A stretch of 64,000 nt of DNA from IMG/VR virus record IMGVR_UViG_3300044634_002329, positions 1-64,000 of that record. One strand, 5' to 3'. The notes below the pieces were generated by a model. It was not told where the DNA came from, made no database searches, and worked only from the letters and a program-made list of their open reading frames with translations. This document shows positions 1 to 64,000 of the stretch, one piece after another (within the stretch, counting starts at the first letter, position 1; the number at the start of each line of letters is the position of its first letter). A program made the position numbers and the translations under genes. This stretch comes from a virus.

Positions 1-328
1 CTTCGTAGGTATCAAAATAAAACTCAATTTTTTCTTCACCATATACAGTAATATAGAATGCATTTTTTTTATTCATATGAACTACTGAAGCATAAAATTT
101 ATACTTCTCTCTGAACCATCTAAATGCCGACTGCCAAGTTGGTGCGAGACATTCATAATCATAATACTCACATTTTTCTTGTGATATGAATAGTTCATCA
201 GCATCAACATTATCATTCCAATGTATGAAGAGTTTACCATCATCATAAAATGCACCAAAACAAGGTTCATCAAAACCCAATGCTTTCATTCTTAAAGCCA
301 AATCATACGGTATAAATTCTTTTTCCAT
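1..328 (-). CDS. hypothetical Bacteroidota-phage protein, truncated by window edge
   Basis: Manual translation MEKEFIPYDLALRMKALGFDEPC...APTWQSAFRWFREKY stays open to base 1; replaces ORF 82..273. Confidence 0.75.
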   Translation of the reverse strand, partial: MEKEFIPYDLALRMKALGFDEPCFGAFYDDGKLFIHWNDNVDADELFISQEKCEYYDYECLAPTWQSAFRWFREKYKFYASVVHMNKKNAFYITVYGEEKIEFYFDTYE

Positions 329-330
329 AA

Positions 331-465
331 CTATTTATTTTTCCATTCTTTCCATGTGTCAAAGTCCTTGAGCTTTTCAAGGTCTTTTTGCCAATGAATT
401 AAATTTTGTTTATATCCAATCCACATAACAAATCCGCCTACTGTAAATCCTAATATGAATCCCAT
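331..465 (-). CDS. small membrane-anchored hypothetical protein (44 aa)
   Basis: MGFILGFTVGGFVMWIGYK..., fills gap between neighbours. Confidence 0.55.
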   Translation of the reverse strand: MGFILGFTVGGFVMWIGYKQNLIHWQKDLEKLKDFDTWKEWKNK

Positions 466-466
466 T

Positions 467-739
467 TTACTTCTTTTTAGGTTTTTCCCAATACTTGATT
501 AGTACTTGAATAGTATCTCCTACTTTATACTTATTGTAAGTATCAATATCTACCCAAGAACATTCAGTAGAAGTAGGAGTTTGAAAATATAATATTGGGG
601 GATTTCCAGATCTACCTGCTACAGGATCCGTTTTCATACTAATAACATAAGTCTTTACTTGAGTTTCATAAACTTGTTTAGGTTCTTCATGACACCCAAA
701 TAACATGAGTGTAAGAGCTATTAAAATAAACTGTTTCAT
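467..739 (-). CDS. putative lipoprotein
   Basis: Signal peptide with lipobox-like LFGC. Confidence 0.6.
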   Translation of the reverse strand: MKQFILIALTLMLFGCHEEPKQVYETQVKTYVISMKTDPVAGRSGNPPILYFQTPTSTECSWVDIDTYNKYKVGDTIQVLIKYWEKPKKK

Positions 740-740
740 G

Positions 741-980
741 TTACTTAATTTTATCTAGTGGATAACTGTTTAGGATTGATAGTTTGTCTACATATGGAAA
801 ACTACCATTATCTGTTAAGTCTGCTCTTTCACTTGCTATATGCAATGCAGCCTCTACATGAAGTTTAGCAAATTTTTGCAATGCTTTGATTAATCTTCCT
901 TCACTATAGTCTTGGTCAGCATAATGGTCTGAATCATTTTTGTAATTCTGAAGAAATTCTTCTGCTGTTGGAACACTCAT
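741..980 (-). CDS. hypothetical protein
   Basis: Coupled ORF; FAKLHVEAAL...SILNSYPLDKIK motif typical of flavobacterial phages. Confidence 0.7.
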   Translation of the reverse strand: MSVPTAEEFLQNYKNDSDHYADQDYSEGRLIKALQKFAKLHVEAALHIASERADLTDNGSFPYVDKLSILNSYPLDKIK

Positions 981-1333
981 AATAATTTGGTTTTAAGTTT
1001 AATAATTTGTTTTCTACTGAGCTTAAAACTAGATGTCTTAGCAAAGACTTCTACTTCATTCTCAAAAGGAACATACTTAACAGAAGTGTTTCCTACATAA
1101 GAATTAACAGTCTTCTCAGTACTGATTACATTTAACAATTGTTCTAAGAAGTAATCTGTTTCTGCTTTATTTCCCAGGACTAAATAAGTAGCATGGAAAT
1201 ATACTTTGTAAGTACCTTCAGAGTTTTGTATAACTCTTTCAATCCTCAACTCTTGCTTTCTATTTTTGTAAATAGTTTGTCCTACTACATCTACTGAAAA
1301 ACATAGTAGGATAATTAGTAATAAGTTTTTCAT
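977..1333 (-). CDS. hypothetical exported protein
   Basis: N-terminal signal peptide; ATGA overlaps. Confidence 0.65.
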   Translation of the reverse strand: MKNLLLIILLCFSVDVVGQTIYKNRKQELRIERVIQNSEGTYKVYFHATYLVLGNKAETDYFLEQLLNVISTEKTVNSYVGNTSVKYVPFENEVEVFAKTSSFKLSRKQIIKLKTKLL

Positions 1334-1566
1334 GCTTTCTTTTTAAATTGTTCAAATAATCCATCAATTATACTTCCATCAATCATAATGTTAACTTTAT
1401 TTGCATATTGTCCAATAATTGTATAAACTAATTCACCTACTTCTTCTTCACTATAACTCTTTTCAGCTTGATATTTAGCACCTGCAATAAATGAAGATTT
1501 TGAAACAACAATTCCATTACACATATCTAAAAATCTTTCAGCAGCTTCTTCTAATTCTGTCTTCAT
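1330..1566 (-). CDS. hypothetical protein
   Basis: LEEAAE...FIAGAKYQAEKSYSEEEV motif common in Bacteroidota phages. Confidence 0.7.
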   Translation of the reverse strand: MKTELEEAAERFLDMCNGIVVSKSSFIAGAKYQAEKSYSEEEVGELVYTIIGQYANKVNIMIDGSIIDGLFEQFKKKA

Positions 1567-1796
1567 TTGCTTGAATTATTATACATGACTTCAAAATAGT
1601 TTCTCTTGTCCTTGTTAGGATGCTTAGACCAGTCACCTATCTTTTTCTCCAAATGCTCTACCTGAGCTTCTTTAATAGGAGTAGTTTGAACAGCAGTTAC
1701 TATTCTAAATGTAAAGTAACCTATCAATGCTCCTAATATAATTCCTATTAACAGCCCACCCAGGAACTGCTTATCATCATGTTGTTCTTTTTTCAT
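1563..1796 (-). CDS. single-TM hypothetical protein
   Basis: Start reassigned to MKKEQ (overlap with upstream stop); hydrophobic segment. Confidence 0.65.
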   Translation of the reverse strand: MKKEQHDDKQFLGGLLIGIILGALIGYFTFRIVTAVQTTPIKEAQVEHLEKKIGDWSKHPNKDKRNYFEVMYNNSSK

Positions 1797-2239
1797 AATA
1801 CTTTTTTTAATATTAAACATCCTTCAGCATCAAGTTTAGGAAACACATCCCAACCACCTGGTGCTAAATCAGCAGGTATTTTATCCATGACTACCTCAAC
1901 ATCAATTTCTGTTGGTTGTTCAAGCAAGTTTTTTACTATTTGAGATGGTTTCATTTTTCCACTAAAAGCAATAGCATAAGATATGTCTGATAAAGTAAAC
2001 AACTTGTCTTTATTCAACTCCATTGCTTTGTTGAAGCCATTAATAAATGCAAGTTTTCTAAATAAAGATTGTTCATTACTCCAATCATCACCTGATGGAT
2101 AATTTTCTTCAGCCAACTTCTCAACATCAACTACTCCAAATATCTCATTACAGTTTTGTATGGATAATCTTCTAGGATTAGGTAAGTTATCACCATCTAA
2201 GATATAACCATTATCTGTTTTAATTAATTTTCCTCTCAT
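1793..2239 (-). CDS. hypothetical protein
   Basis: Coupled ORF, 148 aa. Confidence 0.7.
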   Translation of the reverse strand: MRGKLIKTDNGYILDGDNLPNPRRLSIQNCNEIFGVVDVEKLAEENYPSGDDWSNEQSLFRKLAFINGFNKAMELNKDKLFTLSDISYAIAFSGKMKPSQIVKNLLEQPTEIDVEVVMDKIPADLAPGGWDVFPKLDAEGCLILKKVL

Positions 2240-2535
2240 GATATAAATATTTTAAGTGTTTTACCATCATCTTGAAACTCAGCATCAACAACTGTAAAAT
2301 CTCCTGTTTTTTTATACATTGTCAAGACTCTCCCTATAGGGTGACTATTACTTGCATGATTAATTACTTCTAATCTTGTAATGTTAGTCAAGTCTAACTG
2401 TTGCTGTTGCACTTTTGATTGTTTCAACTTTAAAAATTTGTCAATGGCATCACTTTCATTCTCAAAAATGTACCAAGCATCTTCACCACATTCTCTAGCC
2501 CACTCAATGAACTCTTCTAATAATTCTCTTTCCAT
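2236..2535 (-). CDS. hypothetical protein
   Basis: Start reassigned to MERELL; ITRLEVI...QDDGKTLKIFI phage motif. Confidence 0.7.
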   Translation of the reverse strand: MERELLEEFIEWARECGEDAWYIFENESDAIDKFLKLKQSKVQQQQLDLTNITRLEVINHASNSHPIGRVLTMYKKTGDFTVVDAEFQDDGKTLKIFIS

Positions 2536-2536
2536 C

Positions 2537-2767
2537 TTATTTTGAATTAAATTTTTCTTGATAATAGTCTTCTGATGCAATTTCTGTAACTTTTGACATC
2601 GGATCACTTTTTTCTAACCAATTTACTTTGCCATCTAAAAACGCATCCTTTATCTGTTGCTTTTCTAATTCTTTTGCTTGTTCTAATAAAGAATGCCAAG
2701 TAAACTTATCTTTATCACTATTCCACAATTGTTCAAATAACCACTCTGTTGCTGTTTTTTCTGCCAT
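2537..2767 (-). CDS. hypothetical protein
   Basis: TATEWL...QAKELEKQQIKDAF family motif of Bacteroidota phages. Confidence 0.7.
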   Translation of the reverse strand: MAEKTATEWLFEQLWNSDKDKFTWHSLLEQAKELEKQQIKDAFLDGKVNWLEKSDPMSKVTEIASEDYYQEKFNSK

Positions 2768-2770
2768 AAC

Positions 2771-3019
2771 TTAATATTCAAGGTTAATATTATATCCATT
2801 TAAAATACTACGGATTTCTTCTCTTAGTTTGTCCGCCACTTCTATTTCTGCATTAGTAGAAGGTTCATTATGTGTAACAAGACTAGCGTTGTATTTAACA
2901 ATACTTCTTAGCTTTTGGTCTAAATCCCACATAGCTAACTTCCATTTGTAACCATCTAATGCAGTTCTTGCATCATCTCCTTCTTCTTGAGAGTCAAATT
3001 TTAAAATTATTTCTGCCAT
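2771..3019 (-). CDS. hypothetical protein
   Basis: Start reassigned to MAEIILKF because the upstream part overlaps a tRNA-like element. Confidence 0.7.
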   Translation of the reverse strand: MAEIILKFDSQEEGDDARTALDGYKWKLAMWDLDQKLRSIVKYNASLVTHNEPSTNAEIEVADKLREEIRSILNGYNINLEY

Positions 3020-3038
3020 AATTATTTTTTTTAATTTG

Positions 3039-3126
3039 TGAACAAGGCAAGACTTGAACTTGCAATTGGAGAGATAAATGATTCCACCCTTAGATATCTC
3101 TTGTGTCTTCATTCCACCACTTGTTC
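3039..3126 (-). ncRNA. tRNA-like RNA with aberrant anticodon arm
   Basis: Acceptor GAACAAG/CTTGTTC, D-arm GTG-GAATGAAGA-CAC, T-arm GCAAG-TTCAAGT-CTTGC; anticodon stem AGAGATA/TATCTCT with 18-nt loop. Confidence 0.7.
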
Positions 3127-3129
3127 TAC

Positions 3130-3324
3130 CTACTTCTTTCTATGATTTTCAAAATACTCAATAAAGAAACCTGCGGCAACAATTAAGTTCATACCACAGG
3201 AGGCAATAATTTCCACAATATCTTCATAGACTGAGGTCATCAAATGAATGTGACCAATAGTCCAGAAAGGAATAGCCAGATTTTGACTTATCCAAACAGT
3301 AAGATATTTCAGGAATCTTTTCAT
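3130..3324 (-). CDS. membrane hypothetical protein
   Basis: Two hydrophobic segments. Confidence 0.6.
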   Translation of the reverse strand: MKRFLKYLTVWISQNLAIPFWTIGHIHLMTSVYEDIVEIIASCGMNLIVAAGFFIEYFENHRKK

Positions 3325-3433
3325 TTAGTCACCTTCTTCATTGTTGACTTTTTTAGTTTTACTTACAAGTTTAGACTTAACAAGTTCTTTGTAATACAAC
3401 TTGTTAAACTTCTCTAACCTTTCAGCAATCTTC

Positions 3434-3598
3434 TTATTTACTGTCTGATTGCTCTTTTCTTTCTCTTTCTCTTTCATACTCTTTCCAGTGATAAATATTC
3501 AACTCTTCCATATGCTTTAGGTCTGCAATAGTAAGACCTTCCGGTATGCCATCATTTTCTTGCATTACACGGTTATAAAGTTCTTTTACTCTTCCCAT
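3434..3598 (-). CDS. small hypothetical protein (54 aa)
   Basis: Manual translation MGRVKELYNRVMQENDGIP... Confidence 0.5.
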   Translation of the reverse strand: MGRVKELYNRVMQENDGIPEGLTIADLKHMEELNIYHWKEYERERERKEQSDSK

Positions 3599-4020
3599 AA
3601 TTTAATATACTTTTCAAGCATGTGCTTAATTGTTGTTCTGATATCATCATGACCTAAAACATCTCTTATGGTTTTGAGTTTTCTACCAAGCTTATCATCA
3701 AAGTGAAGAATAACGGTATGTTTTCTATGAATTTTCTTATCCTTGACTGTATTAAAATCAAATGGGAACATTTGAGCATATACATACACGTTTTGTTGGT
3801 ATAATTTATCATCTTTGAACCGAATAGGTAATCTTTTAGCATAAGTAATTGTAGATCTTTTCATTCCAGTTAGTTTATCTACTGTATGTTCAGAGAGATT
3901 AAATTTATGACATAAAATGCCAAGTAAATAACTTCTTTGATCAACTAGATATCTTTTTCTAGATTTAAAATCTAAAGCCACTAGAGCTTCAATCACATCT
4001 TCTTTAGTATAATCCTCCAT
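3586..4020 (-). CDS. DnaA domain IV-like HTH DNA-binding protein
   Basis: SRKRYLVDQRSYLL...LSEHTVDKLTGMKRSTITYA resembles the DnaA C-terminal HTH. Confidence 0.55.
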   Translation of the reverse strand: MEDYTKEDVIEALVALDFKSRKRYLVDQRSYLLGILCHKFNLSEHTVDKLTGMKRSTITYAKRLPIRFKDDKLYQQNVYVYAQMFPFDFNTVKDKKIHRKHTVILHFDDKLGRKLKTIRDVLGHDDIRTTIKHMLEKYIKLWEE

Positions 4021-4053
4021 AAGACATTAAAAGGGCCCGTGAGAGCCCTATTT

Positions 4054-5418
4054 TTAGTTTATAATCTCTTCACCAGATTCAGAATAAGCAACAACATTGT
4101 TATCATAATCAACATGAACTTGTTTACCATGAGTAGCAATACAAAGATTTTTCAACTGGTTGTTTTGTTCCATAAGACAGATTGCATTTACTTTGTAAGG
4201 AAACTTATCTGAATCAATAGAATCTTCTCCATCATTGATTATTAAAATCTCTGGTTTTTCTTCAGACAAATCAATATCTAAGTTATGAAGTGTTTTCTTT
4301 TTGATATCTGCAGCTACCTTTTCAACCATAGCACCAACTCTAGTTGTACCACCATCTGGATCATTAGAAAATGTTTGCCAGAATTTTAGTACAGTTTCTC
4401 TATCATGAATATGTTGAAAATGCATTTGATCAGGACTACATACAAAATAACTAAAGAAAACTTCAGCTTCTCCTCTCATAACATATTTAAATCTGTCAAT
4501 AAGAATAGCATTAACCCAATCTTGTTTTTCTTGTTCATCCATACTTCCAGAAAAGTCTAACAAAATAATAATCTTTTGCTTTTGTTCTTTTCTATCCACT
4601 GGTACATTGACAACAAGATCTTTAGTCAAAAGCTTGACATCAAAATTAGGAAATAATTTCTGATATAGATCAATATTTGCTATTTGAGCATAATCTCTCA
4701 TCATCTTTTTTGCATAGATGTCAGAATTACTAACTATTTTTTCATCAATTTCCTTTTCAACTTTGAATTGAGAACCTAACTCTCCAATAATAGAAATGTT
4801 GTTCATGATGGACATTTTTCTATTTTTACTGTGTTCATTAAGTTCTAGTTGTTCATTGATACTAGGATCCATGTACATTTCTCTGTCAAAATTTAATTGA
4901 GCTTTTTGAATCATTTCTTGATCAACATCATCAGAATCTTCTCTGTCCTGTTTCTCAGCTTCTCTAGACATTTGCTTATAAATAGCAATAGCTTGATCTA
5001 AAGGAGTAAATCCAGGAATAAAAGTCTCATAAATTGAATCATACAATGCTTTTTTAGCAGACAATTGTTCTTTTACATCATCAGCAAGATTCTCAAAGTC
5101 TGCATATTCATCTATAAAATAATTCTTGTCACCAATCATTTTAAAGTAGCATACTCTTGCAAGTTCTTTGATCTGATCTACAGCACTTTGTCTCCAGATA
5201 TTAGCTTTAGATTCAATATCTCTTTTACTAGGTGTTGTATAGTTTTCTGGATCTCTAACAATTAAATCATCATCATTCTCCAAAGGGTCATTAAAATATG
5301 AACCCCAATAATCCCAAGAACCTCCATAAGAATAACTACTATAGCCCTTTTTAGAGCCATAGTAGTTTGTTTTCTTACTAGAGGAACGTCCTTTACCATA
5401 TGAACTGTATCCAATCAT
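4054..5418 (-). CDS. von Willebrand factor A domain protein (MoxR partner)
   Basis: MIDAS DFSGSM, GGT, INDG; next to AAA+ gene. Confidence 0.85.
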   Translation of the reverse strand: MIGYSSYGKGRSSSKKTNYYGSKKGYSSYSYGGSWDYWGSYFNDPLENDDDLIVRDPENYTTPSKRDIESKANIWRQSAVDQIKELARVCYFKMIGDKNYFIDEYADFENLADDVKEQLSAKKALYDSIYETFIPGFTPLDQAIAIYKQMSREAEKQDREDSDDVDQEMIQKAQLNFDREMYMDPSINEQLELNEHSKNRKMSIMNNISIIGELGSQFKVEKEIDEKIVSNSDIYAKKMMRDYAQIANIDLYQKLFPNFDVKLLTKDLVVNVPVDRKEQKQKIIILLDFSGSMDEQEKQDWVNAILIDRFKYVMRGEAEVFFSYFVCSPDQMHFQHIHDRETVLKFWQTFSNDPDGGTTRVGAMVEKVAADIKKKTLHNLDIDLSEEKPEILIINDGEDSIDSDKFPYKVNAICLMEQNNQLKNLCIATHGKQVHVDYDNNVVAYSESGEEIIN

Positions 5419-5420
5419 AA

Positions 5421-6473
5421 TTAATCATTAATCATTGTTGTAGCAATCATTGCTTTTTTAGCTAAAGCTTTAAATCTTCCATCATGTTCATTTAACAATC
5501 TTGTGTGATTATCAATTAAATCATCTGAAACTTTCAAAGACTTAACTTTTTTAAGCATGTTTTCATACTCAACCAAAGTTTCATTAAAACTTGTAAGTTC
5601 TGTTTGATTACTCAAAGGATTCAAGTCAAGCAACTGATAGTGATCTTGCATTAATCCTGCAAGGTTTCTCAATGTTGCTGCAGCTTCATACTTCTTCAAA
5701 CCTTCTGCTACCAAACTTGGTTTCTTTGCAAATTCTGCAATGAATCCCAAAGATTCAGGACCACATTTATCAAATACAGTGTATGCAGTAATTGCAACAC
5801 GTGGACTGATAACAATACCATTCTTTGCATACTCTTGCAAAATGAATGGAATTACTGGGTCAATTTCACCAAATCTTTCAGTTAGCAATTTGTTGTAAGC
5901 AATATCAGTATAGTTATCCCATACCACATTCAACTCCAATGGGAATCTTTCCATCAAAGCTTTCAAAGACATGTTCTTAGAGAACTCATCTCTTGTACGG
6001 TTAGTACAACAAACAATGAACTTTGTTTGAATTGGGAAAACTTGTGTACCATTTCTGAATACTCCAGAAGACAAGATATCCTTCAACTGCTCCAAGATGA
6101 AATCTGGTGCATCAAACATCTCTTCAAAGATAACATACTCATGATTCATGAAGCTGTTTTCTACAAGATACTCAATCTTACCAGTTTGATTAAATGTTGG
6201 AATATCCAAACCACCAAATAAACGGTCAGTAGTCATACCAGTACCCATAGTAATTACATAAGGGTTGATACCATTCTCTGTAAAGAAAGACATGGTCATT
6301 TCTGATTTACCATGTCCACCAGGACCATAAAGTACAATGTTTTTTTCAGTTGCCAAGCCAATTTCTAAAATCTGTGCTGTCTTTTCCATGAATACAAAAC
6401 TTTCCATTGCTGGAGTTGTAGCATTGGCAAAAAATTCATTGTTCTCTGTTGATTTTTGTGTTCCTTTTTCCAT
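5421..6473 (-). CDS. MoxR/RavA-like AAA+ ATPase
   Basis: Walker A GPGGHGKS, Walker B VIFEE, sensor CTN, ALMERF. Confidence 0.85.
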   Translation of the reverse strand: MEKGTQKSTENNEFFANATTPAMESFVFMEKTAQILEIGLATEKNIVLYGPGGHGKSEMTMSFFTENGINPYVITMGTGMTTDRLFGGLDIPTFNQTGKIEYLVENSFMNHEYVIFEEMFDAPDFILEQLKDILSSGVFRNGTQVFPIQTKFIVCCTNRTRDEFSKNMSLKALMERFPLELNVVWDNYTDIAYNKLLTERFGEIDPVIPFILQEYAKNGIVISPRVAITAYTVFDKCGPESLGFIAEFAKKPSLVAEGLKKYEAAATLRNLAGLMQDHYQLLDLNPLSNQTELTSFNETLVEYENMLKKVKSLKVSDDLIDNHTRLLNEHDGRFKALAKKAMIATTMIND

Positions 6474-6533
6474 TTTTTTTAATTTTTAATTTTAATTAAT
6501 TGTTTTTTTTTGATACAGTTTATTAAACTAACC

Positions 6534-6887
6534 TTATTCTTCAGACTCTCCTTCTTCAGGATTTATTTTTCTTTTCAACTCTTCTAGTAAATTTTTTAAC
6601 CCACCATTGTTCATTTCAGATGCAACTTTATTTGCTCCTGCATGTGCTCCATATTGAAACATCATGTAAACAAGTTCATTTGCATGTAAAGCTCCTTTAC
6701 TTATGTTTACAAAAGCATCAGTATGAGTTTCACAATTTTCATGAGATTGTTTTACAATTTCAATTAACTCATCACTTCTTTCTTCTGTGATACCTAAACA
6801 AGCATCCATTTTTGATGATTCATCATCTAAGATAAAGACACGAAGATTTGGGTTTCCTTTAGTAGAAACCTCATTGGTTGTTCCCAT
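6534..6887 (-). CDS. hypothetical protein (paralog of 12857..13195)
   Basis: LGITEERSDEL...HANEL vs LGITNERAEEL...HMNEV. Confidence 0.7.
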   Translation of the reverse strand: MGTTNEVSTKGNPNLRVFILDDESSKMDACLGITEERSDELIEIVKQSHENCETHTDAFVNISKGALHANELVYMMFQYGAHAGANKVASEMNNGGLKNLLEELKRKINPEEGESEE

Positions 6888-6942
6888 AATATTTGGATTT
6901 AAATAAATAATTACAGCTTTTCAGCTTATAAATTATATACAA

Positions 6943-7203
6943 TTAAATACTGAATTCTTCTACTTCAGTATTTGTTATTACTTCTTTTACTATTTCAACA
7001 GGTTTAAATCTATCTGAATCATAAAATTCATATGGAAATGAATCTTCTCCAATTTGTACTTCTTTTAATAATACTCCCATTTTATTACCTTGTATAGCCA
7101 TTCTGACTAATCTTACAACAGTATATTCTTTACCTTCAATGATCCATTGATCACTTGGTATTTCTTTAGGTTTATTACTAGAATTAATACAAACTACTTT
7201 CAT
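6943..7203 (-). CDS. hypothetical protein
   Basis: MKVVCIN...EGKEYTV, SH3-like phage family. Confidence 0.7.
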   Translation of the reverse strand: MKVVCINSSNKPKEIPSDQWIIEGKEYTVVRLVRMAIQGNKMGVLLKEVQIGEDSFPYEFYDSDRFKPVEIVKEVITNTEVEEFSI

Positions 7204-7439
7204 GTGGTTGAAATTTTTAACTTTAACCCTTTAGATTCTAATAAACATGCTGTATCAAATACATTATTATATGTATCTGAGAATACGTCACATTTACCAT
7301 TATTGTGTGCTATTAAAGCACATTGTTCTGCTTGTTCTGGTTGATGTTTGCAGAATTTAATCAAACAAGCCATGACATACTGATATGTATTGCTTGAATC
7401 ATTAAGTAAAACTATTTTATGTGTCTTTTTCAATACCAT
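7200..7439 (-). CDS. clpS: ClpS-like N-degron adaptor
   Basis: IVLLNDSSNTYQYVMACLIKFCKHQPEQAEQCALIAHNNGKC matches Bacteroidota ClpS pattern; start reassigned to MVLKK. Confidence 0.8.
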   Translation of the reverse strand: MVLKKTHKIVLLNDSSNTYQYVMACLIKFCKHQPEQAEQCALIAHNNGKCDVFSDTYNNVFDTACLLESKGLKLKISTT

Positions 7440-7467
7440 AAGATTATATGTTAAGTTACAAATAAAA

Positions 7468-7965
7468 TTAAACAGTACCAACAATAATTTTGTCTCCAAG
7501 ATCATTCATTGATTGAACTATGTCTTTAAAGGTTTTACCATTAGCATCTTCATAGTTAGTATAAGCTTTAAAATAACCTTGTTCTAATAATTTAGTAATT
7601 TTTTGTCTTATATTAGACATGTAGTTTTGATATGGTGGTTCTAATGTACTAATATCATACAATGCAGAAGCTGTTTTAGCTAAGAATAAGTTAATACCAG
7701 TATTAAAATCATCTTTGATAAATATTTTTTTATTATAATCATCAAACATTTCAATTAAACTACTTAATGTATTCATGTCAGCATTAGCAAATGCAGTCAT
7801 AGGACCATCAATATAACCTTCTAACCATGGTTGCCAATTTTCAAGATCCTGTTTAAGTTTGTACTTGTATCTTGAATCAATTTTCAAATCATCAATATTG
7901 TAAAGAGCACTAGATAATTTTACCAATGCTCTTACTAATCTTACTGTATTGTTATTAATTTCCAT
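7468..7965 (-). CDS. hypothetical protein
   Basis: 165-aa coupled ORF. Confidence 0.65.
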   Translation of the reverse strand: MEINNNTVRLVRALVKLSSALYNIDDLKIDSRYKYKLKQDLENWQPWLEGYIDGPMTAFANADMNTLSSLIEMFDDYNKKIFIKDDFNTGINLFLAKTASALYDISTLEPPYQNYMSNIRQKITKLLEQGYFKAYTNYEDANGKTFKDIVQSMNDLGDKIIVGTV

Positions 7966-9056
7966 TAATCTAATTTAATGTTATAATCCACCCAACTTAT
8001 TTTACTTCTTTGAAATCCTTCTAATGCTTTAGTTACCCATTCTTCATCTGCTGTTCCTTTGTAGCATAAGATATGTACAACTGATGTATCATCTGGATTT
8101 AATCTAAGAAGTCTACCAATCTTTTGACTAGCTTGTTTTTCATTACCATATGAATGCATAATAATACCTTGTTTTAATTCAGGAATGTTTACACCTTCAT
8201 TTAGTTGTTGTACACAAGACAGTTTTAAAATCTCACCTTTTTTGAATAAATTTAAATTAGTTTCAGATTCTGAATTTGTACTATGATAACTGTTATTACA
8301 TAATCTTTCAGCTTGTTCTTTTGTGTTGGCAAATATAATACATTTTGACCTAATGGTGTTTAATAACATTTTAGCATATTTTTCTTTACTAGGAAATGTC
8401 ATCATAGCTTTCATTCTCATGATTCTCATCATATAACCACCCTCTTTTTCTATTCTTTTTGTCCAATAATCATAATTAGCAACTTCTGAAGTATAAAAAC
8501 TTTTATTTTTAGTTTTTACTTCAACATTTTTAGCATTGCTTAATTTAAGTTCATGCACAATGATTTTATAATCATTTAAGATACTATCTTTAACTGCATT
8601 ATCTACTAAATATTGAAAAGCTATTGGACAAAATCTATAAACCATAGAATAGTTCTCAGAATACTCATTTTTAGGTGGAGTACCGGTTAAACCAATAATT
8701 TTACCATTGTATCTGTTAAGAAAATCACTGTGACTTTCAAGTAAACTGTGACATTCATCAAAATATATGATATTATAATCTTTTGGATTTAATTTGTTTA
8801 AACTACGATATGTACTAAAAGTTACAACATTCATTAAATAGAACATGTTAAACTTTTCAGCTTCATCTTTCCAAGACTGAATAATAGATTTTTTAGGAGC
8901 TACAACTAACACTTTCTTTGTTAATATATTAGGAATTAAATCCATATGTTTTAAAGCTACTAGTGTTTTACCAACACCAGTAGCTAAAGCTAAACCTGCT
9001 CTTTTCTCTTTTTTAATGGCTTTTAAAGCTTCATTATGTACTTCTTCTCTAGTCAT
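7965..9056 (-). CDS. superfamily 2 DNA helicase
   Basis: ATGVGKT, DECH, TGT, QKIGRLLR motifs. Confidence 0.9.
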   Translation of the reverse strand: MTREEVHNEALKAIKKEKRAGLALATGVGKTLVALKHMDLIPNILTKKVLVVAPKKSIIQSWKDEAEKFNMFYLMNVVTFSTYRSLNKLNPKDYNIIYFDECHSLLESHSDFLNRYNGKIIGLTGTPPKNEYSENYSMVYRFCPIAFQYLVDNAVKDSILNDYKIIVHELKLSNAKNVEVKTKNKSFYTSEVANYDYWTKRIEKEGGYMMRIMRMKAMMTFPSKEKYAKMLLNTIRSKCIIFANTKEQAERLCNNSYHSTNSESETNLNLFKKGEILKLSCVQQLNEGVNIPELKQGIIMHSYGNEKQASQKIGRLLRLNPDDTSVVHILCYKGTADEEWVTKALEGFQRSKISWVDYNIKLD

Positions 9057-9234
9057 CGTCCATGCTTATATAACCGGTTACTACACCAATTGGGAAAACA
9101 ACAATACCAACACTTCTTATGACTTCAGTCTTAAAAGGCTGAGTAAAATTGCATTGAGCTAATAAATATATGTTTCTTACCCATCCAAAGATAATAAGAA
9201 AATATATAAGTAAAATAAATCCAGATCCTTTCAT
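9049..9234 (-). CDS. small membrane protein
   Basis: Two hydrophobic segments. Confidence 0.6.
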   Translation of the reverse strand: MKGSGFILLIYFLIIFGWVRNIYLLAQCNFTQPFKTEVIRSVGIVVFPIGVVTGYISMDDD

Positions 9235-9245
9235 AGTTTTACTTA

Positions 9246-9470
9246 TTAATCTTCTAGAAAATTAATTATACTAGGGGCTCCTGTTAATTTTTTATACATT
9301 ATTTGTACTTTAGCAGCATTTACTGCTCCATTGTATGATTTTAATGCTAATTCAGCAGCTTTAAGATCATTACTACTTTCATAAATTGCAGCAGTTGAAT
9401 CTGCAATGTTTAATAACTGAGTTCTAACTTCAGAAATTGTTTCTGTTTTAAATTGCTTTGTTTTTGACAT
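9246..9470 (-). CDS. hypothetical helical protein
   Basis: Overlaps the upstream Zn-finger gene. Confidence 0.6.
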   Translation of the reverse strand: MSKTKQFKTETISEVRTQLLNIADSTAAIYESSNDLKAAELALKSYNGAVNAAKVQIMYKKLTGAPSIINFLED

Positions 9471-10239
9471 CTCTATAAAATTTAAGTTGTTTACGTTTTA
9501 ATTCAAGTACATCTTGAGGTACATCTTTTAATTTAAATCCTAATCTGTTAGCAATAAAAGCATCTGTCATATTATCAGACACAGCTTTTTGTATTAACTT
9601 TCTAGGAACTTTATCATATCCTTCAGGATAATTATATTTTCTATTAGCTTTTGTTTTTTTTAACCAGTTTTTTTTCCATTCTGTGTTATATGTTTCAGGA
9701 TTATAACCTTTGTCATATATTTTCCTTAACCTAGCTATTTCTTCTATAGTAGCATCTAATGGATATTGATATTTTCTTCTTTTAAAAGCAACACATACAC
9801 TAGCATAATTTCCTAATAAACCGCATCTTGTTCTAACCATATGAATAGCTTCATCTAATTCTTTTTGAGATGATACATTATATTTAATCATTTGTTTAGC
9901 TCTATGATTTTTTTGACCTTGTTTATTATTACAAGTTTTACATATAGATCTAAAAGATGTAGAATCTACAGATAAAGGTTTACCATTTATAATTGTCCCA
10001 GCTTTAGTAGTTTTTGTAAAAAAATGTTCACTTGTTAAAGGAAAAGTTTCTTTACAATGACCACAAACTTTTTCTATTTTTTTAGGAATAGGAATATACT
10101 TTACTTTAAAGTTTTCTGACATACATTTTTTACAAATAGCTCTTAAACCAAATTTACCTCTTTTTTGAACATGAAAATATTCAAGTGTTGCAGATAATGA
10201 AATATTACATTTAGTACAAACTTTATAATTCATAATCAT
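9448..10239 (-). CDS. tandem zinc-finger protein (homing-endonuclease-like N-terminus)
   Basis: Two CxxC...CKxC units; no HNH catalytic motif seen. Confidence 0.6.
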   Translation of the reverse strand: MIMNYKVCTKCNISLSATLEYFHVQKRGKFGLRAICKKCMSENFKVKYIPIPKKIEKVCGHCKETFPLTSEHFFTKTTKAGTIINGKPLSVDSTSFRSICKTCNNKQGQKNHRAKQMIKYNVSSQKELDEAIHMVRTRCGLLGNYASVCVAFKRRKYQYPLDATIEEIARLRKIYDKGYNPETYNTEWKKNWLKKTKANRKYNYPEGYDKVPRKLIQKAVSDNMTDAFIANRLGFKLKDVPQDVLELKRKQLKFYRDVKNKAI

Positions 10240-10243
10240 ATTT

Positions 10244-10645
10244 TTAATTTAACAATCCTAATTCTTTAGCTTTTATGGGGTTAGAATGTACCCAATCATG
10301 ACATGCTCTACATGATGCTTTCCAAGTTAATTGTGCAAGTGTATGTATACCTCTATACTCTGTATGATGAATATCACATGCTTGACCTTTACAAATTCCT
10401 GGAATAACTATCTCACATAATGGATGTTTAGTTAAGTATTCTGTTCTCATTAAACTATAAGCTTTATCTATTGCTTTTTGTTTTTCTGACTTAACCCGAA
10501 GGGTAGATTTTGCTGTTGGTTTTTTAATGCTTTTTGTTTGGCTACTCCAGCATTGTTTGCAAAATCTACTACCTTCATGGTTTTTCCATATGATGGTCAT
10601 CTCTTGACAACCATCACATAGTTTTTTCTTTGCTGCAATACCCAT
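10244..10645 (-). CDS. HNH endonuclease (NinG-like)
   Basis: CEI..C..DIHH...CRACHDWVH plus N-terminal zinc ribbon. Confidence 0.75.
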   Translation of the reverse strand: MGIAAKKKLCDGCQEMTIIWKNHEGSRFCKQCWSSQTKSIKKPTAKSTLRVKSEKQKAIDKAYSLMRTEYLTKHPLCEIVIPGICKGQACDIHHTEYRGIHTLAQLTWKASCRACHDWVHSNPIKAKELGLLN

Positions 10646-11164
10646 TTATTTTCTTAATTTGGGTAATGCAAAAGGATCCATTGTTAATTCCATAAAGTTT
10701 TTAGGAAGAATTCCTTCTTTAATAAAAATACTAACAATGACATCTTTAGAGATATTTAAATCTTTAAAGGTCAATGTATTTTTAAACTGTTCATCAGTTT
10801 CAGTATTTTCTAAAAAGAAATCTGTTAATGGACTGTTTGGAAACAATGTTTTAAACACCATATTACTATATTGAATAGTAACTTGTTGTTTTAACTTGTT
10901 AAGAATAATCTGACCTCTTTTGTAGACTCTGAATATTCTTTCTTTTTTCTTTGAACAAATCTCAGCAAGTTCACTTTCTGAAAGGGCATTAAGACCAAAT
11001 AATGCTCTTTTATACAAATAATTTTGATAAGCTGAATATGAATCTTTTTCATACTCCATATATGTTTTTTTCTTAGTTGTTTGATATTCACTAAGTTGAC
11101 CAACATAATTTAAGCTATTGTGTTTTTGTACATACTTTTCCATAATAATACATTTTGTAATCAT
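10646..11164 (-). CDS. conserved hypothetical protein
   Basis: 172-aa ORF in middle-gene block. Confidence 0.7.
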   Translation of the reverse strand: MITKCIIMEKYVQKHNSLNYVGQLSEYQTTKKKTYMEYEKDSYSAYQNYLYKRALFGLNALSESELAEICSKKKERIFRVYKRGQIILNKLKQQVTIQYSNMVFKTLFPNSPLTDFFLENTETDEQFKNTLTFKDLNISKDVIVSIFIKEGILPKNFMELTMDPFALPKLRK

Positions 11165-11215
11165 AAAATAAAAGGAGGACCTAAGCCCCCTTTTTACTTA
11201 AACAATCAATTAAAG

Positions 11216-11677
11216 TTAAATTGAAAATTTTTCATTAGGTTGAACAGCTGACTCATTTACAGCATATGCCAAACGTAACTCATCTACATTGTCATGCATG
11301 ATAAGTGTGTCTTCAGCATTAGCATTGAAAGAAAACTTGGTTTTACGGTAAATTGGTTGACCATTTAAAGAACAAACAATACCAGTATCACCAGCAACTT
11401 TCAAGTCTCTTTCAGGATTCTTTTTGTTGAATGGCTCTAAAGACTCCACGATAATTACATTACCGTTTAATACTTGACCAGCTTTAAAATCAGCTAATAA
11501 TAAATCACCCATTGTACCAGGGATTAATGCTGAGACCATTTTGGATTTTAAAAATCCATCATTGTCAATAAGAGTTTTTTGTTGTTGGACTTTAACATAA
11601 CCAAACTCAGGATTGGCACTTTGGCAAATAACTGTACCAGTAGTAGCATCAGCTACAACAGTTGCTTTTGAATTCAT
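11216..11677 (-). CDS. conserved hypothetical protein, possibly ssDNA-binding
   Basis: Beta-rich 153-aa ORF with its own terminator; function is a guess. Confidence 0.6.
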   Translation of the reverse strand: MNSKATVVADATTGTVICQSANPEFGYVKVQQQKTLIDNDGFLKSKMVSALIPGTMGDLLLADFKAGQVLNGNVIIVESLEPFNKKNPERDLKVAGDTGIVCSLNGQPIYRKTKFSFNANAEDTLIMHDNVDELRLAYAVNESAVQPNEKFSI

Positions 11678-11772
11678 AATTTGAATTTTAAATAAATAAA
11701 TAGAAATTTTTGAGTTGAGATACTATACAATAATCACTCTGTTACTGTAAGTGGTAATATTTATTACAAATA

Positions 11773-12045
11773 TTAATTATTCAAGGAATCTGATAAGTCT
11801 ATGATGTCATCAAAAGGTTCATCATCAGATATTTTTTCATTTAGATCTTCATCATCTGTGTTAAGATAATCAAAATCATAGTATTTTTCTGATTTGTTTT
11901 GTTCTACGGCTGACCCTTTAAACGGATCCTGTACATGCTCACCAAAATCTATAGACATTAGATACTGTATATCTAAATCTGTTAATTCTAGATACTGTTC
12001 TATGGTTAAATAGACTACTTTTCCATTAGGTAACTGGTAATGCAT
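11773..12045 (-). CDS. acidic conserved hypothetical protein
   Basis: MHYQLPNGKVVYLTIEQYL; D/E-rich tail. Confidence 0.7.
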   Translation of the reverse strand: MHYQLPNGKVVYLTIEQYLELTDLDIQYLMSIDFGEHVQDPFKGSAVEQNKSEKYYDFDYLNTDDEDLNEKISDDEPFDDIIDLSDSLNN

Positions 12046-12201
12046 GTATAAAATATATGAGTAAATATACTTCTTATATTAATAAGTATACTTGTTCATT
12101 TAATTAATTCTGCACTATATAGCTAATGATAATAGAGTATGTACAAAATATACATACTCTTTCATCATCTGGTCTGGAAAAGTATATTTGCACATACTTT
12201 C

Positions 12202-12618
12202 TTAAAACTCTTCAAAAATTGTCAAGTGATCATGATGACAGTAACTTGTACCTGCTTCTTTTTTACCATTATTAACATTCTGAAATGATATTGCATAGTT
12301 AGAATTTTCATGATAACCTCTGAAATCCATAACTGTTACAAGAACTAACCCATCATTTATTAAACCTGCTTCATTCATTCCTTTAATATCAGCAGTATAT
12401 GAAAGATAAGTATAGTTTATATAACACAATGTACCATTTGGAATAGGCTCAAACAACTTGTTTCCTAAATGTAATTTAAATAAATGATTACATGCAGGAT
12501 ATGATGAACCAACTTGATAAGTAAGCAGTTTTACAATTTCTTCTGCATTGGGGTGAACTATTATCTGGGACAATAATCTTCCTATATCAGTTTCATCATA
12601 GTTTACAGATATATTCAT
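12202..12618 (-). CDS. hypothetical protein
   Basis: 138-aa ORF. Confidence 0.65.
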   Translation of the reverse strand: MNISVNYDETDIGRLLSQIIVHPNAEEIVKLLTYQVGSSYPACNHLFKLHLGNKLFEPIPNGTLCYINYTYLSYTADIKGMNEAGLINDGLVLVTVMDFRGYHENSNYAISFQNVNNGKKEAGTSYCHHDHLTIFEEF

Positions 12619-12620
12619 GA

Positions 12621-12857
12621 CTAATCATTTCTTTGTTTGTAATCAAGCAATTTGTTAAACAAATCTTGATTAAATGTTGTAAACCATTTAAAGTTACAAC
12701 ACTTAGATCCAATTTCAACTCTACCTTCTGAATCATCAGGATGATAAGTAGATTTGATACCACCTGAAAGAACTTTGGTAGTACCATTTTCTTCTATAAC
12801 AACATCAGACTTTAAATCAAAGCCTAACACTGAATTGATGGTATAACTATCTTTCAT
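12621..12857 (-). CDS. hypothetical protein
   Basis: Coupled ORF. Confidence 0.6.
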   Translation of the reverse strand: MKDSYTINSVLGFDLKSDVVIEENGTTKVLSGGIKSTYHPDDSEGRVEIGSKCCNFKWFTTFNQDLFNKLLDYKQRND

Positions 12858-13195
12858 TACTTTCCAAATAATTCTTTTAACATTCCTTCCATGCCTGATC
12901 TACCAGCTTCCATTTTCTTTAGTTCAATAATTCTATGAAACATAAAGAAAACCATAGTAACTTCATTCATGTGTTTACAATGACCAAGTATTTGTTGAAT
13001 CATGTCTGTGACTTTATTTTTTTCATTCCATGACTCACTACATGCTTTAGCCAATTCTTCTGCTCTCTCATTGGTAATACCAAGAGTTTCGTGCATTAAA
13101 TCTGTATCTTCATTGATAATACAGATTTTAAATTCTCCATCTTGAGAATAAGTTTGTTTCTTTTTTGCAAATAAAGATTTCCAGATCTTTTTCAT
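12857..13195 (-). CDS. hypothetical protein (paralog of 6534..6887)
   Basis: Shared LGIT.ERA.EL motif. Confidence 0.7.
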   Translation of the reverse strand: MKKIWKSLFAKKKQTYSQDGEFKICIINEDTDLMHETLGITNERAEELAKACSESWNEKNKVTDMIQQILGHCKHMNEVTMVFFMFHRIIELKKMEAGRSGMEGMLKELFGK

Positions 13196-13306
13196 AATTG
13201 ATTGTATTAATTGTTAAATAAATAGTGAGTATAGACCATATCACTGATCTATACTCAACCTTAAATCAAAATTGGGAACAACGATTTAAAGCTATAAAAT
13301 GATGTT

Positions 13307-13576
13307 TTAATTGAATTCTGAATCTAAATTGATCCATTCATTATCTACCATGATGTAAATTTCATGTATAAAACCTTTTGTACTTAGAATATAAATTGTA
13401 TCCTCAAATGTTATTTCAAGCATATTATCTTTATTTCTAGTAATATCTAATGCATTGTCCCCATGCAGTTTTATTACATTTTTTACAAATCTTTTTTCTT
13501 GATAAGAAAGTTTTTCTTTGGTAGGTAATTGACCAGAAAATAATCCAGTAAATGCTAAAATAATAATCAATTTCAT
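13307..13576 (-). CDS. exported hypothetical protein
   Basis: N-terminal signal peptide. Confidence 0.6.
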   Translation of the reverse strand: MKLIIILAFTGLFSGQLPTKEKLSYQEKRFVKNVIKLHGDNALDITRNKDNMLEITFEDTIYILSTKGFIHEIYIMVDNEWINLDSEFN

Positions 13577-13854
13577 TTTGGTAATTCTTGAATTAGTTTC
13601 ATATACTCTGTTACTTCTTCTTGTTTTAAGTGACCAACAGTATCATTAGCAACAGGACTATTAAAATAATTCACTGCAGAATTTACTTGTGGTATAAATT
13701 TTAACGGAGTTATTTGGTATAACCCGGCAATACCACCTTTAGTAAATGGACCCATAGCAACTGAAATACCATATCCATTATCAAACATACATGTAGCTTT
13801 AACTACATTATACTCTTGAGTAAACTCTAAGTCTTTAAATGTTTTTATTTCCAT
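13573..13854 (-). CDS. conserved phage protein
   Basis: FDNGYGISV...GG..GLY...DTVGHL family motif. Confidence 0.7.
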   Translation of the reverse strand: MEIKTFKDLEFTQEYNVVKATCMFDNGYGISVAMGPFTKGGIAGLYQITPLKFIPQVNSAVNYFNSPVANDTVGHLKQEEVTEYMKLIQELPK

Positions 13855-14093
13855 GATGCTTTAATTATTGTTACAGCTAATCCAACGGCCATAATTCCAC
13901 AAGCTACCCATATTGTGTATTTAAAAGGTAGTAAATTAATTTCATATTGAATTATACTTTGAACTTTTGCCAATTCAAATTCAATATTAAGTTTTTCTTG
14001 ATAGTATTTGTCAGGATCATGTTGTACAAAAGGTAAATCATATAATTGACTTTCTAATTCTTCTTTTCTTTTGTTTAACTTTTTAAGTGACAT
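13845..14093 (-). CDS. coiled-coil membrane protein
   Basis: C-terminal TM segment. Confidence 0.6.
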   Translation of the reverse strand: MSLKKLNKRKEELESQLYDLPFVQHDPDKYYQEKLNIEFELAKVQSIIQYEINLLPFKYTIWVACGIMAVGLAVTIIKASWK

Positions 14094-14183
14094 AACTTTT
14101 GATATTTGTAATTAAAAATACTGACTATAACAGTTTGTATAGAAATGTCTAAGAAATATACAAGTTTGATTTTCACATTATCA

Positions 14184-14462
14184 TTAAGCTTTCAATGACA
14201 ATTTAACACTTGGCTTACCCCATTGAGCTAACCATTTTGCAGCATTACCTGATCTGATCCACTCAACTTTTGCCTGAGCAACTTTCAATCTATCCTCTGC
14301 TGTCTTAGCATAAATAGATTTATCCAAATTCACTTTAGTTTCTGCAGAATTAGTTTCTGCTAAAACTTTAAGTCTTTCACCATGACCTGCACCTGCTCCA
14401 TCATACTTAGGAGTTGTTTTTGTTACCACTTTTGTGGCAAAGTTTAGATTTAACTTTGACAT
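14184..14462 (-). CDS. basic hypothetical protein
   Basis: 92-aa ORF with A-rich leader. Confidence 0.65.
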   Translation of the reverse strand: MSKLNLNFATKVVTKTTPKYDGAGAGHGERLKVLAETNSAETKVNLDKSIYAKTAEDRLKVAQAKVEWIRSGNAAKWLAQWGKPSVKLSLKA

Positions 14463-14554
14463 ATATTTGTTATTAATTGTTTACAAATTTATAAAAAATG
14501 CTGTCTTTCCAGCTGTCATCAATTTCATCACTGATGTCTATTGAGAACCGTGAG

Positions 14555-14668
14555 TAGTCAGGACAGGACTTGAACCTGTATCATTGTGTACATCAATAAT
14601 CTTCCGACCACATCATCCTTGCAAGATGATTGTCAATGAAGTGCGTCTACCAATTCCGCCACCTGACC
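14555..14668 (-). ncRNA. tRNA(Leu)-like RNA with expanded anticodon region
   Basis: GGTCAGG/CCTGACT acceptor, GCG-GAATTGGTAGA-CGC D-arm, ACAGG-TTCAAGT-CCTGT T-arm; ~60-nt insert replaces anticodon/variable arms. Confidence 0.75.
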
Positions 14669-14760
14669 ATAAAAAAACAGGAAGCTACCTGTTCAGATTG
14701 TAGAAAAGTATCACATTCTCTATTTAACGCTAAACCCATGCCTTTGGGTCAATCTGTTTT

Positions 14761-14857
14761 GAGGATGAGAAGTCCTCTGTGTTGTGTAAATAAGAATCTA
14801 TTTCTAGACTCAACCACTATACAAAATACCTCTTTCCTTTCTCACAGGAACAACACA
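14761..14857 (-). ncRNA. structured RNA with loop-loop pseudoknot
   Basis: TGTGTTG/CAACACA stem; TTCCT-GTGAGAA-AGGAA and GAGGA-CTTCTCA-TCCTC hairpins with complementary loops. Confidence 0.55.
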
Positions 14858-14938
14858 TTGTAGCCAGAGTAAGTATCACCCTACTCTGACTTAGTACATG
14901 TCTAGCTCCATGTACTGGGGTTGAGTCCAAATTGAACC

Positions 14939-15280
14939 CTAAGCTTTTTTGAACTTATGTTCAATGATTCTTTTTATCAAAGATATAGAATATTCAATAT
15001 CTTCTGATGTTAAAGACCCTGTATTTTCTTGAACTTGCTCACAATGATAAGCAATCATGTTTAAACATCTTTCTGTCTCTTTGGCAAGTGCTTTGAACTT
15101 ATCTTCAGCTTCAACAGATACTTGGTAAGACTGTAATTGAGCTTCAATTGAACTAGATAACAACTCTGTTAACTGTTCAACTTGTTGTTCTAAAACTTCT
15201 ACTGATTTAGGAGCTTCAGGTTTTACTTTTTTTGTGTACTTTCTCTTAGGAGTTTCCACTTTTTTTTCAGGTTTTCCCAT
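14939..15280 (-). CDS. coiled-coil hypothetical protein
   Basis: Basic N-terminus PKRKYTKK, heptads. Confidence 0.65.
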   Translation of the reverse strand: MGKPEKKVETPKRKYTKKVKPEAPKSVEVLEQQVEQLTELLSSSIEAQLQSYQVSVEAEDKFKALAKETERCLNMIAYHCEQVQENTGSLTSEDIEYSISLIKRIIEHKFKKA

Positions 15281-15298
15281 TTTATTTTATTTTAAGGG

Positions 15299-16411
15299 TT
15301 AAATATAATTTTCAAGAATTTCATGTTGTTTATTAGGAATAAACAATCCTTTGGATTTATCAGAACATAACCATGATATAAAATAATCTTTGTGTTTTTG
15401 ATCTACTGATGTATTTCTAATAGAATACATTTGATCTAATACAACATGATTAATTCCAACTATTCTTACTCCTGCTGTAGCTCTGACACCTTCTCTATCA
15501 TATCTAAAGACATAATAGTTTTTGTTTCTTACACTTCTTTCATAGTTAGTATAAACACAGTGTTTCATTGTAGTACCTTCTTCAAACAACTCAATGTTAC
15601 TCTTGATAAGACTAATACCTTCAGGTGTTTCAATCTCAGGATAGTTATAATCAACAGGTTGTATAGACTTTATAGCCATACCCATTAATTCTCTAGTCCA
15701 TTCAGCATGAACTTCCTTCATTCTAGTCTCTGACCACTTAAGATTTACTTTTCTATCAAGCATTTCAGCTTGAGTAAATAAATCTTCAAGTTCACCATTG
15801 TACCTAGTAGTTCTTTGTTTTGCTACATGTTCTAGACCTTCATTAGGATTAGTAGCATATAATATATACTTTCTTAATCCTTTTGGTGAATTAAATTCAT
15901 CTACTGTGAATGTTTTGTAAAACAATTCAGGTGATATGTCTAGATTTTTGTAAGGACTAGTCTTAAGATATGCTTTTACATAATCTCTTGGATTAGTAAT
16001 CTTACCCTTAATCATATTCTGAAGCATTGTCTTGTTTAACAATGTCTTTAATGCATGTGATAAAGCATTAAACCAGTCTAATTTAAAGAACTGAATAATA
16101 TCAGGTAATATTGTACCTTCTAATATCTGAATAGAATTACCAAACCAAATCTTAATGGTTTTCTTTTCTTTGTCAAAGCTAACACCTGCTTTATTACTAT
16201 TTAAGTAGAAAAGCCTGTTGTTTTCAAATCTCGGGACTCTATTACTGTTACACCAATAGACATGTGTATCAGTTTCTTTTCTATTTGTAGTAGAAAAACC
16301 ATAGATTTCTCCCTTATAAAACAAATATCTCTGTACTTCTACAGGCATTGCTTTATATTCTTCCATTTTTGCTAAACTTTGTTCTCCGTGAATAATAGTT
16401 TTAATTTCCAT
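15299..16411 (-). CDS. PcfJ-like domain protein
   Basis: ELFEEGTTMKHCVYTNY...RATA...QMYSIRN. Confidence 0.75.
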   Translation of the reverse strand: MEIKTIIHGEQSLAKMEEYKAMPVEVQRYLFYKGEIYGFSTTNRKETDTHVYWCNSNRVPRFENNRLFYLNSNKAGVSFDKEKKTIKIWFGNSIQILEGTILPDIIQFFKLDWFNALSHALKTLLNKTMLQNMIKGKITNPRDYVKAYLKTSPYKNLDISPELFYKTFTVDEFNSPKGLRKYILYATNPNEGLEHVAKQRTTRYNGELEDLFTQAEMLDRKVNLKWSETRMKEVHAEWTRELMGMAIKSIQPVDYNYPEIETPEGISLIKSNIELFEEGTTMKHCVYTNYERSVRNKNYYVFRYDREGVRATAGVRIVGINHVVLDQMYSIRNTSVDQKHKDYFISWLCSDKSKGLFIPNKQHEILENYI

Positions 16412-16476
16412 TTTTAAGTATATTTTTTGAGTAAATAATAATAATTAGAGAGCCTTTCAACTCTCCAATTATATAG

Positions 16477-16752
16477 CTAATATCCTTCACTGCATTGCTG
16501 ACACATGTGAACTTCATCACACTGACATGTTAATGCCGGATCAATGCTGTGTAACATTGCCATATCAGCATGTTCACTAGCAATATCTCCATGTACCTGA
16601 AATTTAGGCTTAGAGACCGGCTTAACTTTAATACTCTTAACAATTAACTTAAGAGTATTTCTTAGATGAGTGACATCCATATCATCAATGGATATTCTTT
16701 GACCGTTTTTCATGGTCCAATAAACTGTTTCCATAATTATAATTTTAGACAT
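16477..16752 (-). CDS. hypothetical protein
   Basis: WTMKNG..I.IDDMD..HLRN motif; Cys tail. Confidence 0.65.
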   Translation of the reverse strand: MSKIIIMETVYWTMKNGQRISIDDMDVTHLRNTLKLIVKSIKVKPVSKPKFQVHGDIASEHADMAMLHSIDPALTCQCDEVHMCQQCSEGY

Positions 16753-16839
16753 TTATAAAACATTTTTAATAAAACAGTTGTAACCCGATATACCATTCCC
16801 ACCAGGGTACTCTATAGTATACTCAATGTTACAACTGTT

Positions 16840-16945
16840 AATACCCTCTGCACTCAATTATAACTATCTCCGTGGCTGTAAGACGTAGTGGAGTCATTCA
16901 TTACAATTGCTCACCCTTGGGAAGTGAGAATGGTGCATTACTACT
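16840..16945 (-). ncRNA. twister-like self-cleaving ribozyme (variant)
   Basis: UAA-UGCA-CC...CUCAC-UUCCCAAGG-GUGAG...UGCA-GA-GGG; CCC/GGG and CC/GG pseudoknots; 9-bp extra stem. Confidence 0.6.
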
Positions 16946-16953
16946 TTGCTTAG

Positions 16954-17058
16954 GCATCAACAACCCCCTCAAGTAGAACAGGACCGAAACTACTTGCATG
17001 TAAACTGAATAGAGTGCAAAGTTTGAAAAACTCCTCTTCAGTTATTTACAGTTGATGC
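16954..17058 (-). ncRNA. three-way-junction structured RNA
   Basis: GCATCAAC/GTTGATGC closing stem, long arm and CAAGTAG/CTACTTG arm. Confidence 0.45.
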
Positions 17059-17063
17059 ATTAT

Positions 17064-17149
17064 TGGTACTCTTACAGGGTTGCAACCCCTGACTCATATA
17101 GAATACTATGACCATCTAACTATGAGTTTATCCTGCTTGGATAAGAGTA
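17064..17149 (-). ncRNA. cloverleaf/tRNA-like RNA ending in CCA
   Basis: TACTCTTA/TAAGAGTA-CCA stem, TCC-AAGCA-GGA, ACTCATA/TATGAGT, CAGGG-GTTGCAA-CCCTG. Confidence 0.5.
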
Positions 17150-17562
17150 ATTGTGTACAGCATTATTGGTTAGCTGTACGGCTTGTGACTAGGATTACTG
17201 CCTAGCTCCTTAATTGTTACATAATGTAATCTGTTCCTATCATTAGTTCAAGGATACTGATTAGTATATAAAGAGGAATTCTTCATTATTTATGACCGGA
17301 CACTAATCCCGGATAATCTTACTGTACTCTTCCTATAAGTAATAGATAAGATAATAGTAATAGTAGGTAAGAGTGTATATATAGTAATAGGTATTTATAG
17401 CCATATATAAATGTATGTAGAGTGACATGACTAGATTATCTTAGTCTGTTAATGACCGAAGATATGGCAACTGTTTATCACCCACTCACTGACACTCAGA
17501 CACTTACATAATTAATATTAACTATTAACTTGCCACAATGTTGTCAAACTAGTACCTTATCT

Positions 17563-17590
17563 TGACCGATTCATGACCGATAAATGACCG
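17563..17590. repeat. three TGACCG direct repeats at 11-bp period
   Basis: Copies at 17563, 17574, 17585; more at 17293 and 17453. Confidence 0.7.
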
Positions 17591-17783
17591 TACAATAAGC
17601 ATTATTACTATTCTTTTACTATTAAAGTTATAAAAATTTAAGCCGAGACGTAGTCTCCATAGGTATTTTTATAAAAGACATATTTTATAACTACCTGATT
17701 ACTAATACCAAAGTCTACTTGTTACACACGGTGGAGACAACTAAATAAAAACAGGATACACATTTCTGTGTACCCTGTAATAT

Positions 17784-18215
17784 TTAAGCATCAAGCTTTT
17801 CAGACTCAAACTCAAGCTCTCCAAACATGTTGTCTGTAAGAGTCACACCTGTTGGTAGTGAACTTAGAGTAGTCCATGGAAGTCTTGCTGAACCGTCTTC
17901 ATTGAAGCTACGGCTGATTTGCCCCAAATAGGTTTCTCCAACCTCCATACCTTGGTCAATAGACTTTTGGAAAACAACTACATTCTCAATAGTATGAGAA
18001 TTACCTGAATTGTCTGTAAACACAACAGTTGCTAATCCATGCTCAATGGTTTTACCACTAGCATTTTGATAGCTAAAAGGCCCCTCAACTTTAGTTTTTG
18101 GGTCAATTCTTGTTTTAGACAATCTCTTAAGTGTACCTTTGATATTAGATACATAAGACACATTACCGTTTTCACTAACGGTTTCTACCCACTTTAAATC
18201 AACTTTTTTAGACAT
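17784..18215 (-). CDS. early protein, possible OB-fold ssDNA-binding protein
   Basis: Beta-rich with acidic C-terminus; own promoter and terminator. Confidence 0.6.
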   Translation of the reverse strand: MSKKVDLKWVETVSENGNVSYVSNIKGTLKRLSKTRIDPKTKVEGPFSYQNASGKTIEHGLATVVFTDNSGNSHTIENVVVFQKSIDQGMEVGETYLGQISRSFNEDGSARLPWTTLSSLPTGVTLTDNMFGELEFESEKLDA

Positions 18216-18321
18216 AACTTATGTTTTTATATTTTACCTACTTAAAAAGTTATAAAAAATTTAAAGCCGAAAAGCTTCAGCTTTTCCATAGGAGTGGTTG
18301 AGTAATTAAAAAACAAGCCTG

Positions 18322-18477
18322 TTAAGACTTGTTCTTTATTACCTTTGCATTCATGTACATCTTTTTATGTAATGCACTTAAGAATGGTGACTTAGGATTA
18401 TGGTCTGCAATCTTCTTTACCAAATCCATTAACATGTTATACTCTGTCCATGTTATTTCTAATACTACTGTATCCAT
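18322..18477 (-). CDS. small early protein (51 aa), absent from ORF track
   Basis: MDTVVLEITWTEYNMLMDLVKK...; promoter copy at 18494. Confidence 0.7.
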   Translation of the reverse strand: MDTVVLEITWTEYNMLMDLVKKIADHNPKSPFLSALHKKMYMNAKVIKNKS

Positions 18478-18527
18478 ACTAACTAGTTTAAGTTACTATT
18501 AAAGTTATAAAAGGGCTTTTACACCCT

Positions 18528-18743
18528 TTATAGTTCTGCATTAGGACAATACTTAGCAAGTTCAGATTCATAAAACCCATCTCCTGTTAATGTACCATCA
18601 CGTCTTACTGCTAAATAAATCACGTCTATATTATCATTCCAAATAGACGTGTTTTTTTCTGTGATTTTAATAAGAAAAGGATAATTCCTTTCATTAGTAG
18701 GTATAAGAACTTTACCTTTTGTATTTGCATTTAATCCCTCCAT
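18528..18743 (-). CDS. small early protein
   Basis: Cassette ORF with promoter and hairpin. Confidence 0.7.
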   Translation of the reverse strand: MEGLNANTKGKVLIPTNERNYPFLIKITEKNTSIWNDNIDVIYLAVRRDGTLTGDGFYESELAKYCPNAEL

Positions 18744-18835
18744 AATATATAGTTTTAATTTTTACTACTTATAAAGTTATAAATACTATGTACTTAAAAA
18801 AATAATAGGATGTGTATTTCTACACACCCTTATTA

Positions 18836-19222
18836 TCATGGTTTAACAGGAGCTTCTAACAACTCAAACAATTCATTGTTGTCTAATAACCTGTAAATCT
18901 TTGCTTTGTAGTTGTCAAGTTCACAAGTATAATTATCCCACTCTTTCAATTCAGCATTAAGCTTTCTGAATTTCAGGACATTATTCTTAGACTCTTCATA
19001 CTCTTTAGGGTCAATCCCTAATTCTGTACAAGCAACTACTTGGTTGTTTAAAACACCAACAGCATAAACATACTGTTTATCACTACTGTTTTTGTTAATA
19101 CTAATAGTATTACCAACACTGATTTCAGGGATTTCATTTAATGATTCCTGTAATTTAGCACATGTTTCTTCAGCAAATGCTAAGTCTAACTTAGCTTGTT
19201 TGTAAGCATCTAATTTATTCAT
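18836..19222 (-). CDS. early protein
   Basis: Cassette ORF. Confidence 0.75.
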   Translation of the reverse strand: MNKLDAYKQAKLDLAFAEETCAKLQESLNEIPEISVGNTISINKNSSDKQYVYAVGVLNNQVVACTELGIDPKEYEESKNNVLKFRKLNAELKEWDNYTCELDNYKAKIYRLLDNNELFELLEAPVKP

Positions 19223-19293
19223 AACAATTAATTTTAAAGTTTCTATTACTTAAAAAGTTATAAAAAAAATAAAAGGGAATTTCTTCCCTTTTT

Positions 19294-19494
19294 TTATTGT
19301 TCTATTGATGATACTTCAGCTTCAATATACTCTTGTAAGTAGTCTCTTAATTGTAAAAGAGTTTTTCTACCTGCAATAGCACTGATTGCTTCTACTTCAG
19401 TTAATCCTCCCTTATTGTTAAGAGCATAACCATTTATCATATCAAGTTGTCTGTTGATAAGATCAATAACTTTAAATATAGTTTCTGTGTCCAT
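19294..19494 (-). CDS. small early protein
   Basis: Cassette ORF. Confidence 0.7.
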   Translation of the reverse strand: MDTETIFKVIDLINRQLDMINGYALNNKGGLTEVEAISAIAGRKTLLQLRDYLQEYIEAEVSSIEQ

Positions 19495-19557
19495 AATATA
19501 TAATTTTAATTTACTTATAAAGTAATAAAAAAATAAAGGGTTTTACCCCTTTACTCT

Positions 19558-19758
19558 TTACTCAAAATCACTCTTGTCTAACAACAAGATTTTCTTATTC
19601 TTATTCATGAGTTCATACTCTTGAGCAAGAGAATTTCTATACTCTATGAGTTCTTTTTCCTCAATAGCATTAAGAGCTACTAACTCTTCTTGCTTAGGAG
19701 CTCTAGATAAAAGGATCATGATTCCCTCTACCTCTTCAATAAGTGCTTGTACAAACAT
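19558..19758 (-). CDS. small early protein
   Basis: Cassette ORF. Confidence 0.7.
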   Translation of the reverse strand: MFVQALIEEVEGIMILLSRAPKQEELVALNAIEEKELIEYRNSLAQEYELMNKNKKILLLDKSDFE

Positions 19759-19817
19759 ATCTTAAGATTTAAATATTTCTTTTGCTTAAAAAGTTATAAA
19801 AAGAAAAAGAACAAGGA

Positions 19818-19991
19818 CTACTGTCCTTCTTCCTTCTTTCTACATACATTGAATACAACGTATTCACTTGTTGTATGTATTTCATACTTAATTAAAATTC
19901 CAATGGTAATCCACTGATTTAATTTAGCTTGCATCTTTGTTAGCTCTGCTGATTCAGATGCTTTAATACTGAAAATATCTATTCTGTGCAT
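19818..19991 (-). CDS. small early protein (57 aa), absent from ORF track
   Basis: MHRIDIFSIKASESAELTKMQAKLNQWIT...; promoter copy at 20007. Confidence 0.7.
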   Translation of the reverse strand: MHRIDIFSIKASESAELTKMQAKLNQWITIGILIKYEIHTTSEYVVFNVCRKKEEGQ

Positions 19992-20036
19992 AATACAATT
20001 TTCTAGTACTTAAAAAGTAATAAAGAAAAAGAAGAA

Positions 20037-20147
20037 CTATTGTTCTTCTTCTTTTAAAAATTGATTATAATAACACCATTCATGGTAACTAATTTCACAA
20101 TTAGGATCCCAACCTAATTTTTCACAATATGCTAAGTATTCTTCCAT
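20037..20147 (-). CDS. small acidic early protein (36 aa), absent from ORF track
   Basis: MEEYLAYCEKLGWDPNCEISYHEWCYYNQFLKEEEQ; promoter copy at 20163. Confidence 0.65.
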   Translation of the reverse strand: MEEYLAYCEKLGWDPNCEISYHEWCYYNQFLKEEEQ

Positions 20148-20211
20148 AATAATAATTTCTTATACATAAAAAGTAATAAAAAAATATAGAGGTTTTATCC
20201 TCTATATTTCA

Positions 20212-20412
20212 TTATCCTTTGTAGTTATTCATTAATGATGCTACTTGTTTAGCATCTATAAATAACAACTTAATTTTGAATCCTTGTGCAGGTGGGCAAT
20301 TAGCAATAAATATTTCTGCTAATTTAGCTGAATGCTTTGCTGATGCTGTGAATTCTAATTGATGTACAGGATTATCTAAGATATCTAATATCTCTGCATA
20401 GTATACTTTCAT
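20212..20412 (-). CDS. small early protein
   Basis: Cassette ORF. Confidence 0.7.
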   Translation of the reverse strand: MKVYYAEILDILDNPVHQLEFTASAKHSAKLAEIFIANCPPAQGFKIKLLFIDAKQVASLMNNYKG

Positions 20413-20477
20413 AATTATAATTTCTATTGATTATAAAGTAATAAAAAAAATAAGAGAGCTTTTACACTCTCTTATTA

Positions 20478-20663
20478 TTACTTAACATACTTCTCATGAT
20501 CAGGTGCTTTAACACCTGCTAACCAACTTACAAATGCTATCATGAATACTACTGCACTTAATTCAGGCCATTCTTGTTCTAACAAGATTAATACTGCTAA
20601 GATTATACAAATACCTGACATTAACATTAATGATAGGTAATACTTTGAATATTGTTTTCTCAT
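20478..20663 (-). CDS. small early membrane protein
   Basis: Two TM segments; cassette ORF. Confidence 0.7.
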   Translation of the reverse strand: MRKQYSKYYLSLMLMSGICIILAVLILLEQEWPELSAVVFMIAFVSWLAGVKAPDHEKYVK

Positions 20664-20723
20664 AACTATAATTTCTTCTACTTATAAAGTAATAAAAAAG
20701 AATAAGAGCCTAAGCTCTTACTC

Positions 20724-20903
20724 TTAATAATCTTCAGGCTTTATTGATGTTTCTTCTTCAGCCATTCTATCATAATATTTCTGAATTATTAATTCTTCTT
20801 CTTCAGCCATCTTAGCATAATGTCTTTGAATCATGATATCTTCGGATGGTCCTGAACCATCTTCATACATATCTAATTCATCGTATTCTTCTTCAATATT
20901 CAT
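20724..20903 (-). CDS. highly acidic early protein (59 aa), absent from ORF track
   Basis: MNIEEEYDELDMYEDG...; 20/59 residues D/E; promoter copy at 20926. Confidence 0.7.
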   Translation of the reverse strand: MNIEEEYDELDMYEDGSGPSEDIMIQRHYAKMAEEEELIIQKYYDRMAEEETSIKPEDY

Positions 20904-21195
20904 ATCTATAAGTATTAGTTTCTTCTACTTATAAAGTTATATTTCTACCACAAAACTTTTTTTAAGTATGCTTAGGTATGCTTGAGTAGTACTTGAGTTT
21001 GGTAGGGGTACCCTTCACTTCTTGAGGTAGGGGGGAGGTAATTCATTAGGAGCCACCACCCTCTACTATTTACAATGCCATAAATTTCTTAAAAAATTTT
21101 TTTATAAACCTTAGAGTGATCCTGGGAATATTATTAGGTTGATAACCAGGGTACAATTATTTTTTGTATATTGTATTGTAAACAATCCAAAAGAC

Positions 21196-22056
21196 ATGGT
21201 AGAAAAGTTAAGTAAGAATGTACACAAGATAAGTCTATCTGGTACATACAATGAAATTGCTGTGCTCTCTGATTTACATTGGGATAATCCTAAATGTGAT
21301 AGAGTGCTGCTAAAAAAACACCTGGATTATTGTTTAGATAAGAAGATTCCTGTAGTAATAACTGGGGATCTTTTTTGTTTAATGCAAGGTCGGGGAGATA
21401 ACAGAAGGAATAAATCGGACATCTTACCAGAGCATAACAACTATAAATACTTAGACTCTATTGTAGAAACTGCAGTAGATTGGTTTACACCATATGCCCA
21501 TATTATAACTGTTGTAGGATATGGTAATCATGAAACCGGGATTATTAAATGGCAAGAGACTGATATACTACAGAGATTTGTTGATTTGTTGAATCATACT
21601 ACCGGATCTACTGTTTATACCGGAGGATACGGAGGCTGGGTTATTTATGATGTAAACTTAAGAACTAATATCAAAACTAGTTTCAAGCATAAGTACTTTC
21701 ATGGATCCGGTGGAGGAGGTATAGTTACTAAAGGTGCTATTAACCTTACTAGAGCTTTAGAAACTTATGAAGGATTTGACTTGTTTTCTATGGGACATAT
21801 TCATGAGAATAGTTGTAGGAATGACTCAAGAGAAATACTTCACATGAATGCAGGTGTTGCAGAAATAAGATTGAAACAAATACACCACTGCATCACGGGA
21901 ACTTATAAGGAAGAATATGATGATGGATCTAAAGGCTGGCATGTTGAAAGAGGAGCTCCTCCAAAACCATTAGGTGGTAGAATTATTATGCTTTCTGCAA
22001 AACGTGAAAAAGATGTAATAATAAAATCTATAGATAGTAAAGGTTTTCCTTTATAA
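21196..22056 (+). CDS. calcineurin-like metallophosphoesterase
   Basis: DLH, GDL, GNHE, HG, GHIH motifs; start reassigned to ATG 21196. Confidence 0.85.
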   Translation: MVEKLSKNVHKISLSGTYNEIAVLSDLHWDNPKCDRVLLKKHLDYCLDKKIPVVITGDLFCLMQGRGDNRRNKSDILPEHNNYKYLDSIVETAVDWFTPYAHIITVVGYGNHETGIIKWQETDILQRFVDLLNHTTGSTVYTGGYGGWVIYDVNLRTNIKTSFKHKYFHGSGGGGIVTKGAINLTRALETYEGFDLFSMGHIHENSCRNDSREILHMNAGVAEIRLKQIHHCITGTYKEEYDDGSKGWHVERGAPPKPLGGRIIMLSAKREKDVIIKSIDSKGFPL

Positions 22057-22072
22057 TTATTACATTTGTTTT

Positions 22073-22705
22073 ATGGCTTATATAGAACACAATTTTTTTC
22101 CGTTGAAGGTATTTGTTAGGAATGAATACATGTATCAGCACAAGAAGGGTCAAGGAGAATTTACTCCAGGAGTAATAATGTCAGTAAGATGCATGCCTGG
22201 ACAGGCAGCTCTTTTCCAAGTTCTTTTAGAGAATGGAGTAATGAGAGATAAGTTACCATCCCATGCTTTACTTACAGAACCTAAACTTCCAGATCCAGAT
22301 TTACCATTTCATTTTCTACAGATCTGGAATTGTTTTTCATACAACTTTACTTTACTTCATTTGTCTTATGTTTATGATACTAAAGTAGAAGTATTTATGA
22401 AGGATCATAAGTTTTATCCGGGTAGTTATTATGCTACTATCAACTGGGGGGCTAATGATCTTAACACAGATTTGTCTTTGGCTGAAGATGCTTTAGAACA
22501 CAAGAGTCATCATATCATCTTGCTTGACAACGGACAGATTGCCTTGCAACCTAACAATAGGATAAAATGGTCGGAGCCTAGTTTTGTGACTAAGCCATTT
22601 CCTGAGAAACCTGACTATTTAGTTAACACTGATTATTATAACTGTGAAGGTTTTGACAAATGGCATACAGAAGATTCTGATAGAATGTTTTATGATACAG
22701 AATAA
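22073..22705 (+). CDS. conserved phage protein
   Basis: VRNEYMY...GEF...HKSHHIILLDNGQIALQPNNR family motif. Confidence 0.75.
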   Translation: MAYIEHNFFPLKVFVRNEYMYQHKKGQGEFTPGVIMSVRCMPGQAALFQVLLENGVMRDKLPSHALLTEPKLPDPDLPFHFLQIWNCFSYNFTLLHLSYVYDTKVEVFMKDHKFYPGSYYATINWGANDLNTDLSLAEDALEHKSHHIILLDNGQIALQPNNRIKWSEPSFVTKPFPEKPDYLVNTDYYNCEGFDKWHTEDSDRMFYDTE

Positions 22706-22737
22706 TTTATTATATTTGTGGTACCAACAAACATGTA

Positions 22738-22929
22738 ATGAGTAAAGAAGACAAAGTAATCCTGTCTATCAAAGACACGGAAGATGGACTAGAGGTCCGA
22801 ATCAATGAAGGTGCTTATGGTAATTTTGCCATAGTAGGTTTAATAGAGAAAATCAAGTTAGATATTCTTAATGGAAATACTCCAGAAGCTGAGCAACCTG
22901 TGAAAATTAGTAAAACATACGATGCATAA
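22738..22929 (+). CDS. hypothetical protein
   Basis: Downstream of TATATTTG promoter. Confidence 0.65.
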   Translation: MSKEDKVILSIKDTEDGLEVRINEGAYGNFAIVGLIEKIKLDILNGNTPEAEQPVKISKTYDA

Positions 22930-22930
22930 T

Positions 22931-23173
22931 ATGGAAATCAAGGAAGTAAAAGTTCAGTCTTTTGGTGAACAGTTAGTGGGTTTAGACTTTAATCCATCAG
23001 GAAATGAAAAAGTACAAAAAGCTAAGGAGCTATGTGCTGAGTTGGCTAATCTTTTAAAAGATTCATATACTGAGTCTGAAAGAACACCAGTTAAAAGTTT
23101 GTTATTTGATCATGCAGTAGGAGAAATTCTTAATGCACAAATGACTGTTGTAAAAGTAATAACATTAAAGTAA
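22931..23173 (+). CDS. Acb2/Tad1-like helical hairpin protein (putative immune-signal sponge)
   Basis: FGEQLVGLDFNPSG...KELCAELANLL...EILNAQMTVVKVIT. Confidence 0.55.
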   Translation: MEIKEVKVQSFGEQLVGLDFNPSGNEKVQKAKELCAELANLLKDSYTESERTPVKSLLFDHAVGEILNAQMTVVKVITLK

Positions 23174-23460
23174 TGGAAAAATTTATCTTAAAAGGGAAAA
23201 GAGTCTTGTTAGATGTTCCACAAAAAAAAGAATCAGCTATCCAATTATCTGAAAAAGATGAAGAGCACATCATGAAGGAAACAATGAAGCTATGGACTAG
23301 GTTGAATGTATTTGCTGTAGGAGATACAGTAGAAGGATTTACAGCAGGTGCAAAAGTATATTGTACTACAAGTTCATTAGAGCATTCAGAAAAAGTAGAA
23401 ATAGATGGATCAATGAAATTAATGATTGGTCAAGGTGACATTGCTATAATTTGGGAATAA
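23173..23460 (+). CDS. GroES-like co-chaperonin
   Basis: GKRVLL..., VFAVGDTV...GAKV, IDG...GDIAIIW; 95 aa. Confidence 0.7.
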   Translation: MEKFILKGKRVLLDVPQKKESAIQLSEKDEEHIMKETMKLWTRLNVFAVGDTVEGFTAGAKVYCTTSSLEHSEKVEIDGSMKLMIGQGDIAIIWE

Positions 23461-23825
23461 TGAATATTACAAGTGATAATCAGTCATACAGAGAACTGTC
23501 TAAAGAGGATCTTCAAAAAAGAATCCAAATTGACAGTGAAATATTAAGTAATAGATTAAATGCACGTGATGAAGCTGATGGATGGAAAAGTATTCCCATG
23601 GAAACCATTACTCCGGTTAATGTTATTAGGCCTTCTCATTACGGTGGTGAAGGTAATACTTATGAAGTCTTTAATGTATTAGAAGCTTGGGATATTGATA
23701 AAGATTTCTATCTAGGAAATGTAATTAAGTATATCTCTAGAGCAGGAAAAAAAGATTCTTCAAAAACTAAGGAGGATTTAGAAAAAGCTTTAGTATATTT
23801 GCAAAGAAGAATTAGCACTTTGTGA
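23460..23825 (+). CDS. DUF3310-like protein
   Basis: PSHY...FYLGNVIKYISRAGKK...EDLEKALVYL. Confidence 0.8.
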   Translation: MNITSDNQSYRELSKEDLQKRIQIDSEILSNRLNARDEADGWKSIPMETITPVNVIRPSHYGGEGNTYEVFNVLEAWDIDKDFYLGNVIKYISRAGKKDSSKTKEDLEKALVYLQRRISTL

Positions 23826-23880
23826 CCTAAAGTTTTATTTTTCTTTGTATCATAATAAAAATTTGCTCAGTTAGGTAAGG

Positions 23881-23915
23881 AAATCCTTGGGAATTAATTC
23901 TCAGGGATTTTGTTT
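23881..23915 (+). terminator. intrinsic terminator
   Basis: AAATCCTTGGGAAT-TA-ATTCTCAGGGATTT then T-run. Confidence 0.7.
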
Positions 23916-23956
23916 TTACAAATATTTTGATTATATTATAGTATAATTTATATGTT

Positions 23957-24883
23957 ATGTTAAATAATCTTACAAACTTCTATAATCTTATTAGAGGTAG
24001 AATGCTCAGAACATCAACTACAGTAGCACCAACTGATATAATTCCGTTAGGAGTAGTTAATCCAAATTATGGTGGTGGCTATGCTCCATCTGCTATTACT
24101 GTTGAAGATCTTGCTATTGCATTCCAGCCAGGTACACCTACATTACAACAAGTTCTTGATAATAACCATGATTTAGTTGATGGAAATAATTTTCAAGGAA
24201 CTGATGCTGGTGCCGGTGTTGTAAATGCTGGTGGTAGTAATGTTAATGCTTTTGGTGCAGATGCTTCTTCAACTAATGCTGGTGTTACTGATGTTAATGC
24301 ATTTGGTAACTCTGCAGCAAATAGTAATCAAGCTAACAATGTTAATGCATTTGGTTATAAAGCTGCTATTAATAATACAAAAGAATATGTAAATGCTATT
24401 GGTTATAATGCAGCTTCAGACAATGAAGGTGGTGATGTTAATGCAATTGGTGCTGAAGCAGCATTTGGAAATAAAGCTGATTATGTTAATGCTTTAGGAA
24501 AAGGGGCTGCAAAAGGAAATGAAGGTGCTGAAGTCATTGCTATTGGTACAAATGCTGCAGGAGATAATACTTCACGTGGAGAGAATGTTGTAGCTATTGG
24601 ACTTGGAGCAGGTAGATCAAATGATGCTGGTAATGTTATATTAATTGGTACAGATGCAGGTAAAGCAAACTATGGTAGAGATACAATTATATTAGGAAGG
24701 AGTGCTGGTGATAATAATCAACTAGATAGTCAGTTTATTATTTCTGGTAGTAGTTTACCTGTGTATACTGATGAAGCTGCTGCTTTATCAGTAATAAACT
24801 TAAGTAATGGTGCATCAGTAGGTTCCGTGTATTTATATTATGATCAATTTACTAAATCAATTTCTGCTATATTCCCTGCATAA
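23957..24883 (+). CDS. fibre protein with YadA-like beta-roll repeats
   Basis: ~13-aa repeats NVNAFGxxAAxxN; TPTLQQVLD linker. Confidence 0.7.
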   Translation: MLNNLTNFYNLIRGRMLRTSTTVAPTDIIPLGVVNPNYGGGYAPSAITVEDLAIAFQPGTPTLQQVLDNNHDLVDGNNFQGTDAGAGVVNAGGSNVNAFGADASSTNAGVTDVNAFGNSAANSNQANNVNAFGYKAAINNTKEYVNAIGYNAASDNEGGDVNAIGAEAAFGNKADYVNALGKGAAKGNEGAEVIAIGTNAAGDNTSRGENVVAIGLGAGRSNDAGNVILIGTDAGKANYGRDTIILGRSAGDNNQLDSQFIISGSSLPVYTDEAAALSVINLSNGASVGSVYLYYDQFTKSISAIFPA

Positions 24884-24944
24884 TTAATAAACAAATAAAA
24901 ACAAAATAAAATGGATATTTTAAATTTCATATCTTGGATTAAAG
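24881..24944 (+). repeat. ~64-bp direct repeat copy 1 (leader and first codons)
   Basis: Near-identical to 25474..25536. Confidence 0.8.
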
Positions 24945-25480
24945 GAGGTCGTGTAGTAACTACAGTTGACCCAGCCAAAACACTTATCCCTGTAGGGTTA
25001 AAAGATGACCGTAGAGATGATGGTTATCTAGCAGGTGTTATATCTGTACAAGATTTTGCTTCTCAATTAGGAGGATTACAAACTGTTGCTGTAGATGGTG
25101 TAACAATTACAGGTAACGGAACCTTAAGTAATCCGTTAGTAGCAACAATACCTACTCCCTCATATAAAGTATATTCTGCATCTTTGGTACAAACTGGTGT
25201 AACAGCTCCTGTTGCTACTATATTAGAAAATACTTTAGGAACAACTGTAACTTTTAGTTATATTAGTGTAGGTAACTATGAAATAACTTTTGGAACTCCT
25301 CCTAGTTTTCCAAAAGTGGCAGTTTTAACAAGTCCTTTAACGGCAGATTCAACAAATTGGTCTGTTTATGTTAATAAATTTAATGCTCCAACTAAAATCA
25401 GATTAACAACACGTTCTGGAGGTACTGATGCAAATGGTCTTTTATCTTATATGTTTATAGAAATCAGAGTATATAATTAA
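24911..25480 (+). CDS. virion fibre-like protein
   Basis: MDILNFISWIK...RDDGYL N-domain; VAVDGVTITGNG. Confidence 0.7.
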   Translation: MDILNFISWIKGGRVVTTVDPAKTLIPVGLKDDRRDDGYLAGVISVQDFASQLGGLQTVAVDGVTITGNGTLSNPLVATIPTPSYKVYSASLVQTGVTAPVATILENTLGTTVTFSYISVGNYEITFGTPPSFPKVAVLTSPLTADSTNWSVYVNKFNAPTKIRLTTRSGGTDANGLLSYMFIEIRVYN

Positions 25481-25536
25481 TAAACAAATAAAAACAAATA
25501 AAATGGATATTTTAAATCTTATATCTTGGATTAAAG
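25474..25536 (+). repeat. ~64-bp direct repeat copy 2
   Basis: Near-identical to 24881..24944. Confidence 0.8.
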
Positions 25537-25973
25537 CGGGTAACTATAGAACTACCCTTCCTACAGATACCCCAAGCTTACTTCCTATTGGAGCAAAAGA
25601 TGCTTCTCGTGATGATGGTTATTTACCACTTGCAGTAAATGCCGCACCTTTACAAACATTGTACAATACAGCTAATGTTACTCAAGGTACAAGTATTACA
25701 ACAGATGTTACAGTAGATGCCCTTAATGGTATTATTACCACAGTATCTTCTACATTAGCAGCTAATGCTAAAACAAGTTTTACTGTAAATAATCCTAATG
25801 TAAAAGCAACATCTAAGGTTTTAGTGTCAGTACAATATCCAGCAGCTTCTGCAGGTATTCCTGTAGTAGGACTTGTAAGTGTTACCGATGGTAAATTTGG
25901 AATTTTATTAGCTAATGGTGGTAATGCTGAATTAAATGATGTAGTTAAAATACATTACTTGGTTATTGCATAA
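25503..25973 (+). CDS. virion fibre-like protein
   Basis: MDILNLISWIK...RDDGYL N-domain with different C-domain. Confidence 0.7.
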   Translation: MDILNLISWIKAGNYRTTLPTDTPSLLPIGAKDASRDDGYLPLAVNAAPLQTLYNTANVTQGTSITTDVTVDALNGIITTVSSTLAANAKTSFTVNNPNVKATSKVLVSVQYPAASAGIPVVGLVSVTDGKFGILLANGGNAELNDVVKIHYLVIA

Positions 25974-25990
25974 ACTTTATAACTAGTTAG

Positions 25991-26025
25991 AAAAACCCTG
26001 GATTTAAAACATCTGGGGTTTTTTT
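25991..26025 (+). terminator. intrinsic terminator
   Basis: AAAAACCCTGGAT...ATCTGGGGTTTTTTT. Confidence 0.75.
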
Positions 26026-26076
26026 GTTTGGTAGTCTTAATCTTTTTTTGTATATTATTATATAAATATTTATGTC

Positions 26077-26445
26077 ATGTCAATAGGAAATTTAAAAGAT
26101 TACGGAAATAAAGGAAATAACTTTCCGTGGCAACTCAAAATGTTGCAAGGACTTGATGCAATCAATACTGGACAAACAGGAAATACAGGTGCTATTAGAA
26201 CTCCAAATTTAATTACTGCAACTAACACTACAGGAACAATTAGTGTAGAAGTACATAGTATTTCTGTTTATAATTCTGGAAATGCTGTAGGAACATTAAC
26301 TGTTAGTGGAGGTGCTGCTGTAAATATTCCTATAGGTGCAACTATTAATATGGATGCTGGAGGTAATAATAATAGATTTGCATCTGGTGCATTTGTATAT
26401 GATGCTACAGCAGGTACTACATTTATTATTGCTTATGTAGCTTAA
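26077..26445 (+). CDS. putative structural protein
   Basis: Beta-rich; in fibre block. Confidence 0.65.
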   Translation: MSIGNLKDYGNKGNNFPWQLKMLQGLDAINTGQTGNTGAIRTPNLITATNTTGTISVEVHSISVYNSGNAVGTLTVSGGAAVNIPIGATINMDAGGNNNRFASGAFVYDATAGTTFIIAYVA

Positions 26446-26446
26446 T

Positions 26447-27496
26447 ATGAAAACATCCATTACTATATTGCCAGAATTAGGTAGATTTGGGACTACTATT
26501 CTTAAAGGAATTTACCAAGGTAATACTCCTCATATTAGTGAATGGAGAACAACAACTCCTAACGAAACTGTTACTTTGCCTTATCAGACAAATGGAATTT
26601 ACAATGGTATTATTGATTGGGGTGACGGTACACAATCTATAAATAGTTACGAAAATAGAACTCATACTTATGCAACACCTGGTTTTCATACTATAACTAT
26701 TTATGGTAGGATTAGAATATTTAGATTTGCTAATACAGGTGATAAAGATAAATTATACCATATTTTTCAATGGGGTAGTCAATTTGATATTGGAGTAGGT
26801 GGAGCACAACTTTATGGTTGTTCAAATTTAGATCTTTCAATTGTATCAGATGTACTTATATTATATAGACCAGGACAATTATCTTATACTCAAAACTTTG
26901 CTAATATGTTTAGAGATTGTACATCTTTAACTACTATAAATAGAGTTAATGAATGGGATATGTCTAAAGTATTAAACATGGCTAGTTGTTTTTACAATTG
27001 TATTATTTTTAATCAAGATTTAAATAGTTGGGATGTAAGACTTGTAAATACAATGAATCAAATGTTTTATGGTTGTACATTATTTAACGGTAATATAAGT
27101 TCTTGGCAAACCATTTCTGTTACAGATATGTTAGGAATGTTTAGATTAGCACCAGATTTTAATCAAGATATTAGTGCTTGGGATACAACAGATGTAACAA
27201 CTATGAGAGGTATGTTTTATGGAGCCACTTTATTTAATCAAAATATTGGTAATTGGAATATAAGTAATGTGGATGCTGTGCAAACAGGATTTATTAATTT
27301 TATGGGATTAAAAACTTTTTCTGATTATTCAACAGCAAACTATGATGCTCTATTGATAGGTTGGGCATCAAGACCTGTACAACCTAATCAATCAATTAAC
27401 TTTGGTACAATTAAAAGAACAGTTGCATCAACAGCAGCAACATTAGTATTAACAAGTGCTCCAAACAATTGGACAATAGTAGATGGAGGGATATGA
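26447..27496 (+). CDS. DUF285/BspA-like repeat protein with PKD-like N-domain
   Basis: IDWGDG; 25-aa repeats FNQDISAWDTTDVTTMRGMF. Confidence 0.85.
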   Translation: MKTSITILPELGRFGTTILKGIYQGNTPHISEWRTTTPNETVTLPYQTNGIYNGIIDWGDGTQSINSYENRTHTYATPGFHTITIYGRIRIFRFANTGDKDKLYHIFQWGSQFDIGVGGAQLYGCSNLDLSIVSDVLILYRPGQLSYTQNFANMFRDCTSLTTINRVNEWDMSKVLNMASCFYNCIIFNQDLNSWDVRLVNTMNQMFYGCTLFNGNISSWQTISVTDMLGMFRLAPDFNQDISAWDTTDVTTMRGMFYGATLFNQNIGNWNISNVDAVQTGFINFMGLKTFSDYSTANYDALLIGWASRPVQPNQSINFGTIKRTVASTAATLVLTSAPNNWTIVDGGI

Positions 27497-27660
27497 GATA
27501 TTTTTTAGCACACAATGGATTAGATATTTTTCATTCAGGTAAACTTGAAGAAGGATCAGAAGTAAGTACAGGTCAACCATACTTGGAGTATTTTAATACT
27601 TTAGAAGAATTAATAGCAAGATTAACAGAATATAACCAGGAAATTCCTGAAGAAATATAA
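27493..27660 (+). CDS. small hypothetical protein
   Basis: ATGA overlap; MRYFLAHNG. Confidence 0.6.
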   Translation: MRYFLAHNGLDIFHSGKLEEGSEVSTGQPYLEYFNTLEELIARLTEYNQEIPEEI

Positions 27661-27667
27661 ATTTAAG

Positions 27668-28663
27668 ATGAGTACATCAATTACTAATAAAACAGTTATT
27701 AAAGATGAGGGTTCATTAATCCCATCTAACAATGTAATTAATTTTACTGGAGCTGGTGTATCTGTGTCTAATGTAGGTGGAGAAGCTACGGTAGTAATAC
27801 CTGGACCTGGTCCTTCAACAGGACTTAATTATCAAGGGTTATGGGATGCAACTGCAAATAATCCAGTATTAACTAGTAGTGTTGGTACAGCCGGAGATTT
27901 TTATATTGTTTCTACTGCAGGTACCACAAACCTTAATGGAATAACTGATTGGCAAGTTAGTGACTGGGCAATCTTTGAAGGAGGTGCATGGCAGAAAATA
28001 GATAACCATGATATTCCTGCATACAACACAGTTAAAGAAGAAAGTACTACATTACCTCAAAGATCAACATTAAAGTTTACAGGAACTGGTGTAACAGCAT
28101 CTGATGTAGCAGGAGAAACTGTAGTAAATGTACCAGGTAATATTCCTGCTACTAACTATGGATTATTTGCTCAAACAGGTAATAGTACTCCTGTAACAAA
28201 TGGTTCCCAAGGCACTCTTATAGATGGTGGAGTAGGAACATTAATTGTCCCTCCAAATGGATTTTCTGTAGGAGATAGTTTTAGTGCAAATTTTGGTGGA
28301 TTAATGTCTTGTAAAAGTAATGAGACACTTACTATTAGAATTAAATCAGGAGCTACTGAATTAAGTGTTTCTCCTACATTACAAATGCCTGGAACTACAA
28401 ATCAAGTTTGGTTATTAACAATTAACTTTACTATTAGAGCAATTGGTCCAGCAGGTACAGCATCTATTGTAGTATTAGCAGAACTGCATGTATTAAAACA
28501 AGCAAGCGGTACACAACAAGGTTTTGGATGGAACACAATTAAAACAACAGATTTTGATACAACCATATCTAATACTTTAGGTGTAACAGCACAATGGGGA
28601 AGTAATACTCCTGCTCAAAATTCAATTTATTCAGATATATTTGTACTTAACAAAACTTATTAA
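27668..28663 (+). CDS. tail-fibre-like structural protein
   Basis: YQGLWDATANNP...GDFYIVSTAG...WQKIDN domain between two FTG.GV repeats. Confidence 0.7.
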   Translation: MSTSITNKTVIKDEGSLIPSNNVINFTGAGVSVSNVGGEATVVIPGPGPSTGLNYQGLWDATANNPVLTSSVGTAGDFYIVSTAGTTNLNGITDWQVSDWAIFEGGAWQKIDNHDIPAYNTVKEESTTLPQRSTLKFTGTGVTASDVAGETVVNVPGNIPATNYGLFAQTGNSTPVTNGSQGTLIDGGVGTLIVPPNGFSVGDSFSANFGGLMSCKSNETLTIRIKSGATELSVSPTLQMPGTTNQVWLLTINFTIRAIGPAGTASIVVLAELHVLKQASGTQQGFGWNTIKTTDFDTTISNTLGVTAQWGSNTPAQNSIYSDIFVLNKTY

Positions 28664-28777
28664 AATGAAATTAAACATAACAAATATTAGTATTTTAGCA
28701 ACTGGAGTTATCCTTACAGGATTCCTGTATGGATATATAGTGACTAGGGTATTATAACTCTTTATTTATATATAACA

Positions 28778-29077
28778 ATGGACAAGACATCATTAACAAT
28801 TTTATTATTTATAGCAGCCACAGTTCTGGGAATTTTTGGCTACTTTTTAAAGAGTGTTCACAAGGATGTGAAAGACTTTATTAATGAATCATCTGATAAC
28901 AACAGAAGACTTACAGAAGAACTAGGAAGATTAAAAGGAAAGATTGAACTAGTAGAACAAGAGTCAAGATTAAAGTATCAGGCTATTCAAGAACAAACTC
29001 AGATAGAGCTGAAGAACTTAGCTAAAAATGTTAATGATCTATCCCTTGCAGTTAAAGAATTAATTTTAAACAAATAA
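28778..29077 (+). CDS. TM/coiled-coil lysis-region protein
   Basis: N-terminal TM then coiled coil; upstream of holin. Confidence 0.6.
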   Translation: MDKTSLTILLFIAATVLGIFGYFLKSVHKDVKDFINESSDNNRRLTEELGRLKGKIELVEQESRLKYQAIQEQTQIELKNLAKNVNDLSLAVKELILNK

Positions 29078-29079
29078 CC

Positions 29080-29319
29080 ATGAAAGATTTAAAAGAAAGA
29101 TGGAATTCTAAAACACCAAGTTTTTGGAAGAAAGTACAACGTATTGCTATTGTAGTTGGAGCAGTAGCTGGTACAATAATTGCAGCTCCTATTGCATTAC
29201 CAGCAGCTGTGATTACTGCAGCAGGATATGCAGTGGCTATTGGAACAGCAGTGGCTACAGTATCACAGTTTACAGTAGAAGACAAACCAACAAACACAGA
29301 AGAAAATGTTAACAACTGA
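29080..29319 (+). CDS. putative holin
   Basis: Two TM segments; directly upstream of endolysin. Confidence 0.65.
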
Positions 29320-29770
29320 AAAAACAATTAAAAAATATGGAATTCCCAATGTTGAAGGTACATATCTTACAACAATTACTCTACCTTATCCAATGCGTAT
29401 TGCATGGGATACTAAGGTTACTACAACTAAACTTAGATGCCATAAGTTAATTGCAGATAAAGTCTTAGCAGTATTTAAAGAAATCTTAGCAGTATATGGA
29501 TTACCAAAGATTCAAGAACTAGGTATTGACTTATTTGGAGGATGTTTTAATTTTAGAAAAATGAGAGGTGGATCAGATTGGTCTAAACACTCATGGGGAA
29601 TAGCTATTGACTTAGACCCTGCTAGAAATAAATTAAAAGAAACATCAAAGACTGCAAGATTTGCAAGACCTGAGTACAAACAAATGATTGATATCTTTGA
29701 AAAACATGGATTCCTTTCTCTAGGGAGATTGCACAACTATGACTGGATGCATTTTGAAATAAAAGAATAG
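29306..29770 (+). CDS. endolysin, peptidase M15 family
   Basis: FNFR...[10 protein letters not shown]...DWMHFE. Confidence 0.85.
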
Positions 29771-29773
29771 ACT

Positions 29774-29932
29774 ATGAAATTTAGAAATAATTGGAAAGTA
29801 AAGAACAAACAATGGGATAAGTTTGCTTTACGGCTTAGACTTGGGTTTTTTGATATACTTACTATTGAAGTAGATATATCAAGAGAATTTTACATGTTGA
29901 CTATTTTAAACTTTACACTTAAAAATAGATAA
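29774..29932 (+). CDS. small hypothetical protein (52 aa)
   Basis: MKFRNNWKVKNKQWDKF..., followed by terminator. Confidence 0.6.
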   Translation: MKFRNNWKVKNKQWDKFALRLRLGFFDILTIEVDISREFYMLTILNFTLKNR

Positions 29933-29957
29933 TTTACAACAGTTATTAATAATACTT

Positions 29958-29990
29958 AACCCATGTTACTTTAAGTGATGTGGGTTTTTT
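29958..29990 (+). terminator. intrinsic terminator
   Basis: AACCCATGTTAC...GTGATGTGGGTTTTTT. Confidence 0.7.
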
Positions 29991-30053
29991 GTTTAAATTT
30001 TGTAAGTTTAAACTTTTTATTATACATTTGTATAAACTTAAAAAATATAAATC

Positions 30054-30290
30054 ATGGAAAACCAACAAGAACAAGAGTTAACAGCTGAAGAATTAACAGC
30101 AAGAAAAGAAGAGATGTTAAAGTTTTATACTGACTCTGTACCGTATTTAGAAGCACAGTTAAAGTATGAATCTTTATTAACTCAAATTGAAGAGTCAAGA
30201 TTTAAAAGAACCAACATTCAATTTCAATATGCTATGATGATGGATAGTCAAAAAGAAGTAATTGAAAAAGAAGAACAAGAAGAAGAATAA
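30054..30290 (+). CDS. coiled-coil hypothetical protein
   Basis: After TACATTTG promoter. Confidence 0.7.
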   Translation: MENQQEQELTAEELTARKEEMLKFYTDSVPYLEAQLKYESLLTQIEESRFKRTNIQFQYAMMMDSQKEVIEKEEQEEE

Positions 30291-30670
30291 TGGCTTTAGT
30301 AAATCAAGTACAAAAACGTGTAAGAATGTCCAAATGGGACATTGTTAAATATCAGATTCTTACTTATTGTTATATTAAACATATAGCATTAAGTGAGTCT
30401 GATTTAAACTGTTTAACATTTCTTAGTTTAAATCAACCAATTGAATTAACACATTTTTGTTATGATGCATCTTCAGATGAAGAACTAATATTTAAATCTC
30501 CACAAACAGTAAGAAACTGTATTAACAAAGCAGAAAAAAATAATTTAGTGATAAAAGATCCAGCTAATAAAAAACTTATTATGATCAATCCTGAATTAAA
30601 ACTTCAAGTAGAAGGTGCTATATTATTGGATTTTAAATTCTTAGCAAATGATCCCGAAGAAAGCAAGTAA
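30290..30670 (+). CDS. putative winged-helix DNA-binding protein
   Basis: LSESDLNCL...SPQTVRNCINKAEKNNLVIK. Confidence 0.55.
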   Translation: MALVNQVQKRVRMSKWDIVKYQILTYCYIKHIALSESDLNCLTFLSLNQPIELTHFCYDASSDEELIFKSPQTVRNCINKAEKNNLVIKDPANKKLIMINPELKLQVEGAILLDFKFLANDPEESK

Positions 30671-31049
30671 ATTATATATAGAAGTATCAGAAGATTTAAA
30701 CATTGATGAGTCTTTAGTAGAAACACTTATTGAATTTTATTACAAAGAAGTAAGAAAATCAATGACAGAATTAAAACATCCAAGATTAACTATTGAAGGA
30801 TTAGGTAGTTTTGTTATTAAACCTTATGCTGTAAGAAAAGCAATACCTAGATATATTAAAACACTAGATGATCATGATACCTCTACATTTAATGCTTATT
30901 ATAACAAAAAAAGTGTTGAAAGTAAATTGGATGCTTTAATTAAAATAGAAGAAAAAATAGTTGAAGAAGAAAATAGTAAAGAAACCTTTTTAAAAAGAAA
31001 AGATGAGTACCTTAAAAAAAATATGGAAAGACCGGAACAAGATTCTTGA
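30648..31049 (+). CDS. HU/IHF-like protein
   Basis: EVSEDLNI...RLTIEGLGSFVIK. Confidence 0.7.
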   Translation: MIPKKASKLYIEVSEDLNIDESLVETLIEFYYKEVRKSMTELKHPRLTIEGLGSFVIKPYAVRKAIPRYIKTLDDHDTSTFNAYYNKKSVESKLDALIKIEEKIVEEENSKETFLKRKDEYLKKNMERPEQDS

Positions 31050-31299
31050 AGGTATAACCAATGCCATCATACGTGATGAGTTTGTAGAAGATGTTGCAAA
31101 ACATAGAATGGAAGTTTGTGATGCATGTGAATTTAAAGGAGACAAATGTCTTGTACCCGGTACATCTCCTTGTTGTAATGACTGTGGTTGTTCATTAACA
31201 TTTAAGACTAGATCATTGTCATCAGAATGTCCGCAAGATAAATGGAAAGCTTTATTGTCTGAAGAAGAGGAAGACAAATTAGATAACCTTAAAGACTAA
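31003..31299 (+). CDS. Cys-rich zinc-binding protein
   Basis: RMEVCDAC...CCNDCGC...KTR...CP..KW. Confidence 0.7.
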   Translation: MSTLKKIWKDRNKILEGITNAIIRDEFVEDVAKHRMEVCDACEFKGDKCLVPGTSPCCNDCGCSLTFKTRSLSSECPQDKWKALLSEEEEDKLDNLKD

Positions 31300-31303
31300 T
31301 ATT

Positions 31304-31669
31304 ATGAATCCAATTTCAAATAATACATCAGACCAATGGCTTAATAATTGGCAAGATATATTACAAAAAGGTAGTATACAACCAATAGATCCATTACAAC
31401 AAATGAATGTAACTACTACTAATCATAGTCATATCTTTGGTGGAGTAATTAATGATGGATCTACATATTCTGAACCTTGGACAGATCCTATTGTTTTAGT
31501 TAAAACAAGATTAGACAAATTAGAACTTCAAAACAAGTTTTTAAAATTAAAAATCCTTCAATTAGAAGGTACATTTACTAAAAAAGAGGTAGCTAATATT
31601 AGAGCTATGCTTACATCTAATGATGAAGCATCTATTACATTAGCTGATTCTATAATTGAAAATGCATAA
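31304..31669 (+). CDS. hypothetical protein
   Basis: 121-aa ORF. Confidence 0.65.
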   Translation: MNPISNNTSDQWLNNWQDILQKGSIQPIDPLQQMNVTTTNHSHIFGGVINDGSTYSEPWTDPIVLVKTRLDKLELQNKFLKLKILQLEGTFTKKEVANIRAMLTSNDEASITLADSIIENA

Positions 31670-31671
31670 TT

Positions 31672-32505
31672 ATGAGTATAATATTTAATGATGCAGACCA
31701 TAGTTATAAAAGTATTGATGGTGATAATATTGATTGGGTTAGTGTAACTACATTAATCTCAAATTTTAAAAAACCATTTGATGGAAAAACTATAGCTGCT
31801 AAAGTCAGTAAAAATAAGAGATCTAAATGGTTTGGTATTGAACCAGAAACTATTTTAAAAATTTGGGATGATGAGTCTCAAAGAGCTATGAAGCTTGGTA
31901 CATTTTATCATAATCAAAGAGAAGCTGACTTATGTAGTTTAGCATCTATTGAAAAAGATGGAGTGACTATACCAGTTTTTATTCCTAATGTTGAACCTAA
32001 TGGTATCAAAGTTGCACCTAATCAAAAGTTAGATTCAGGAGTATACCCAGAACATATGGTATATCTTAAGTCTGCAGGTATATGTGGACAATCGGATTTA
32101 GTTGAAGTAGTTAATGGTAAAATATATATTATTGATTATAAGACTAATAAAGAAATTAAGACAGAATCTTTTGTAAATTGGGAAGGTTTATCTGATAAAT
32201 TATCTTTTCCATTATCACATTTAGATGATTGTAATTTTAATCACTATGCATTACAATTAAGTATATATATGTATATTATGTTAAAGCATAATCCTAAATT
32301 AAAACCAGGAGCAATGTATATACATCATATAGTATTTGAAGAAGATGATAAAGATGAAAATGGTTATCCTGTAACTAAGTATTCTCTAGAAGGAGACCCT
32401 ATTGTAAAAGAAGTTATACCTATGGAAATACCTTATTTAGCAGATGAAGTAAGATCAATTATTCTTTGGTTATCTGATAATAAACATAAACTAAAAAAAA
32501 AATAA
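31672..32505 (+). CDS. PD-(D/E)XK nuclease
   Basis: SVTT, GT..H, E, GQSD, IIDYKT, YALQLSIY. Confidence 0.85.
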   Translation: MSIIFNDADHSYKSIDGDNIDWVSVTTLISNFKKPFDGKTIAAKVSKNKRSKWFGIEPETILKIWDDESQRAMKLGTFYHNQREADLCSLASIEKDGVTIPVFIPNVEPNGIKVAPNQKLDSGVYPEHMVYLKSAGICGQSDLVEVVNGKIYIIDYKTNKEIKTESFVNWEGLSDKLSFPLSHLDDCNFNHYALQLSIYMYIMLKHNPKLKPGAMYIHHIVFEEDDKDENGYPVTKYSLEGDPIVKEVIPMEIPYLADEVRSIILWLSDNKHKLKKK

Positions 32506-32506
32506 T

Positions 32507-32809
32507 ATGAAACTTTATGAAGTAAGACATTTTGATGCAAACTATCCAGGACGTACAAAAATATTAAAGTATAAATCATTTGTAATATTTAAATATAAAC
32601 GTAAGATGTTGGTTTATTTAAAACCATTAGAAGAAGAATCATATTATTTTAAAAATCCTGATAATCCTGAAACATTTTTAAAGGGTTATGTTGTATGTAA
32701 AAATGATCATATTTTAATGTATCCTTATCTTGCAACAGATTTTATAGATGGATTAAAAAAATTGTTTAGAATAAAAACAAAAATCAAACCTATAAATCCA
32801 TTTGTATGA
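32507..32809 (+). CDS. hypothetical protein
   Basis: Coupled ORF. Confidence 0.6.
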   Translation: MKLYEVRHFDANYPGRTKILKYKSFVIFKYKRKMLVYLKPLEEESYYFKNPDNPETFLKGYVVCKNDHILMYPYLATDFIDGLKKLFRIKTKIKPINPFV

Positions 32810-33321
32810 TAGTTAAATTATTTGATATACAAAACGGAGTTGTTATACCTACAGAACATTGTTATACTCTTAAGTCTTTAAAAGATATCATGGATATTTA
32901 TCCAGAAGATTATTTAAAGATCTATCAGTATTTGTTTTATATGACATGTCCTAATCCAGATTTGAACCCATTTTTTCATACTCCAGAAACAGATAAAGAA
33001 GATCTTATACTTTCTGAAATACAGGCAGAATTCTCTACTGAAGATACAGAAATCTATAAGGCATTAATGTTTTGTGAAAAGTTATATGAAACACCCACTT
33101 CTAGAGCATATAAGGGTATTAAATCCATGCTTGATAGATTGGGTAAGTATATGGAAATAACGTCCATTACAGATGGTAAAGATGGTAATTTAACAGCATT
33201 GATTAATGCAGCTAAGAATTATGAATCAGTCAGAAACTCTTTTAAGGGGGTTTACAAAGACTTGCAAGATGAACAACAAAGTAGAGCTAGAGGTGGTCAA
33301 GGTTTAGCTTATGATAGTTAA
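32806..33321 (+). CDS. conserved protein, candidate terminase small subunit
   Basis: Directly upstream of TerL; helical. Confidence 0.5.
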   Translation: MIVKLFDIQNGVVIPTEHCYTLKSLKDIMDIYPEDYLKIYQYLFYMTCPNPDLNPFFHTPETDKEDLILSEIQAEFSTEDTEIYKALMFCEKLYETPTSRAYKGIKSMLDRLGKYMEITSITDGKDGNLTALINAAKNYESVRNSFKGVYKDLQDEQQSRARGGQGLAYDS

Positions 33322-33323
33322 TT

Positions 33324-35525
33324 ATGGAAAATATATACACTAACATACCTACATGGGATAATGGTACATGGACTACTACTTCTTTTGATTCAAGAGAAGA
33401 TTGGAGAACCTATGTATTTTCTTTGTTTAAAGAACCTGGTCAATATGAGTTTGATGAAATAAGCAATACAGTGTTTAACTCTGAGTCAACTAAATTTAGA
33501 AATTCTAAAGTATATTGTACTGCAGCATTTAAGTCAAAAGACTTTATTAACTACTGGGATGATCAAAAGAATAAATGTAGACTAGGAGTAATTGTTAAAT
33601 CAAATAATAAAACCTGGTACTTATCTAGAGATTATTATATGTGGTTAAACTTCTTACCTATCTTTGATAAAGAACAACAAAAGTTTGACTTTGCTCAAAT
33701 TAGAGATGCTCAGTATCATATGGCATTATATGAAATATTAGCTGAGTTATTCTATCAACATTCTGCTATTCTTAAAAAACGTCAGATAGCATCATCATAT
33801 TTTCATGCAGGTAAACTTATTAATCAGTTATGGTTTGAGGCCGGAGTCACACTTAAAATGGGAGCTAGTCTTAAAGATTACATAAATGAAAAAGGTACTT
33901 GGAAATTCTTAAATGAATATGCTGCATTTTTAAATGAACACACTGCTTGGTATAGACCTATGTCACCAGATAAAGTAATGATGTGGCAACAAAAAATTGA
34001 AGTAAGAATAGGAGATAGAAAAGCAGAGGTTGGATTAAAAGGTACCATGCAAGGTATGTCTTTTGATAAAGATCCGACAAATGGTGTAGGGGGTCCGGTT
34101 AAATACTTTTTTCATGAAGAAGCTGGTATTGCTCCTAAGATGAATACTACTTTTGGATATATTAAACCGGCCTTAAAATCAGGTATGATCACAACAGGTA
34201 TGTTTATAGCTGCAGGATCAGTGGGAGATTTAGATCAATGTGAACCACTTAAAAAAATGATTTTACAACCTGAAGCTAATGATATATATGCTGTAACTAC
34301 TAATTTAATTGATGAAGATTTTACTGTGGGTATGTCAGGTTTATTTATTCCTGAACAATGGTCTATGCCACCATATATTGATGATTATGGTAATTCACTT
34401 GTAGAAGAAGCATTAAAAGCTTTAGATGAGTATTTTGAAAAATGCAAAAAAACCATGGATCCTGAAGATTATCAATTGGAGATATCTCAGCATCCTAGAA
34501 ATATTGCAGAAGCATTTAAACATAGAAAAGTATCTAAGTTCCCATCTCACTTAGTTAATGCTCAATTAAAAAGAATTGAAGATAAAGAGTATGCATATGA
34601 GTACTTAGATATATCTAGAGATGCTGAAGGACGGGTGGTAACTAAAGCAAGTAATAGACAACCTATTAAAGAATTCCCTATTACAAAGAAAACAGAAGAT
34701 AAAACTGGAGTACTAGTAGTATGGGAAAGACCTATTCCTAATCCAGGATTTGGACAGTATTATGCTTCTATTGACCCCGTATCAGAGGGTAAAACAACAA
34801 CATCAGAATCATTGTGTTCTATATATATTATGAAAGCTCCTGTAGAAGTTACTAAGGTTACATCAGGAGAAACAGAAACTTATATAGAAGAAGATAAAAT
34901 AGTAGCAGCTTGGTGTGGCCGATTTGATGATATTAAGCAAACACATGAAAGATTAGAGATGATTATAGAATGGTATAATGCATGGACAGTAATTGAAAAT
35001 AACATTTCATTATTTATCCAGTACATGATCTCTAGAAAAAAACAAAGATACTTAGTACCAAAAAGTCAGATCATGTTCTTAAAAGATCTTGGTGCTAATG
35101 CTAACGTGTTCCAGGAGTATGGTTGGAAAAATACCGGTGTATTATTTAAACAACACCTTATTAGTTATGCTATTGAGTATACAAAAGAAGAACTAGATAC
35201 TGAAACTAAAGCGGATGGTACAATAGTTAGAACTAAATATGGTATTGAAAGAATACCAGATCCTATGTTATTAAAAGAAATGCAAGCTTATGTTGATGGA
35301 CTTAACGTGGATAGGATGGTAGCATTCTGTGCATTGGTTGCATTTATGAGAATACAACAAGCTAACCGTGGTTATACTAAAAGAGTTATCATGGATGAAG
35401 CATCCAAAAACTTGGAAAAGTCAAAAAATTTGTTTAAATTAAATAAGAGTCCTTTCCGTCATATGGGTGGATCAGGATTTGGGAATTCAGGGATTAAAAG
35501 ATCTGCATTCAGAAACTTAAAGTAA
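33324..35525 (+). CDS. terL: terminase large subunit
   Basis: KKRQIASSY Walker A variant, FFHEEAG Walker B, SIDP nuclease motif; crAss-like synteny. Confidence 0.9.
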   Translation: MENIYTNIPTWDNGTWTTTSFDSREDWRTYVFSLFKEPGQYEFDEISNTVFNSESTKFRNSKVYCTAAFKSKDFINYWDDQKNKCRLGVIVKSNNKTWYLSRDYYMWLNFLPIFDKEQQKFDFAQIRDAQYHMALYEILAELFYQHSAILKKRQIASSYFHAGKLINQLWFEAGVTLKMGASLKDYINEKGTWKFLNEYAAFLNEHTAWYRPMSPDKVMMWQQKIEVRIGDRKAEVGLKGTMQGMSFDKDPTNGVGGPVKYFFHEEAGIAPKMNTTFGYIKPALKSGMITTGMFIAAGSVGDLDQCEPLKKMILQPEANDIYAVTTNLIDEDFTVGMSGLFIPEQWSMPPYIDDYGNSLVEEALKALDEYFEKCKKTMDPEDYQLEISQHPRNIAEAFKHRKVSKFPSHLVNAQLKRIEDKEYAYEYLDISRDAEGRVVTKASNRQPIKEFPITKKTEDKTGVLVVWERPIPNPGFGQYYASIDPVSEGKTTTSESLCSIYIMKAPVEVTKVTSGETETYIEEDKIVAAWCGRFDDIKQTHERLEMIIEWYNAWTVIENNISLFIQYMISRKKQRYLVPKSQIMFLKDLGANANVFQEYGWKNTGVLFKQHLISYAIEYTKEELDTETKADGTIVRTKYGIERIPDPMLLKEMQAYVDGLNVDRMVAFCALVAFMRIQQANRGYTKRVIMDEASKNLEKSKNLFKLNKSPFRHMGGSGFGNSGIKRSAFRNLK

Positions 35526-35532
35526 AAAAATT

Positions 35533-38280
35533 ATGCAAATAATTAATGCTCTACAAGCTAAAAACGGAGCCAAAACTGAACATAATAGAATTGGTAGTAT
35601 TACACAACCATTACAATTTCTTACTAAAGCAGAAAAAGATGCTCAATGGGCTGCTTGGAATTTAGACTGGGTTGAATGGCAAGGTTTAAAACAGATCCGT
35701 AGAAATGCTAGAAGACTTATGAAAAACTATAAGTTGGCTAAAGGTATTATTGACAAGTCTGATTACATTGTAGAAGAAGATAATGATTATAGAGACATTG
35801 TTGAAATACTAACTAAAGAAGATCAATCTGCTTTAGAGTTAAAATTCTACCCAATTATTCCAAATGTAATCAATGTGTTAGTTGCAGAGTTTGCAAAAAG
35901 AACAACTAAACTTACATATAGAGCTGTAGATGAGTTTTCATATAATGAAATGATGGAGCAAAAAAGATCAATGGTAGAAGAAACATTGATGGGAAATGCT
36001 CAAATGAAACTTATGGCTGCTATGATTGAACAAGGATTAGATCCTAATTCACCTGAAGCACAAGAACAAGTTAATCCAGAAAAATTAAAATCATTACCAG
36101 AAATAGAAGCTTTCTTTAAAAAAGACTATAGATCCATGGTAGAACAATGGGCCGAGCATCAACACAAAGTAGATGTTGAAAGGTTTAAAATGGATGAGTT
36201 AGAAGAAAGAGGATTTAGAGATATGCTTATTACTGATAGAGAGTTCTGGCATATGAGAATGATGGAGGATGATTATGAGGTTGAACTTTGGAATCCGGCT
36301 ATTACCTTTTACCATAAATCTCCAGATGCTAGATATATTTCTCAATCTAACTGGGTTGGTAAAACTGATATGATGACAGCATCAGATGTAATTGATAAGT
36401 ATGGTTACATGATGACTGAAGAGCAACTAGCTGCACTAGAAGCTGTATACCCTATTAGATCTGCAGGTTACACTATAGGTGGTCAACAAAATGACGGATC
36501 ATACTATGATGGTACTAAATCTCATGAATGGAATACTAACATGCCTTCATTAGCATATAGACAATACACATCTGCAATGAATGGTACAGTACTAAATTCT
36601 GGAGATATTATTAATCAAATCCTATCAGAAGGGGAAGATTACTATGATCAAGGTACAGCATACTTATTAAGAGTATCTACTGTATATTGGAAATCACAAA
36701 GAAAAGTAGGACACTTAACTAAAGTTGCAGAAAATGGTGAAGTAGTTAATGAAGTAGTATCTGAAGAATATAAAATTACAGATAAGCCTATATATGATAT
36801 AAGAATGTTTAAGAATAAAACTAAAGACAATCTTATATATGGTGAACATATTGACTGGATATGGATTAATGAAGTATGGGGTGGTGTTAAAGTAGGCCCT
36901 AACATTCCTTCATTCTGGGGTATGAATAACCCTGGAGGATTCTCACCTATCTATATTGGTGTAGATAAAAACAAAATTAGCCCACTTAAATTTCAATTTA
37001 AAGGAGATAACACTCTTTATGGTTGTAAACTTCCTGTAGAAGGTTCAGTCTTTTCTGATAGAAATACTAAGTCTACTGCACTTATTGATTTAATGAAACC
37101 ATACCAGATTGGATACAACATTGTAAATAATCAAATAGCAGATATACTAGTAGATGAATTAGGTACTGTAATTATGTTTGATCAAAACACATTACCTAGA
37201 CACTCACTAGGAGAAGATTGGGGAAAAGGTAACTTAGCTAAAGCTTATGTTGCTATGAAGAATTTCCAGATGCTTCCACTTGATACATCTATTACTAATA
37301 CAGAGAATGCATTAAACTTTAATCATTTCCAAAAATTAGATCTAGAACAGACTAATAGATTAATGTCAAGGGTTAACTTGGCTAACTATTTTAAACAACA
37401 AGCCTATGAGGTCATTGGGGTGACTCCTCAACGTATGGGACAAGAAATAGCTAGAATGAGTGCCACAGGTGTAGAACAAGCAGCAAATGCTTCCTATGCA
37501 CAAACTGAGGTATTCTTTATACAACACTGTGACTACTTAATGCCAAGAGTGCATCAAATGAGAACAGACTTAGCTCAGTTTTATCATTCAACTAAACCAT
37601 CAGCTAGATTATCATATATGACATCTGCAGATGAAAAAGTCAATTTCCAAATTAATGGAACTGATTTGTTAATGAGAGATCTTAATATATTCTGTAGTAC
37701 TAATGCTAATAACAGAGCTATCTTAGAGCAATTAAAAAATCTTGCTGTAAATAATAATACTACTGGAGCATCTATTTATGATCTTGGTAAACTTGTACAA
37801 TCAGATTCTATTGCTGAACTTAATTCAGCTCTTAAAGCATCTGAAGCTAAGGTTAATCAACTTAAGCAACAAGAAATGCAACAAGCTCAACAAATGCAAC
37901 AAGAACAAATTGCTTCTCAAGAAAAACAAAAACAAATGCAAATCCAAGCTGAAGCAGAAAAACAAGATAAGATTCTTGAAAACAATATTGTTGTGGCTGA
38001 GATTAGAGCATCTGGTTTTGGAGCTACTATGGATATCAATGAAAATAAAATGTCAGACTTCCAGGATTCAATGAAAGATCTTAGACAAACTGAGCAATAC
38101 AGAGAACAAACTGATTTGCAAAGAGAAAAACAGTCTAATGAAAACTTAAGAAGTTCTCAAAAAATGGATATTGAAAGAGAAAAACTTCAAACCCAAAGAG
38201 AGATAGCTGATAAACAATTACAGGTAGCAAGAGAGAATAAAAACAAGTTTGATAATAAATCTAAAGAAAAGAAGAAGTAG
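35533..38280 (+). CDS. portal protein
   Basis: 915 aa after TerL; YPIIPNVINVL; Q-rich coiled-coil C-terminus. Confidence 0.85.
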   Translation: MQIINALQAKNGAKTEHNRIGSITQPLQFLTKAEKDAQWAAWNLDWVEWQGLKQIRRNARRLMKNYKLAKGIIDKSDYIVEEDNDYRDIVEILTKEDQSALELKFYPIIPNVINVLVAEFAKRTTKLTYRAVDEFSYNEMMEQKRSMVEETLMGNAQMKLMAAMIEQGLDPNSPEAQEQVNPEKLKSLPEIEAFFKKDYRSMVEQWAEHQHKVDVERFKMDELEERGFRDMLITDREFWHMRMMEDDYEVELWNPAITFYHKSPDARYISQSNWVGKTDMMTASDVIDKYGYMMTEEQLAALEAVYPIRSAGYTIGGQQNDGSYYDGTKSHEWNTNMPSLAYRQYTSAMNGTVLNSGDIINQILSEGEDYYDQGTAYLLRVSTVYWKSQRKVGHLTKVAENGEVVNEVVSEEYKITDKPIYDIRMFKNKTKDNLIYGEHIDWIWINEVWGGVKVGPNIPSFWGMNNPGGFSPIYIGVDKNKISPLKFQFKGDNTLYGCKLPVEGSVFSDRNTKSTALIDLMKPYQIGYNIVNNQIADILVDELGTVIMFDQNTLPRHSLGEDWGKGNLAKAYVAMKNFQMLPLDTSITNTENALNFNHFQKLDLEQTNRLMSRVNLANYFKQQAYEVIGVTPQRMGQEIARMSATGVEQAANASYAQTEVFFIQHCDYLMPRVHQMRTDLAQFYHSTKPSARLSYMTSADEKVNFQINGTDLLMRDLNIFCSTNANNRAILEQLKNLAVNNNTTGASIYDLGKLVQSDSIAELNSALKASEAKVNQLKQQEMQQAQQMQQEQIASQEKQKQMQIQAEAEKQDKILENNIVVAEIRASGFGATMDINENKMSDFQDSMKDLRQTEQYREQTDLQREKQSNENLRSSQKMDIEREKLQTQREIADKQLQVARENKNKFDNKSKEKKK

Positions 38281-38368
38281 TATAGCCATATAGTAGAAAA
38301 AATTATAAAACAGTTTTAAATTTTTAAAATTTATTTACTATATTACATTATAAACAAAAACCAACAAA

Positions 38369-39631
38369 ATGTTTGAAGAAGAAAAAAAATCTGATAACCA
38401 GATTCTAGATGCTACAACGGTAGCACAAGTAGATGTAAACATTGATGAAATTTTTGGTGTACCTGGAGCAGAAAGTGTAATGCTTCCTGAAGATGGTAAA
38501 GAACCTGAAAAGCCAAAGTCAGTATTTACAAAAGAAACAGTAGATGTATCGTTCCTTGACAAGACAGTTAATACTCCTGATGATGTAGTGAGTAACAAAG
38601 CTGAAGTAGCAGAAACAATTGCTGAATTAGATGGTCTTATATCTCAAGAAGAAGATTCAGGTAACAAAGGAAGACCAAAAGTAGATAAGTCTGGTCTTAT
38701 GGAGTTAGCTCAAAAAATGATTGAAGATGGTGTTCTAGTTCCTTTTGCAGATGAAGAAGGAAATGAAATTCCTTTGGATAAATATACTACTAAAGACTTC
38801 AGAGAACTTTTTGAAGAAAACTTTCAAGAAAGAGAAAAAAAGATTAAAGAAAATACTCCAAAGGAATTCTTTAACTCTCTTCCAGAAGAACTTCAGATTG
38901 CTGCTAAATATGTAGCTGATGGTGGACAAGACATGAAAGGTCTTTTTAGAACATTAGCACAGATGGAGGAAATGATTCAATTAGATCCATCTAATGAATA
39001 TGATCAAGCAGAAATTGCTAGACAATATTTAACAGCTACTAACTTTGGTACTCCAGAAGAAATTGATGAAGAAATCAATGACTGGAAAGACATGGATAGA
39101 TTAGAACAAAAAGCTAATCAATTCAAACCTAAGTTAGACAGAATGCAAGAAGAAATTGTTGCAAAACAATTAGCAGAACAAGAACAGAAAAAAGAACAAC
39201 AAGCTAAAGCTGCTAAAGTTTATACAGATAATGTATACAATACACTATTAACAGGAGAAATAGGTGGGATTAAACTTGATAAGAAAACACAAGGTATGTT
39301 ATACTCAGGATTAGTTCAACCAAATTATTCTTCTATCTCAGGTAAACCTACAAATATGTTAGGTCACTTACTTGAAAAGTATCAGTTTGTAGAACCAAGA
39401 CATGATTTAATTGCTGAAGCTCTTTGGTTATTGTCAGATCCAGAAGGATACAAAACAAAGATTAAAGACCAAGGTTCTAAAGCAGCTACTGAAAAAACAG
39501 TAAGAATGTTAAAGACTGAAGAGTCTAGAAAAATTGCTTCAACTATAAATGAAGAAGAAGAAAAAAGAACAAATAAACCAAATAGAACAATACCAAGGGC
39601 TCAGGCCGGAAGTATGTTTAGAAGATTTTAA
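38369..39631 (+). CDS. putative scaffolding protein
   Basis: Acidic helical protein between portal and capsid genes. Confidence 0.65.
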   Translation: MFEEEKKSDNQILDATTVAQVDVNIDEIFGVPGAESVMLPEDGKEPEKPKSVFTKETVDVSFLDKTVNTPDDVVSNKAEVAETIAELDGLISQEEDSGNKGRPKVDKSGLMELAQKMIEDGVLVPFADEEGNEIPLDKYTTKDFRELFEENFQEREKKIKENTPKEFFNSLPEELQIAAKYVADGGQDMKGLFRTLAQMEEMIQLDPSNEYDQAEIARQYLTATNFGTPEEIDEEINDWKDMDRLEQKANQFKPKLDRMQEEIVAKQLAEQEQKKEQQAKAAKVYTDNVYNTLLTGEIGGIKLDKKTQGMLYSGLVQPNYSSISGKPTNMLGHLLEKYQFVEPRHDLIAEALWLLSDPEGYKTKIKDQGSKAATEKTVRMLKTEESRKIASTINEEEEKRTNKPNRTIPRAQAGSMFRRF

Positions 39632-39662
39632 ATAATAAACACTAATAAATAAACAAGTAAAA

Positions 39663-41279
39663 ATGGCAACTCCAGTTTTAAACAATGGTATATTCCTACG
39701 TGATACTGCTTATGCAGCTTCATCTCACGTAGATTCTTACCACTTAGTAAACATGCTTAAGGATGCTGAACCTATGGATTTAGGTCCGGTTGATCTTTGG
39801 GCTATGGCACAAAAGGTTGAAATGCCTCTTTACCAAATGTCTTCTTTCGGTGGAAAGAATGTCATTATGGTTGACAATGCTCGTGGAGAGTATAGATGGC
39901 AAACTCCAGTTTCAGTAGATCTACCTTACATTGTAGAGGACATTGAATCTGAAAATGATTTCAAAGGTATTGAAGGTACTACTTTCCGTATCAAGTTGAA
40001 CAAACGTGAGTTTGGACATGGTGATATTATCACTTATGACAAATACAACGGTGTTGAGATGTACATTACAGCTGAAGACATTCTTCCTATTGGAGATGGA
40101 TTTATCTATACTGTACAGTTGGTAAACAATGACAATTACAAATACTTGGATAACAAGTACTTGTCTAATGGTACAAAAGTTTTCCGTAAAGGTTCAGCTA
40201 GAGGTGAGTATGGTGAGAGATTCTCTGACATCATTACTAACACAGGTTTCCGTGAATTCTATAACTATGTAGGAGGTGCTGAAGCTCACGTACATTACTC
40301 TATCTCTTCTCGTGCAGATTTGATGATCAAAGGTGGAATGAATGCAGATGGTACAGTTCCTGTAACTGAAATCTGGAGAACATTTGACAAAAACATTGAT
40401 CCAGCAATTGCATCTTTGGATGATATGGTTAAGGTAATGGGTAAAGACAAAGTTAAAAAAGCATTTGACAATGGAGACTTGTCACGTACTTTCTTGACTA
40501 ACATGGAAGCTGCTCACTTAACAAAAATTGCAACGGATATTGAGACTTACCTTATGTGGGGACACGGAGGTAGAGTACGTCAAGATGGTCCAGATGATGT
40601 AAGATTGTCAGTGGGTCTTTGGAAACAATTGGATAACTCTTTCAAAAGAGTATACAATAAAAATAACTTTACATTGGATTTGTTCCGTGGAGAAATCTAC
40701 AACTTCTTCAATGGTAAAGTTGAGTTCCAAGGTCCAGATCCAAAAAGATCTTTGGTTGTACAAACTGGTATGGGTGGAATGAGAATGGTAAATGAAGCTA
40801 TCAAAAGAGAAGCAGTATCTTCTGGTCTTTTGATTCAAGCTGCTGATATCGGTGCAATCACTGGTAAAGGTATGGACTTGAACTTTGGATTTGCTTACAC
40901 TTCTTATGTTATTCCATTCTTGGCTAACGTGAAATTTGTATTGAATCCAGCATTTGACAATGTTCATACAAATGATATTGAGAACCCAATCATTGATGGT
41001 TTCCCATTATCTTCTTACTCATTCATTATCTTTGATATCACAGATAACACAAATGACAACATCTACATGTTGAAATTGTCTTGGGATAATCAATTGAAAT
41101 GGTGGTATCAAAATGGTACAATGGATTACATGGGTAGAACTCAAGGGTTCCAATCTTCTGGACAATTCAACGGATACCGTGTAATGATGTCTCAAACAAT
41201 GCCTGCTATTTGGGTTAAAGATCCAACTAAAGTATTAAAAATTGTTATGAGAAACCCAGTTACAGGTGGATCATTCTAA
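39663..41279 (+). CDS. major capsid protein
   Basis: 538 aa, synteny, highly expressed codon bias, own terminator. Confidence 0.85.
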   Translation: MATPVLNNGIFLRDTAYAASSHVDSYHLVNMLKDAEPMDLGPVDLWAMAQKVEMPLYQMSSFGGKNVIMVDNARGEYRWQTPVSVDLPYIVEDIESENDFKGIEGTTFRIKLNKREFGHGDIITYDKYNGVEMYITAEDILPIGDGFIYTVQLVNNDNYKYLDNKYLSNGTKVFRKGSARGEYGERFSDIITNTGFREFYNYVGGAEAHVHYSISSRADLMIKGGMNADGTVPVTEIWRTFDKNIDPAIASLDDMVKVMGKDKVKKAFDNGDLSRTFLTNMEAAHLTKIATDIETYLMWGHGGRVRQDGPDDVRLSVGLWKQLDNSFKRVYNKNNFTLDLFRGEIYNFFNGKVEFQGPDPKRSLVVQTGMGGMRMVNEAIKREAVSSGLLIQAADIGAITGKGMDLNFGFAYTSYVIPFLANVKFVLNPAFDNVHTNDIENPIIDGFPLSSYSFIIFDITDNTNDNIYMLKLSWDNQLKWWYQNGTMDYMGRTQGFQSSGQFNGYRVMMSQTMPAIWVKDPTKVLKIVMRNPVTGGSF

Positions 41280-41294
41280 TAAGTCAAAGGATAA

Positions 41295-41322
41295 CGGGAG
41301 AGATATTATGTTTCTCCCTTTA
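41295..41322 (+). terminator. intrinsic terminator after MCP
   Basis: GGGAGA...TCTCCC-TTT. Confidence 0.6.
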
Positions 41323-41361
41323 TTAATTTTTAAAAACCAATAATTAAAAACCAACAAAAAC

Positions 41362-42378
41362 ATGAGTACATTCACAATGGTTGAAACCAATAAGGCAAGC
41401 AACCGTAAAACAGCAATAGCAATCCGTCCTTTCTTTGATAATGCAGCTTCAAACATGGGATTAGAACATTATGGTTTATCTTTATATGATGGAGTTAAAC
41501 ACCATGAACAACTAGCTTGTTTAGAAAATAATGGAGTAATCAGATATGTAACTGGTCTAAATGAATTTGCACCAGAAATTAAGTTGCTTAATAAAGAAGA
41601 CAGAGAAGCTAGAGTACATGAAATTAGAACAGCTATTATTGAATTAGAAAAAGAATTAGCTGCTAATGTAATTGATATTGATAGTCCAACATTTTGGAAT
41701 GAAGTAAAATTGTTAAAACCAGATAATGCAGAATTTTGGAATAGAATTAATATTGCATGTGGTAATGATCCAGTTTTCCTAGATCCAAAAGATCCTTATG
41801 ATAGAATTAAACTTTATGCTATTGAAGCAGGAGGTTTTGCTATTGTAGCAAAAAGTTTTGATGATGCTAGATCCAAAGCAGTTCCACCAAAGTTTTACTT
41901 AGACAAAGAAGAAGAAACTGTAATGGCTAGAACTGAATACAAAAAAATGAGAAATAAAGCATTGTCTGAGCTTCAAAAATTATTTGACAAAAACAGTACT
42001 AAGTTATTCTACATTGCAAAAGTTGTAGATATTAATAGTACACAATATAGAAAAGCTACACCATTAGATGTTATCTATGAAAATATGGATAGATATATTA
42101 ATGGTGATGGTGGAGAAAGCAATAAAGAAAGAGCAGCTAAATCTTTTATTGAAACATCCAATATGGATATGGAAACACTAAAAATTAAATCAATTGTACG
42201 TGATTCCGTTTTTTTTAAGTATATTATTAATAAGGCTGATGGATATATTTATCATGTAAAATCAAATGCATTACTTGGTAGAAATGTTTCAGATGTTGTT
42301 GAGTTTTTAAAGAATCCTTTAAATGAAGATGTTTTAAAAGACTTGAGCACAGCCACAGAAAAATATTGGAACTCTTAA
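41362..42378 (+). CDS. conserved crAss-like protein downstream of MCP
   Basis: RYVTGL; synteny. Confidence 0.7.
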   Translation: MSTFTMVETNKASNRKTAIAIRPFFDNAASNMGLEHYGLSLYDGVKHHEQLACLENNGVIRYVTGLNEFAPEIKLLNKEDREARVHEIRTAIIELEKELAANVIDIDSPTFWNEVKLLKPDNAEFWNRINIACGNDPVFLDPKDPYDRIKLYAIEAGGFAIVAKSFDDARSKAVPPKFYLDKEEETVMARTEYKKMRNKALSELQKLFDKNSTKLFYIAKVVDINSTQYRKATPLDVIYENMDRYINGDGGESNKERAAKSFIETSNMDMETLKIKSIVRDSVFFKYIINKADGYIYHVKSNALLGRNVSDVVEFLKNPLNEDVLKDLSTATEKYWNS

Positions 42379-42390
42379 AATTAAAATAAA

Positions 42391-43329
42391 ATGGCAACAA
42401 AAAAAACATCAGCTCAATTAAAAGCTGAAGGTAAATCAATGAAACAAAAAGGCCAAGCTATGAAAAAGACTGGTCAAGTAATGAAAGTAGTTGGTAAATA
42501 TGATCCTGTAAATGTAGCAGGTAGAGCAGTAAATAACCTTAATAAAGGGATTGCTACTGGTGCAAATATTGCATCTAAAGCAGGTTCATTAGGAATGAAA
42601 GCTGCTCAACAAGGAGCAGGTAAAGTTGTAAAAGGAGCAATGGCTGCTACTAATGTATTAGGTGCTGCATTAAATCCAATTGGTACAGCTGTAAAAATAA
42701 TGAATGCTTCTCAAAAAGCACAAGCAAAAGCTAAAGCATCATCTAATAAAAAATCTTATGCAGATAGTAAAGGTGGTAAAACAACTGTAAGTAAAAATGC
42801 AAATGGTTCTAAAACTGTTGTATATAAAAAAGGTGATGTTAAGACTACTAAAACTTCTACTACAAAACCTGGAAAAAGTACATACAAAACAGGATCTGGA
42901 ACTTCAACAAAGTTTACACCTAATGTAACTAAGTCTACAATAAAAGTTGAAGCACCAAAAGGTACAACAATTAAAAATACTGATGGAAGTAAAAAAGCTA
43001 CTACTCCAAAACCAGCACCTGTAAAAGTTAAACCAATTACAGGTACTCAAAAAGTAGCTCCTAAAAAATCATCTAGTACATCTAGTAAATCTGAAGAAGT
43101 AACTCCATTGGCACCACGTAAAGCAACAGAAATTAGTATTGCTAGACCTGAGATTGCTAAAACTCCAGTTAAACAAAAATTTGGGGCTAGAGTTAAAGCT
43201 AAAGTTGCAGAAGCAGTTACTAACCGTAGAGAGAAAAAACTAGCTAAACTTAAAAGTAAGTTAGGTAAAATGAAAACTGGAGGTATGGTTAATCCTAATG
43301 TAAATGTATCTGTTAAACCAAAAGCATAA
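42391..43329 (+). CDS. K/A/T-rich histone-H1-like protein
   Basis: Very basic, low complexity; MKTGG motif. Confidence 0.7.
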   Translation: MATKKTSAQLKAEGKSMKQKGQAMKKTGQVMKVVGKYDPVNVAGRAVNNLNKGIATGANIASKAGSLGMKAAQQGAGKVVKGAMAATNVLGAALNPIGTAVKIMNASQKAQAKAKASSNKKSYADSKGGKTTVSKNANGSKTVVYKKGDVKTTKTSTTKPGKSTYKTGSGTSTKFTPNVTKSTIKVEAPKGTTIKNTDGSKKATTPKPAPVKVKPITGTQKVAPKKSSSTSSKSEEVTPLAPRKATEISIARPEIAKTPVKQKFGARVKAKVAEAVTNRREKKLAKLKSKLGKMKTGGMVNPNVNVSVKPKA

Positions 43330-43335
43330 ATAGTT

Positions 43336-43515
43336 ATGGCACAATATACAACTGGGAAACTTTGTAACCCAAATCCAAGTTTACAAGTACAAAAAGTCCC
43401 TGGTAGCAAAGGTACATTTGTTGGTCTTAATACACCAATTACTGTACAAACAGTTGCTAAAGGACGTGTAGGTGGAACTAGTTCAGCTCCTAAAACAGCA
43501 GAACCAAGTAAATAA
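43336..43515 (+). CDS. small basic protein (59 aa), absent from ORF track
   Basis: MAQYTTGKLCNPNPSLQVQKVPGSKG... Confidence 0.6.
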   Translation: MAQYTTGKLCNPNPSLQVQKVPGSKGTFVGLNTPITVQTVAKGRVGGTSSAPKTAEPSK

Positions 43516-43538
43516 TACTATTTTAATATATTAAAATA

Positions 43539-43877
43539 ATGCCTAAAGATGCATGTTATACTAAAGTAAAAGCACAGTATGCTGTGTTTCCTTCAGCTAG
43601 AGCTTCTCAAGCTATTGCCAAATGCCGTAAAGGTTCAGGCACAGTAAGAAAGACTAAAGCTGGTAGTGATCTTAAAAGATGGCAAGCAGAAAAATGGCAA
43701 GATACTAAATCAGGAAAAGCTTGTGGTGCCGGTGGTAAAAATGAATACTGCCGGCCAACAAGAAAAGTATCTAAAAATACACCAAAAACAAAGTATGAAT
43801 TATCCCCTTCTAAATTGGCTTCAAAGAAAACTGAGAAGTCTAAAGTAGGAATGGGAAGAAGAGTTAAAAATGTGTAA
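43539..43877 (+). CDS. basic Cys-containing conserved viral protein (DUF5872-like)
   Basis: PSARAS...LKRWQAEKW...GKACG...YCRP..KVSKNTPKT. Confidence 0.6.
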   Translation: MPKDACYTKVKAQYAVFPSARASQAIAKCRKGSGTVRKTKAGSDLKRWQAEKWQDTKSGKACGAGGKNEYCRPTRKVSKNTPKTKYELSPSKLASKKTEKSKVGMGRRVKNV

Positions 43878-43895
43878 TGACTAAACTTATGTGTA

Positions 43896-44081
43896 ATGGA
43901 TAGAGTAAAAAGATTAACACAAAAAGAAAATAGACTTGTCAAGAAAGGTTACAAGGCTGTTGATGAAGGTAGAGAAAAAAAAGCTGATAGACTTTTAGGT
44001 AGAGCAGCTAAAACTCAAAACCGTATAATTAACATAACTGAAAGAAAAAAGGGAGGTAGTGTTAAAACTAAAAAGAAATAG
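43896..44081 (+). CDS. small basic protein
   Basis: RKKGG motif near C-terminus. Confidence 0.65.
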   Translation: MDRVKRLTQKENRLVKKGYKAVDEGREKKADRLLGRAAKTQNRIINITERKKGGSVKTKKK

Positions 44082-44083
44082 TC

Positions 44084-44632
44084 ATGGCAACAAAAAAAAC
44101 AACAGTTCATCCTCTTACTGCATTTAGAAAAGCTAATGAAGCTAGACTAGCTCCAGTAAAAAGATCTATGCAAAAAGCTCAAGAGGGTATGTCTTTTAAA
44201 AATACTTATGCTGGTCCATTGACAGAATCAGATACTAAAAGACTTGACCAAGCTTTTCCATCTACAACTACACCTAATGTACCATTTGCACCAGCAAAAC
44301 CAAATATGGGTTATGGTACTGAAGATATGTACAGACAAAAAGAATCAAGTGATAGATCTGCTTTTGAAAATTATTTAAGATCTCCTGCTGTTGGTCGTAA
44401 TAATAAAAGACTAGGAAAAGGTTTTAATAATGAAGCTCTTATGAATCAAAAGGGTAACCGTCAGGCTACAATAGCTAGTATAAATGAAATGAATAATATA
44501 GATTGGAAATCAGAAGAAGGTAACCAAACAAAAAAAATGTTAGATAGAGATTACAAAGAATCTTATAAAAAAGGAGGCTTAATAAAAAATGTGATTGCTA
44601 AAAAAACAATGATAAAATCTAAAAGAAAATAG
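44084..44632 (+). CDS. basic hypothetical protein
   Basis: AQEG and YKKGG motifs. Confidence 0.65.
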   Translation: MATKKTTVHPLTAFRKANEARLAPVKRSMQKAQEGMSFKNTYAGPLTESDTKRLDQAFPSTTTPNVPFAPAKPNMGYGTEDMYRQKESSDRSAFENYLRSPAVGRNNKRLGKGFNNEALMNQKGNRQATIASINEMNNIDWKSEEGNQTKKMLDRDYKESYKKGGLIKNVIAKKTMIKSKRK

Positions 44633-44634
44633 TA

Positions 44635-44907
44635 ATGGCAAAGACAGCTGCATGGACCCGTAAGGAGGGAAAGAATCCTACAGGAGGATTAAATGCTAAA
44701 GGAGTAGCAAGTTATAGAGCTGCTAATCCTGGTAGTAAACTTAAGACAGCTGTTACTACCAAACCATCAAAACTTGATCCGGATAGTAAACCGGCCAAAA
44801 GAAGAAAGTCATTCTGTGCTAGGATGTCAGGTATGCCTGGACCTATGAAGGATGAAAAAGGAAGACCTACAAGAAAGGCTCTTTCATTAAGAAAGTGGAA
44901 TTGTTAA
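44635..44907 (+). CDS. DUF6321-like basic protein
   Basis: AWTRKEGKNPTGGLNAKG...RRKSFCARM...LRKWNC. Confidence 0.75.
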   Translation: MAKTAAWTRKEGKNPTGGLNAKGVASYRAANPGSKLKTAVTTKPSKLDPDSKPAKRRKSFCARMSGMPGPMKDEKGRPTRKALSLRKWNC

Positions 44908-44918
44908 AACATTATATA

Positions 44919-46199
44919 ATGAAAAAAGTAGTTAAGAAATATGACAAAGGAGGTGCTAAACCTAAAGGTGTATCTAAACAAGTTGCATCAGTTACTGGTC
45001 TTCCTGAAGGTAGTTATGTTGCTAAATCTAAAGCAGTTACTAAACCTGCAGTTAAAACTATAACTAAAGCTCCTGTTAAAAAAAATGCAGCAGTAGGTAA
45101 AGCAACAGCTTATAAAACTGAAAAAAGAACTTATGTAGATCCTTCATCTCCAGCTTATTCAAAATTATCTGCTAAAGAAAGAAATGAAAATACTGCTAAT
45201 CAAGTAAGAAAATCAACAGGTACTCCTTTATATTATTCAACAGGTACTAAAGTAGCTTATAATAAAAAAAATAATACTAAAACTATTGTTAATTATAAAG
45301 CTGATGGTACTAAACAAACTAAAGTAATTAATTATTCTAAACCTGCTACAGCTAAAAAAGCTCCTGTTAAAACACCAGTTAAGCAACCAGTTAAAACTGC
45401 TTATGATGTATTAAAAGATAAGCAAACAGCAGTAAAAAATCCTAGAGTTGGTACACCAGTTAAAGGTACAGTTACTACAAATCCTAAGAAAACAGTTACT
45501 GTAAAAAAATCTACTGTTAAACCTGCAGCAGTTAAAGCTGTAGAAGAACAAGTAACTCCATTAGCATTTAAAAAAGTTTCTGACTTTGCTCCTATTAAAT
45601 CTACAGCTAGTTCAACTACAAGTTCTGCACCTAAAAGTACAGTTAGTAAAACAACTCCAGATAGAGTTAAAGCTCCTGTAAACAAACCTACGGTTAGTAT
45701 GGGTGAAAGACTTACTGGTTATAAAGGTACAAGTAAACCTGTTGCTAGTACAACTACTAGTGCACCTACTAGTACAATACCTACACCTACAGAATCAACT
45801 CCGGGTAGAGTTAGTTTAATAGATAGAATTAAAGGTAACATAGCTAAAAGAAAAATGAAAAGAATGGCTAAGTTATCTGAACAAGTTGGTCAAAGTAGAG
45901 CAATGGGTACATATGCTCAACCTGCTATGAAAAAAGGAGGTACTAAAAAATATGCTAAAGGTGGTTTTCCAGATTTAAATAAAGATGGTGAAGTTACTAA
46001 AGCTGATATTCTTAAAGGACGTGGGGTTATTGCTAGAAAAGGTGGGACTGTTAAAAAATTAGTTAAAGCTCAATATGGTATTAGTACGACTAAAGGAAGT
46101 ACAACTAAAAAACCTTTATATAACCCAGCTAAAATTAAAGTAACATCTAGTAAAAAAAAACCTAGTTATAATGAAGTTTTTAAAACTAAAAAGAAATAA
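44919..46199 (+). CDS. K/T/A/P-rich histone-H1-like protein
   Basis: Start reassigned to MKKVV; multiple xxKGG motifs; FPDLNKDGEVTKAD EF-hand-like loop. Confidence 0.7.
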   Translation: MKKVVKKYDKGGAKPKGVSKQVASVTGLPEGSYVAKSKAVTKPAVKTITKAPVKKNAAVGKATAYKTEKRTYVDPSSPAYSKLSAKERNENTANQVRKSTGTPLYYSTGTKVAYNKKNNTKTIVNYKADGTKQTKVINYSKPATAKKAPVKTPVKQPVKTAYDVLKDKQTAVKNPRVGTPVKGTVTTNPKKTVTVKKSTVKPAAVKAVEEQVTPLAFKKVSDFAPIKSTASSTTSSAPKSTVSKTTPDRVKAPVNKPTVSMGERLTGYKGTSKPVASTTTSAPTSTIPTPTESTPGRVSLIDRIKGNIAKRKMKRMAKLSEQVGQSRAMGTYAQPAMKKGGTKKYAKGGFPDLNKDGEVTKADILKGRGVIARKGGTVKKLVKAQYGISTTKGSTTKKPLYNPAKIKVTSSKKKPSYNEVFKTKKK

Positions 46200-46201
46200 T
46201 T

Positions 46202-46357
46202 ATGGCTACAGCTAAAAAGAAAACAGATAAAAAATGGATTCAAAAAGCTGTGAATCCTGCACATAAAGGATATTGCACTCCAATGTCAAAACCAACATGT
46301 ACTCCTAAAAGAGCGGCATTAGCTAGAACATTTAAAAAAATGGCAAAAAATAAATAA
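46202..46357 (+). CDS. small basic protein (51 aa), absent from ORF track
   Basis: MATAKKKTDKKWIQKAVNPAHKGYCTP...ALARTFKKM. Confidence 0.65.
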   Translation: MATAKKKTDKKWIQKAVNPAHKGYCTPMSKPTCTPKRAALARTFKKMAKNK

Positions 46358-46359
46358 TC

Positions 46360-46617
46360 ATGAAAAAATGTATGCAATGTGGTGGTGCCACAAAAATGAA
46401 AAAAATGGCAAAAGGAGGTTCAATGAAATCTAGAGTTGGTGGACCAGCTAAAAAACCTTTTGCGGCTGGTATTCCTTATTTTACTGGTGCCGGTATGACA
46501 GGACCTGAATCTATGAAAACAGGTGGATTTGTTTCTGCACCTGTACAAACAAGATGTCCTCCAGGATATGTAAGAAAAGCATCAGGTATTGGATGTACTC
46601 CAATGGGTAAAAGATAA
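46360..46617 (+). CDS. small basic protein
   Basis: MQCGG, MAKGG, MKTGG motifs. Confidence 0.65.
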   Translation: MKKCMQCGGATKMKKMAKGGSMKSRVGGPAKKPFAAGIPYFTGAGMTGPESMKTGGFVSAPVQTRCPPGYVRKASGIGCTPMGKR

Positions 46618-46627
46618 TATATAAGTT

Positions 46628-47326
46628 ATGTTAAATAGTGTATTGACAATTAAATTAAAACAAAGAATCAATAAATTAGATTCTCAAGACTATGACAACA
46701 TAGAATGTTGGCAAGTTGTTGAGTCATTTAATAAAGCTCAAGTTGAATGGACTAGAAGACAACTCCATGGAATTAATCTTGTCAAAGAAGGTGATGAACA
46801 ATCTACTAGAAGAAAAGATGATCTTCAAGTATTATTAAATACATTACCGGTTACTATGACAGATAAAGAATATTACTATAAAGGAGCATTACCGGAAGAC
46901 TATTTACAATGGAAAAGAGTAGATGCTTATGCACAAAAAGATTGTTGTGATAATAGAAGAATGAGTGTGTATTTTGTAGAAGAAGGAAATCTTAATATAC
47001 TACTTAGAGATAAAGGAACACAACCAAACTTTGAATGGGCAGAAACATTTGCTACTTTAAAAAATAATGAGGTTAATATTTATACTAATAATGAATTTAA
47101 TATTCAAACTGTAGAATTAACTTTTTATAGACAACCTAGAAAAATTCAAATTAATGGCTGTGTTGATCCATATACTGGAATACAATCAACAGCAGATGTT
47201 ACATCTGAGTTTAAAGATGACATAGTAGAATTAATAATAGATGAAGCTGCTAGTATTTTAGCCGGAGACATTGAATCAGGAAATCAATATTCTAGAGGAT
47301 CAGAAGGAGCAGAACGTAATAACTAA
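46628..47326 (+). CDS. putative tail ring/adaptor protein
   Basis: NKLDS...FNKAQ...LPEDYL...YRQP; crAss-like synteny. Confidence 0.65.
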   Translation: MLNSVLTIKLKQRINKLDSQDYDNIECWQVVESFNKAQVEWTRRQLHGINLVKEGDEQSTRRKDDLQVLLNTLPVTMTDKEYYYKGALPEDYLQWKRVDAYAQKDCCDNRRMSVYFVEEGNLNILLRDKGTQPNFEWAETFATLKNNEVNIYTNNEFNIQTVELTFYRQPRKIQINGCVDPYTGIQSTADVTSEFKDDIVELIIDEAASILAGDIESGNQYSRGSEGAERNN

Positions 47327-47331
47327 TAACA

Positions 47332-47823
47332 ATGGAAAAAAGAATGTTAAAAAGACCAGCTAATCAAGAAGTAAAAACTACTGATTCTTCTGTCACACCA
47401 ATTAAAGTACAATCTACAATAGATAGTAATACAGGTGGTAGTTCACTAGATAATATGGTAGCATCTTGTGGAGTTGAACTTATGAATGCTAGAAATACAT
47501 TTCACAAGTTACATCTTAAAGTAACCGGGGAGGGTTCATATGCTGCTCATAAAGCTTTAAATAAGTTTTATGATGCAATTCCTGATTTTGTAGATACACT
47601 AATGGAAGGATATCAAGGAGCTGCTGAAAAAATATTAACATGTAAAGATGTTGCTCCTAGAACAGTAGATGATATAGCAGATGGAATAGCATACCTTAGA
47701 GAAATTTATGGTATGATTAATAAACTTCAAGGAAAATTACCTTATTCAGAAATAGTAAATAATCTTGACTTAGTTAAAGATGCCATCAATTCAACTAAAT
47801 ACAAATTATTATTCTTAAAATAA
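47332..47823 (+). CDS. Dps/ferritin-like protein (DUF5856-like)
   Basis: HKLHL...SYAAHKALNKFYD...D.LMEGYQG...TKYKL. Confidence 0.75.
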   Translation: MEKRMLKRPANQEVKTTDSSVTPIKVQSTIDSNTGGSSLDNMVASCGVELMNARNTFHKLHLKVTGEGSYAAHKALNKFYDAIPDFVDTLMEGYQGAAEKILTCKDVAPRTVDDIADGIAYLREIYGMINKLQGKLPYSEIVNNLDLVKDAINSTKYKLLFLK

Positions 47824-47886
47824 TTTTGATTAATCAAAATAAATTAGTATATTAAATATATATTTATCAATTAAAAACAAAAAACA

Positions 47887-49425
47887 ATGAGTTATTTTAA
47901 TCATGCTTTCCAAAAGACCTTTGTAGGTACTAATGGATTCACAGGTTTAAATGAAGGTAAATTAGGTACACCAGGAAATATTCTTTCTGGTGGAGAATTT
48001 GCTTTTGTTGATGCTAAAACATGGACTGTTTTGGCTACAGATGCAGAACCAGGATGTTGCAATCTTGTATTAGCTGCAGGTTCTATTTATCAAAAAGATA
48101 AAATCGGTCCATTTCATGGTGGTTATTTAGAGTCTAATAAATCTAAAGAAATCAATCCTAAATATGTAAGCCGTTTTTACCGTGTTGATCCATGTACTCC
48201 TTCTGCTAATGTTATTCACGTAGGTAAAACTCCTTACACTGCAGATGGTGTATTATCTTTAGCAATTACTGATGATGGTGCTGACCTAGAAGATGGTGTT
48301 TATACTGACATTCCATTAGTTGATACAACTGCACCAACAGGTTCAGGATTACTTGTTAATATTACTGTAGTAGATAATGTAGTTGAGTTTGTAGAAATTG
48401 TTAATGGTGGTACAGGATGGGTTACTGCAGATGTAGTTACAACTACTGTTGGTGAACCAATTCCTGCTATTGCTGGTGAAACAGGTACACAACCTACATT
48501 TACAGTTACTGCTGGTGTTGGTGCAAATTGTTGCAAAGAGTTCTTATGTGGTGAGACTTATAATTTACGTTTAGATGTAAAAGGTTCTCCTGCTATGAGA
48601 TACTTAAATCACAATGCATACTTAACAGTTACTGCTTACACAGGATGTTGTCCAGTTGGTTCTATTGCACCTTCTGCAGTTGACTCTACTGAAGTAATGA
48701 TTAAATGGGCACAACAAATTATTGATTCTCCAATCATTAATCCATTTATTTTACCAGTAGTTATTGACGAAGCTCAAATTGCATGGTATGCTCCAGGAAC
48801 AGATGCTAACTTCTTAGCTGCTTATAATGTTGATACTTGGGATCATTATGTATCTCCAGGACATACTGAAGGTGCATGTGCAGGATTAGTTCTTAATGGA
48901 TCTTATGTTGATACTAAGTTTGGTGATTGTACATTCCAAATTTCTGACTTCTATGAAGTTGAGCCAGTTAGATTGTATGCATCTGAAACAGATTTAAATG
49001 GTGATCCTTGTACTTTTGAAGGTATCTGTGTAGTTACAGAATGTCAAGGTTCTCAAGCAATGGGTCTTGGTGAGTCAGTAGCACGTGAGGTTATCTTGTC
49101 TGAAGCATATAGACAAAATTTCTTCTCTAGTGACTTCAGGATTCGTGAGATTACTCAAGGTAATTCAGTATTTAATTACATTGACCGTAATTCTTTGTAT
49201 ACAAGATACTACTTACAACACAATGTTCCACGTTTCAATAACCCATCAAGCACATTTGATAATGATCAATACTTATTGGAAATCATTACAGATGGTGATA
49301 TAGTGGCTTTTGAAGAATTTGTAAGAGGATGGTTAGAAAATTGTTCTCAGTGTCCAGAACTTGAAATAGTAGAATGTAAAACATCTTGTATTTCTGTTGT
49401 TCCTAATGTTAATACTTGGGATTAA
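47887..49425 (+). CDS. structural protein, candidate auxiliary capsid protein
   Basis: Own promoter and terminator; synteny. Confidence 0.6.
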   Translation: MSYFNHAFQKTFVGTNGFTGLNEGKLGTPGNILSGGEFAFVDAKTWTVLATDAEPGCCNLVLAAGSIYQKDKIGPFHGGYLESNKSKEINPKYVSRFYRVDPCTPSANVIHVGKTPYTADGVLSLAITDDGADLEDGVYTDIPLVDTTAPTGSGLLVNITVVDNVVEFVEIVNGGTGWVTADVVTTTVGEPIPAIAGETGTQPTFTVTAGVGANCCKEFLCGETYNLRLDVKGSPAMRYLNHNAYLTVTAYTGCCPVGSIAPSAVDSTEVMIKWAQQIIDSPIINPFILPVVIDEAQIAWYAPGTDANFLAAYNVDTWDHYVSPGHTEGACAGLVLNGSYVDTKFGDCTFQISDFYEVEPVRLYASETDLNGDPCTFEGICVVTECQGSQAMGLGESVAREVILSEAYRQNFFSSDFRIREITQGNSVFNYIDRNSLYTRYYLQHNVPRFNNPSSTFDNDQYLLEIITDGDIVAFEEFVRGWLENCSQCPELEIVECKTSCISVVPNVNTWD

Positions 49426-49446
49426 TCAATTATAAATCTAGAAAGG

Positions 49447-49480
49447 AAGGGGAGAGAGTTATAAACTCCTCCCTTTTTTT
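49447..49480 (+). terminator. intrinsic terminator
   Basis: AAGGGGAGAGAGTT...AACTCCTCCCTTTTTTTT. Confidence 0.7.
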
Positions 49481-49495
49481 ATTAAAAAATATATT

Positions 49496-50038
49496 ATGGC
49501 CAATCATGTATTAAGTTTAGAAGTACCTACAGTAATGAATTCTTGTATCTTAAAGATATTTGATACAAGTGTTTATAGTGATTTACTTCCAATAACTTGT
49601 CCAACATTAAATATTACGGTACCTGGTTTTGATTTTGCAAACCAGATAGATGTAACAGAAAACTTTTTTGGAACATATACAGCTTGTGATTTACAATTAC
49701 AAACAACTGATTGTGGTACCAGATATGTAGAAATACCAGATGGTATATACATTATTAAATATAGTGTTTCTCCTAATGATCAAGTATATGTAGAATATAA
49801 TCATATGAGAATTACTAAAGCATTAATTAGATACAATAAAGCATTGTGTGATGTTGATCTGTCTAATTGTGCACCTCCGGCTAAGTCTCAACAAAGATTA
49901 ACTGAGTTAGCTTTAATTAAAAGTTATTTAGAAGCAGCTAAAGCAAAAGTTGAATTTTGTCATGAACCACAAAAAGGTATGACTTTATATAATTATGCTC
50001 TTAGACTTTTAGATAAATTAGATTGTAGAAATTGTTAA
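49496..50038 (+). CDS. putative tail structural protein
   Basis: IPDGIYIIKYSV Ig-like segment plus helical C-terminus. Confidence 0.6.
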   Translation: MANHVLSLEVPTVMNSCILKIFDTSVYSDLLPITCPTLNITVPGFDFANQIDVTENFFGTYTACDLQLQTTDCGTRYVEIPDGIYIIKYSVSPNDQVYVEYNHMRITKALIRYNKALCDVDLSNCAPPAKSQQRLTELALIKSYLEAAKAKVEFCHEPQKGMTLYNYALRLLDKLDCRNC

Positions 50039-50059
50039 AATATTTAAAACCAACAAATT

Positions 50060-50242
50060 ATGGCAACATGTTCAAATTGTAAAGCAAACTTATCTTGTGG
50101 CTGTCAAAAAAGAACAGCTTCAGATAAAACATCTGTATGTTCAAACTGTCTTTCAAAATATGAAGCAAGTTTAAAAACTAGTACAGTTAAACCTGCTCCA
50201 ATCAGTAATCATATATGGGGAGCTAATAGATATAAAAAATAA
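50060..50242 (+). CDS. small Cys-rich protein
   Basis: CSNC..LSCGCQ...CSNC. Confidence 0.65.
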   Translation: MATCSNCKANLSCGCQKRTASDKTSVCSNCLSKYEASLKTSTVKPAPISNHIWGANRYKK

Positions 50243-50247
50243 AAAAA

Positions 50248-51720
50248 ATGGCTAAAGATATTTGTTATACTCTGTATCCTTGTGGAGACAATTACCCAGT
50301 TATATTTACAACTGATGATATACCAGGGGGTTTACTAAATACTCAAGTAACTATTGGTAATCCTAATCAATGTTATTGGTTAAGTACTAGTCCTCTTGGG
50401 CAATGCATAAATCCTATTAGTGTAACAATAACACCAGCAACTGATTGTTGTCCTTCTACTTGTTATTATGTACCAACAGGAGAGGTATTTTATATTAATG
50501 AATTAGGAGAGCAACATATTCAATTTGGTCCAATTCAATTTTGTTCTATTATTCAACCATTGTATAATAAAGGTACAGTAGTTATTAAATTAGGAGAATG
50601 TACTGAAGATGGTTGCCCATCATATTGTTACAAATTAGTAAACTGTGACGGTGTAACTGATCCTTTATATACTACTTCAGAAACTATGTTACCTTATGCT
50701 GTTGCAGGAACTACAGTAACTTTAATAGGGCAAGACGGATGTTGGGTACCTGAAATATCTGAAGATAATTGTGAGTGTGCTATTAATTTAATAGTTAATG
50801 AGACATTTGCTGATTGTTCAGAATGTATAGGTTATATTACATACAAACTTACAAACTGTAATGATAATACAGTAATATATACTAGTGATGATTTATCTAC
50901 TTATACAAATCAAACTGTAGAAATAGATCCATGTGATGGATGTTGGTTTGTAGAACAACTAGATTATCAAGGACCTTCTGATCAAACTGTTACAGTTACT
51001 CGTGTATTTGGTTCATGTGAAGCATGTAATAAAACATATTATGAATTAATTGATTGTGCTGGAATAGAACCATTTATTACTACTACTACAGATTTATCTG
51101 CACAACTTGGTAAGTTTATTACTTTAAAATGGTGTCCAGATGTATGCTGGGAAGTAACTGAAACAAGAGATGATTCAAATTCTACAATAGTATTTCCAAC
51201 AGGAGAATATGATTCATGTCCGGAATGTGCAATTGCTGTATTACCATGTGAATGTCAAACAGTAATAAATACGGGACTAACAGACACTTTAACTTATATT
51301 GATTGTACTGGAAATACAGTTAATATTACAGTTCCTATTGGACAAAGAAGTACTAAAATATGTGCTAAATTAATAGAGTCAACTCATGCAAATGTAATTA
51401 AATATGGTGATTGCATTAATGGTGTATGTCCTCCATTAGTTTATCCTAAAGCTACAATTATTCCTGGATACAATACACCTACATGTACTCCTGATAAATA
51501 TGAAGAAATAACATGTAGAGCTTCTGAAATACTTTATAAACAAGTTCTTCAAAGAAAATATGGTATTAGTAATTGTTGTCCAGAGGAAGACAATAAATGG
51601 TTACTTAAAAAAGAACTAATTGATATGGCAGCACTAGTTGATCCTGATTATACATGTGCTCCAAGTACTACTTGTAATTGTCCTCCATCTAATTGTAGTT
51701 GTAAGACTTGTAATTCTTAA
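50248..51720 (+). CDS. Cys-rich repeat structural protein
   Basis: Repeats YKL.NC...YT...CW.V...F.DC.EC. Confidence 0.7.
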   Translation: MAKDICYTLYPCGDNYPVIFTTDDIPGGLLNTQVTIGNPNQCYWLSTSPLGQCINPISVTITPATDCCPSTCYYVPTGEVFYINELGEQHIQFGPIQFCSIIQPLYNKGTVVIKLGECTEDGCPSYCYKLVNCDGVTDPLYTTSETMLPYAVAGTTVTLIGQDGCWVPEISEDNCECAINLIVNETFADCSECIGYITYKLTNCNDNTVIYTSDDLSTYTNQTVEIDPCDGCWFVEQLDYQGPSDQTVTVTRVFGSCEACNKTYYELIDCAGIEPFITTTTDLSAQLGKFITLKWCPDVCWEVTETRDDSNSTIVFPTGEYDSCPECAIAVLPCECQTVINTGLTDTLTYIDCTGNTVNITVPIGQRSTKICAKLIESTHANVIKYGDCINGVCPPLVYPKATIIPGYNTPTCTPDKYEEITCRASEILYKQVLQRKYGISNCCPEEDNKWLLKKELIDMAALVDPDYTCAPSTTCNCPPSNCSCKTCNS

Positions 51721-51754
51721 TAATAATTTGTATATTATATTAATAGATAAAGAT

Positions 51755-53398
51755 ATGAAACCATTAAATTTAGATAATAAACCATGTAGTCCCACATCAT
51801 CTAATTGTGTGATATGGTCTGGAAGAAATCTTCCATGTATTAATTTATGTACAGGTGATACTGTCACAGATGTAATAGAAAAATTAGCTACAGAACTATG
51901 TACTATTATGGATCAGTTAGATATCTCTAACTATGATTTATCTTGTTTTAATATTACAGCATGTCCTCCATCTAGTTTTACTGAATTGTTGCAATTTTTA
52001 ATTGAACAAATTTGTGATAGTCAAGGAGTATCTACTACTGGTAAAACTTTATCTTCTGGATGCCCTGATTGTGTAGTTACAATGGCACCATGTTTTATTA
52101 CAGGAACACAAACTACAATGCAATTAGTAGATTATGTTAATCTAATTGCATATAGAATTTGTAGCATTAGTGCTGCTATTACAGACATACAAGCTCAGAT
52201 TGTAGATTTAGATGTTAGAGTAACTATTCTTGAAGATGCACCAACTCCTACATTTACATTACCAACTATTACTGTAAATTGTACATTACAAGATTCCCCG
52301 TTTATTGGAAATGGTGGTCCGGCCACAGCAATTGATTTAGTGTTAGATGCATTAGTTAATGATAATAAATATGGGTATTGTGCATTAAAATTTAGAACAG
52401 GAGAACCATCAGATATCTACACTGCTATAACAACTCAATGTATTCAAGATGGTGATTTTACTTTATCAAATCCATTAGTAACATATGCTACTGCATATTT
52501 TGGTTCTTGGATAGATACGGCTGACATAGAAAATCTAGCAAATTCAATTACTAATATTTGGATTGTACTTTGTGACATATATAATGCATTTAATAACATT
52601 ACAATTAATGTTACAAATACAGATACAGTAGAACTTACTTACGTAGGTGGAATATTATCAGCTGATATAACAGATACTGGTTGGCAACCATTAAACGGTT
52701 TTGATCATTATACAGGAACAATGGCTACACAAAAACCTGAAGCTAGAAGAATTGGTAAAGTAATTCATTTTAGAGGTGATGTAATTATACCTTTAGATAA
52801 CCCTACTATACCAGGTGTAGTTGTACCTTTATCTTTACCAACTTCTTATTATAATGAACAAGGTTGTACTCCATTTACAGGAGTTGGCGGTGTTACAAGT
52901 AATGCTTTATTAGGAACTATATTTTTTAATAACGGAGGTTCTGTAATTCCTACAACTGTATTAGATTCATTAATATTTCCAGATGGAGTATATACAATGG
53001 GTTGGGTAACAGGAGTAAGACCTATTGAATTAACCGGAACATATGGTACAAGTTTAACCAGTTCTTTTATTGTTGGTATTAATGCTAGTAAACAACTATA
53101 CATTTCAACATTAAAAGATCTTGAAAATTTATCTACACTAGCTCCTAACAATGTTACAGGAGGATCTCCATTAAGATATATTACTAGTAATGTAAAAGCT
53201 GGGGATTATGTTCCTAATTTTATTAATGCAGCATCTTATGTTAATAGTGTTTCTGCAACAGGAGTTAATAATATTACTACTGAAACTGATTTTTCTGGAA
53301 CAGATTTACAATGGACTTTTGATTGTGAAGCCGGTAATTCAAATAATTTAGGAGGATTTAGTTTTAGAATAGATGGTTTAATATCTTATATATTATAA
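51755..53398 (+). CDS. tail fibre-like protein with Cys-rich N-terminus
   Basis: Start reassigned to MKPLNL; coiled coil; DTGWQPL...RRIGKVIHFRG. Confidence 0.7.
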   Translation: MKPLNLDNKPCSPTSSNCVIWSGRNLPCINLCTGDTVTDVIEKLATELCTIMDQLDISNYDLSCFNITACPPSSFTELLQFLIEQICDSQGVSTTGKTLSSGCPDCVVTMAPCFITGTQTTMQLVDYVNLIAYRICSISAAITDIQAQIVDLDVRVTILEDAPTPTFTLPTITVNCTLQDSPFIGNGGPATAIDLVLDALVNDNKYGYCALKFRTGEPSDIYTAITTQCIQDGDFTLSNPLVTYATAYFGSWIDTADIENLANSITNIWIVLCDIYNAFNNITINVTNTDTVELTYVGGILSADITDTGWQPLNGFDHYTGTMATQKPEARRIGKVIHFRGDVIIPLDNPTIPGVVVPLSLPTSYYNEQGCTPFTGVGGVTSNALLGTIFFNNGGSVIPTTVLDSLIFPDGVYTMGWVTGVRPIELTGTYGTSLTSSFIVGINASKQLYISTLKDLENLSTLAPNNVTGGSPLRYITSNVKAGDYVPNFINAASYVNSVSATGVNNITTETDFSGTDLQWTFDCEAGNSNNLGGFSFRIDGLISYIL

Positions 53399-53402
53399 TA
53401 TT

Positions 53403-53957
53403 ATGTCAACAAATAATACATGTAAAAAATGTGGATGTCAAGACCAAGCTTTGACTACACCAATAGTATACCCTACTCCGGCACCATGTCTTAAGCCGGA
53501 ACCATGTTCTGAAGCTTTTGATTCTCAATGTGTATATTATACAGGAGATGATATTATGTGTGGTACTGATATTGTAGTACATCAAGATGATACTATAGAA
53601 ACTGCATTAAATGATATAGTAGATTATTTTTGTACTAATGTCCCTGTACCAACAGCAAATATATTAAAAGTTACTATTAATAAAAATCTTTTAGATCCTT
53701 TAAAGTTAGATTCTACAATTGTAGGAGGTACAGGACCCTTTATATACAATTGGTCTATTGCTCAAAATGTATTTATGGGTCATAACTTTAATGGTTCTAC
53801 TACTATAAATAGTGCACTTTTTACTATAACTACTGATGGTATTCGCACTGTAAATGGAGATAGTTTATTTCAATCATTAATAAAGTTAGAAGTTACTGAT
53901 GTTAATGGAGCTTATGGTTCTGCATATTATACATTTTCAACAGTAACTGCAGGTTAA
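53403..53957 (+). CDS. structural protein (Cys-rich N-domain, SprB/PKD-like C-domain)
   Basis: CVYYTGDDIMC; GGTGPFIYNWS...VTDVNG. Confidence 0.65.
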   Translation: MSTNNTCKKCGCQDQALTTPIVYPTPAPCLKPEPCSEAFDSQCVYYTGDDIMCGTDIVVHQDDTIETALNDIVDYFCTNVPVPTANILKVTINKNLLDPLKLDSTIVGGTGPFIYNWSIAQNVFMGHNFNGSTTINSALFTITTDGIRTVNGDSLFQSLIKLEVTDVNGAYGSAYYTFSTVTAG

Positions 53958-53966
53958 AAATATTAA

Positions 53967-54030
53967 GTTACAGTTTGTTGGTTTCTGTGACAACAAAGCA
54001 AAGCCCCTGCACTTGTAGGGGTTTTGTTTT
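53967..54030 (+). ncRNA. candidate 3'-UTR small RNA: seed hairpin plus terminator
   Basis: GTTACAG-TTTGTTGGTTT-CTGTGAC then GCAAAGCCCCTGCA-CT-TGTAGGGGTTTTGT terminator. Confidence 0.5.
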
Positions 54031-54087
54031 TATACTATCTTTACATTTGTTAAATACAGTAATTTTTAGTATATTAATAGTAATAGT

Positions 54088-54669
54088 ATGAAAGAATGTA
54101 AAGCACCAGATGTAAAAGGACCACGTTATAGACCTGAAGTATATAATGTTTTAAACAAAGAGTTTTGTAATAATTTTAGAAAAAAATACCCAAAGTATAA
54201 AAACTTAGATAACATTACTATAAGAGCTATAATAAAACAATTTAATGAAACAATATATAATACAGTTATTGAAACAAGAGATGGTGTGCAATTACCTGAA
54301 TCTATTGGTTGGATATTTATAGGTACTTGCCAACAAAGTAAAAAAAGAAATATTGACTTTGCTAAGTCACAAAAATATGGAGTAACAGTTATAAATCAAA
54401 ACTGGGATTCAGATGGTAAGTTAGCTAAAATATTTTTTACTAGTTATGCATTAAAACACAAAATGAAGAATAGAGAGTTTTGGAGTTTTGTAGCTTGTAG
54501 AAATTTTAAAAGAAAAGTAGCTAAGACTTATCCTGAAAACTGGAACATGTATGTAGCAGTAGATCCAACAAAAAAAATAAATATGAATTATAGTAAAGCT
54601 TACTATAAAGATATAAAAGCTAAGGAAACTACTAAAGCTTTAAAAAACTATAATGAATTTGACTTATGA
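54088..54669 (+). CDS. IHF/HU-like protein
   Basis: IIKQFNETI...DGVQLPESIGWIFI; position before ring genes. Confidence 0.65.
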   Translation: MKECKAPDVKGPRYRPEVYNVLNKEFCNNFRKKYPKYKNLDNITIRAIIKQFNETIYNTVIETRDGVQLPESIGWIFIGTCQQSKKRNIDFAKSQKYGVTVINQNWDSDGKLAKIFFTSYALKHKMKNREFWSFVACRNFKRKVAKTYPENWNMYVAVDPTKKINMNYSKAYYKDIKAKETTKALKNYNEFDL

Positions 54670-55331
54670 CAACAATTGGAGAAGCAATATCAAGAGTAAG
54701 GCACACATTAAAAGCAGTTAATGAAGATGCTTTTTTAACTGATAGAACCATATATTTTTCATTACTAAAGTATGCTAAGTCTTTAATTAAAAGAGAAGAC
54801 AATCAATTTAGATTAATGAAGATGAGTTCTATCTTTTCTACTTTACCATACATTGAATTGATTGATGTAGATAGAATAGATGCTGGATGTCTTGGTGTAT
54901 ATTCCGGATGTTACTTTAAAAGATCCAAAGATAAATTACCTGAAATACTAAATGGTATGTTTGGCCCTATTATACGTACAGCATCTTCAATAGATGGTAG
55001 TATAGAAATGTTTAGAACAGAACCAGGTATATGGAGTTCAATGACAAAGTCAACTACTTTTAGATATAACAAAAATAAATACTTTTGGTTTTTAGATGGT
55101 TATTTATATTTTCCTAATTTAGAATGGGATGCTGTAAGAGTAGAAGCAGTATTTGAAGGTAGACTAGATACATGTGAAACTAAAGATGATTGCTCATTAA
55201 AACAAGATCAAGTATTCTTTTTACCTGAATACTTATTTAGTGAAGTTGAACAATATGTAGTTAAAGAATTAACCATGACTATATCAGTTCCTACAAATGG
55301 TCCGGATGATAGTCAAAATGCTCAAAGATAA
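54666..55331 (+). CDS. putative tail ring protein
   Basis: Synteny; YFWFLDGYLYF. Confidence 0.65.
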   Translation: MTTIGEAISRVRHTLKAVNEDAFLTDRTIYFSLLKYAKSLIKREDNQFRLMKMSSIFSTLPYIELIDVDRIDAGCLGVYSGCYFKRSKDKLPEILNGMFGPIIRTASSIDGSIEMFRTEPGIWSSMTKSTTFRYNKNKYFWFLDGYLYFPNLEWDAVRVEAVFEGRLDTCETKDDCSLKQDQVFFLPEYLFSEVEQYVVKELTMTISVPTNGPDDSQNAQR

Positions 55332-56368
55332 TGGATAGTAATTACACACTCAAATACAGAACTTTTGATCAACTCTTAGAAGATGTATCAATTGACTTTA
55401 GTACTTTTTCATTAGAGAATATGATTGAACCACAAACTCTAATTAAGTTAGCTAAAAAACTTAACTATGATTTAGGTCTTAGAATCAATCAAACTAGAGA
55501 AGCTATACTAGAAGTATGCCATAGTAGAGTTAAGTTACCAGATGACTTCTATACCTTTAATTACGGTATGATCTGTGGTGAGTATACAGTATTAACCGGA
55601 TATGATAGAGGTGGGACTAATATTCAAGAAATTCCATATAAAGAATTTCCTAGTACATTTGACCAATGTGCTGTACCTACAGTAAATTGTAGAACATGTA
55701 ATTCTAACCCATGTAACCATACAGCAGCATGTTTAGATAATGTTCCTCCAACTAATGTTATACCTACAGAATATGACCCTAATAATCCTTATGGTGATAC
55801 TTGCATTAAACCAAGAGTCTTTATGAACTGTAAAGGTGAACAATATGAACTTGTACAAGTAGTAAGCACATCTAATATTAGAACATATAAAAACATGCTT
55901 CCTTTTAGAATGATATCTAGTCAAGAGATTGAATGTGATTGTCCAAATCTTTATTATAATACTAGTAATCAAGGATGGATAAAAAATGGATTTTTATTTA
56001 CTACTTTTGAAGAAGGAAAAGTTTATATAAATTATCAAGGTGGAATGGAAGACGAAGACGGTAACTTATTGGTACCGGATCATGACTTACTTAATGAATA
56101 TTATGAGTATGCTTTAAAACAAAGAATACTTGAAAATCTTTATATGAATGGTGAGGATGTATCACAAAGAATGCAACTAGTAGAACAAAGAGTTAAAGCT
56201 GCAAGAAACCAAGCATTAACTTTAGTTAATACTCCAAACTTCCAAGAAATGTATAAACTGTGGTGGACTAATAGAAGATCACAATACAGTAAATATTATG
56301 ACATGTTTAAATCACATGCACCAGATAATGATTTTTATAGACGTTTTGGAAATAAAAGAGTAATTTAA
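55331..56368 (+). CDS. putative tail tubular/ring protein
   Basis: VKLPDDF...GKVYINY...DEDGNLLVPD; Cys-rich insert. Confidence 0.7.
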   Translation: MDSNYTLKYRTFDQLLEDVSIDFSTFSLENMIEPQTLIKLAKKLNYDLGLRINQTREAILEVCHSRVKLPDDFYTFNYGMICGEYTVLTGYDRGGTNIQEIPYKEFPSTFDQCAVPTVNCRTCNSNPCNHTAACLDNVPPTNVIPTEYDPNNPYGDTCIKPRVFMNCKGEQYELVQVVSTSNIRTYKNMLPFRMISSQEIECDCPNLYYNTSNQGWIKNGFLFTTFEEGKVYINYQGGMEDEDGNLLVPDHDLLNEYYEYALKQRILENLYMNGEDVSQRMQLVEQRVKAARNQALTLVNTPNFQEMYKLWWTNRRSQYSKYYDMFKSHAPDNDFYRRFGNKRVI

Positions 56369-56369
56369 T

Positions 56370-59300
56370 ATGGCAAAGAATTTACAAAATACATCCCAGA
56401 ATGTAACTAATAATTTTAATAAAGGATTAAATAAAGATTATGATCCTTCACTAGTACAAGAAGGTATGTGGACTCATGCTAGAAATGCTAGTAATAATAC
56501 TATTGAAGGTGACGTAGGTTCATTGTCTAATGAATCAGCTAACTTTATATGTGGTATTACTGGAACAACCATGCCATTAACTGTTGTTAAAAAATATATT
56601 ATTGGTGCTATTCAAATATTTTCTGATAAATGGTTAATATTTACTGCTGGTCATAATCCATTAGGTCAATCTATTTCATCTGAAATTGGATTATTAGAAG
56701 AAGAGTCATGTTCTTATAGACCTATTGTACAAGATGCTTGTTTAAGTTTTGATAAAAGATTTTTAATTACCGGAGCTTCTAAAGAAAATGAAGATTGTAG
56801 TTGGTCAGTATTTTTTGCAGACGGTAATAATCCAGATAGATATATTAATATTGGAGATCCAAAAACTTGGCCATCATCTGATTATCAATGGGTAGGTACT
56901 ACTGCAGATATGAACTATTATTTTAATGGTACTGATAAATTACTTTGGCCAAATGTTCAATGGGACACATATTGCACAACTGTCAATAGTTGTATTATTT
57001 GTGAAAATTTACCATCTTTAAATTGTGATAAACTAAGACTTGCTAGATTAATGGAAACTCCATGTCTTAATGTTACATTAGGTACATCAGGTGGTACATT
57101 AAGAAATGGTTCTTATTTTGCAACTATAGCTTATAGTATTAAAGGTCAAAAAGTTACAGATTATTTTTCTCAAAGTAATGTCCAACAAATATGGACTCCT
57201 AATAATAATGAAGGTTCATTGTTAATTGAAGTAAATGCAGATAGTGTTAACTTTAGTGAATTTATATTAGTAGTAGTACAAAATATTAATCAAGGTACTG
57301 TAGCTAAACAAATTGGAATATATTCTACTAAGACTAGTAAAATTGAATTAGATCAAATTAAAGAAGATTTAATTACTGTACCATTAGAACAATTACCATT
57401 ACAAACTCCAATATTTGAAAAATCAGATCAAATTGCTGATGTAAATAATTACTTACTTAGAGTAGGGCCTACATCTAAATTTGATTTTAACTATCAACCA
57501 TTAGCTAATTTAATTAGAGCTAAATGGGCTTCTGTAGAATATCCTGCTGACTATTATATTAATGGAGGAAATAAAGGAAGTTATTTAAGAGATGAAGTTC
57601 AACCATTTTTTATTAGATGGGTGTATGATACAGGAGATAAATCTGCATCATATCATATTCCAGGAAGAGCACCAAGAACATTTTTAGTCCCAACTAATAA
57701 TACATTAACTCCAGAACAATCTGTTCTTGTAGATCAAAATAGTTTAACTGCAGATGATCAAGTATTTGAAGTTTATAATACTGCAAGTTCAGCACCTACT
57801 CCAGGTTTAGTTGGTACTATACTAGCCGATGGTGGTAAAGTTATTGATGCTGGAGATATGGGATATTGGGAATCAACTGAAATATATCCTGACAATCAAG
57901 CTGAAATTTGGAATGCTAGTGCTCATTGTTGGACAGGTGTAGGTAACGTACCAAACAATGCTTATGACTTATGTGGTCTCCCTATTAGACATCACAAATT
58001 CCCAGACAATTATTTAAATAATAATACTGTACATTTTTCAACTAATCCTTCAGCAGCAACCCAAGGTGACTCTTTAAAAATAAGAATCATGGGTGTGTAC
58101 TTTGAAAATATTATAATGCCTAAAGATAATGATGGTTATGATATTCCTGGTATAGTAGGGTATGAGATTCTTAAAGGTTCTCGTGAAGGGAACAAAAGTA
58201 TTATTGCCAAAGGTATGGTAAATAATATGAGAAGTTATGCAATAAAAGGAACAGTTGCTAGAGGTAGAGAAGGATTATATCCTAACTATCCTTTTAATAC
58301 TATTTTACCTTTAGGATATTCATCAACATCCGGAGACCATAATTATTTATTTAATGATCCTTATATTAAAATGCAGGATCCGGCTAATGAAGATGACGTA
58401 CTTAATCAACAAGTACCAAGTGATATTATTACTTTTCATTCACCGGATACTATGTTTAGAACTCCTTATCTATCAACTACAGAATTAAAACTCTATGGTT
58501 ATTTATCTGGATTTTCTACTCAACAGTTTATTGAACCAGACCAACATCCTAAGTTTAAATTATTAGCTGATGCTAGTGTAATAGTTATGTTTTTAGGTGG
58601 TATTACTGAAGCTATCATATCTTTTATTGGTAGGTATGATAAAAAAGGATCATCATTTACTTCTCCTGGATATGCAGCTGGAGATCCAACAGGACTTATT
58701 CCTTTTAGTGCTCAAGTTATAGGAGCTAGTGCTGGACAAGCTACAGCTACCGCATATGATTCGGCAATTGCAGCATATTACTCAGGTGGAGGTTCTATTG
58801 CAGATGCATTAACATATGCAGTTACAGGTCTTAGACCTATATTAGCAGGAATCAATACTGCTAAAGATACAGCACTAACACCATTGATTGCAACAGGTGG
58901 GGTTGCTGTAACAGGAGATGAATATACTTATACAGTTCCCAATTTAGATTATTTACCATTACCTCTTAGAGCACTTGGTGGGCTTAACCAAGCTTTATAT
59001 TATTTTTCTGAAGGTGCTGATGTTACTTTAAATATTATATATACTTTATTACCTTATAGACAATTTGCTTTACAATCTGTAGCTCATGGATTTTATAGTA
59101 ACATGACTAAAGAAAATATGGCTGTAGATATATTAAGATTTAAAACTGATGTAAATTTATATTTAAGAGATGCTATTCAAGAACTTCCTAGATTTCAAGA
59201 CACATCAGGTACATACCATTCTTATAGTATTAACAATCTTAAAAGATCTGATACAGTAGTAATAAGAACTACCACAGGAAATAATTTAAACCAAGGACCT

Positions 59301-61754
59301 AAATTATTAAATATAGACCAATCATTAGTTACACTAGGTACTTTAGTTCAACATGGTACAGGATCAAATTTACCAGATTTTGAAAATCAAGAAATTCCTT
59401 TTAGTTTACCTATAGCAAGTCATTATGCTGGAATAAAAGTAAGACTAAGAAATCAATATGGTCAACTGCAAGGTATTAAACAAATTGTAATATCACCTTG
59501 TGAACAAAAAATTAATTTAAATGGGTTTACATTTCAAACTGTACAAACTAATATTAATTGTCCTACATTAACATTAGGTAATCCTAATCTTGTATTTAAA
59601 AAATTAAGCATGTCTCCAATATTTTTTGGAGGAGATACTTATATAAATAGATACACTGAAAAAAATACAATGTTTTATTACTATGATTGGCTATATGGTC
59701 AACCAAATGGTTTTGAATATAATTACTATTTACATCAAATGATACCTTCTCCTAGATTTAATGTAAATAGTATTAAGTATGAAGTATCAGATATAGCACC
59801 TGGTAACTGGAATAGTCCATTACCTGGTACCGGAGCTGTACCTACTAGTTTTTATAATCTAGATTATTATAAAAATCCTAATAGAAAGTATGATTATGTT
59901 AATGATCAACCAACAGGTTTTCCAGATACATATCCAGGAATATTAGGAGTTAAAGATTCTAAATTTTATTTAGCTAATTCAGCTGTAAGAGATTTCTTTG
60001 TAGAGTCAGATGTATTAGTAGATTTTAGAGAACCTGGTTTAACAGTAGCTGAAAAAAATTATGATCCGTATAGATATACAGATTACATATCTATGTTTAA
60101 TATGAAACCTGAAATTATTACAGCAGGTAACTGGTACAGATATGATTATTCATTAAGTGCTGCAAAAGCTTATACTCAATATTTTTCAGCAGGTAATTTA
60201 CAAAGTAGATATTATAATCCTAATGTAGCTAGTTTATGTTATACATATTACCCAGATAGATTATATTATTCTTTACAACAACAGGAAGAATCATTTAAAG
60301 ATAGTTGGTTTGTATTTCTTCCTAATAATTATAAAGAGTTTAGATCTCAACTTAATGGAGTAAAATCAATTAATAAATCAGGTTTATTTATTACATTTAA
60401 AAATGATAGTCCTTTAATGTATCAAGGGGTAGATACTCTTCAAACAGATTTAGGAACTAAAATTACTATTGGTGATGGTGGGTTATTTAGTCAACCACAA
60501 CAATTAGTATCTAATGCAGATAAACCGTATGAATACGGATCATCTCAAAGTAGATTAAGTGTAGTATCTACACCAGCTGGATTATTTTATATATCTCAGA
60601 ATCAAGGTAAAGTTTTTAACTATGCTGATGGTTTAAAAGAAATATCTCAAACAGGATTAAAGTGGTGGTTTAATTTATTCTTACCATATCAATTAACAAA
60701 AGATTTTCCAAATTATCCATATAAAGATAATCCTGTAGCAGGTATTGGGTGTCAGGGTATGTATGATAATATAAACTCTGTTTTATATTTTTCTAAAAAA
60801 GACTTTAAATTAAAAGAAGAATATAAAGATCAAGTACAATATATACCAATGATAACTACTGGTAAATATAAAGGTAGAGGAGATTACTTTACTTTAAATG
60901 GTACCGGACGTTATGAATTAGGAGATGAATTTTTATTTGAAGATGCATCATGGACATTAAGTTATGACCCTAAAAGTCAATTTTGGATTAGTTTTCATGA
61001 TTGGCATCCTGATTTATCTTTACCTACTAAGACTACATTCTTAACAACTAAGAATAATACATTATGGAAACATAATGAAGCTTGTGATTATTTTTGCAAT
61101 TATTATGGAGTTGATTATCCATTTGAAGTAGAATTACCTGTTATCACAGGTAAAACTGTTACTACTACAAGATCTGTAGAATACATATTAGAATGTTATA
61201 GAAGATCATCTATTAACTGTATTGATCAATTTCAAGTGTTAGATTTTAACTTTAATAAAGCTGTAGTATTTAATTCTGAACAAGTATCTGGATATCTTAA
61301 TCTTAATATATTTCCAAAAAATAATATTACATTAAGTTTACAATATCCTATTCCTAATCCTGCAATTATTGTTGAACCAACAATTCAACCATTACCAGGA
61401 TTTGAAATATTATTTTCTAAAGAAGAAAACAAATATAGATTTAATCAGTTTTGGGATATAACTAAAGATAGAGGTGAATTTCCTATTGGTTCTACATATC
61501 CTCCAACAGGTCCTTTAGTACCAGGTACTACTGAGTTATTAGGAAATTATTCACAAGAATATATTTGGATAACTCAACCTAACGGATATGTTAAAACATT
61601 AAATCCAAATAACTTAGATATTAATAAAGCTCAATTACAAAGAAAAAAGTTTAGACATTACTTAAACTTTTTACATCTAAGAAGAGATGTATCTGGAAAT
61701 GTAAATATGATATTAAAATTAAGTGAAACAAAAAATCAACTATCTCTAAGATAA
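56370..61754 (+). CDS. tail stabilisation/muzzle protein
   Basis: 1794 aa; FNKGLNKD, IRHHKFP, FGGDTYINRY, WISFHDW. Confidence 0.8.
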   Translation: MAKNLQNTSQNVTNNFNKGLNKDYDPSLVQEGMWTHARNASNNTIEGDVGSLSNESANFICGITGTTMPLTVVKKYIIGAIQIFSDKWLIFTAGHNPLGQSISSEIGLLEEESCSYRPIVQDACLSFDKRFLITGASKENEDCSWSVFFADGNNPDRYINIGDPKTWPSSDYQWVGTTADMNYYFNGTDKLLWPNVQWDTYCTTVNSCIICENLPSLNCDKLRLARLMETPCLNVTLGTSGGTLRNGSYFATIAYSIKGQKVTDYFSQSNVQQIWTPNNNEGSLLIEVNADSVNFSEFILVVVQNINQGTVAKQIGIYSTKTSKIELDQIKEDLITVPLEQLPLQTPIFEKSDQIADVNNYLLRVGPTSKFDFNYQPLANLIRAKWASVEYPADYYINGGNKGSYLRDEVQPFFIRWVYDTGDKSASYHIPGRAPRTFLVPTNNTLTPEQSVLVDQNSLTADDQVFEVYNTASSAPTPGLVGTILADGGKVIDAGDMGYWESTEIYPDNQAEIWNASAHCWTGVGNVPNNAYDLCGLPIRHHKFPDNYLNNNTVHFSTNPSAATQGDSLKIRIMGVYFENIIMPKDNDGYDIPGIVGYEILKGSREGNKSIIAKGMVNNMRSYAIKGTVARGREGLYPNYPFNTILPLGYSSTSGDHNYLFNDPYIKMQDPANEDDVLNQQVPSDIITFHSPDTMFRTPYLSTTELKLYGYLSGFSTQQFIEPDQHPKFKLLADASVIVMFLGGITEAIISFIGRYDKKGSSFTSPGYAAGDPTGLIPFSAQVIGASAGQATATAYDSAIAAYYSGGGSIADALTYAVTGLRPILAGINTAKDTALTPLIATGGVAVTGDEYTYTVPNLDYLPLPLRALGGLNQALYYFSEGADVTLNIIYTLLPYRQFALQSVAHGFYSNMTKENMAVDILRFKTDVNLYLRDAIQELPRFQDTSGTYHSYSINNLKRSDTVVIRTTTGNNLNQGPKLLNIDQSLVTLGTLVQHGTGSNLPDFENQEIPFSLPIASHYAGIKVRLRNQYGQLQGIKQIVISPCEQKINLNGFTFQTVQTNINCPTLTLGNPNLVFKKLSMSPIFFGGDTYINRYTEKNTMFYYYDWLYGQPNGFEYNYYLHQMIPSPRFNVNSIKYEVSDIAPGNWNSPLPGTGAVPTSFYNLDYYKNPNRKYDYVNDQPTGFPDTYPGILGVKDSKFYLANSAVRDFFVESDVLVDFREPGLTVAEKNYDPYRYTDYISMFNMKPEIITAGNWYRYDYSLSAAKAYTQYFSAGNLQSRYYNPNVASLCYTYYPDRLYYSLQQQEESFKDSWFVFLPNNYKEFRSQLNGVKSINKSGLFITFKNDSPLMYQGVDTLQTDLGTKITIGDGGLFSQPQQLVSNADKPYEYGSSQSRLSVVSTPAGLFYISQNQGKVFNYADGLKEISQTGLKWWFNLFLPYQLTKDFPNYPYKDNPVAGIGCQGMYDNINSVLYFSKKDFKLKEEYKDQVQYIPMITTGKYKGRGDYFTLNGTGRYELGDEFLFEDASWTLSYDPKSQFWISFHDWHPDLSLPTKTTFLTTKNNTLWKHNEACDYFCNYYGVDYPFEVELPVITGKTVTTTRSVEYILECYRRSSINCIDQFQVLDFNFNKAVVFNSEQVSGYLNLNIFPKNNITLSLQYPIPNPAIIVEPTIQPLPGFEILFSKEENKYRFNQFWDITKDRGEFPIGSTYPPTGPLVPGTTELLGNYSQEYIWITQPNGYVKTLNPNNLDINKAQLQRKKFRHYLNFLHLRRDVSGNVNMILKLSETKNQLSLR

Positions 61755-63925
61755 TGAATAAAAAAGTTTTATCCAAAGCTGTATCTGAATTAGATAAAGC
61801 AAAAGCTCCGGCAAAACCAAAAGATATAATTACTGATCCAATGGGTCAATGGAAATTTCTTGGACAAGATACTAGAATCCCTGGTAATGGTAAAGGTGAT
61901 ACTCTTAAGATTACTATGAAGGGAGTACCAGTTCCAGTATTTGCACAACCAAATGTAGGACCCGGTGTTATGATGGAATCAGGTAAAGATTATGAGTTTC
62001 CAGATGCAGACTATGTAGATGAAAGTCCACAGATGAAAAAAGGTGGTGTACTTAGATTACCTAAAATGCCTAAGCCATCTAAAAAAGGTGTATTAAGTAA
62101 AGCTTATAGTAGAAGTTTAGATGCTACAAATAAATTATTTACTGAACATATTTTATCTAAAAAAACTAAATCTAAAAAAGGTAAAGTATTTGACCCTAAT
62201 GCTAATTATCAAGATGGTGGTTTTTCAACAAGATTAAGTGCTTCACCTGACATGGGTGCTGTAGTTAATCCATCTGTAAATTATAATAAAGGTAATTTTA
62301 ATATTAATGCTTCATCAACAGTACCTGTAGAAAATTTAAAAAATTATTCTAAAAATTTAAATGTTAATGCTACTTATAAAAAAAATTTAAAAAAATATGG
62401 TAATTTAGAATTATTAGGCAGTGGATCTTTTTCTGAAGAAAATGACCCTAATTATAATGTTGGTGTTAATTATAATAAACAATTTAAAAATGGTTTAGGA
62501 ATTAATATTAATGCAAACTCTCCATTAAAAAATATTAAAAATAATGCAAATGCAAATGTTGGTTTAACTTATAATTTTAAAGACGGTGGTTATATAGAAA
62601 CAGATCTTGCAGATGATGAAATAGAAGAACTTAGAAAAGGTGGTTATATTGTACAGGATATATCCGTACCATCAGTAGGTGGTTATAAACAAGGTGGTGC
62701 TTTACTTACTAAAAAAGTAACATGTAAAAAATGTGGTTGGAAATGGGATGCTGCAGATGGTGGTGATGATATTACTACTTGTCATAAATGTGGTGGTCAA
62801 GGATTAGTACATGCACAATTAGGACAAAATACAAAATCATATACTAATAAAGAAGGTAGTACAACAACAAAATTTACTAAACCTGATGGTACGACATATA
62901 TAAAAGTTAAAGGTGCTGATGGTAAAGAGTATAATAAAACTGTTAAGCCAATAAAACCAATGTCTCGTAAAGAGTTTATGCAGACTGATTATTATAATCA
63001 AGGTATTCAAAATCCTCAATTTAATATAACTCCTGCTGATAATACAAATGTTGTAAAACCTTTAATGCAAACTCCTGTAGCAAAACCTGTATTAGCTAAC
63101 AGAAATGAACAAAAAGCTTTAGCACAACATTTAGTCAATACAGGTGCTGCTAGTAGATATTTAGGAGATAACTATGATGATAGTAAAACATTAAATGAAG
63201 CTATGTTAGAAAAAGTTCAACAGAACCCTAACATTATGAATTCTATTAATAAACAAGAATATCAATATCTTATAGACAAAGAACAAAAAGCTTATGATAA
63301 AGCTAGTCCTTTAGAAAAAACTGCAAGTTTTATACATTCAACTATTACTGATCCTGTATTAGTAGGCTCTAATCTTATTGAAGGTAAAGCTCCTATGTTA
63401 TGGCAAGGAATGAATAGAAGAGATAATACTAATCCTGAAACACAATCTTTTTATAATCAAGCATCAGGTGCAAATGATAATATGTTAAATAATGTTGTAA
63501 ATACAATTAATCCAGGTAATACAGGAGCTAGTGCATATCAGCATAATAAAGAAGGTAATTATTTAGGTATGGTAGCTGATGTTGCTGAATTAGCAGCTAT
63601 GGGTGCAGGAGCTCTTAAAAGTGCAAAAAGTTTATCAAATGTGGGTTCTAAAATGGGAAAATTAGAAAATATTGGTAATAGAGTAAATGATATTGTTGAT
63701 GTTTCTGAAAATGCTAGTAATGAACAATTAGGTGATGGTTTAATTGGATTAGTGCCAAAATTAAATAAAGTAACTACTCCTTTAAAAGGAGCTAATGCTG
63801 CATTTAATAAAGAACCTATTATGAAAAAAGGTGGGATGACTAATAATTATATAGAACTAGAATTAACTCCTAAAGAAATTAAATGGTATGAATCTCAAGG
63901 ATATATTGTAAAAGACATAGTCTAA
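61754..63925 (+). CDS. modular cargo-type virion protein
   Basis: ITMKGV...G..M..GKDY.FP...VDE.P N-domain; modules separated by xxGG motifs. Confidence 0.65.
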   Translation: MNKKVLSKAVSELDKAKAPAKPKDIITDPMGQWKFLGQDTRIPGNGKGDTLKITMKGVPVPVFAQPNVGPGVMMESGKDYEFPDADYVDESPQMKKGGVLRLPKMPKPSKKGVLSKAYSRSLDATNKLFTEHILSKKTKSKKGKVFDPNANYQDGGFSTRLSASPDMGAVVNPSVNYNKGNFNINASSTVPVENLKNYSKNLNVNATYKKNLKKYGNLELLGSGSFSEENDPNYNVGVNYNKQFKNGLGININANSPLKNIKNNANANVGLTYNFKDGGYIETDLADDEIEELRKGGYIVQDISVPSVGGYKQGGALLTKKVTCKKCGWKWDAADGGDDITTCHKCGGQGLVHAQLGQNTKSYTNKEGSTTTKFTKPDGTTYIKVKGADGKEYNKTVKPIKPMSRKEFMQTDYYNQGIQNPQFNITPADNTNVVKPLMQTPVAKPVLANRNEQKALAQHLVNTGAASRYLGDNYDDSKTLNEAMLEKVQQNPNIMNSINKQEYQYLIDKEQKAYDKASPLEKTASFIHSTITDPVLVGSNLIEGKAPMLWQGMNRRDNTNPETQSFYNQASGANDNMLNNVVNTINPGNTGASAYQHNKEGNYLGMVADVAELAAMGAGALKSAKSLSNVGSKMGKLENIGNRVNDIVDVSENASNEQLGDGLIGLVPKLNKVTTPLKGANAAFNKEPIMKKGGMTNNYIELELTPKEIKWYESQGYIVKDIV

Positions 63926-64000
63926 ACATTTAAAGTTTAATGAATAAACTAAAATTTATTATATTTATTATATAACAAGTAGTCATGGAAAAAAGACGTG

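Follow-up and report, generated by a model that had tools for sequence, protein, structure and literature searches.

The stretch that we analysed (the window) comprises positions 1 to 64,000 of the IMG/VR virus record IMGVR_UViG_3300044634_002329, a virus genome of 119,985 bases, with direct terminal repeats and about 30% G+C. Its genes include those for a terminase, a portal, and a major head protein, and the portal shares 22–32% identity with its counterparts in crAss-like phages, Cellulophaga phages, and a Leptolyngbya phage. In five DNA sequencing runs, all of them lake-water metagenomes, at least half of the sampled words from positions 16400–17900 were present, and two of the five may be where the window originated; none of the RNA runs contains this stretch, and a BLAST search of 16400–17900 against the GenBank phage collection gave no match. 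Judged by its sequence, the carrier of the element described here is a lake phage with a distantly crAss-like portal.

The element sits in an ORF-free gap of about 1 kb (16753–17783), within an arm of small minus-strand ORFs. Read along the minus strand, a terminator-like hairpin is followed by a promoter-like site and by the ORF-free block with the element, downstream of which lie a hairpin with a U-run, an ORF of 91 amino acids, and a further terminator-like hairpin. The features of the locus are the following.

17778–17751, minus strand: terminator-like hairpin
17711–17682, minus strand: promoter-like site, ahead of the ORF-free block
16945–16941, minus strand: P1 5' strand AGUA (16945–16942) and the unpaired G16941, read from the sequence and weak in this copy
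16940–16938, minus strand: U(-1), A1, and A2, with the predicted scissile bond U16940/A16939, from conservation and the twister L1 rule
16937–16933, minus strand: P2 5' strand UGCA (16937–16934) and C20 (16933), which forms a fifth pair with G16853, from covariation
16932, minus strand: C21, sole candidate T2 partner (with G16916), 101 CG and 1 UG in 102 rows
16931–16929, minus strand: L2 5' strand AUU (AUU, AUAA, or ACAA in the family), from the alignment
16928–16910, minus strand: P4, CUCAC (16928–16924) with GUGAG (16914–16910), from covariation, closed by loop L4, UUCCCAAGG (16923–16915)
Within L4, minus strand: CCC (16921–16919), T1 5' strand; G16916, T2 partner; U16923 and G16915, a likely extra P4 pair
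16909–16855, minus strand: P5, a 10-bp stem (16909–16900 with 16864–16855) around a 35-nt insert (16899–16865), from covariation
16854–16849, minus strand: A129 (16854; A in 101 of 102 rows), G130 (16853; covaries with C20), and P2 3' strand UGCA (16852–16849)
16848–16844, minus strand: G135 (16848, where twister has its catalytic guanine), A136 (16847), and T1 3' strand GGG (16846–16844)
16843–16840, minus strand: P1 3' strand UAUU, from sequence and alignment
16838–16774, minus strand: stand-alone 11-bp hairpin with a U-run, context outside the candidate ribozyme
16752–16477, minus strand: first downstream ORF, 91 amino acids, which starts 81 nt past the end of the model match and has a weak match as its sole PHROG match
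16472–16441, minus strand: terminator-like hairpin

From 16945 to 16840 the minus strand reads AGUAG-UAA-UGCA-CC-AUU-CUCAC-UUCCCAAGG-GUGAG-CAAUUGUAAU...GUUAUAAUUG-AG-UGCA-GA-GGG-UAUU (106 bases), which is letter for letter the string that an initial annotation, made from the sequence without database searches, had put forward as a twister-like ribozyme with a covaried pseudoknot. That annotation had called P1 weak, correctly for this copy: G16941–U16843 is the sole pair in the register of the family, and AGUA/UAUU yields four pairs after a one-base shift. Outside P1, the window copy agrees with the family consensus at every conserved position of the alignment, and its internal loop L1 places UAA opposite GAGGG. 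The nested stems are recovered in the minimum-free-energy fold (-23.4 kcal/mol, z = -0.35). Since 70 of 200 shuffled sequences fold equally well, thermodynamics is insufficient to reveal the element.

Standard models could miss this RNA, as the initial annotation had anticipated, and they do. The search with the Rfam twister models that it had suggested was run and returned no twister match at E ≤ 10: with Rfam 15, neither 1001 nt nor 136 nt around the element contained one, only weak chance matches being returned, and the type P1 model (RF03160, gathering score 67.2 bits) failed to match the 119,985-base genome anywhere at E ≤ 10. The same negative result was obtained at E ≤ 10 for two family members of 73 and 80 nt, which have a very short P5, and, at the gathering score, for 22 loci that bear members. 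In the window as a whole, the gathering score of Rfam 15 admits only an unrelated tRNA-like match elsewhere and no twister. A literature search, with supplements, subscription journals, and the alignments of Roth et al. 2014 outside its scope, turned up no paper on this variant; some members may have been listed earlier.

The element is one of a large family. The 19-base hairpin of P4 and its loop has exact matches in at least 120 IMG/VR stretches (pattern scan, phage contigs), and among the matches listed, the window copy counted in, 112 of 121 occurrences have a recognisable 3' half; the resemblance of the window element is far beyond chance. Members share the layout UAAUGCACC, a linker of 3–4 nt, CUCAC-UUCCCAAGG-GUGAG, CAGUUGUAAU, a variable insert, AUUACAACUG, and A-GUGCA-GA-GGG. 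We aligned 49 of 100 distinct copies, namely those of at most 140 nt with the exception of L001, L014, L054, and L105, and from this structure-annotated alignment A1 derived a covariance model, R1. Across the window and 99 of the at least 120 loci R1 gave 127 matches at E ≤ 1, among them second and third copies per locus that the 19-base pattern had not picked, and in 100 hand-picked sources out of 382 loci it gave 141 matches at E ≤ 0.001. On the genome of the window itself it finds one real copy (16834–16951), whose 81.9 bits fall in the lower half of the full-length matches; a second match (41830–41956, plus strand, 15.4 bits, E 0.12) lies inside an ORF and was taken as chance. The 141 matches at E ≤ 0.001, of which 129 are distinct, form alignment A2. 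We tallied its 102 complete rows and omitted 27 truncated or 5'-degenerate ones; because many rows are kin by descent, and A2 is enriched by design for loop variants, the counts out of 102 given here are not numbers of independent events.

Copies differ mainly in what P5 encloses, and their total length ranges from 73 to 289 nt. The insert of the window copy recurs identically in L119 and nearly so in a partial copy in L063, and the element is found with the same insert in differing flanks. Full elements are present on five of the six contigs from metagenome-assembled genomes that contain the 19-base hairpin, the sixth, a 4.4-Mb Acidobacteriaceae contig, having the hairpin alone. Another class of copies retains the loop, P5, and all of the 3' half (GAGUGCAGAGGG), with UUAAUCAGY in place of the 5' strands of P2 and P4 (L112:3177–3288, L161:470–618, L168:1628–1796, L174:11025–11148, L003:7439–7639, and others); these are either decayed copies or a split form. 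In one member (L001:1036–1160, plus strand), C21 and P4 are separated by an additional hairpin, where twister has its optional P3.

Covariation supports the helices. Among the 102 complete rows, the inner three pairs of P1 are formed in 84, 86, and 90, with at least six pair types each; the four pairs of P2 are each formed in 100–102, with double changes from C-G to U-A (9 rows) and from A-U to G-C (2 rows) at two covarying positions; all five pairs of P4 are formed in 101–102, with three to five pair types each; and the eight pairs of P5 that were tallied are formed in 94–102. The closing pair of P4 is variable (76 CG, 15 UA, 7 AU, 3 GC, and 1 UG), and G-U pairs are tolerated in the helices of the family. 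In the 129 distinct rows, P5 has changes on both sides in nine of ten pairs. The base of its stem is conserved in sequence beyond what a plain helix needs. Over the whole structure, 92.5% of cells in these rows are paired as compared with 77.6% in shuffles, and 26 of 31 pairs show changes on both sides; none of 500 shuffles was as good, and partners slid out of register give 28–46%. The initial annotation had named a lack of covariation among homologs as part of what would refute it; covariation was found for P1, P2, P4, P5, and the pseudoknot T1.

The evidence for T1 is independent of the fit of the alignment, because T1 was left out of model R1. It was obtained by scanning IMG/VR for loop variants with patterns in which the loop side and the start of P5 were the sole fixed parts. 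The pair 33–139 is CG in 100 of the 102 rows, GC in one, and UA in one; 34–138 is CG in 73 and AU in 29; and 35–137 is CG in 79, AU in 19, and UA in one, with three mismatches. Loop UUCACAAGG goes with GAGUG on the 3' side, A34 being accompanied by U138 in 29 of 29 cases, and loop UUCCAAAGG goes with GAUGG, A35 being accompanied by U137 in 19 of 21 (all but L363 and L381). Single compensated cases are U35–A137 (L368), G33–C139 (L278), and U33–A139 (L006:7446–7607), and L034 has an uncompensated C35–A137 mismatch. At least five distinct compensated changes stand against three uncompensated ones, and this covariation supports a three-pair T1 between L4 and the 3' strand of L1.

The second contact, T2, is where the family departs from the initial annotation, according to which the GC/GC pseudoknot of twister was replaced by a covaried CC/GG pseudoknot of two pairs (16933–16932 with 16916–16915). 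This part of the proposal does not survive comparison with the homologs, in which C20 covaries with G130 and G39 changes to A while C20 stays. Position 20 (16933) and position 130 (16853, just 5' of the P2 3' strand) are C-G in 69, U-A in 31, and U-G in two of the 102 rows, and the switch is seen in all three T1 subgroups. A scan of metagenomes for a last loop base other than G returned 26 stretches; after alignment to the model these gave 15 distinct complete members with A39 (12 with C20/G130, two with C20/U130, and one with U20/A130), and one further member has C39. Since C20 is retained in 14 of the 15 A39 members, position 39 does not track position 20. The other proposed pair, C21–G38 (16932–16916), is CG in 101 rows and UG in one. 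An IMG/VR scan for bases other than C at position 21 in the family context found a single variant (U), 48 stretches scanned for a base other than G at loop position 38 included no family member, and a pattern scan for a base other than U at position 31 gave no stretch; being invariant, C21, U31, and G38 provide no covariation test. The extra U that the annotation had noticed in the loop is U31 (16923), present in 102 of 102 rows and fit to form a U-G or U-A pair with position 39. We infer that T2 is reduced to C21–G38, and that P2 and P4 would each gain one pair (C20–G130 and U31–R39). A base triple of G39 with the C20–G130 pair is conceivable as an alternative.

The residues around the predicted cut site are nearly invariant. 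All 102 rows have A at both A1 and A2, 99 have G at position 135, and 101 have A at position 136; U31, U32, A36, and A37 do not vary. Immediately before the cut (n-1) stands U in 99 rows, C in two, and A in one, and the last loop base is G or A. According to the portion of a review available to us (PMC5408937), the scissile bond of twister lies between a less conserved U and a highly conserved A, P2 has four pairs, and P3 is expendable; T1 consists of three Watson-Crick pairs and an A-A pair, with a conserved U and A in L4; in T2 the conserved GC of L2 pairs with two bulged bases of L4; and the closing pair of P4 is an essentially invariant G-C. The same portion reports a suggestion that an altered P2 length may disturb the active site. 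In the part available of a mutational study (PMC11662667), the twisters examined withstand flaws in P1, P2, and P4 and accept any n-1 base, are intolerant of changes at A1 or A2, and become less active when the catalytic G is changed, and work cited there found P1 dispensable. The family, as aligned, fits both descriptions with the exception of T2: it has the L1 residues, T1, the four-pair P2, and P1 (weak in the window copy), and it lacks a two-pair T2 and a gathering score in Rfam.

Among known systems, the closest in the sources as far as they were available is twister type P1 (RF03160; Roth et al. 2014, as given in PMC5408937; e.g., O. sativa Osa-1-4). It shares with the family P1, a loop of N-AA opposite GA-NNN, a 4-bp P2, a P4 with a U-NNN-A-A-G loop, a three-pair T1, a single C-G contact in the place of T2, stems that are optional at P3 and P5, and a predicted cut between N and A. 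In contrast to type P1, the family is without the second T2 pair, the two bases concerned pairing locally (C20–G130 and U31–R39), always has P5 with its inserts, has a variable P4 closing pair, and earns no Rfam score. Relative to the U-NNN-AAGC loop of twister, it keeps U32, A36, A37, and G38 but has the extra U31 and ends in G or A. Twister types P3 and P5 (RF03154 and RF02684, accessions as given in the part of a preprint available) share the core with extra junction stems; they are circular permutations opened in P3 or P5, whereas the family has its ends in P1 and a closed P5. Twister-sister (RF02681), which had no match when the window was scanned with cmscan, resembles the family loosely in its loop and in an A 3' of the cut site; in the available portion of PMC5408937 it comes with no pseudoknot evidence and cuts on the other strand, whereas T1 of the family is supported by covariation. 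The T-variants of Schistosoma mansoni twister (PMC8501958, as far as available) were likewise missed by standard searches and are active when P1 is relaxed, whatever the n-1 base; what sets them apart is P1 and how many A residues stand at the cut site, not T2 or P5, and they are eukaryotic and linked to a retrotransposon.

Members are found in the sense orientation among genes. Element and flanking ORFs are co-oriented in 98 of 101 cases, and of 95 elements, 31 have the start of an ATG-initiated ORF of at least 40 amino acids no more than 60 nt downstream and 55 no more than 150 nt downstream, the distances clustering at 15–30 nt (figures taken without a control set). DNA homologous to the 91-residue ORF of the window lies downstream of members on several other contigs (e.g., L026:5108–5204 and L043:12116–12214), and in L026 it begins at the 3' end of the element. 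The layout of the window fits a predicted cut between upstream noncoding RNAs and the downstream mRNA, as the initial annotation had supposed.

Further features occur in the window and on family-bearing contigs. The stand-alone hairpin at 16774–16838 has the stem sequence of P5 (ACAGUUGUAAC / GUUACAACUGU) around a different, 43-nt insert, is followed by UUUAUU, and was not called by the terminator scan; lone P5-like stems also adjoin elements in L022 and L023, and such hairpins cannot be counted cleanly, given that their stem reads the same on either strand. At 17123–17271 (minus strand) there is a noncoding block of about 140 nt, 77–83% identical over at least 110 nt to L055, L083, L026, L018, and L091 and with shorter, closer matches in at least six further loci; it probably represents a further conserved RNA of phages. 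A motif of about 60 nt (17682–17751, minus strand) heads the ORF-free block, overlaps the promoter-like site, and is 74–93% identical in at least 13 loci. Rfam tRNA matches spanning 111–158 nt occur in the window (14555–14668, minus strand, 43.3 bits) and in L035 (10332–10489) and L015 (11695–11805), and ARAGORN called no tRNA anywhere in the window; by their sequences these appear to be tRNA-shaped RNAs with a long insert, recurring in related contigs. The idea that the element processes tRNA-like flanks was set aside: in 60 of the at least 120 loci of the first set, ARAGORN found tRNAs in 14, none adjoining the element and the nearest seen about 450 nt away (L052). It also called tmRNA genes with tag peptides at L008:8424–8818 and L048:887–1274.

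Two of the 22 loci scanned with Rfam contain hatchet ribozymes (RF02678; L003:5635–5767, plus strand, 78.1 bits, and L014:46–208, plus strand, 81.1 bits), each about 0.9–1 kb upstream of the twister-type element and on the same strand. Hatchet shares these phage contigs but is unrelated in fold and sequence, and according to the accessible part of a preprint, known hatchets reside largely in Crassvirales genomes.

Given the twister architecture of the family, self-cleavage at U16940/A16939 is the best reading, and we consider it likely that the element is a self-cleaving twister-type ribozyme that cuts before A16939, between U16940 and A16939. By its fold and key bases the family is an uncatalogued, phage-borne variant of twister type P1, with catalysis predicted. 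Against this reading weigh the missing second T2 pair, the variable closing pair of P4, the fifth pair of P2 in view of the suggestion about P2 length, the nearly absent P1 of the window copy, its ordinary fold energy, and the negative Rfam results. The initial description as a twister-like ribozyme holds in its architecture, in a covaried T1, and in its escape from Rfam, and has to be given up for the two-pair CC/GG contact.

A structured RNA folded like twister, with two pseudoknots, but devoid of self-cleavage, serving instead as a protein or ligand binder or as a stabiliser of a 5' UTR, would account for the non-canonical T2, the failure of all Rfam twister models, and a P5 stem base more conserved in sequence than a plain helix needs. 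We regard this as unlikely, given that A1, G135, and the residues next to them hardly vary in a family whose helices drift, that n-1 varies as it does in active twisters, and that hatchets lie nearby in two of 22 loci. It is somewhat less probable still that the family is catalytic and the window copy poor or dead. That copy has an almost missing P1 (one G-U pair, or four weak pairs in the shifted register) and its score is in the lower half of the full-length matches, but every other conserved position is that of the consensus; moreover, the tolerance of tested twisters toward P1 imperfections and the reported dispensability of P1 (PMC11662667, in the part available), as well as the activity of the S. 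mansoni T-variants, which were found by relaxing the P1 constraint (PMC8501958, likewise in part), speak against this reading.

The near-palindromic arms of P5, which also occur alone at 16774–16838, and the recurrence of the same element and insert in different flanks could suggest an inverted-repeat mobile element or a recombination site acting as DNA and not as RNA. Compensatory changes in T1 between segments that are neither adjacent nor palindromic, the tolerance of G-U pairs, and the strand bias shared with genes in 98 of 101 cases make this very improbable. A chance likeness to the twister consensus, which the ordinary fold energy and the absence of an Rfam match might have brought to mind, is refuted by hundreds of conserved, covarying copies and has next to no probability left.

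For the self-cleaving twister-type ribozyme, we infer catalysis, the cut site, the geometry of a one-pair T2, and the biological role from the aligned sequences as follows. The element would be transcribed with the minus-strand gene arm and would fold into P1, an internal loop of U/AA opposite GA-GGG, P2, and a three-way junction with P4 and the long P5. The CCC of the P4 loop would pair with the GGG of the internal loop (T1) and G16916 with C16932 (the one-pair T2), and together these contacts would bring A16939 and G16848 together, so that the chain is cut between U16940 and A16939. The upstream product would end in a 2',3'-cyclic phosphate, and the downstream product would start with a 5'-OH and carry nearly the whole folded ribozyme ahead of the 91-residue gene. 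Its role may be the processing of an early transcript without a host RNase and the provision of a structured 5'-OH end on the mRNA.

The role of self-cleaving ribozymes in bacteria and phages is still largely unknown, as stated in the accessible part of PMC6765202. Tentatively, and with more doubt than belief, we hypothesize that the family is a distinct subclass of twister with a one-contact T2, one additional pair each in P2 and P4, and an obligatory P5 whose interchangeable structured inserts are functional cargo, and that in lake crAss-like phages it serves, sometimes beside hatchets, as a place where transcripts are cut independently of the host and gene-sized messages receive a folded leader with a 5'-OH. 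The family consists of hundreds of natural variants, intergenic, on the sense strand, and often just before a start codon, and thereby amounts to a collection of naturally occurring mutants of the twister fold. From it one would learn that T2 can shrink to a single pair and that much of the phage ribozyme repertoire escapes catalogue models, and it supplies defined sites at which to seek 5'-OH ends in lake metatranscriptomes.

What the first reader, a model, noticed from the sequence alone, without database searches (positions are those of the whole stretch)
53967..54030. Intergenic hairpin whose loop is the exact antisense of an 11-mer at several late-gene starts: candidate phage trans-acting sRNA
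Seen: after the last tail-fibre-block gene and just before a terminator, a 7-bp stem (GTTACAG/CTGTGAC) presents loop TTTGTTGGTTT. Its complement AAACCAACAAA lies at 38358-38368 (touching the scaffold ATG), 41348-41358 (gene after MCP), 50047-50057 (small Cys protein) and 29284-29294 (just upstream of the endolysin ATG at 29306), with partial copies at 22723 and 30059. An alternative stem TTTGTTG/CAACAAA (53974-53997) would hide the seed. Inference: a 3'-UTR-derived, possibly switchable RNA that couples tail-operon transcription to translation of head-assembly and lysis genes. I know of no described crAss-like equivalent.
Basis: partly seen in the sequence, partly recalled or inferred. Interest (0 to 1): 0.82.

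Follow-up and report, generated by a model that had tools for sequence, protein, structure and literature searches.

The report
Conserved phage anti-leader RNA hairpin
A large group of uncultured lake phages keeps one small RNA hairpin at the end of a virion-gene operon whose exposed loop mirrors a short tag placed just before the start codons of the same few head genes, so it probably controls their translation by RNA-to-RNA pairing, although no transcript has been seen.

Summary
The 11-mer stands at 29284, 38358, 41348 and 50047 (+), and its complement forms the hairpin loop at 53974-53984: 5 sites against 0.19 expected.

The hairpin is a real, selected structure. It was found in all 78 sources that include the region, with 27 different stems and an invariant 7-nt loop core. 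All 7 pairs show double changes, and G-U pairs place the structure on the mRNA-sense strand. It lies between a stop codon and an intrinsic terminator, once per genome.

The complementary box is gene-specific. It occurs before the scaffold-like gene (70 of 79 leaders), the gene after the capsid gene (77 of 78) and a small Cys-rich gene (27 of 40). It was absent from all 347 leaders of seven other genes plus 2 endolysin leaders.

Best reading, at about 0.6: a 3'-UTR base-pairing RNA that regulates translation, probably by repression.

Not supported:
- the proposed switch is not conserved;
- the endolysin target is not conserved;
- loop and box covary only weakly beyond the core;
- no transcript evidence was obtained.

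Rfam has no match, and two literature searches turned up no paper on it. This scan has already noted the same family on at least seven other genomes.

The parts
53403..53957 (+). Last ORF of the operon (184 aa). Its stop codon lies 9 nt before the hairpin. Called 'tail fibre' by position only.
   Evidence: ORF list. No PHROG or Pfam hit. The upstream gene differs between relatives while the hairpin is kept.
53967..53973 (+). 5' arm of the hairpin
   Evidence: Covariation with the 3' arm in relatives.
53974..53984 (+). 11-nt loop, the proposed seed. Its core 53977-53983 is invariant in all hairpins found.
   Evidence: Unpaired probability 0.98.
53985..53991 (+). 3' arm of the hairpin
53991..53997 (+). 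Not conserved outside the close clade.
53995..54031 (+). Intrinsic terminator: an A-tract, a G+C stem at 54004-54021 and a U-tract.
   Evidence: A terminator follows the hairpin within 0-15 nt in 77 of 79 rows.
38358..38368 (+). Leader box touching the ATG of the scaffold-like gene
   Evidence: Box present in 70 of 79 orthologous leaders and in 8 of 8 diverged genomes.
38369..39631 (+). Target gene 1: a 420-aa protein between portal and capsid genes. The model is mostly helical with a disordered N-terminus, which looks like a scaffold protein.
   Evidence: Model of mean pLDDT 66. No family hit.
41348..41358 (+). Leader box 3 nt before the ATG of the gene after the major capsid gene
   Evidence: Box in 77 of 78 orthologous leaders, 37 of them with two or more copies.
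41362..42378 (+). Target gene 2: a 338-aa protein of unknown function
   Evidence: Model of mean pLDDT 81.6. No PDB fold match, best E 0.19. No family hit.
50047..50057 (+). Leader box 2 nt before the ATG of the small Cys-rich gene, in the same operon as the hairpin
   Evidence: Box in 27 of 40 orthologous leaders.
50060..50242 (+). Target gene 3: a 60-aa Cys-rich protein
   Evidence: Translation. No Pfam hit.
29284..29294 (+). Box 11 nt before the endolysin ATG, inside the preceding ORF. Specific to this genome.
   Evidence: Not conserved.
22721..22731 (+). Partial box (2 mismatches) before the 63-aa ORF at 22738
   Evidence: tblastn found no relative of this ORF in the seven other genomes.
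41296..41318 (+). Terminator-like hairpin after the capsid gene. It suggests that targets 1 and 2 lie on transcripts other than the one carrying the hairpin.

Best explanation
The hairpin is the functional part of the 3' untranslated end of the last virion-gene operon before the terminator at 54004-54031. In the RNA, a 7-bp stem holds an 11-nt loop open. The loop pairs with the box that sits 0-13 nt before the start codons of a small, fixed set of head-module messages: the scaffold-like gene, the gene after the capsid gene and the small Cys-rich gene. Pairing needs at least the invariant 7 nt and reaches 11 nt in this phage.

The box lies inside the stretch that a 30S subunit must cover. The most likely effect is therefore that the bound hairpin RNA blocks initiation, so that output of these proteins falls as transcripts of the distal operon accumulate.

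Shown:
- the structure and its strand;
- its place between a stop codon and a terminator;
- one copy per genome;
- the gene-specific, conserved complementarity.

Inferred:
- that the RNA is made and is stable;
- that loop and box actually pair;
- that the effect is repression rather than activation or stabilisation;
- that the RNA acts in trans on the scaffold-like and post-capsid messages, and possibly within one transcript on the Cys-rich gene.

The confidence of 0.6 is for regulation by loop-box pairing of either sign. Repression alone I put at about 0.4.
For: 1. Structure.
- A hairpin was found in 78 of 78 sources that include the region (window plus 77 loci). The other three of the 81 sources are cut short of it.
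- There are 31 distinct hairpins with 27 distinct stems, and the 7-nt loop core never changes.
- On the model-based alignment, 7 of 7 pairs show changes on both sides and 98.1% of cells are paired.
- 0 of 500 shuffles reach any of the five measures, and slid controls give 26-51% paired.

2. Strand.
- 27 of 156 cells are G-U or U-G pairs on the + strand, and G-U is the commonest pair at one position.
- These would be mismatches on the other strand.

3. Place.
- The stop codon of an ORF of 60 aa or more lies 0-21 nt upstream in 71 of 79 rows.
- A terminator follows within 0-15 nt in 77 of 79 rows.
- Sequence upstream of the hairpin is not conserved, so a conserved promoter of its own is unlikely.

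4. Copy number.
- Model R1 finds exactly one match in each of 20 of 20 long records picked through the capsid gene. 13 of these were not already known.

5. Boxes.
- In 80 capsid-gene loci (1.28 Mb) the sense 11-mer occurs 104 times exactly and 296 times with one mismatch. The antisense occurs 0 and 9 times.
- 81 of the 104 exact copies lie 0-11 nt before the ATG of an ORF of 40 aa or more, 79 of them within 0-4 nt.
- Four permuted controls of the same composition occur 1-4 times.

6. Gene specificity.
- With box: scaffold-like 70/79, post-capsid 77/78, Cys-rich 27/40.
- Without box: terminase 0/61, portal 0/78, capsid 0/80, and four further genes 0/28, 0/41, 0/15 and 0/44.

7. Depth.
- In eight diverged genomes the box is in 22 of 23 target leaders.
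- Each genome has 2-7 boxed leaders against 0.05-0.41 expected from coding sequence.
- 0 of 2000 leader shuffles reach the observed count in seven genomes, and 6 of 2000 in the eighth.

8. Own loop against own leaders.
- The longest Watson-Crick run is 7-11 nt for 20 target leaders.
- It is 2-8 nt, mostly 3-5, for 49 leaders of seven other conserved genes.

9. Access and energy.
- The loop core is 0.97-0.98 unpaired and the boxes average 0.75 unpaired.
- The duplex energy is -11.7 to -12.4 kcal/mol in this phage.
Against: - No transcript has been seen. The one RNA run on offer held contigs only over the capsid gene and one other gene.
- Covariation between loop and box beyond the invariant core is weak. 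After correcting one mis-picked loop, 256 of 5040 reassignments of loops to genomes do as well as the true one. The uncorrected run gave 23 of 5040 by run length but 847 of 5040 by energy.
- The first loop base varies (T or G) without a matching change in the last box base in the contigs where both were seen.
- Box variants include transversions that would break pairs outside the core.
- In the most distant clade the loop is unchanged, but the boxes are shorter and lie 12-13 nt from the ATG. The loop may therefore have another, more conserved partner.
- RNAalifold on a plain MAFFT alignment of 33 hairpins predicted no structure, because stems were out of register. The pair counts come from an alignment fitted to the model, which leans towards the structure.
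- Model R1 missed 6 of 35 sources with short stems or long loops.
Confidence: 0.6

Rival explanations
1. Loop and box do pair, but the effect is positive. The hairpin RNA would activate or stabilise the boxed messages, for example by protecting an A/C-rich leader from an endonuclease or by helping ribosome loading in a host that does not use Shine-Dalgarno pairing. This is a sub-case of the pairing reading: its 0.2 lies inside the 0.6 given there.
For: The evidence for complementarity is the same as for the main reading. The boxed genes include one that looks like a scaffold protein, which is needed in many copies. Nearly half of the post-capsid leaders carry two or more boxes (37 of 78), as would suit a recruiting site. 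No SD-like element is visible in the leaders printed (my reading of the output; not counted).
Against: The capsid gene, which should be the most highly expressed, never has the box (0 of 80). A duplex ending 0-4 nt from the ATG usually blocks the 30S subunit (general knowledge of sRNA action, not tested here). No inhibitory leader structure that pairing would open is conserved: the small hairpin around the box at 38351-38375 was seen only in this genome.
Confidence: 0.2
2. The hairpin is a protein-binding site and works without pairing to the boxes. It could be an operator, or a nut/boxB-like site acting on the terminator that follows it.
For: An invariant loop on a freely covarying stem is the usual look of a protein-recognised RNA hairpin. 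The hairpin lies 0-15 nt before a terminator. The loop stays unchanged in the distant clade where the boxes are shorter.
Against: It leaves the gene-specific, conserved complementarity unexplained. A protein that binds single-stranded RNA cannot read both a sequence and its complement. No candidate partner protein was identified.
Confidence: 0.13
3. The element acts on DNA. One double-strand-binding protein, or a recombination boundary sequence, would use the same motif in either orientation.
For: As double-stranded DNA the motif is the same in both orientations. The hairpin lies at the border between hypervariable genes upstream and conserved genes downstream.
Against: Stem covariation with many G-U pairs on one strand only points to a single-stranded RNA. 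Orientation of the motif is almost absolute: 400 sense against 9 antisense copies in the capsid-gene loci. Its spacing to the ATG is tight. Neither is expected of a DNA-binding site.
Confidence: 0.04
4. The hairpin only stabilises the 3' end of the message, the boxes are an unrelated translation signal, and the complementarity is chance.
For: Hairpins in front of terminators are common. A/C-rich leaders are unstructured (boxes average 0.75 unpaired).
Against: A stabilising hairpin needs no invariant loop. The complement of the loop is the very word that is enriched at starts: 5 sites against 0.19 expected, 0 of 2000 leader shuffles, and 104 copies against 1-4 for permuted words.
Confidence: 0.03

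Closest known systems
c4 antisense RNA of phages P1 and P7 (as described in the review PMC12197685; passages read)
   Same: It is a phage-made RNA. Its complementary sequences are thought to sit in loops, and they pair around the ribosome binding site of a phage message to block translation. It is encoded apart from its target sites rather than opposite them.
   Different: c4 controls an antirepressor and immunity in temperate phages. Here the targets are head-module genes of a phage with no sign of lysogeny examined. There is no sequence or structure match to any Rfam family at the gathering score. This element is a single hairpin in a 3' UTR with three or more dispersed targets.
3'-UTR-derived base-pairing small RNAs of bacteria (CpxQ, SroC, DapZ type; recalled, no paper read here)
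   Same: It sits between a stop codon and the message's own terminator, has no conserved promoter of its own, and carries a short conserved seed against the translation start regions of several messages.
   Different: Release as a separate RNA, and any chaperone, are unknown. The seed is in a hairpin loop rather than a single-stranded 5' end. It is encoded by a phage and aimed at the phage's own genes.
Staphylococcal Rsa RNAs with a conserved loop motif (PMC2790875; search listing and abstract only)
   Same: By my recollection of the paper, which is not in the abstract I saw, a short conserved motif displayed in hairpin loops pairs with the ribosome-loading region of several targets without Hfq.
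   Different: By the same recollection, those loops are C-rich and pair with the Shine-Dalgarno sequence. Here the box is an A/C-rich phage-specific tag, not an SD.
Post-transcriptional self-control of the P22 scaffolding protein (recalled, no paper read here)
   Same: The synthesis of a phage scaffold protein is tuned after transcription.
   Different: In P22 the regulator is the free protein itself. Here it would be an RNA from another operon. That target 1 is a scaffold protein is itself only inferred.
Lambda boxB / nut hairpins (recalled)
   Same: A small hairpin with a fixed loop and a covarying stem lies upstream of a terminator.
   Different: No partner protein or boxA-like element is known here. 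boxB has no complementary boxes at gene starts.

Membership tests
3'-UTR-derived base-pairing sRNA | Lies between the stop codon and the intrinsic terminator of a protein-coding message | tested here: met
   A stop codon lies 0-21 nt upstream in 71 of 79 rows and a terminator 0-15 nt downstream in 77 of 79. In the window the stop is at 53955-53957 and the terminator stem at 54004-54021.
3'-UTR-derived base-pairing sRNA | A discrete small RNA accumulates, by processing or from an internal promoter | not testable with these tools
   The only RNA run on offer had no contig over 53775-54425. Contigs cannot show RNA ends in any case.
3'-UTR-derived base-pairing sRNA | A conserved seed complementary to conserved sites on target messages | tested here: met
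   The 7-nt loop core is invariant. The box is present in 70/79, 77/78 and 27/40 orthologous leaders and in 0 of 347 leaders of seven other genes plus 0 of 2 endolysin leaders. Own-loop runs are 7-11 nt on targets against 2-8 nt on other genes.
3'-UTR-derived base-pairing sRNA | Seed and target change together (compensatory evolution) | tested here: inconclusive
   256 of 5040 reassignments of loops to genomes do as well as the true one. The terminal position does not covary. The core never varies, so it cannot inform.
P1/P7 c4-type antisense RNA (Rfam C4 family; accession not checked) | Sequence and structure match to the family model | tested here: not met
   A cmscan of 53800-54200 against all 4227 Rfam families found nothing at a gathering score. 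The best hit scored 26.1 bits against a cut-off of 55 and is an unrelated leader family.
P1/P7 c4-type antisense RNA | Loop sequences complementary to the ribosome-loading region of a phage message | tested here: met
Intrinsic (Rho-independent) terminator | A G+C-rich stem followed by a U-tract | tested here: met
   This holds for 53995-54031, not for the hairpin at 53967-53991, which has no U-tract of its own.
boxB/nut-type antitermination hairpin | A cognate RNA-binding antiterminator protein and read-through of the downstream terminator | not tested
   No candidate protein was sought. It cannot be shown from sequence alone.
crAss-like phages (Crassvirales) | Capsid, portal and terminase related to those of known crAss-like phages | tested here: inconclusive
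   The capsid protein matches crAss001 gp32 (7qof) only at E 0.002 over residues 313-528. The best match in cultured phages is Leptolyngbya phage Lbo-JY46 at 28%. The 1794-aa protein has no match among solved structures.

The most novel reading that the evidence does not exclude
The hairpin RNA is a phage-supplied stand-in for the Shine-Dalgarno system. The host does not appear to use SD pairing, since no SD-like element is seen in the leaders. The phage tags a few of its messages with a private box placed where an SD would sit, and makes a small RNA whose loop reads that tag and brings the message to the ribosome or keeps it there. This would give the phage a private, orthogonal translation channel for head assembly genes.
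Probability: 0.06. Interest if true: 0.9.

Novelty: new variant of a known kind. Interest (0 to 1): 0.62.

Why it matters
If the pairing is real, a widespread group of uncultured freshwater phages runs a small RNA regulon over its own head-assembly genes. The regulator would be a single hairpin in a 3' UTR.

Phage-encoded base-pairing RNAs described so far mostly concern lysogeny, immunity or host genes (review PMC12197685, passages read). An RNA that sets the ratio of structural proteins in a lytic-type phage would be a new use of the principle.

The element is small, sharply defined and easy to test with synthetic RNAs and reporter fusions. It also gives a compact sequence-plus-structure marker for this phage clade.

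Tried and rejected
- blastn of 53400-54700 against cultured phage records found no match.
- The search for related loci with the protein of 44895-46199 found no relatives.
- Rfam: 16 weak hits, all far below the gathering scores and mostly driven by the terminator.
- RNA evidence: one metatranscriptome run (X1) holds 6% of the sampled words. When laid, its contigs cover only parts of 37500-38150, 39453-41405, 42708-43358, 44010-44660 and 47265-49868, with none on the hairpin or the boxes. This says nothing either way.
- RNAalifold on a MAFFT alignment of 33 hairpins predicted no pairs, because stems of different sequence and loops of different length were out of register. I then used a covariance model built from four in-register seeds.
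- Model R1 found nothing in Leptolyngbya phage Lbo-JY46 or in Cellulophaga phage phi14:2. An empty answer from a 25-position model is weak evidence of absence.
- Function of the post-capsid protein: the model is good (pLDDT 81.6), but Foldseek against the PDB gave no match better than E 0.19. Pfam and PHROGs gave nothing for any target.
- The idea that the loop mimics a host rRNA segment could not be tested. The host is unknown, and the SSU search returned no loci of control genomes.
- A resemblance of the loop core to some tRNA D-loops is only a recollection and was not tested.
- Minus-strand RNA displaying the box as a decoy: rejected. The many G-U pairs would be mismatches on that strand, and a terminator-like site precedes the hairpin on that strand.
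- Host promoter inside the boxes: I saw no consistent upstream element in the contexts printed.
The same question was then answered from stored files.

Full report
**What is in the window**

The window is the first 64 kb of a 119,985-bp virus record with direct terminal repeats and 31% G+C.
- PHROG hits name a large terminase, a portal and a major head protein at 33324-41279, and an endolysin at 29306-29770.
- The capsid protein matches crAss001 gp32 only weakly (E 0.002).
- Its best match among cultured phages is a Leptolyngbya phage at 28% identity.

'crAss-like' is therefore a distant relationship, not a close one.

At 53967-53991 a 7-bp stem, with one G-U pair, closes an 11-nt loop. About 12 nt further on lies an intrinsic terminator, with its stem at 54004-54021 followed by a U-tract. 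The stop codon of the preceding ORF (53403-53957) lies 9 nt before the stem.

The fold of 53955-54035 is -30.8 kcal/mol, with z -5.55, and 0 of 200 shuffles are as stable.

The complement of the loop occurs exactly at 29284, 38358, 41348 and 50047.
- With the loop that makes five sites, against 0.19 expected.
- No further copy exists in the rest of the genome.
- The four copies end 11, 0, 3 and 2 nt before the ATGs at 29306, 38369, 41362 and 50060.

**The hairpin is a selected RNA structure**

The conserved gene at 54666-55331 served as bait and fetched 80 related loci with 48-80% protein identity.
- All 77 that reach far enough upstream carry a hairpin at the corresponding place. Three loci are cut short.
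- Together with the window there are 31 distinct hairpins with 27 distinct stems.
- The seven central loop bases (53977-53983 in the window) never change.

A plain MAFFT alignment put the stems out of register, and RNAalifold predicted nothing on it. I therefore built a covariance model from four in-register seeds and aligned its hits.
- The model found the hairpin in 29 of 35 sources.
- It missed six sources with short stems or long loops.
- It added two weak non-hairpin hits in the window.

On that alignment:
- all 7 pairs show changes on both sides;
- 98.1% of cells are paired;
- none of 500 shuffles reaches the observed values;
- sliding the partner by 1-3 columns drops pairing to 26-51%.

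The alignment is fitted to the model, which favours the structure. The independent stem listing shows the same thing.

27 of the 156 cells are G-U or U-G pairs. They would be mismatches on the opposite strand, so the structure is selected in the sense of the genes, as RNA.

**Place and copy number**

The figures come from 79 rows found with a looser filter.
- The stop codon of an ORF of at least 60 aa lies 0-21 nt before the hairpin in 71 rows.
- A terminator follows within 0-15 nt in 77 rows.

The genes upstream differ between relatives, and the conserved block begins only a few bases before the stem. A conserved promoter of its own is therefore unlikely, and the hairpin belongs to a 3' UTR.

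I searched 20 long records chosen through the capsid gene, 13 of them not seen before. The model found exactly one hairpin in each. It found none in Leptolyngbya phage Lbo-JY46 or in Cellulophaga phage phi14:2.

**The boxes are a gene-specific signal**

In 80 loci fetched with the capsid protein (1.28 Mb):

| Word | Exact copies | One mismatch |
|---|---|---|
| Sense 11-mer | 104 | 296 |
| Antisense 11-mer | 0 | 9 |

- 81 of the 104 exact copies stand 0-11 nt before the ATG of an ORF of at least 40 aa, and 79 of them within 0-4 nt.
- Four permutations of the same composition occur only 1-4 times.

Sorted by gene, the 7-nt core box lies in the last 30 nt before the start as follows:

| Gene | Leaders with box / examined |
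|---|---|
| Scaffold-like | 70 / 79 |
| Post-capsid (37 with two or more copies) | 77 / 78 |
| Small Cys-rich | 27 / 40 |
| Terminase | 0 / 61 |
| Portal | 0 / 78 |
| Capsid | 0 / 80 |
| Four further genes | 0 / 28, 0 / 41, 0 / 15, 0 / 44 |
| Endolysin | 0 / 2 |

The same holds in eight whole or nearly whole genomes that share only 40-60% identity in these proteins.
- The box is present in 22 of 23 target leaders.
- Each genome has 2-7 boxed leaders against 0.05-0.41 expected.
- Shuffled leaders reach the observed count in 0 of 2000 trials in seven genomes, and in 6 of 2000 in the eighth.

**Do loop and box fit each other?**

Each genome's own loop forms 7-11 contiguous Watson-Crick pairs with its 20 target leaders. 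With 49 leaders of seven other conserved genes it forms 2-8, mostly 3-5.

The loop core is 0.97-0.98 unpaired in the predicted ensemble, and the boxes average 0.75 unpaired. The 11-bp duplex of this phage is worth about -12 kcal/mol.

Variant loops exist: one lineage changed the bases 5' of the core, and another lengthened the loop. The leaders of those lineages have lost or changed the matching 3' part of the box.

As a formal test, however, this is weak.
- After I corrected one mis-picked loop, 256 of 5040 reassignments of loops to genomes do as well as the true one.
- The uncorrected run gave 23 of 5040 by run length and 847 of 5040 by energy.
- The first loop base does not covary with the last box base.
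- In the most distant clade the loop is unchanged, but the boxes shrink to 7-9 nt and lie 12-13 nt from the ATG.

The firm statement is therefore conserved complementarity of a 7-nt core, extended in some lineages. Proven compensatory evolution cannot be claimed.

**How it most likely works**

The simplest account that covers all of this is a base-pairing regulatory RNA. The 3' end of the distal virion operon carries a stable hairpin that presents a seed. The seed pairs with the tag in front of a fixed set of head-module genes.

The tag lies inside the 30S footprint, so I favour repression of initiation. In that case production of the scaffold-like protein and its two companions would fall as distal-operon transcripts build up.

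A terminator-like site after the capsid gene (41296-41318) suggests that targets 1 and 2 are on other transcripts, so the action there would be in trans. The Cys-rich gene may share a transcript with the hairpin.

Still inferred are the sign of the effect, the release of a separate small RNA and any helper protein. The rivals are activation or protection, a protein-binding hairpin, a DNA-level site, and chance. They are weighed in their own sections.

- The sRNA reading is supported as far as sequence can go.
- The 'switch' is not. The alternative stem is present here, but it is not kept in relatives and is negligible in the ensemble.
- The link to lysis is not conserved.
- The targets have no recognisable family. 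The 420-aa protein models as a mostly helical protein with a disordered N-terminus, which fits a scaffold protein but does not prove it. The 338-aa protein has a confident model without any PDB match.

**Comparison with what is known**

- No Rfam family matches.
- A full-text search for 'crAss-like' with 'sRNA' lists two papers, and neither title concerns such an element. A second search with 'Crassvirales' listed no paper holding that word.
- The phi14:2 transcription preprint (passages read) reports middle and late transcription by the host polymerase. The word 'hairpin' does not occur in its main text.
- A 2025 review of phage small RNAs (passages read) lists nothing of this kind. Its nearest case is the c4 RNA of P1 and P7.

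The element works like a c4-type or 3'-UTR-derived base-pairing RNA, but it is not a member of any catalogued family.

This scan has already noted the same family on at least seven other genomes. Those notes are unchecked AI notes. I tested the claim of some of them that loop and boxes change together, and found only weak support.

Noticed in passing
window 54030-54087: The stretch between the terminator and the next ORF (54088) is conserved in relatives. To my eye it contains a match to the Bacteroidota -7 promoter consensus (recalled, not scanned). That would make the downstream operon a separate, host-transcribed unit and would hint at a Bacteroidota host.
   Followed up: no
L086-L165, about 15-30 nt before the post-capsid gene: 37 of 78 post-capsid leaders carry two or more copies of the core box in tandem a few bases apart. 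One relative (G001) has three.
   Followed up: partly
L108, L113, L114, L125 and others, last 30 nt before the capsid gene: Some relatives have a run of two to three overlapping one-mismatch versions of the 11-mer directly before the capsid ATG. The exact 7-nt core box is never there (0 of 80).
   Followed up: no
window 38351-38375: In this genome the box before the scaffold-like gene sits in the loop of a possible 5-bp hairpin whose 3' arm includes part of the start codon. It is also a weak minus-strand hit of model R1. It is not seen in the other genomes.
   Followed up: partly
G015 (L176) near record position 81454: A second small hairpin has a loop holding the 7-nt core and is followed by a terminator-like hairpin. 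It may be a second copy in the distant clade.
   Followed up: no
G006 (record of 245,646 bases), positions 37880 and 167376: Two copies of the loop 11-mer lie in the same orientation in one very long record. This could be two genomes joined in one assembly or a true second copy.
   Followed up: no
G000 101695 (minus strand) and G001 74722 (minus strand), outside the window: A 123-126-aa ORF in the other arm of the genome also has the core box just before its ATG in two genomes. It may be a fourth conserved target.
   Followed up: no
I did not look at it.
   Followed up: no
window 39453-41405 and 47265-49868: Contigs of a freshwater metatranscriptome run (X1) lie on the capsid gene and on the gene at 47887-49425, with 88-100% likeness. 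Relatives of this phage are therefore present in an RNA library.
   Followed up: partly
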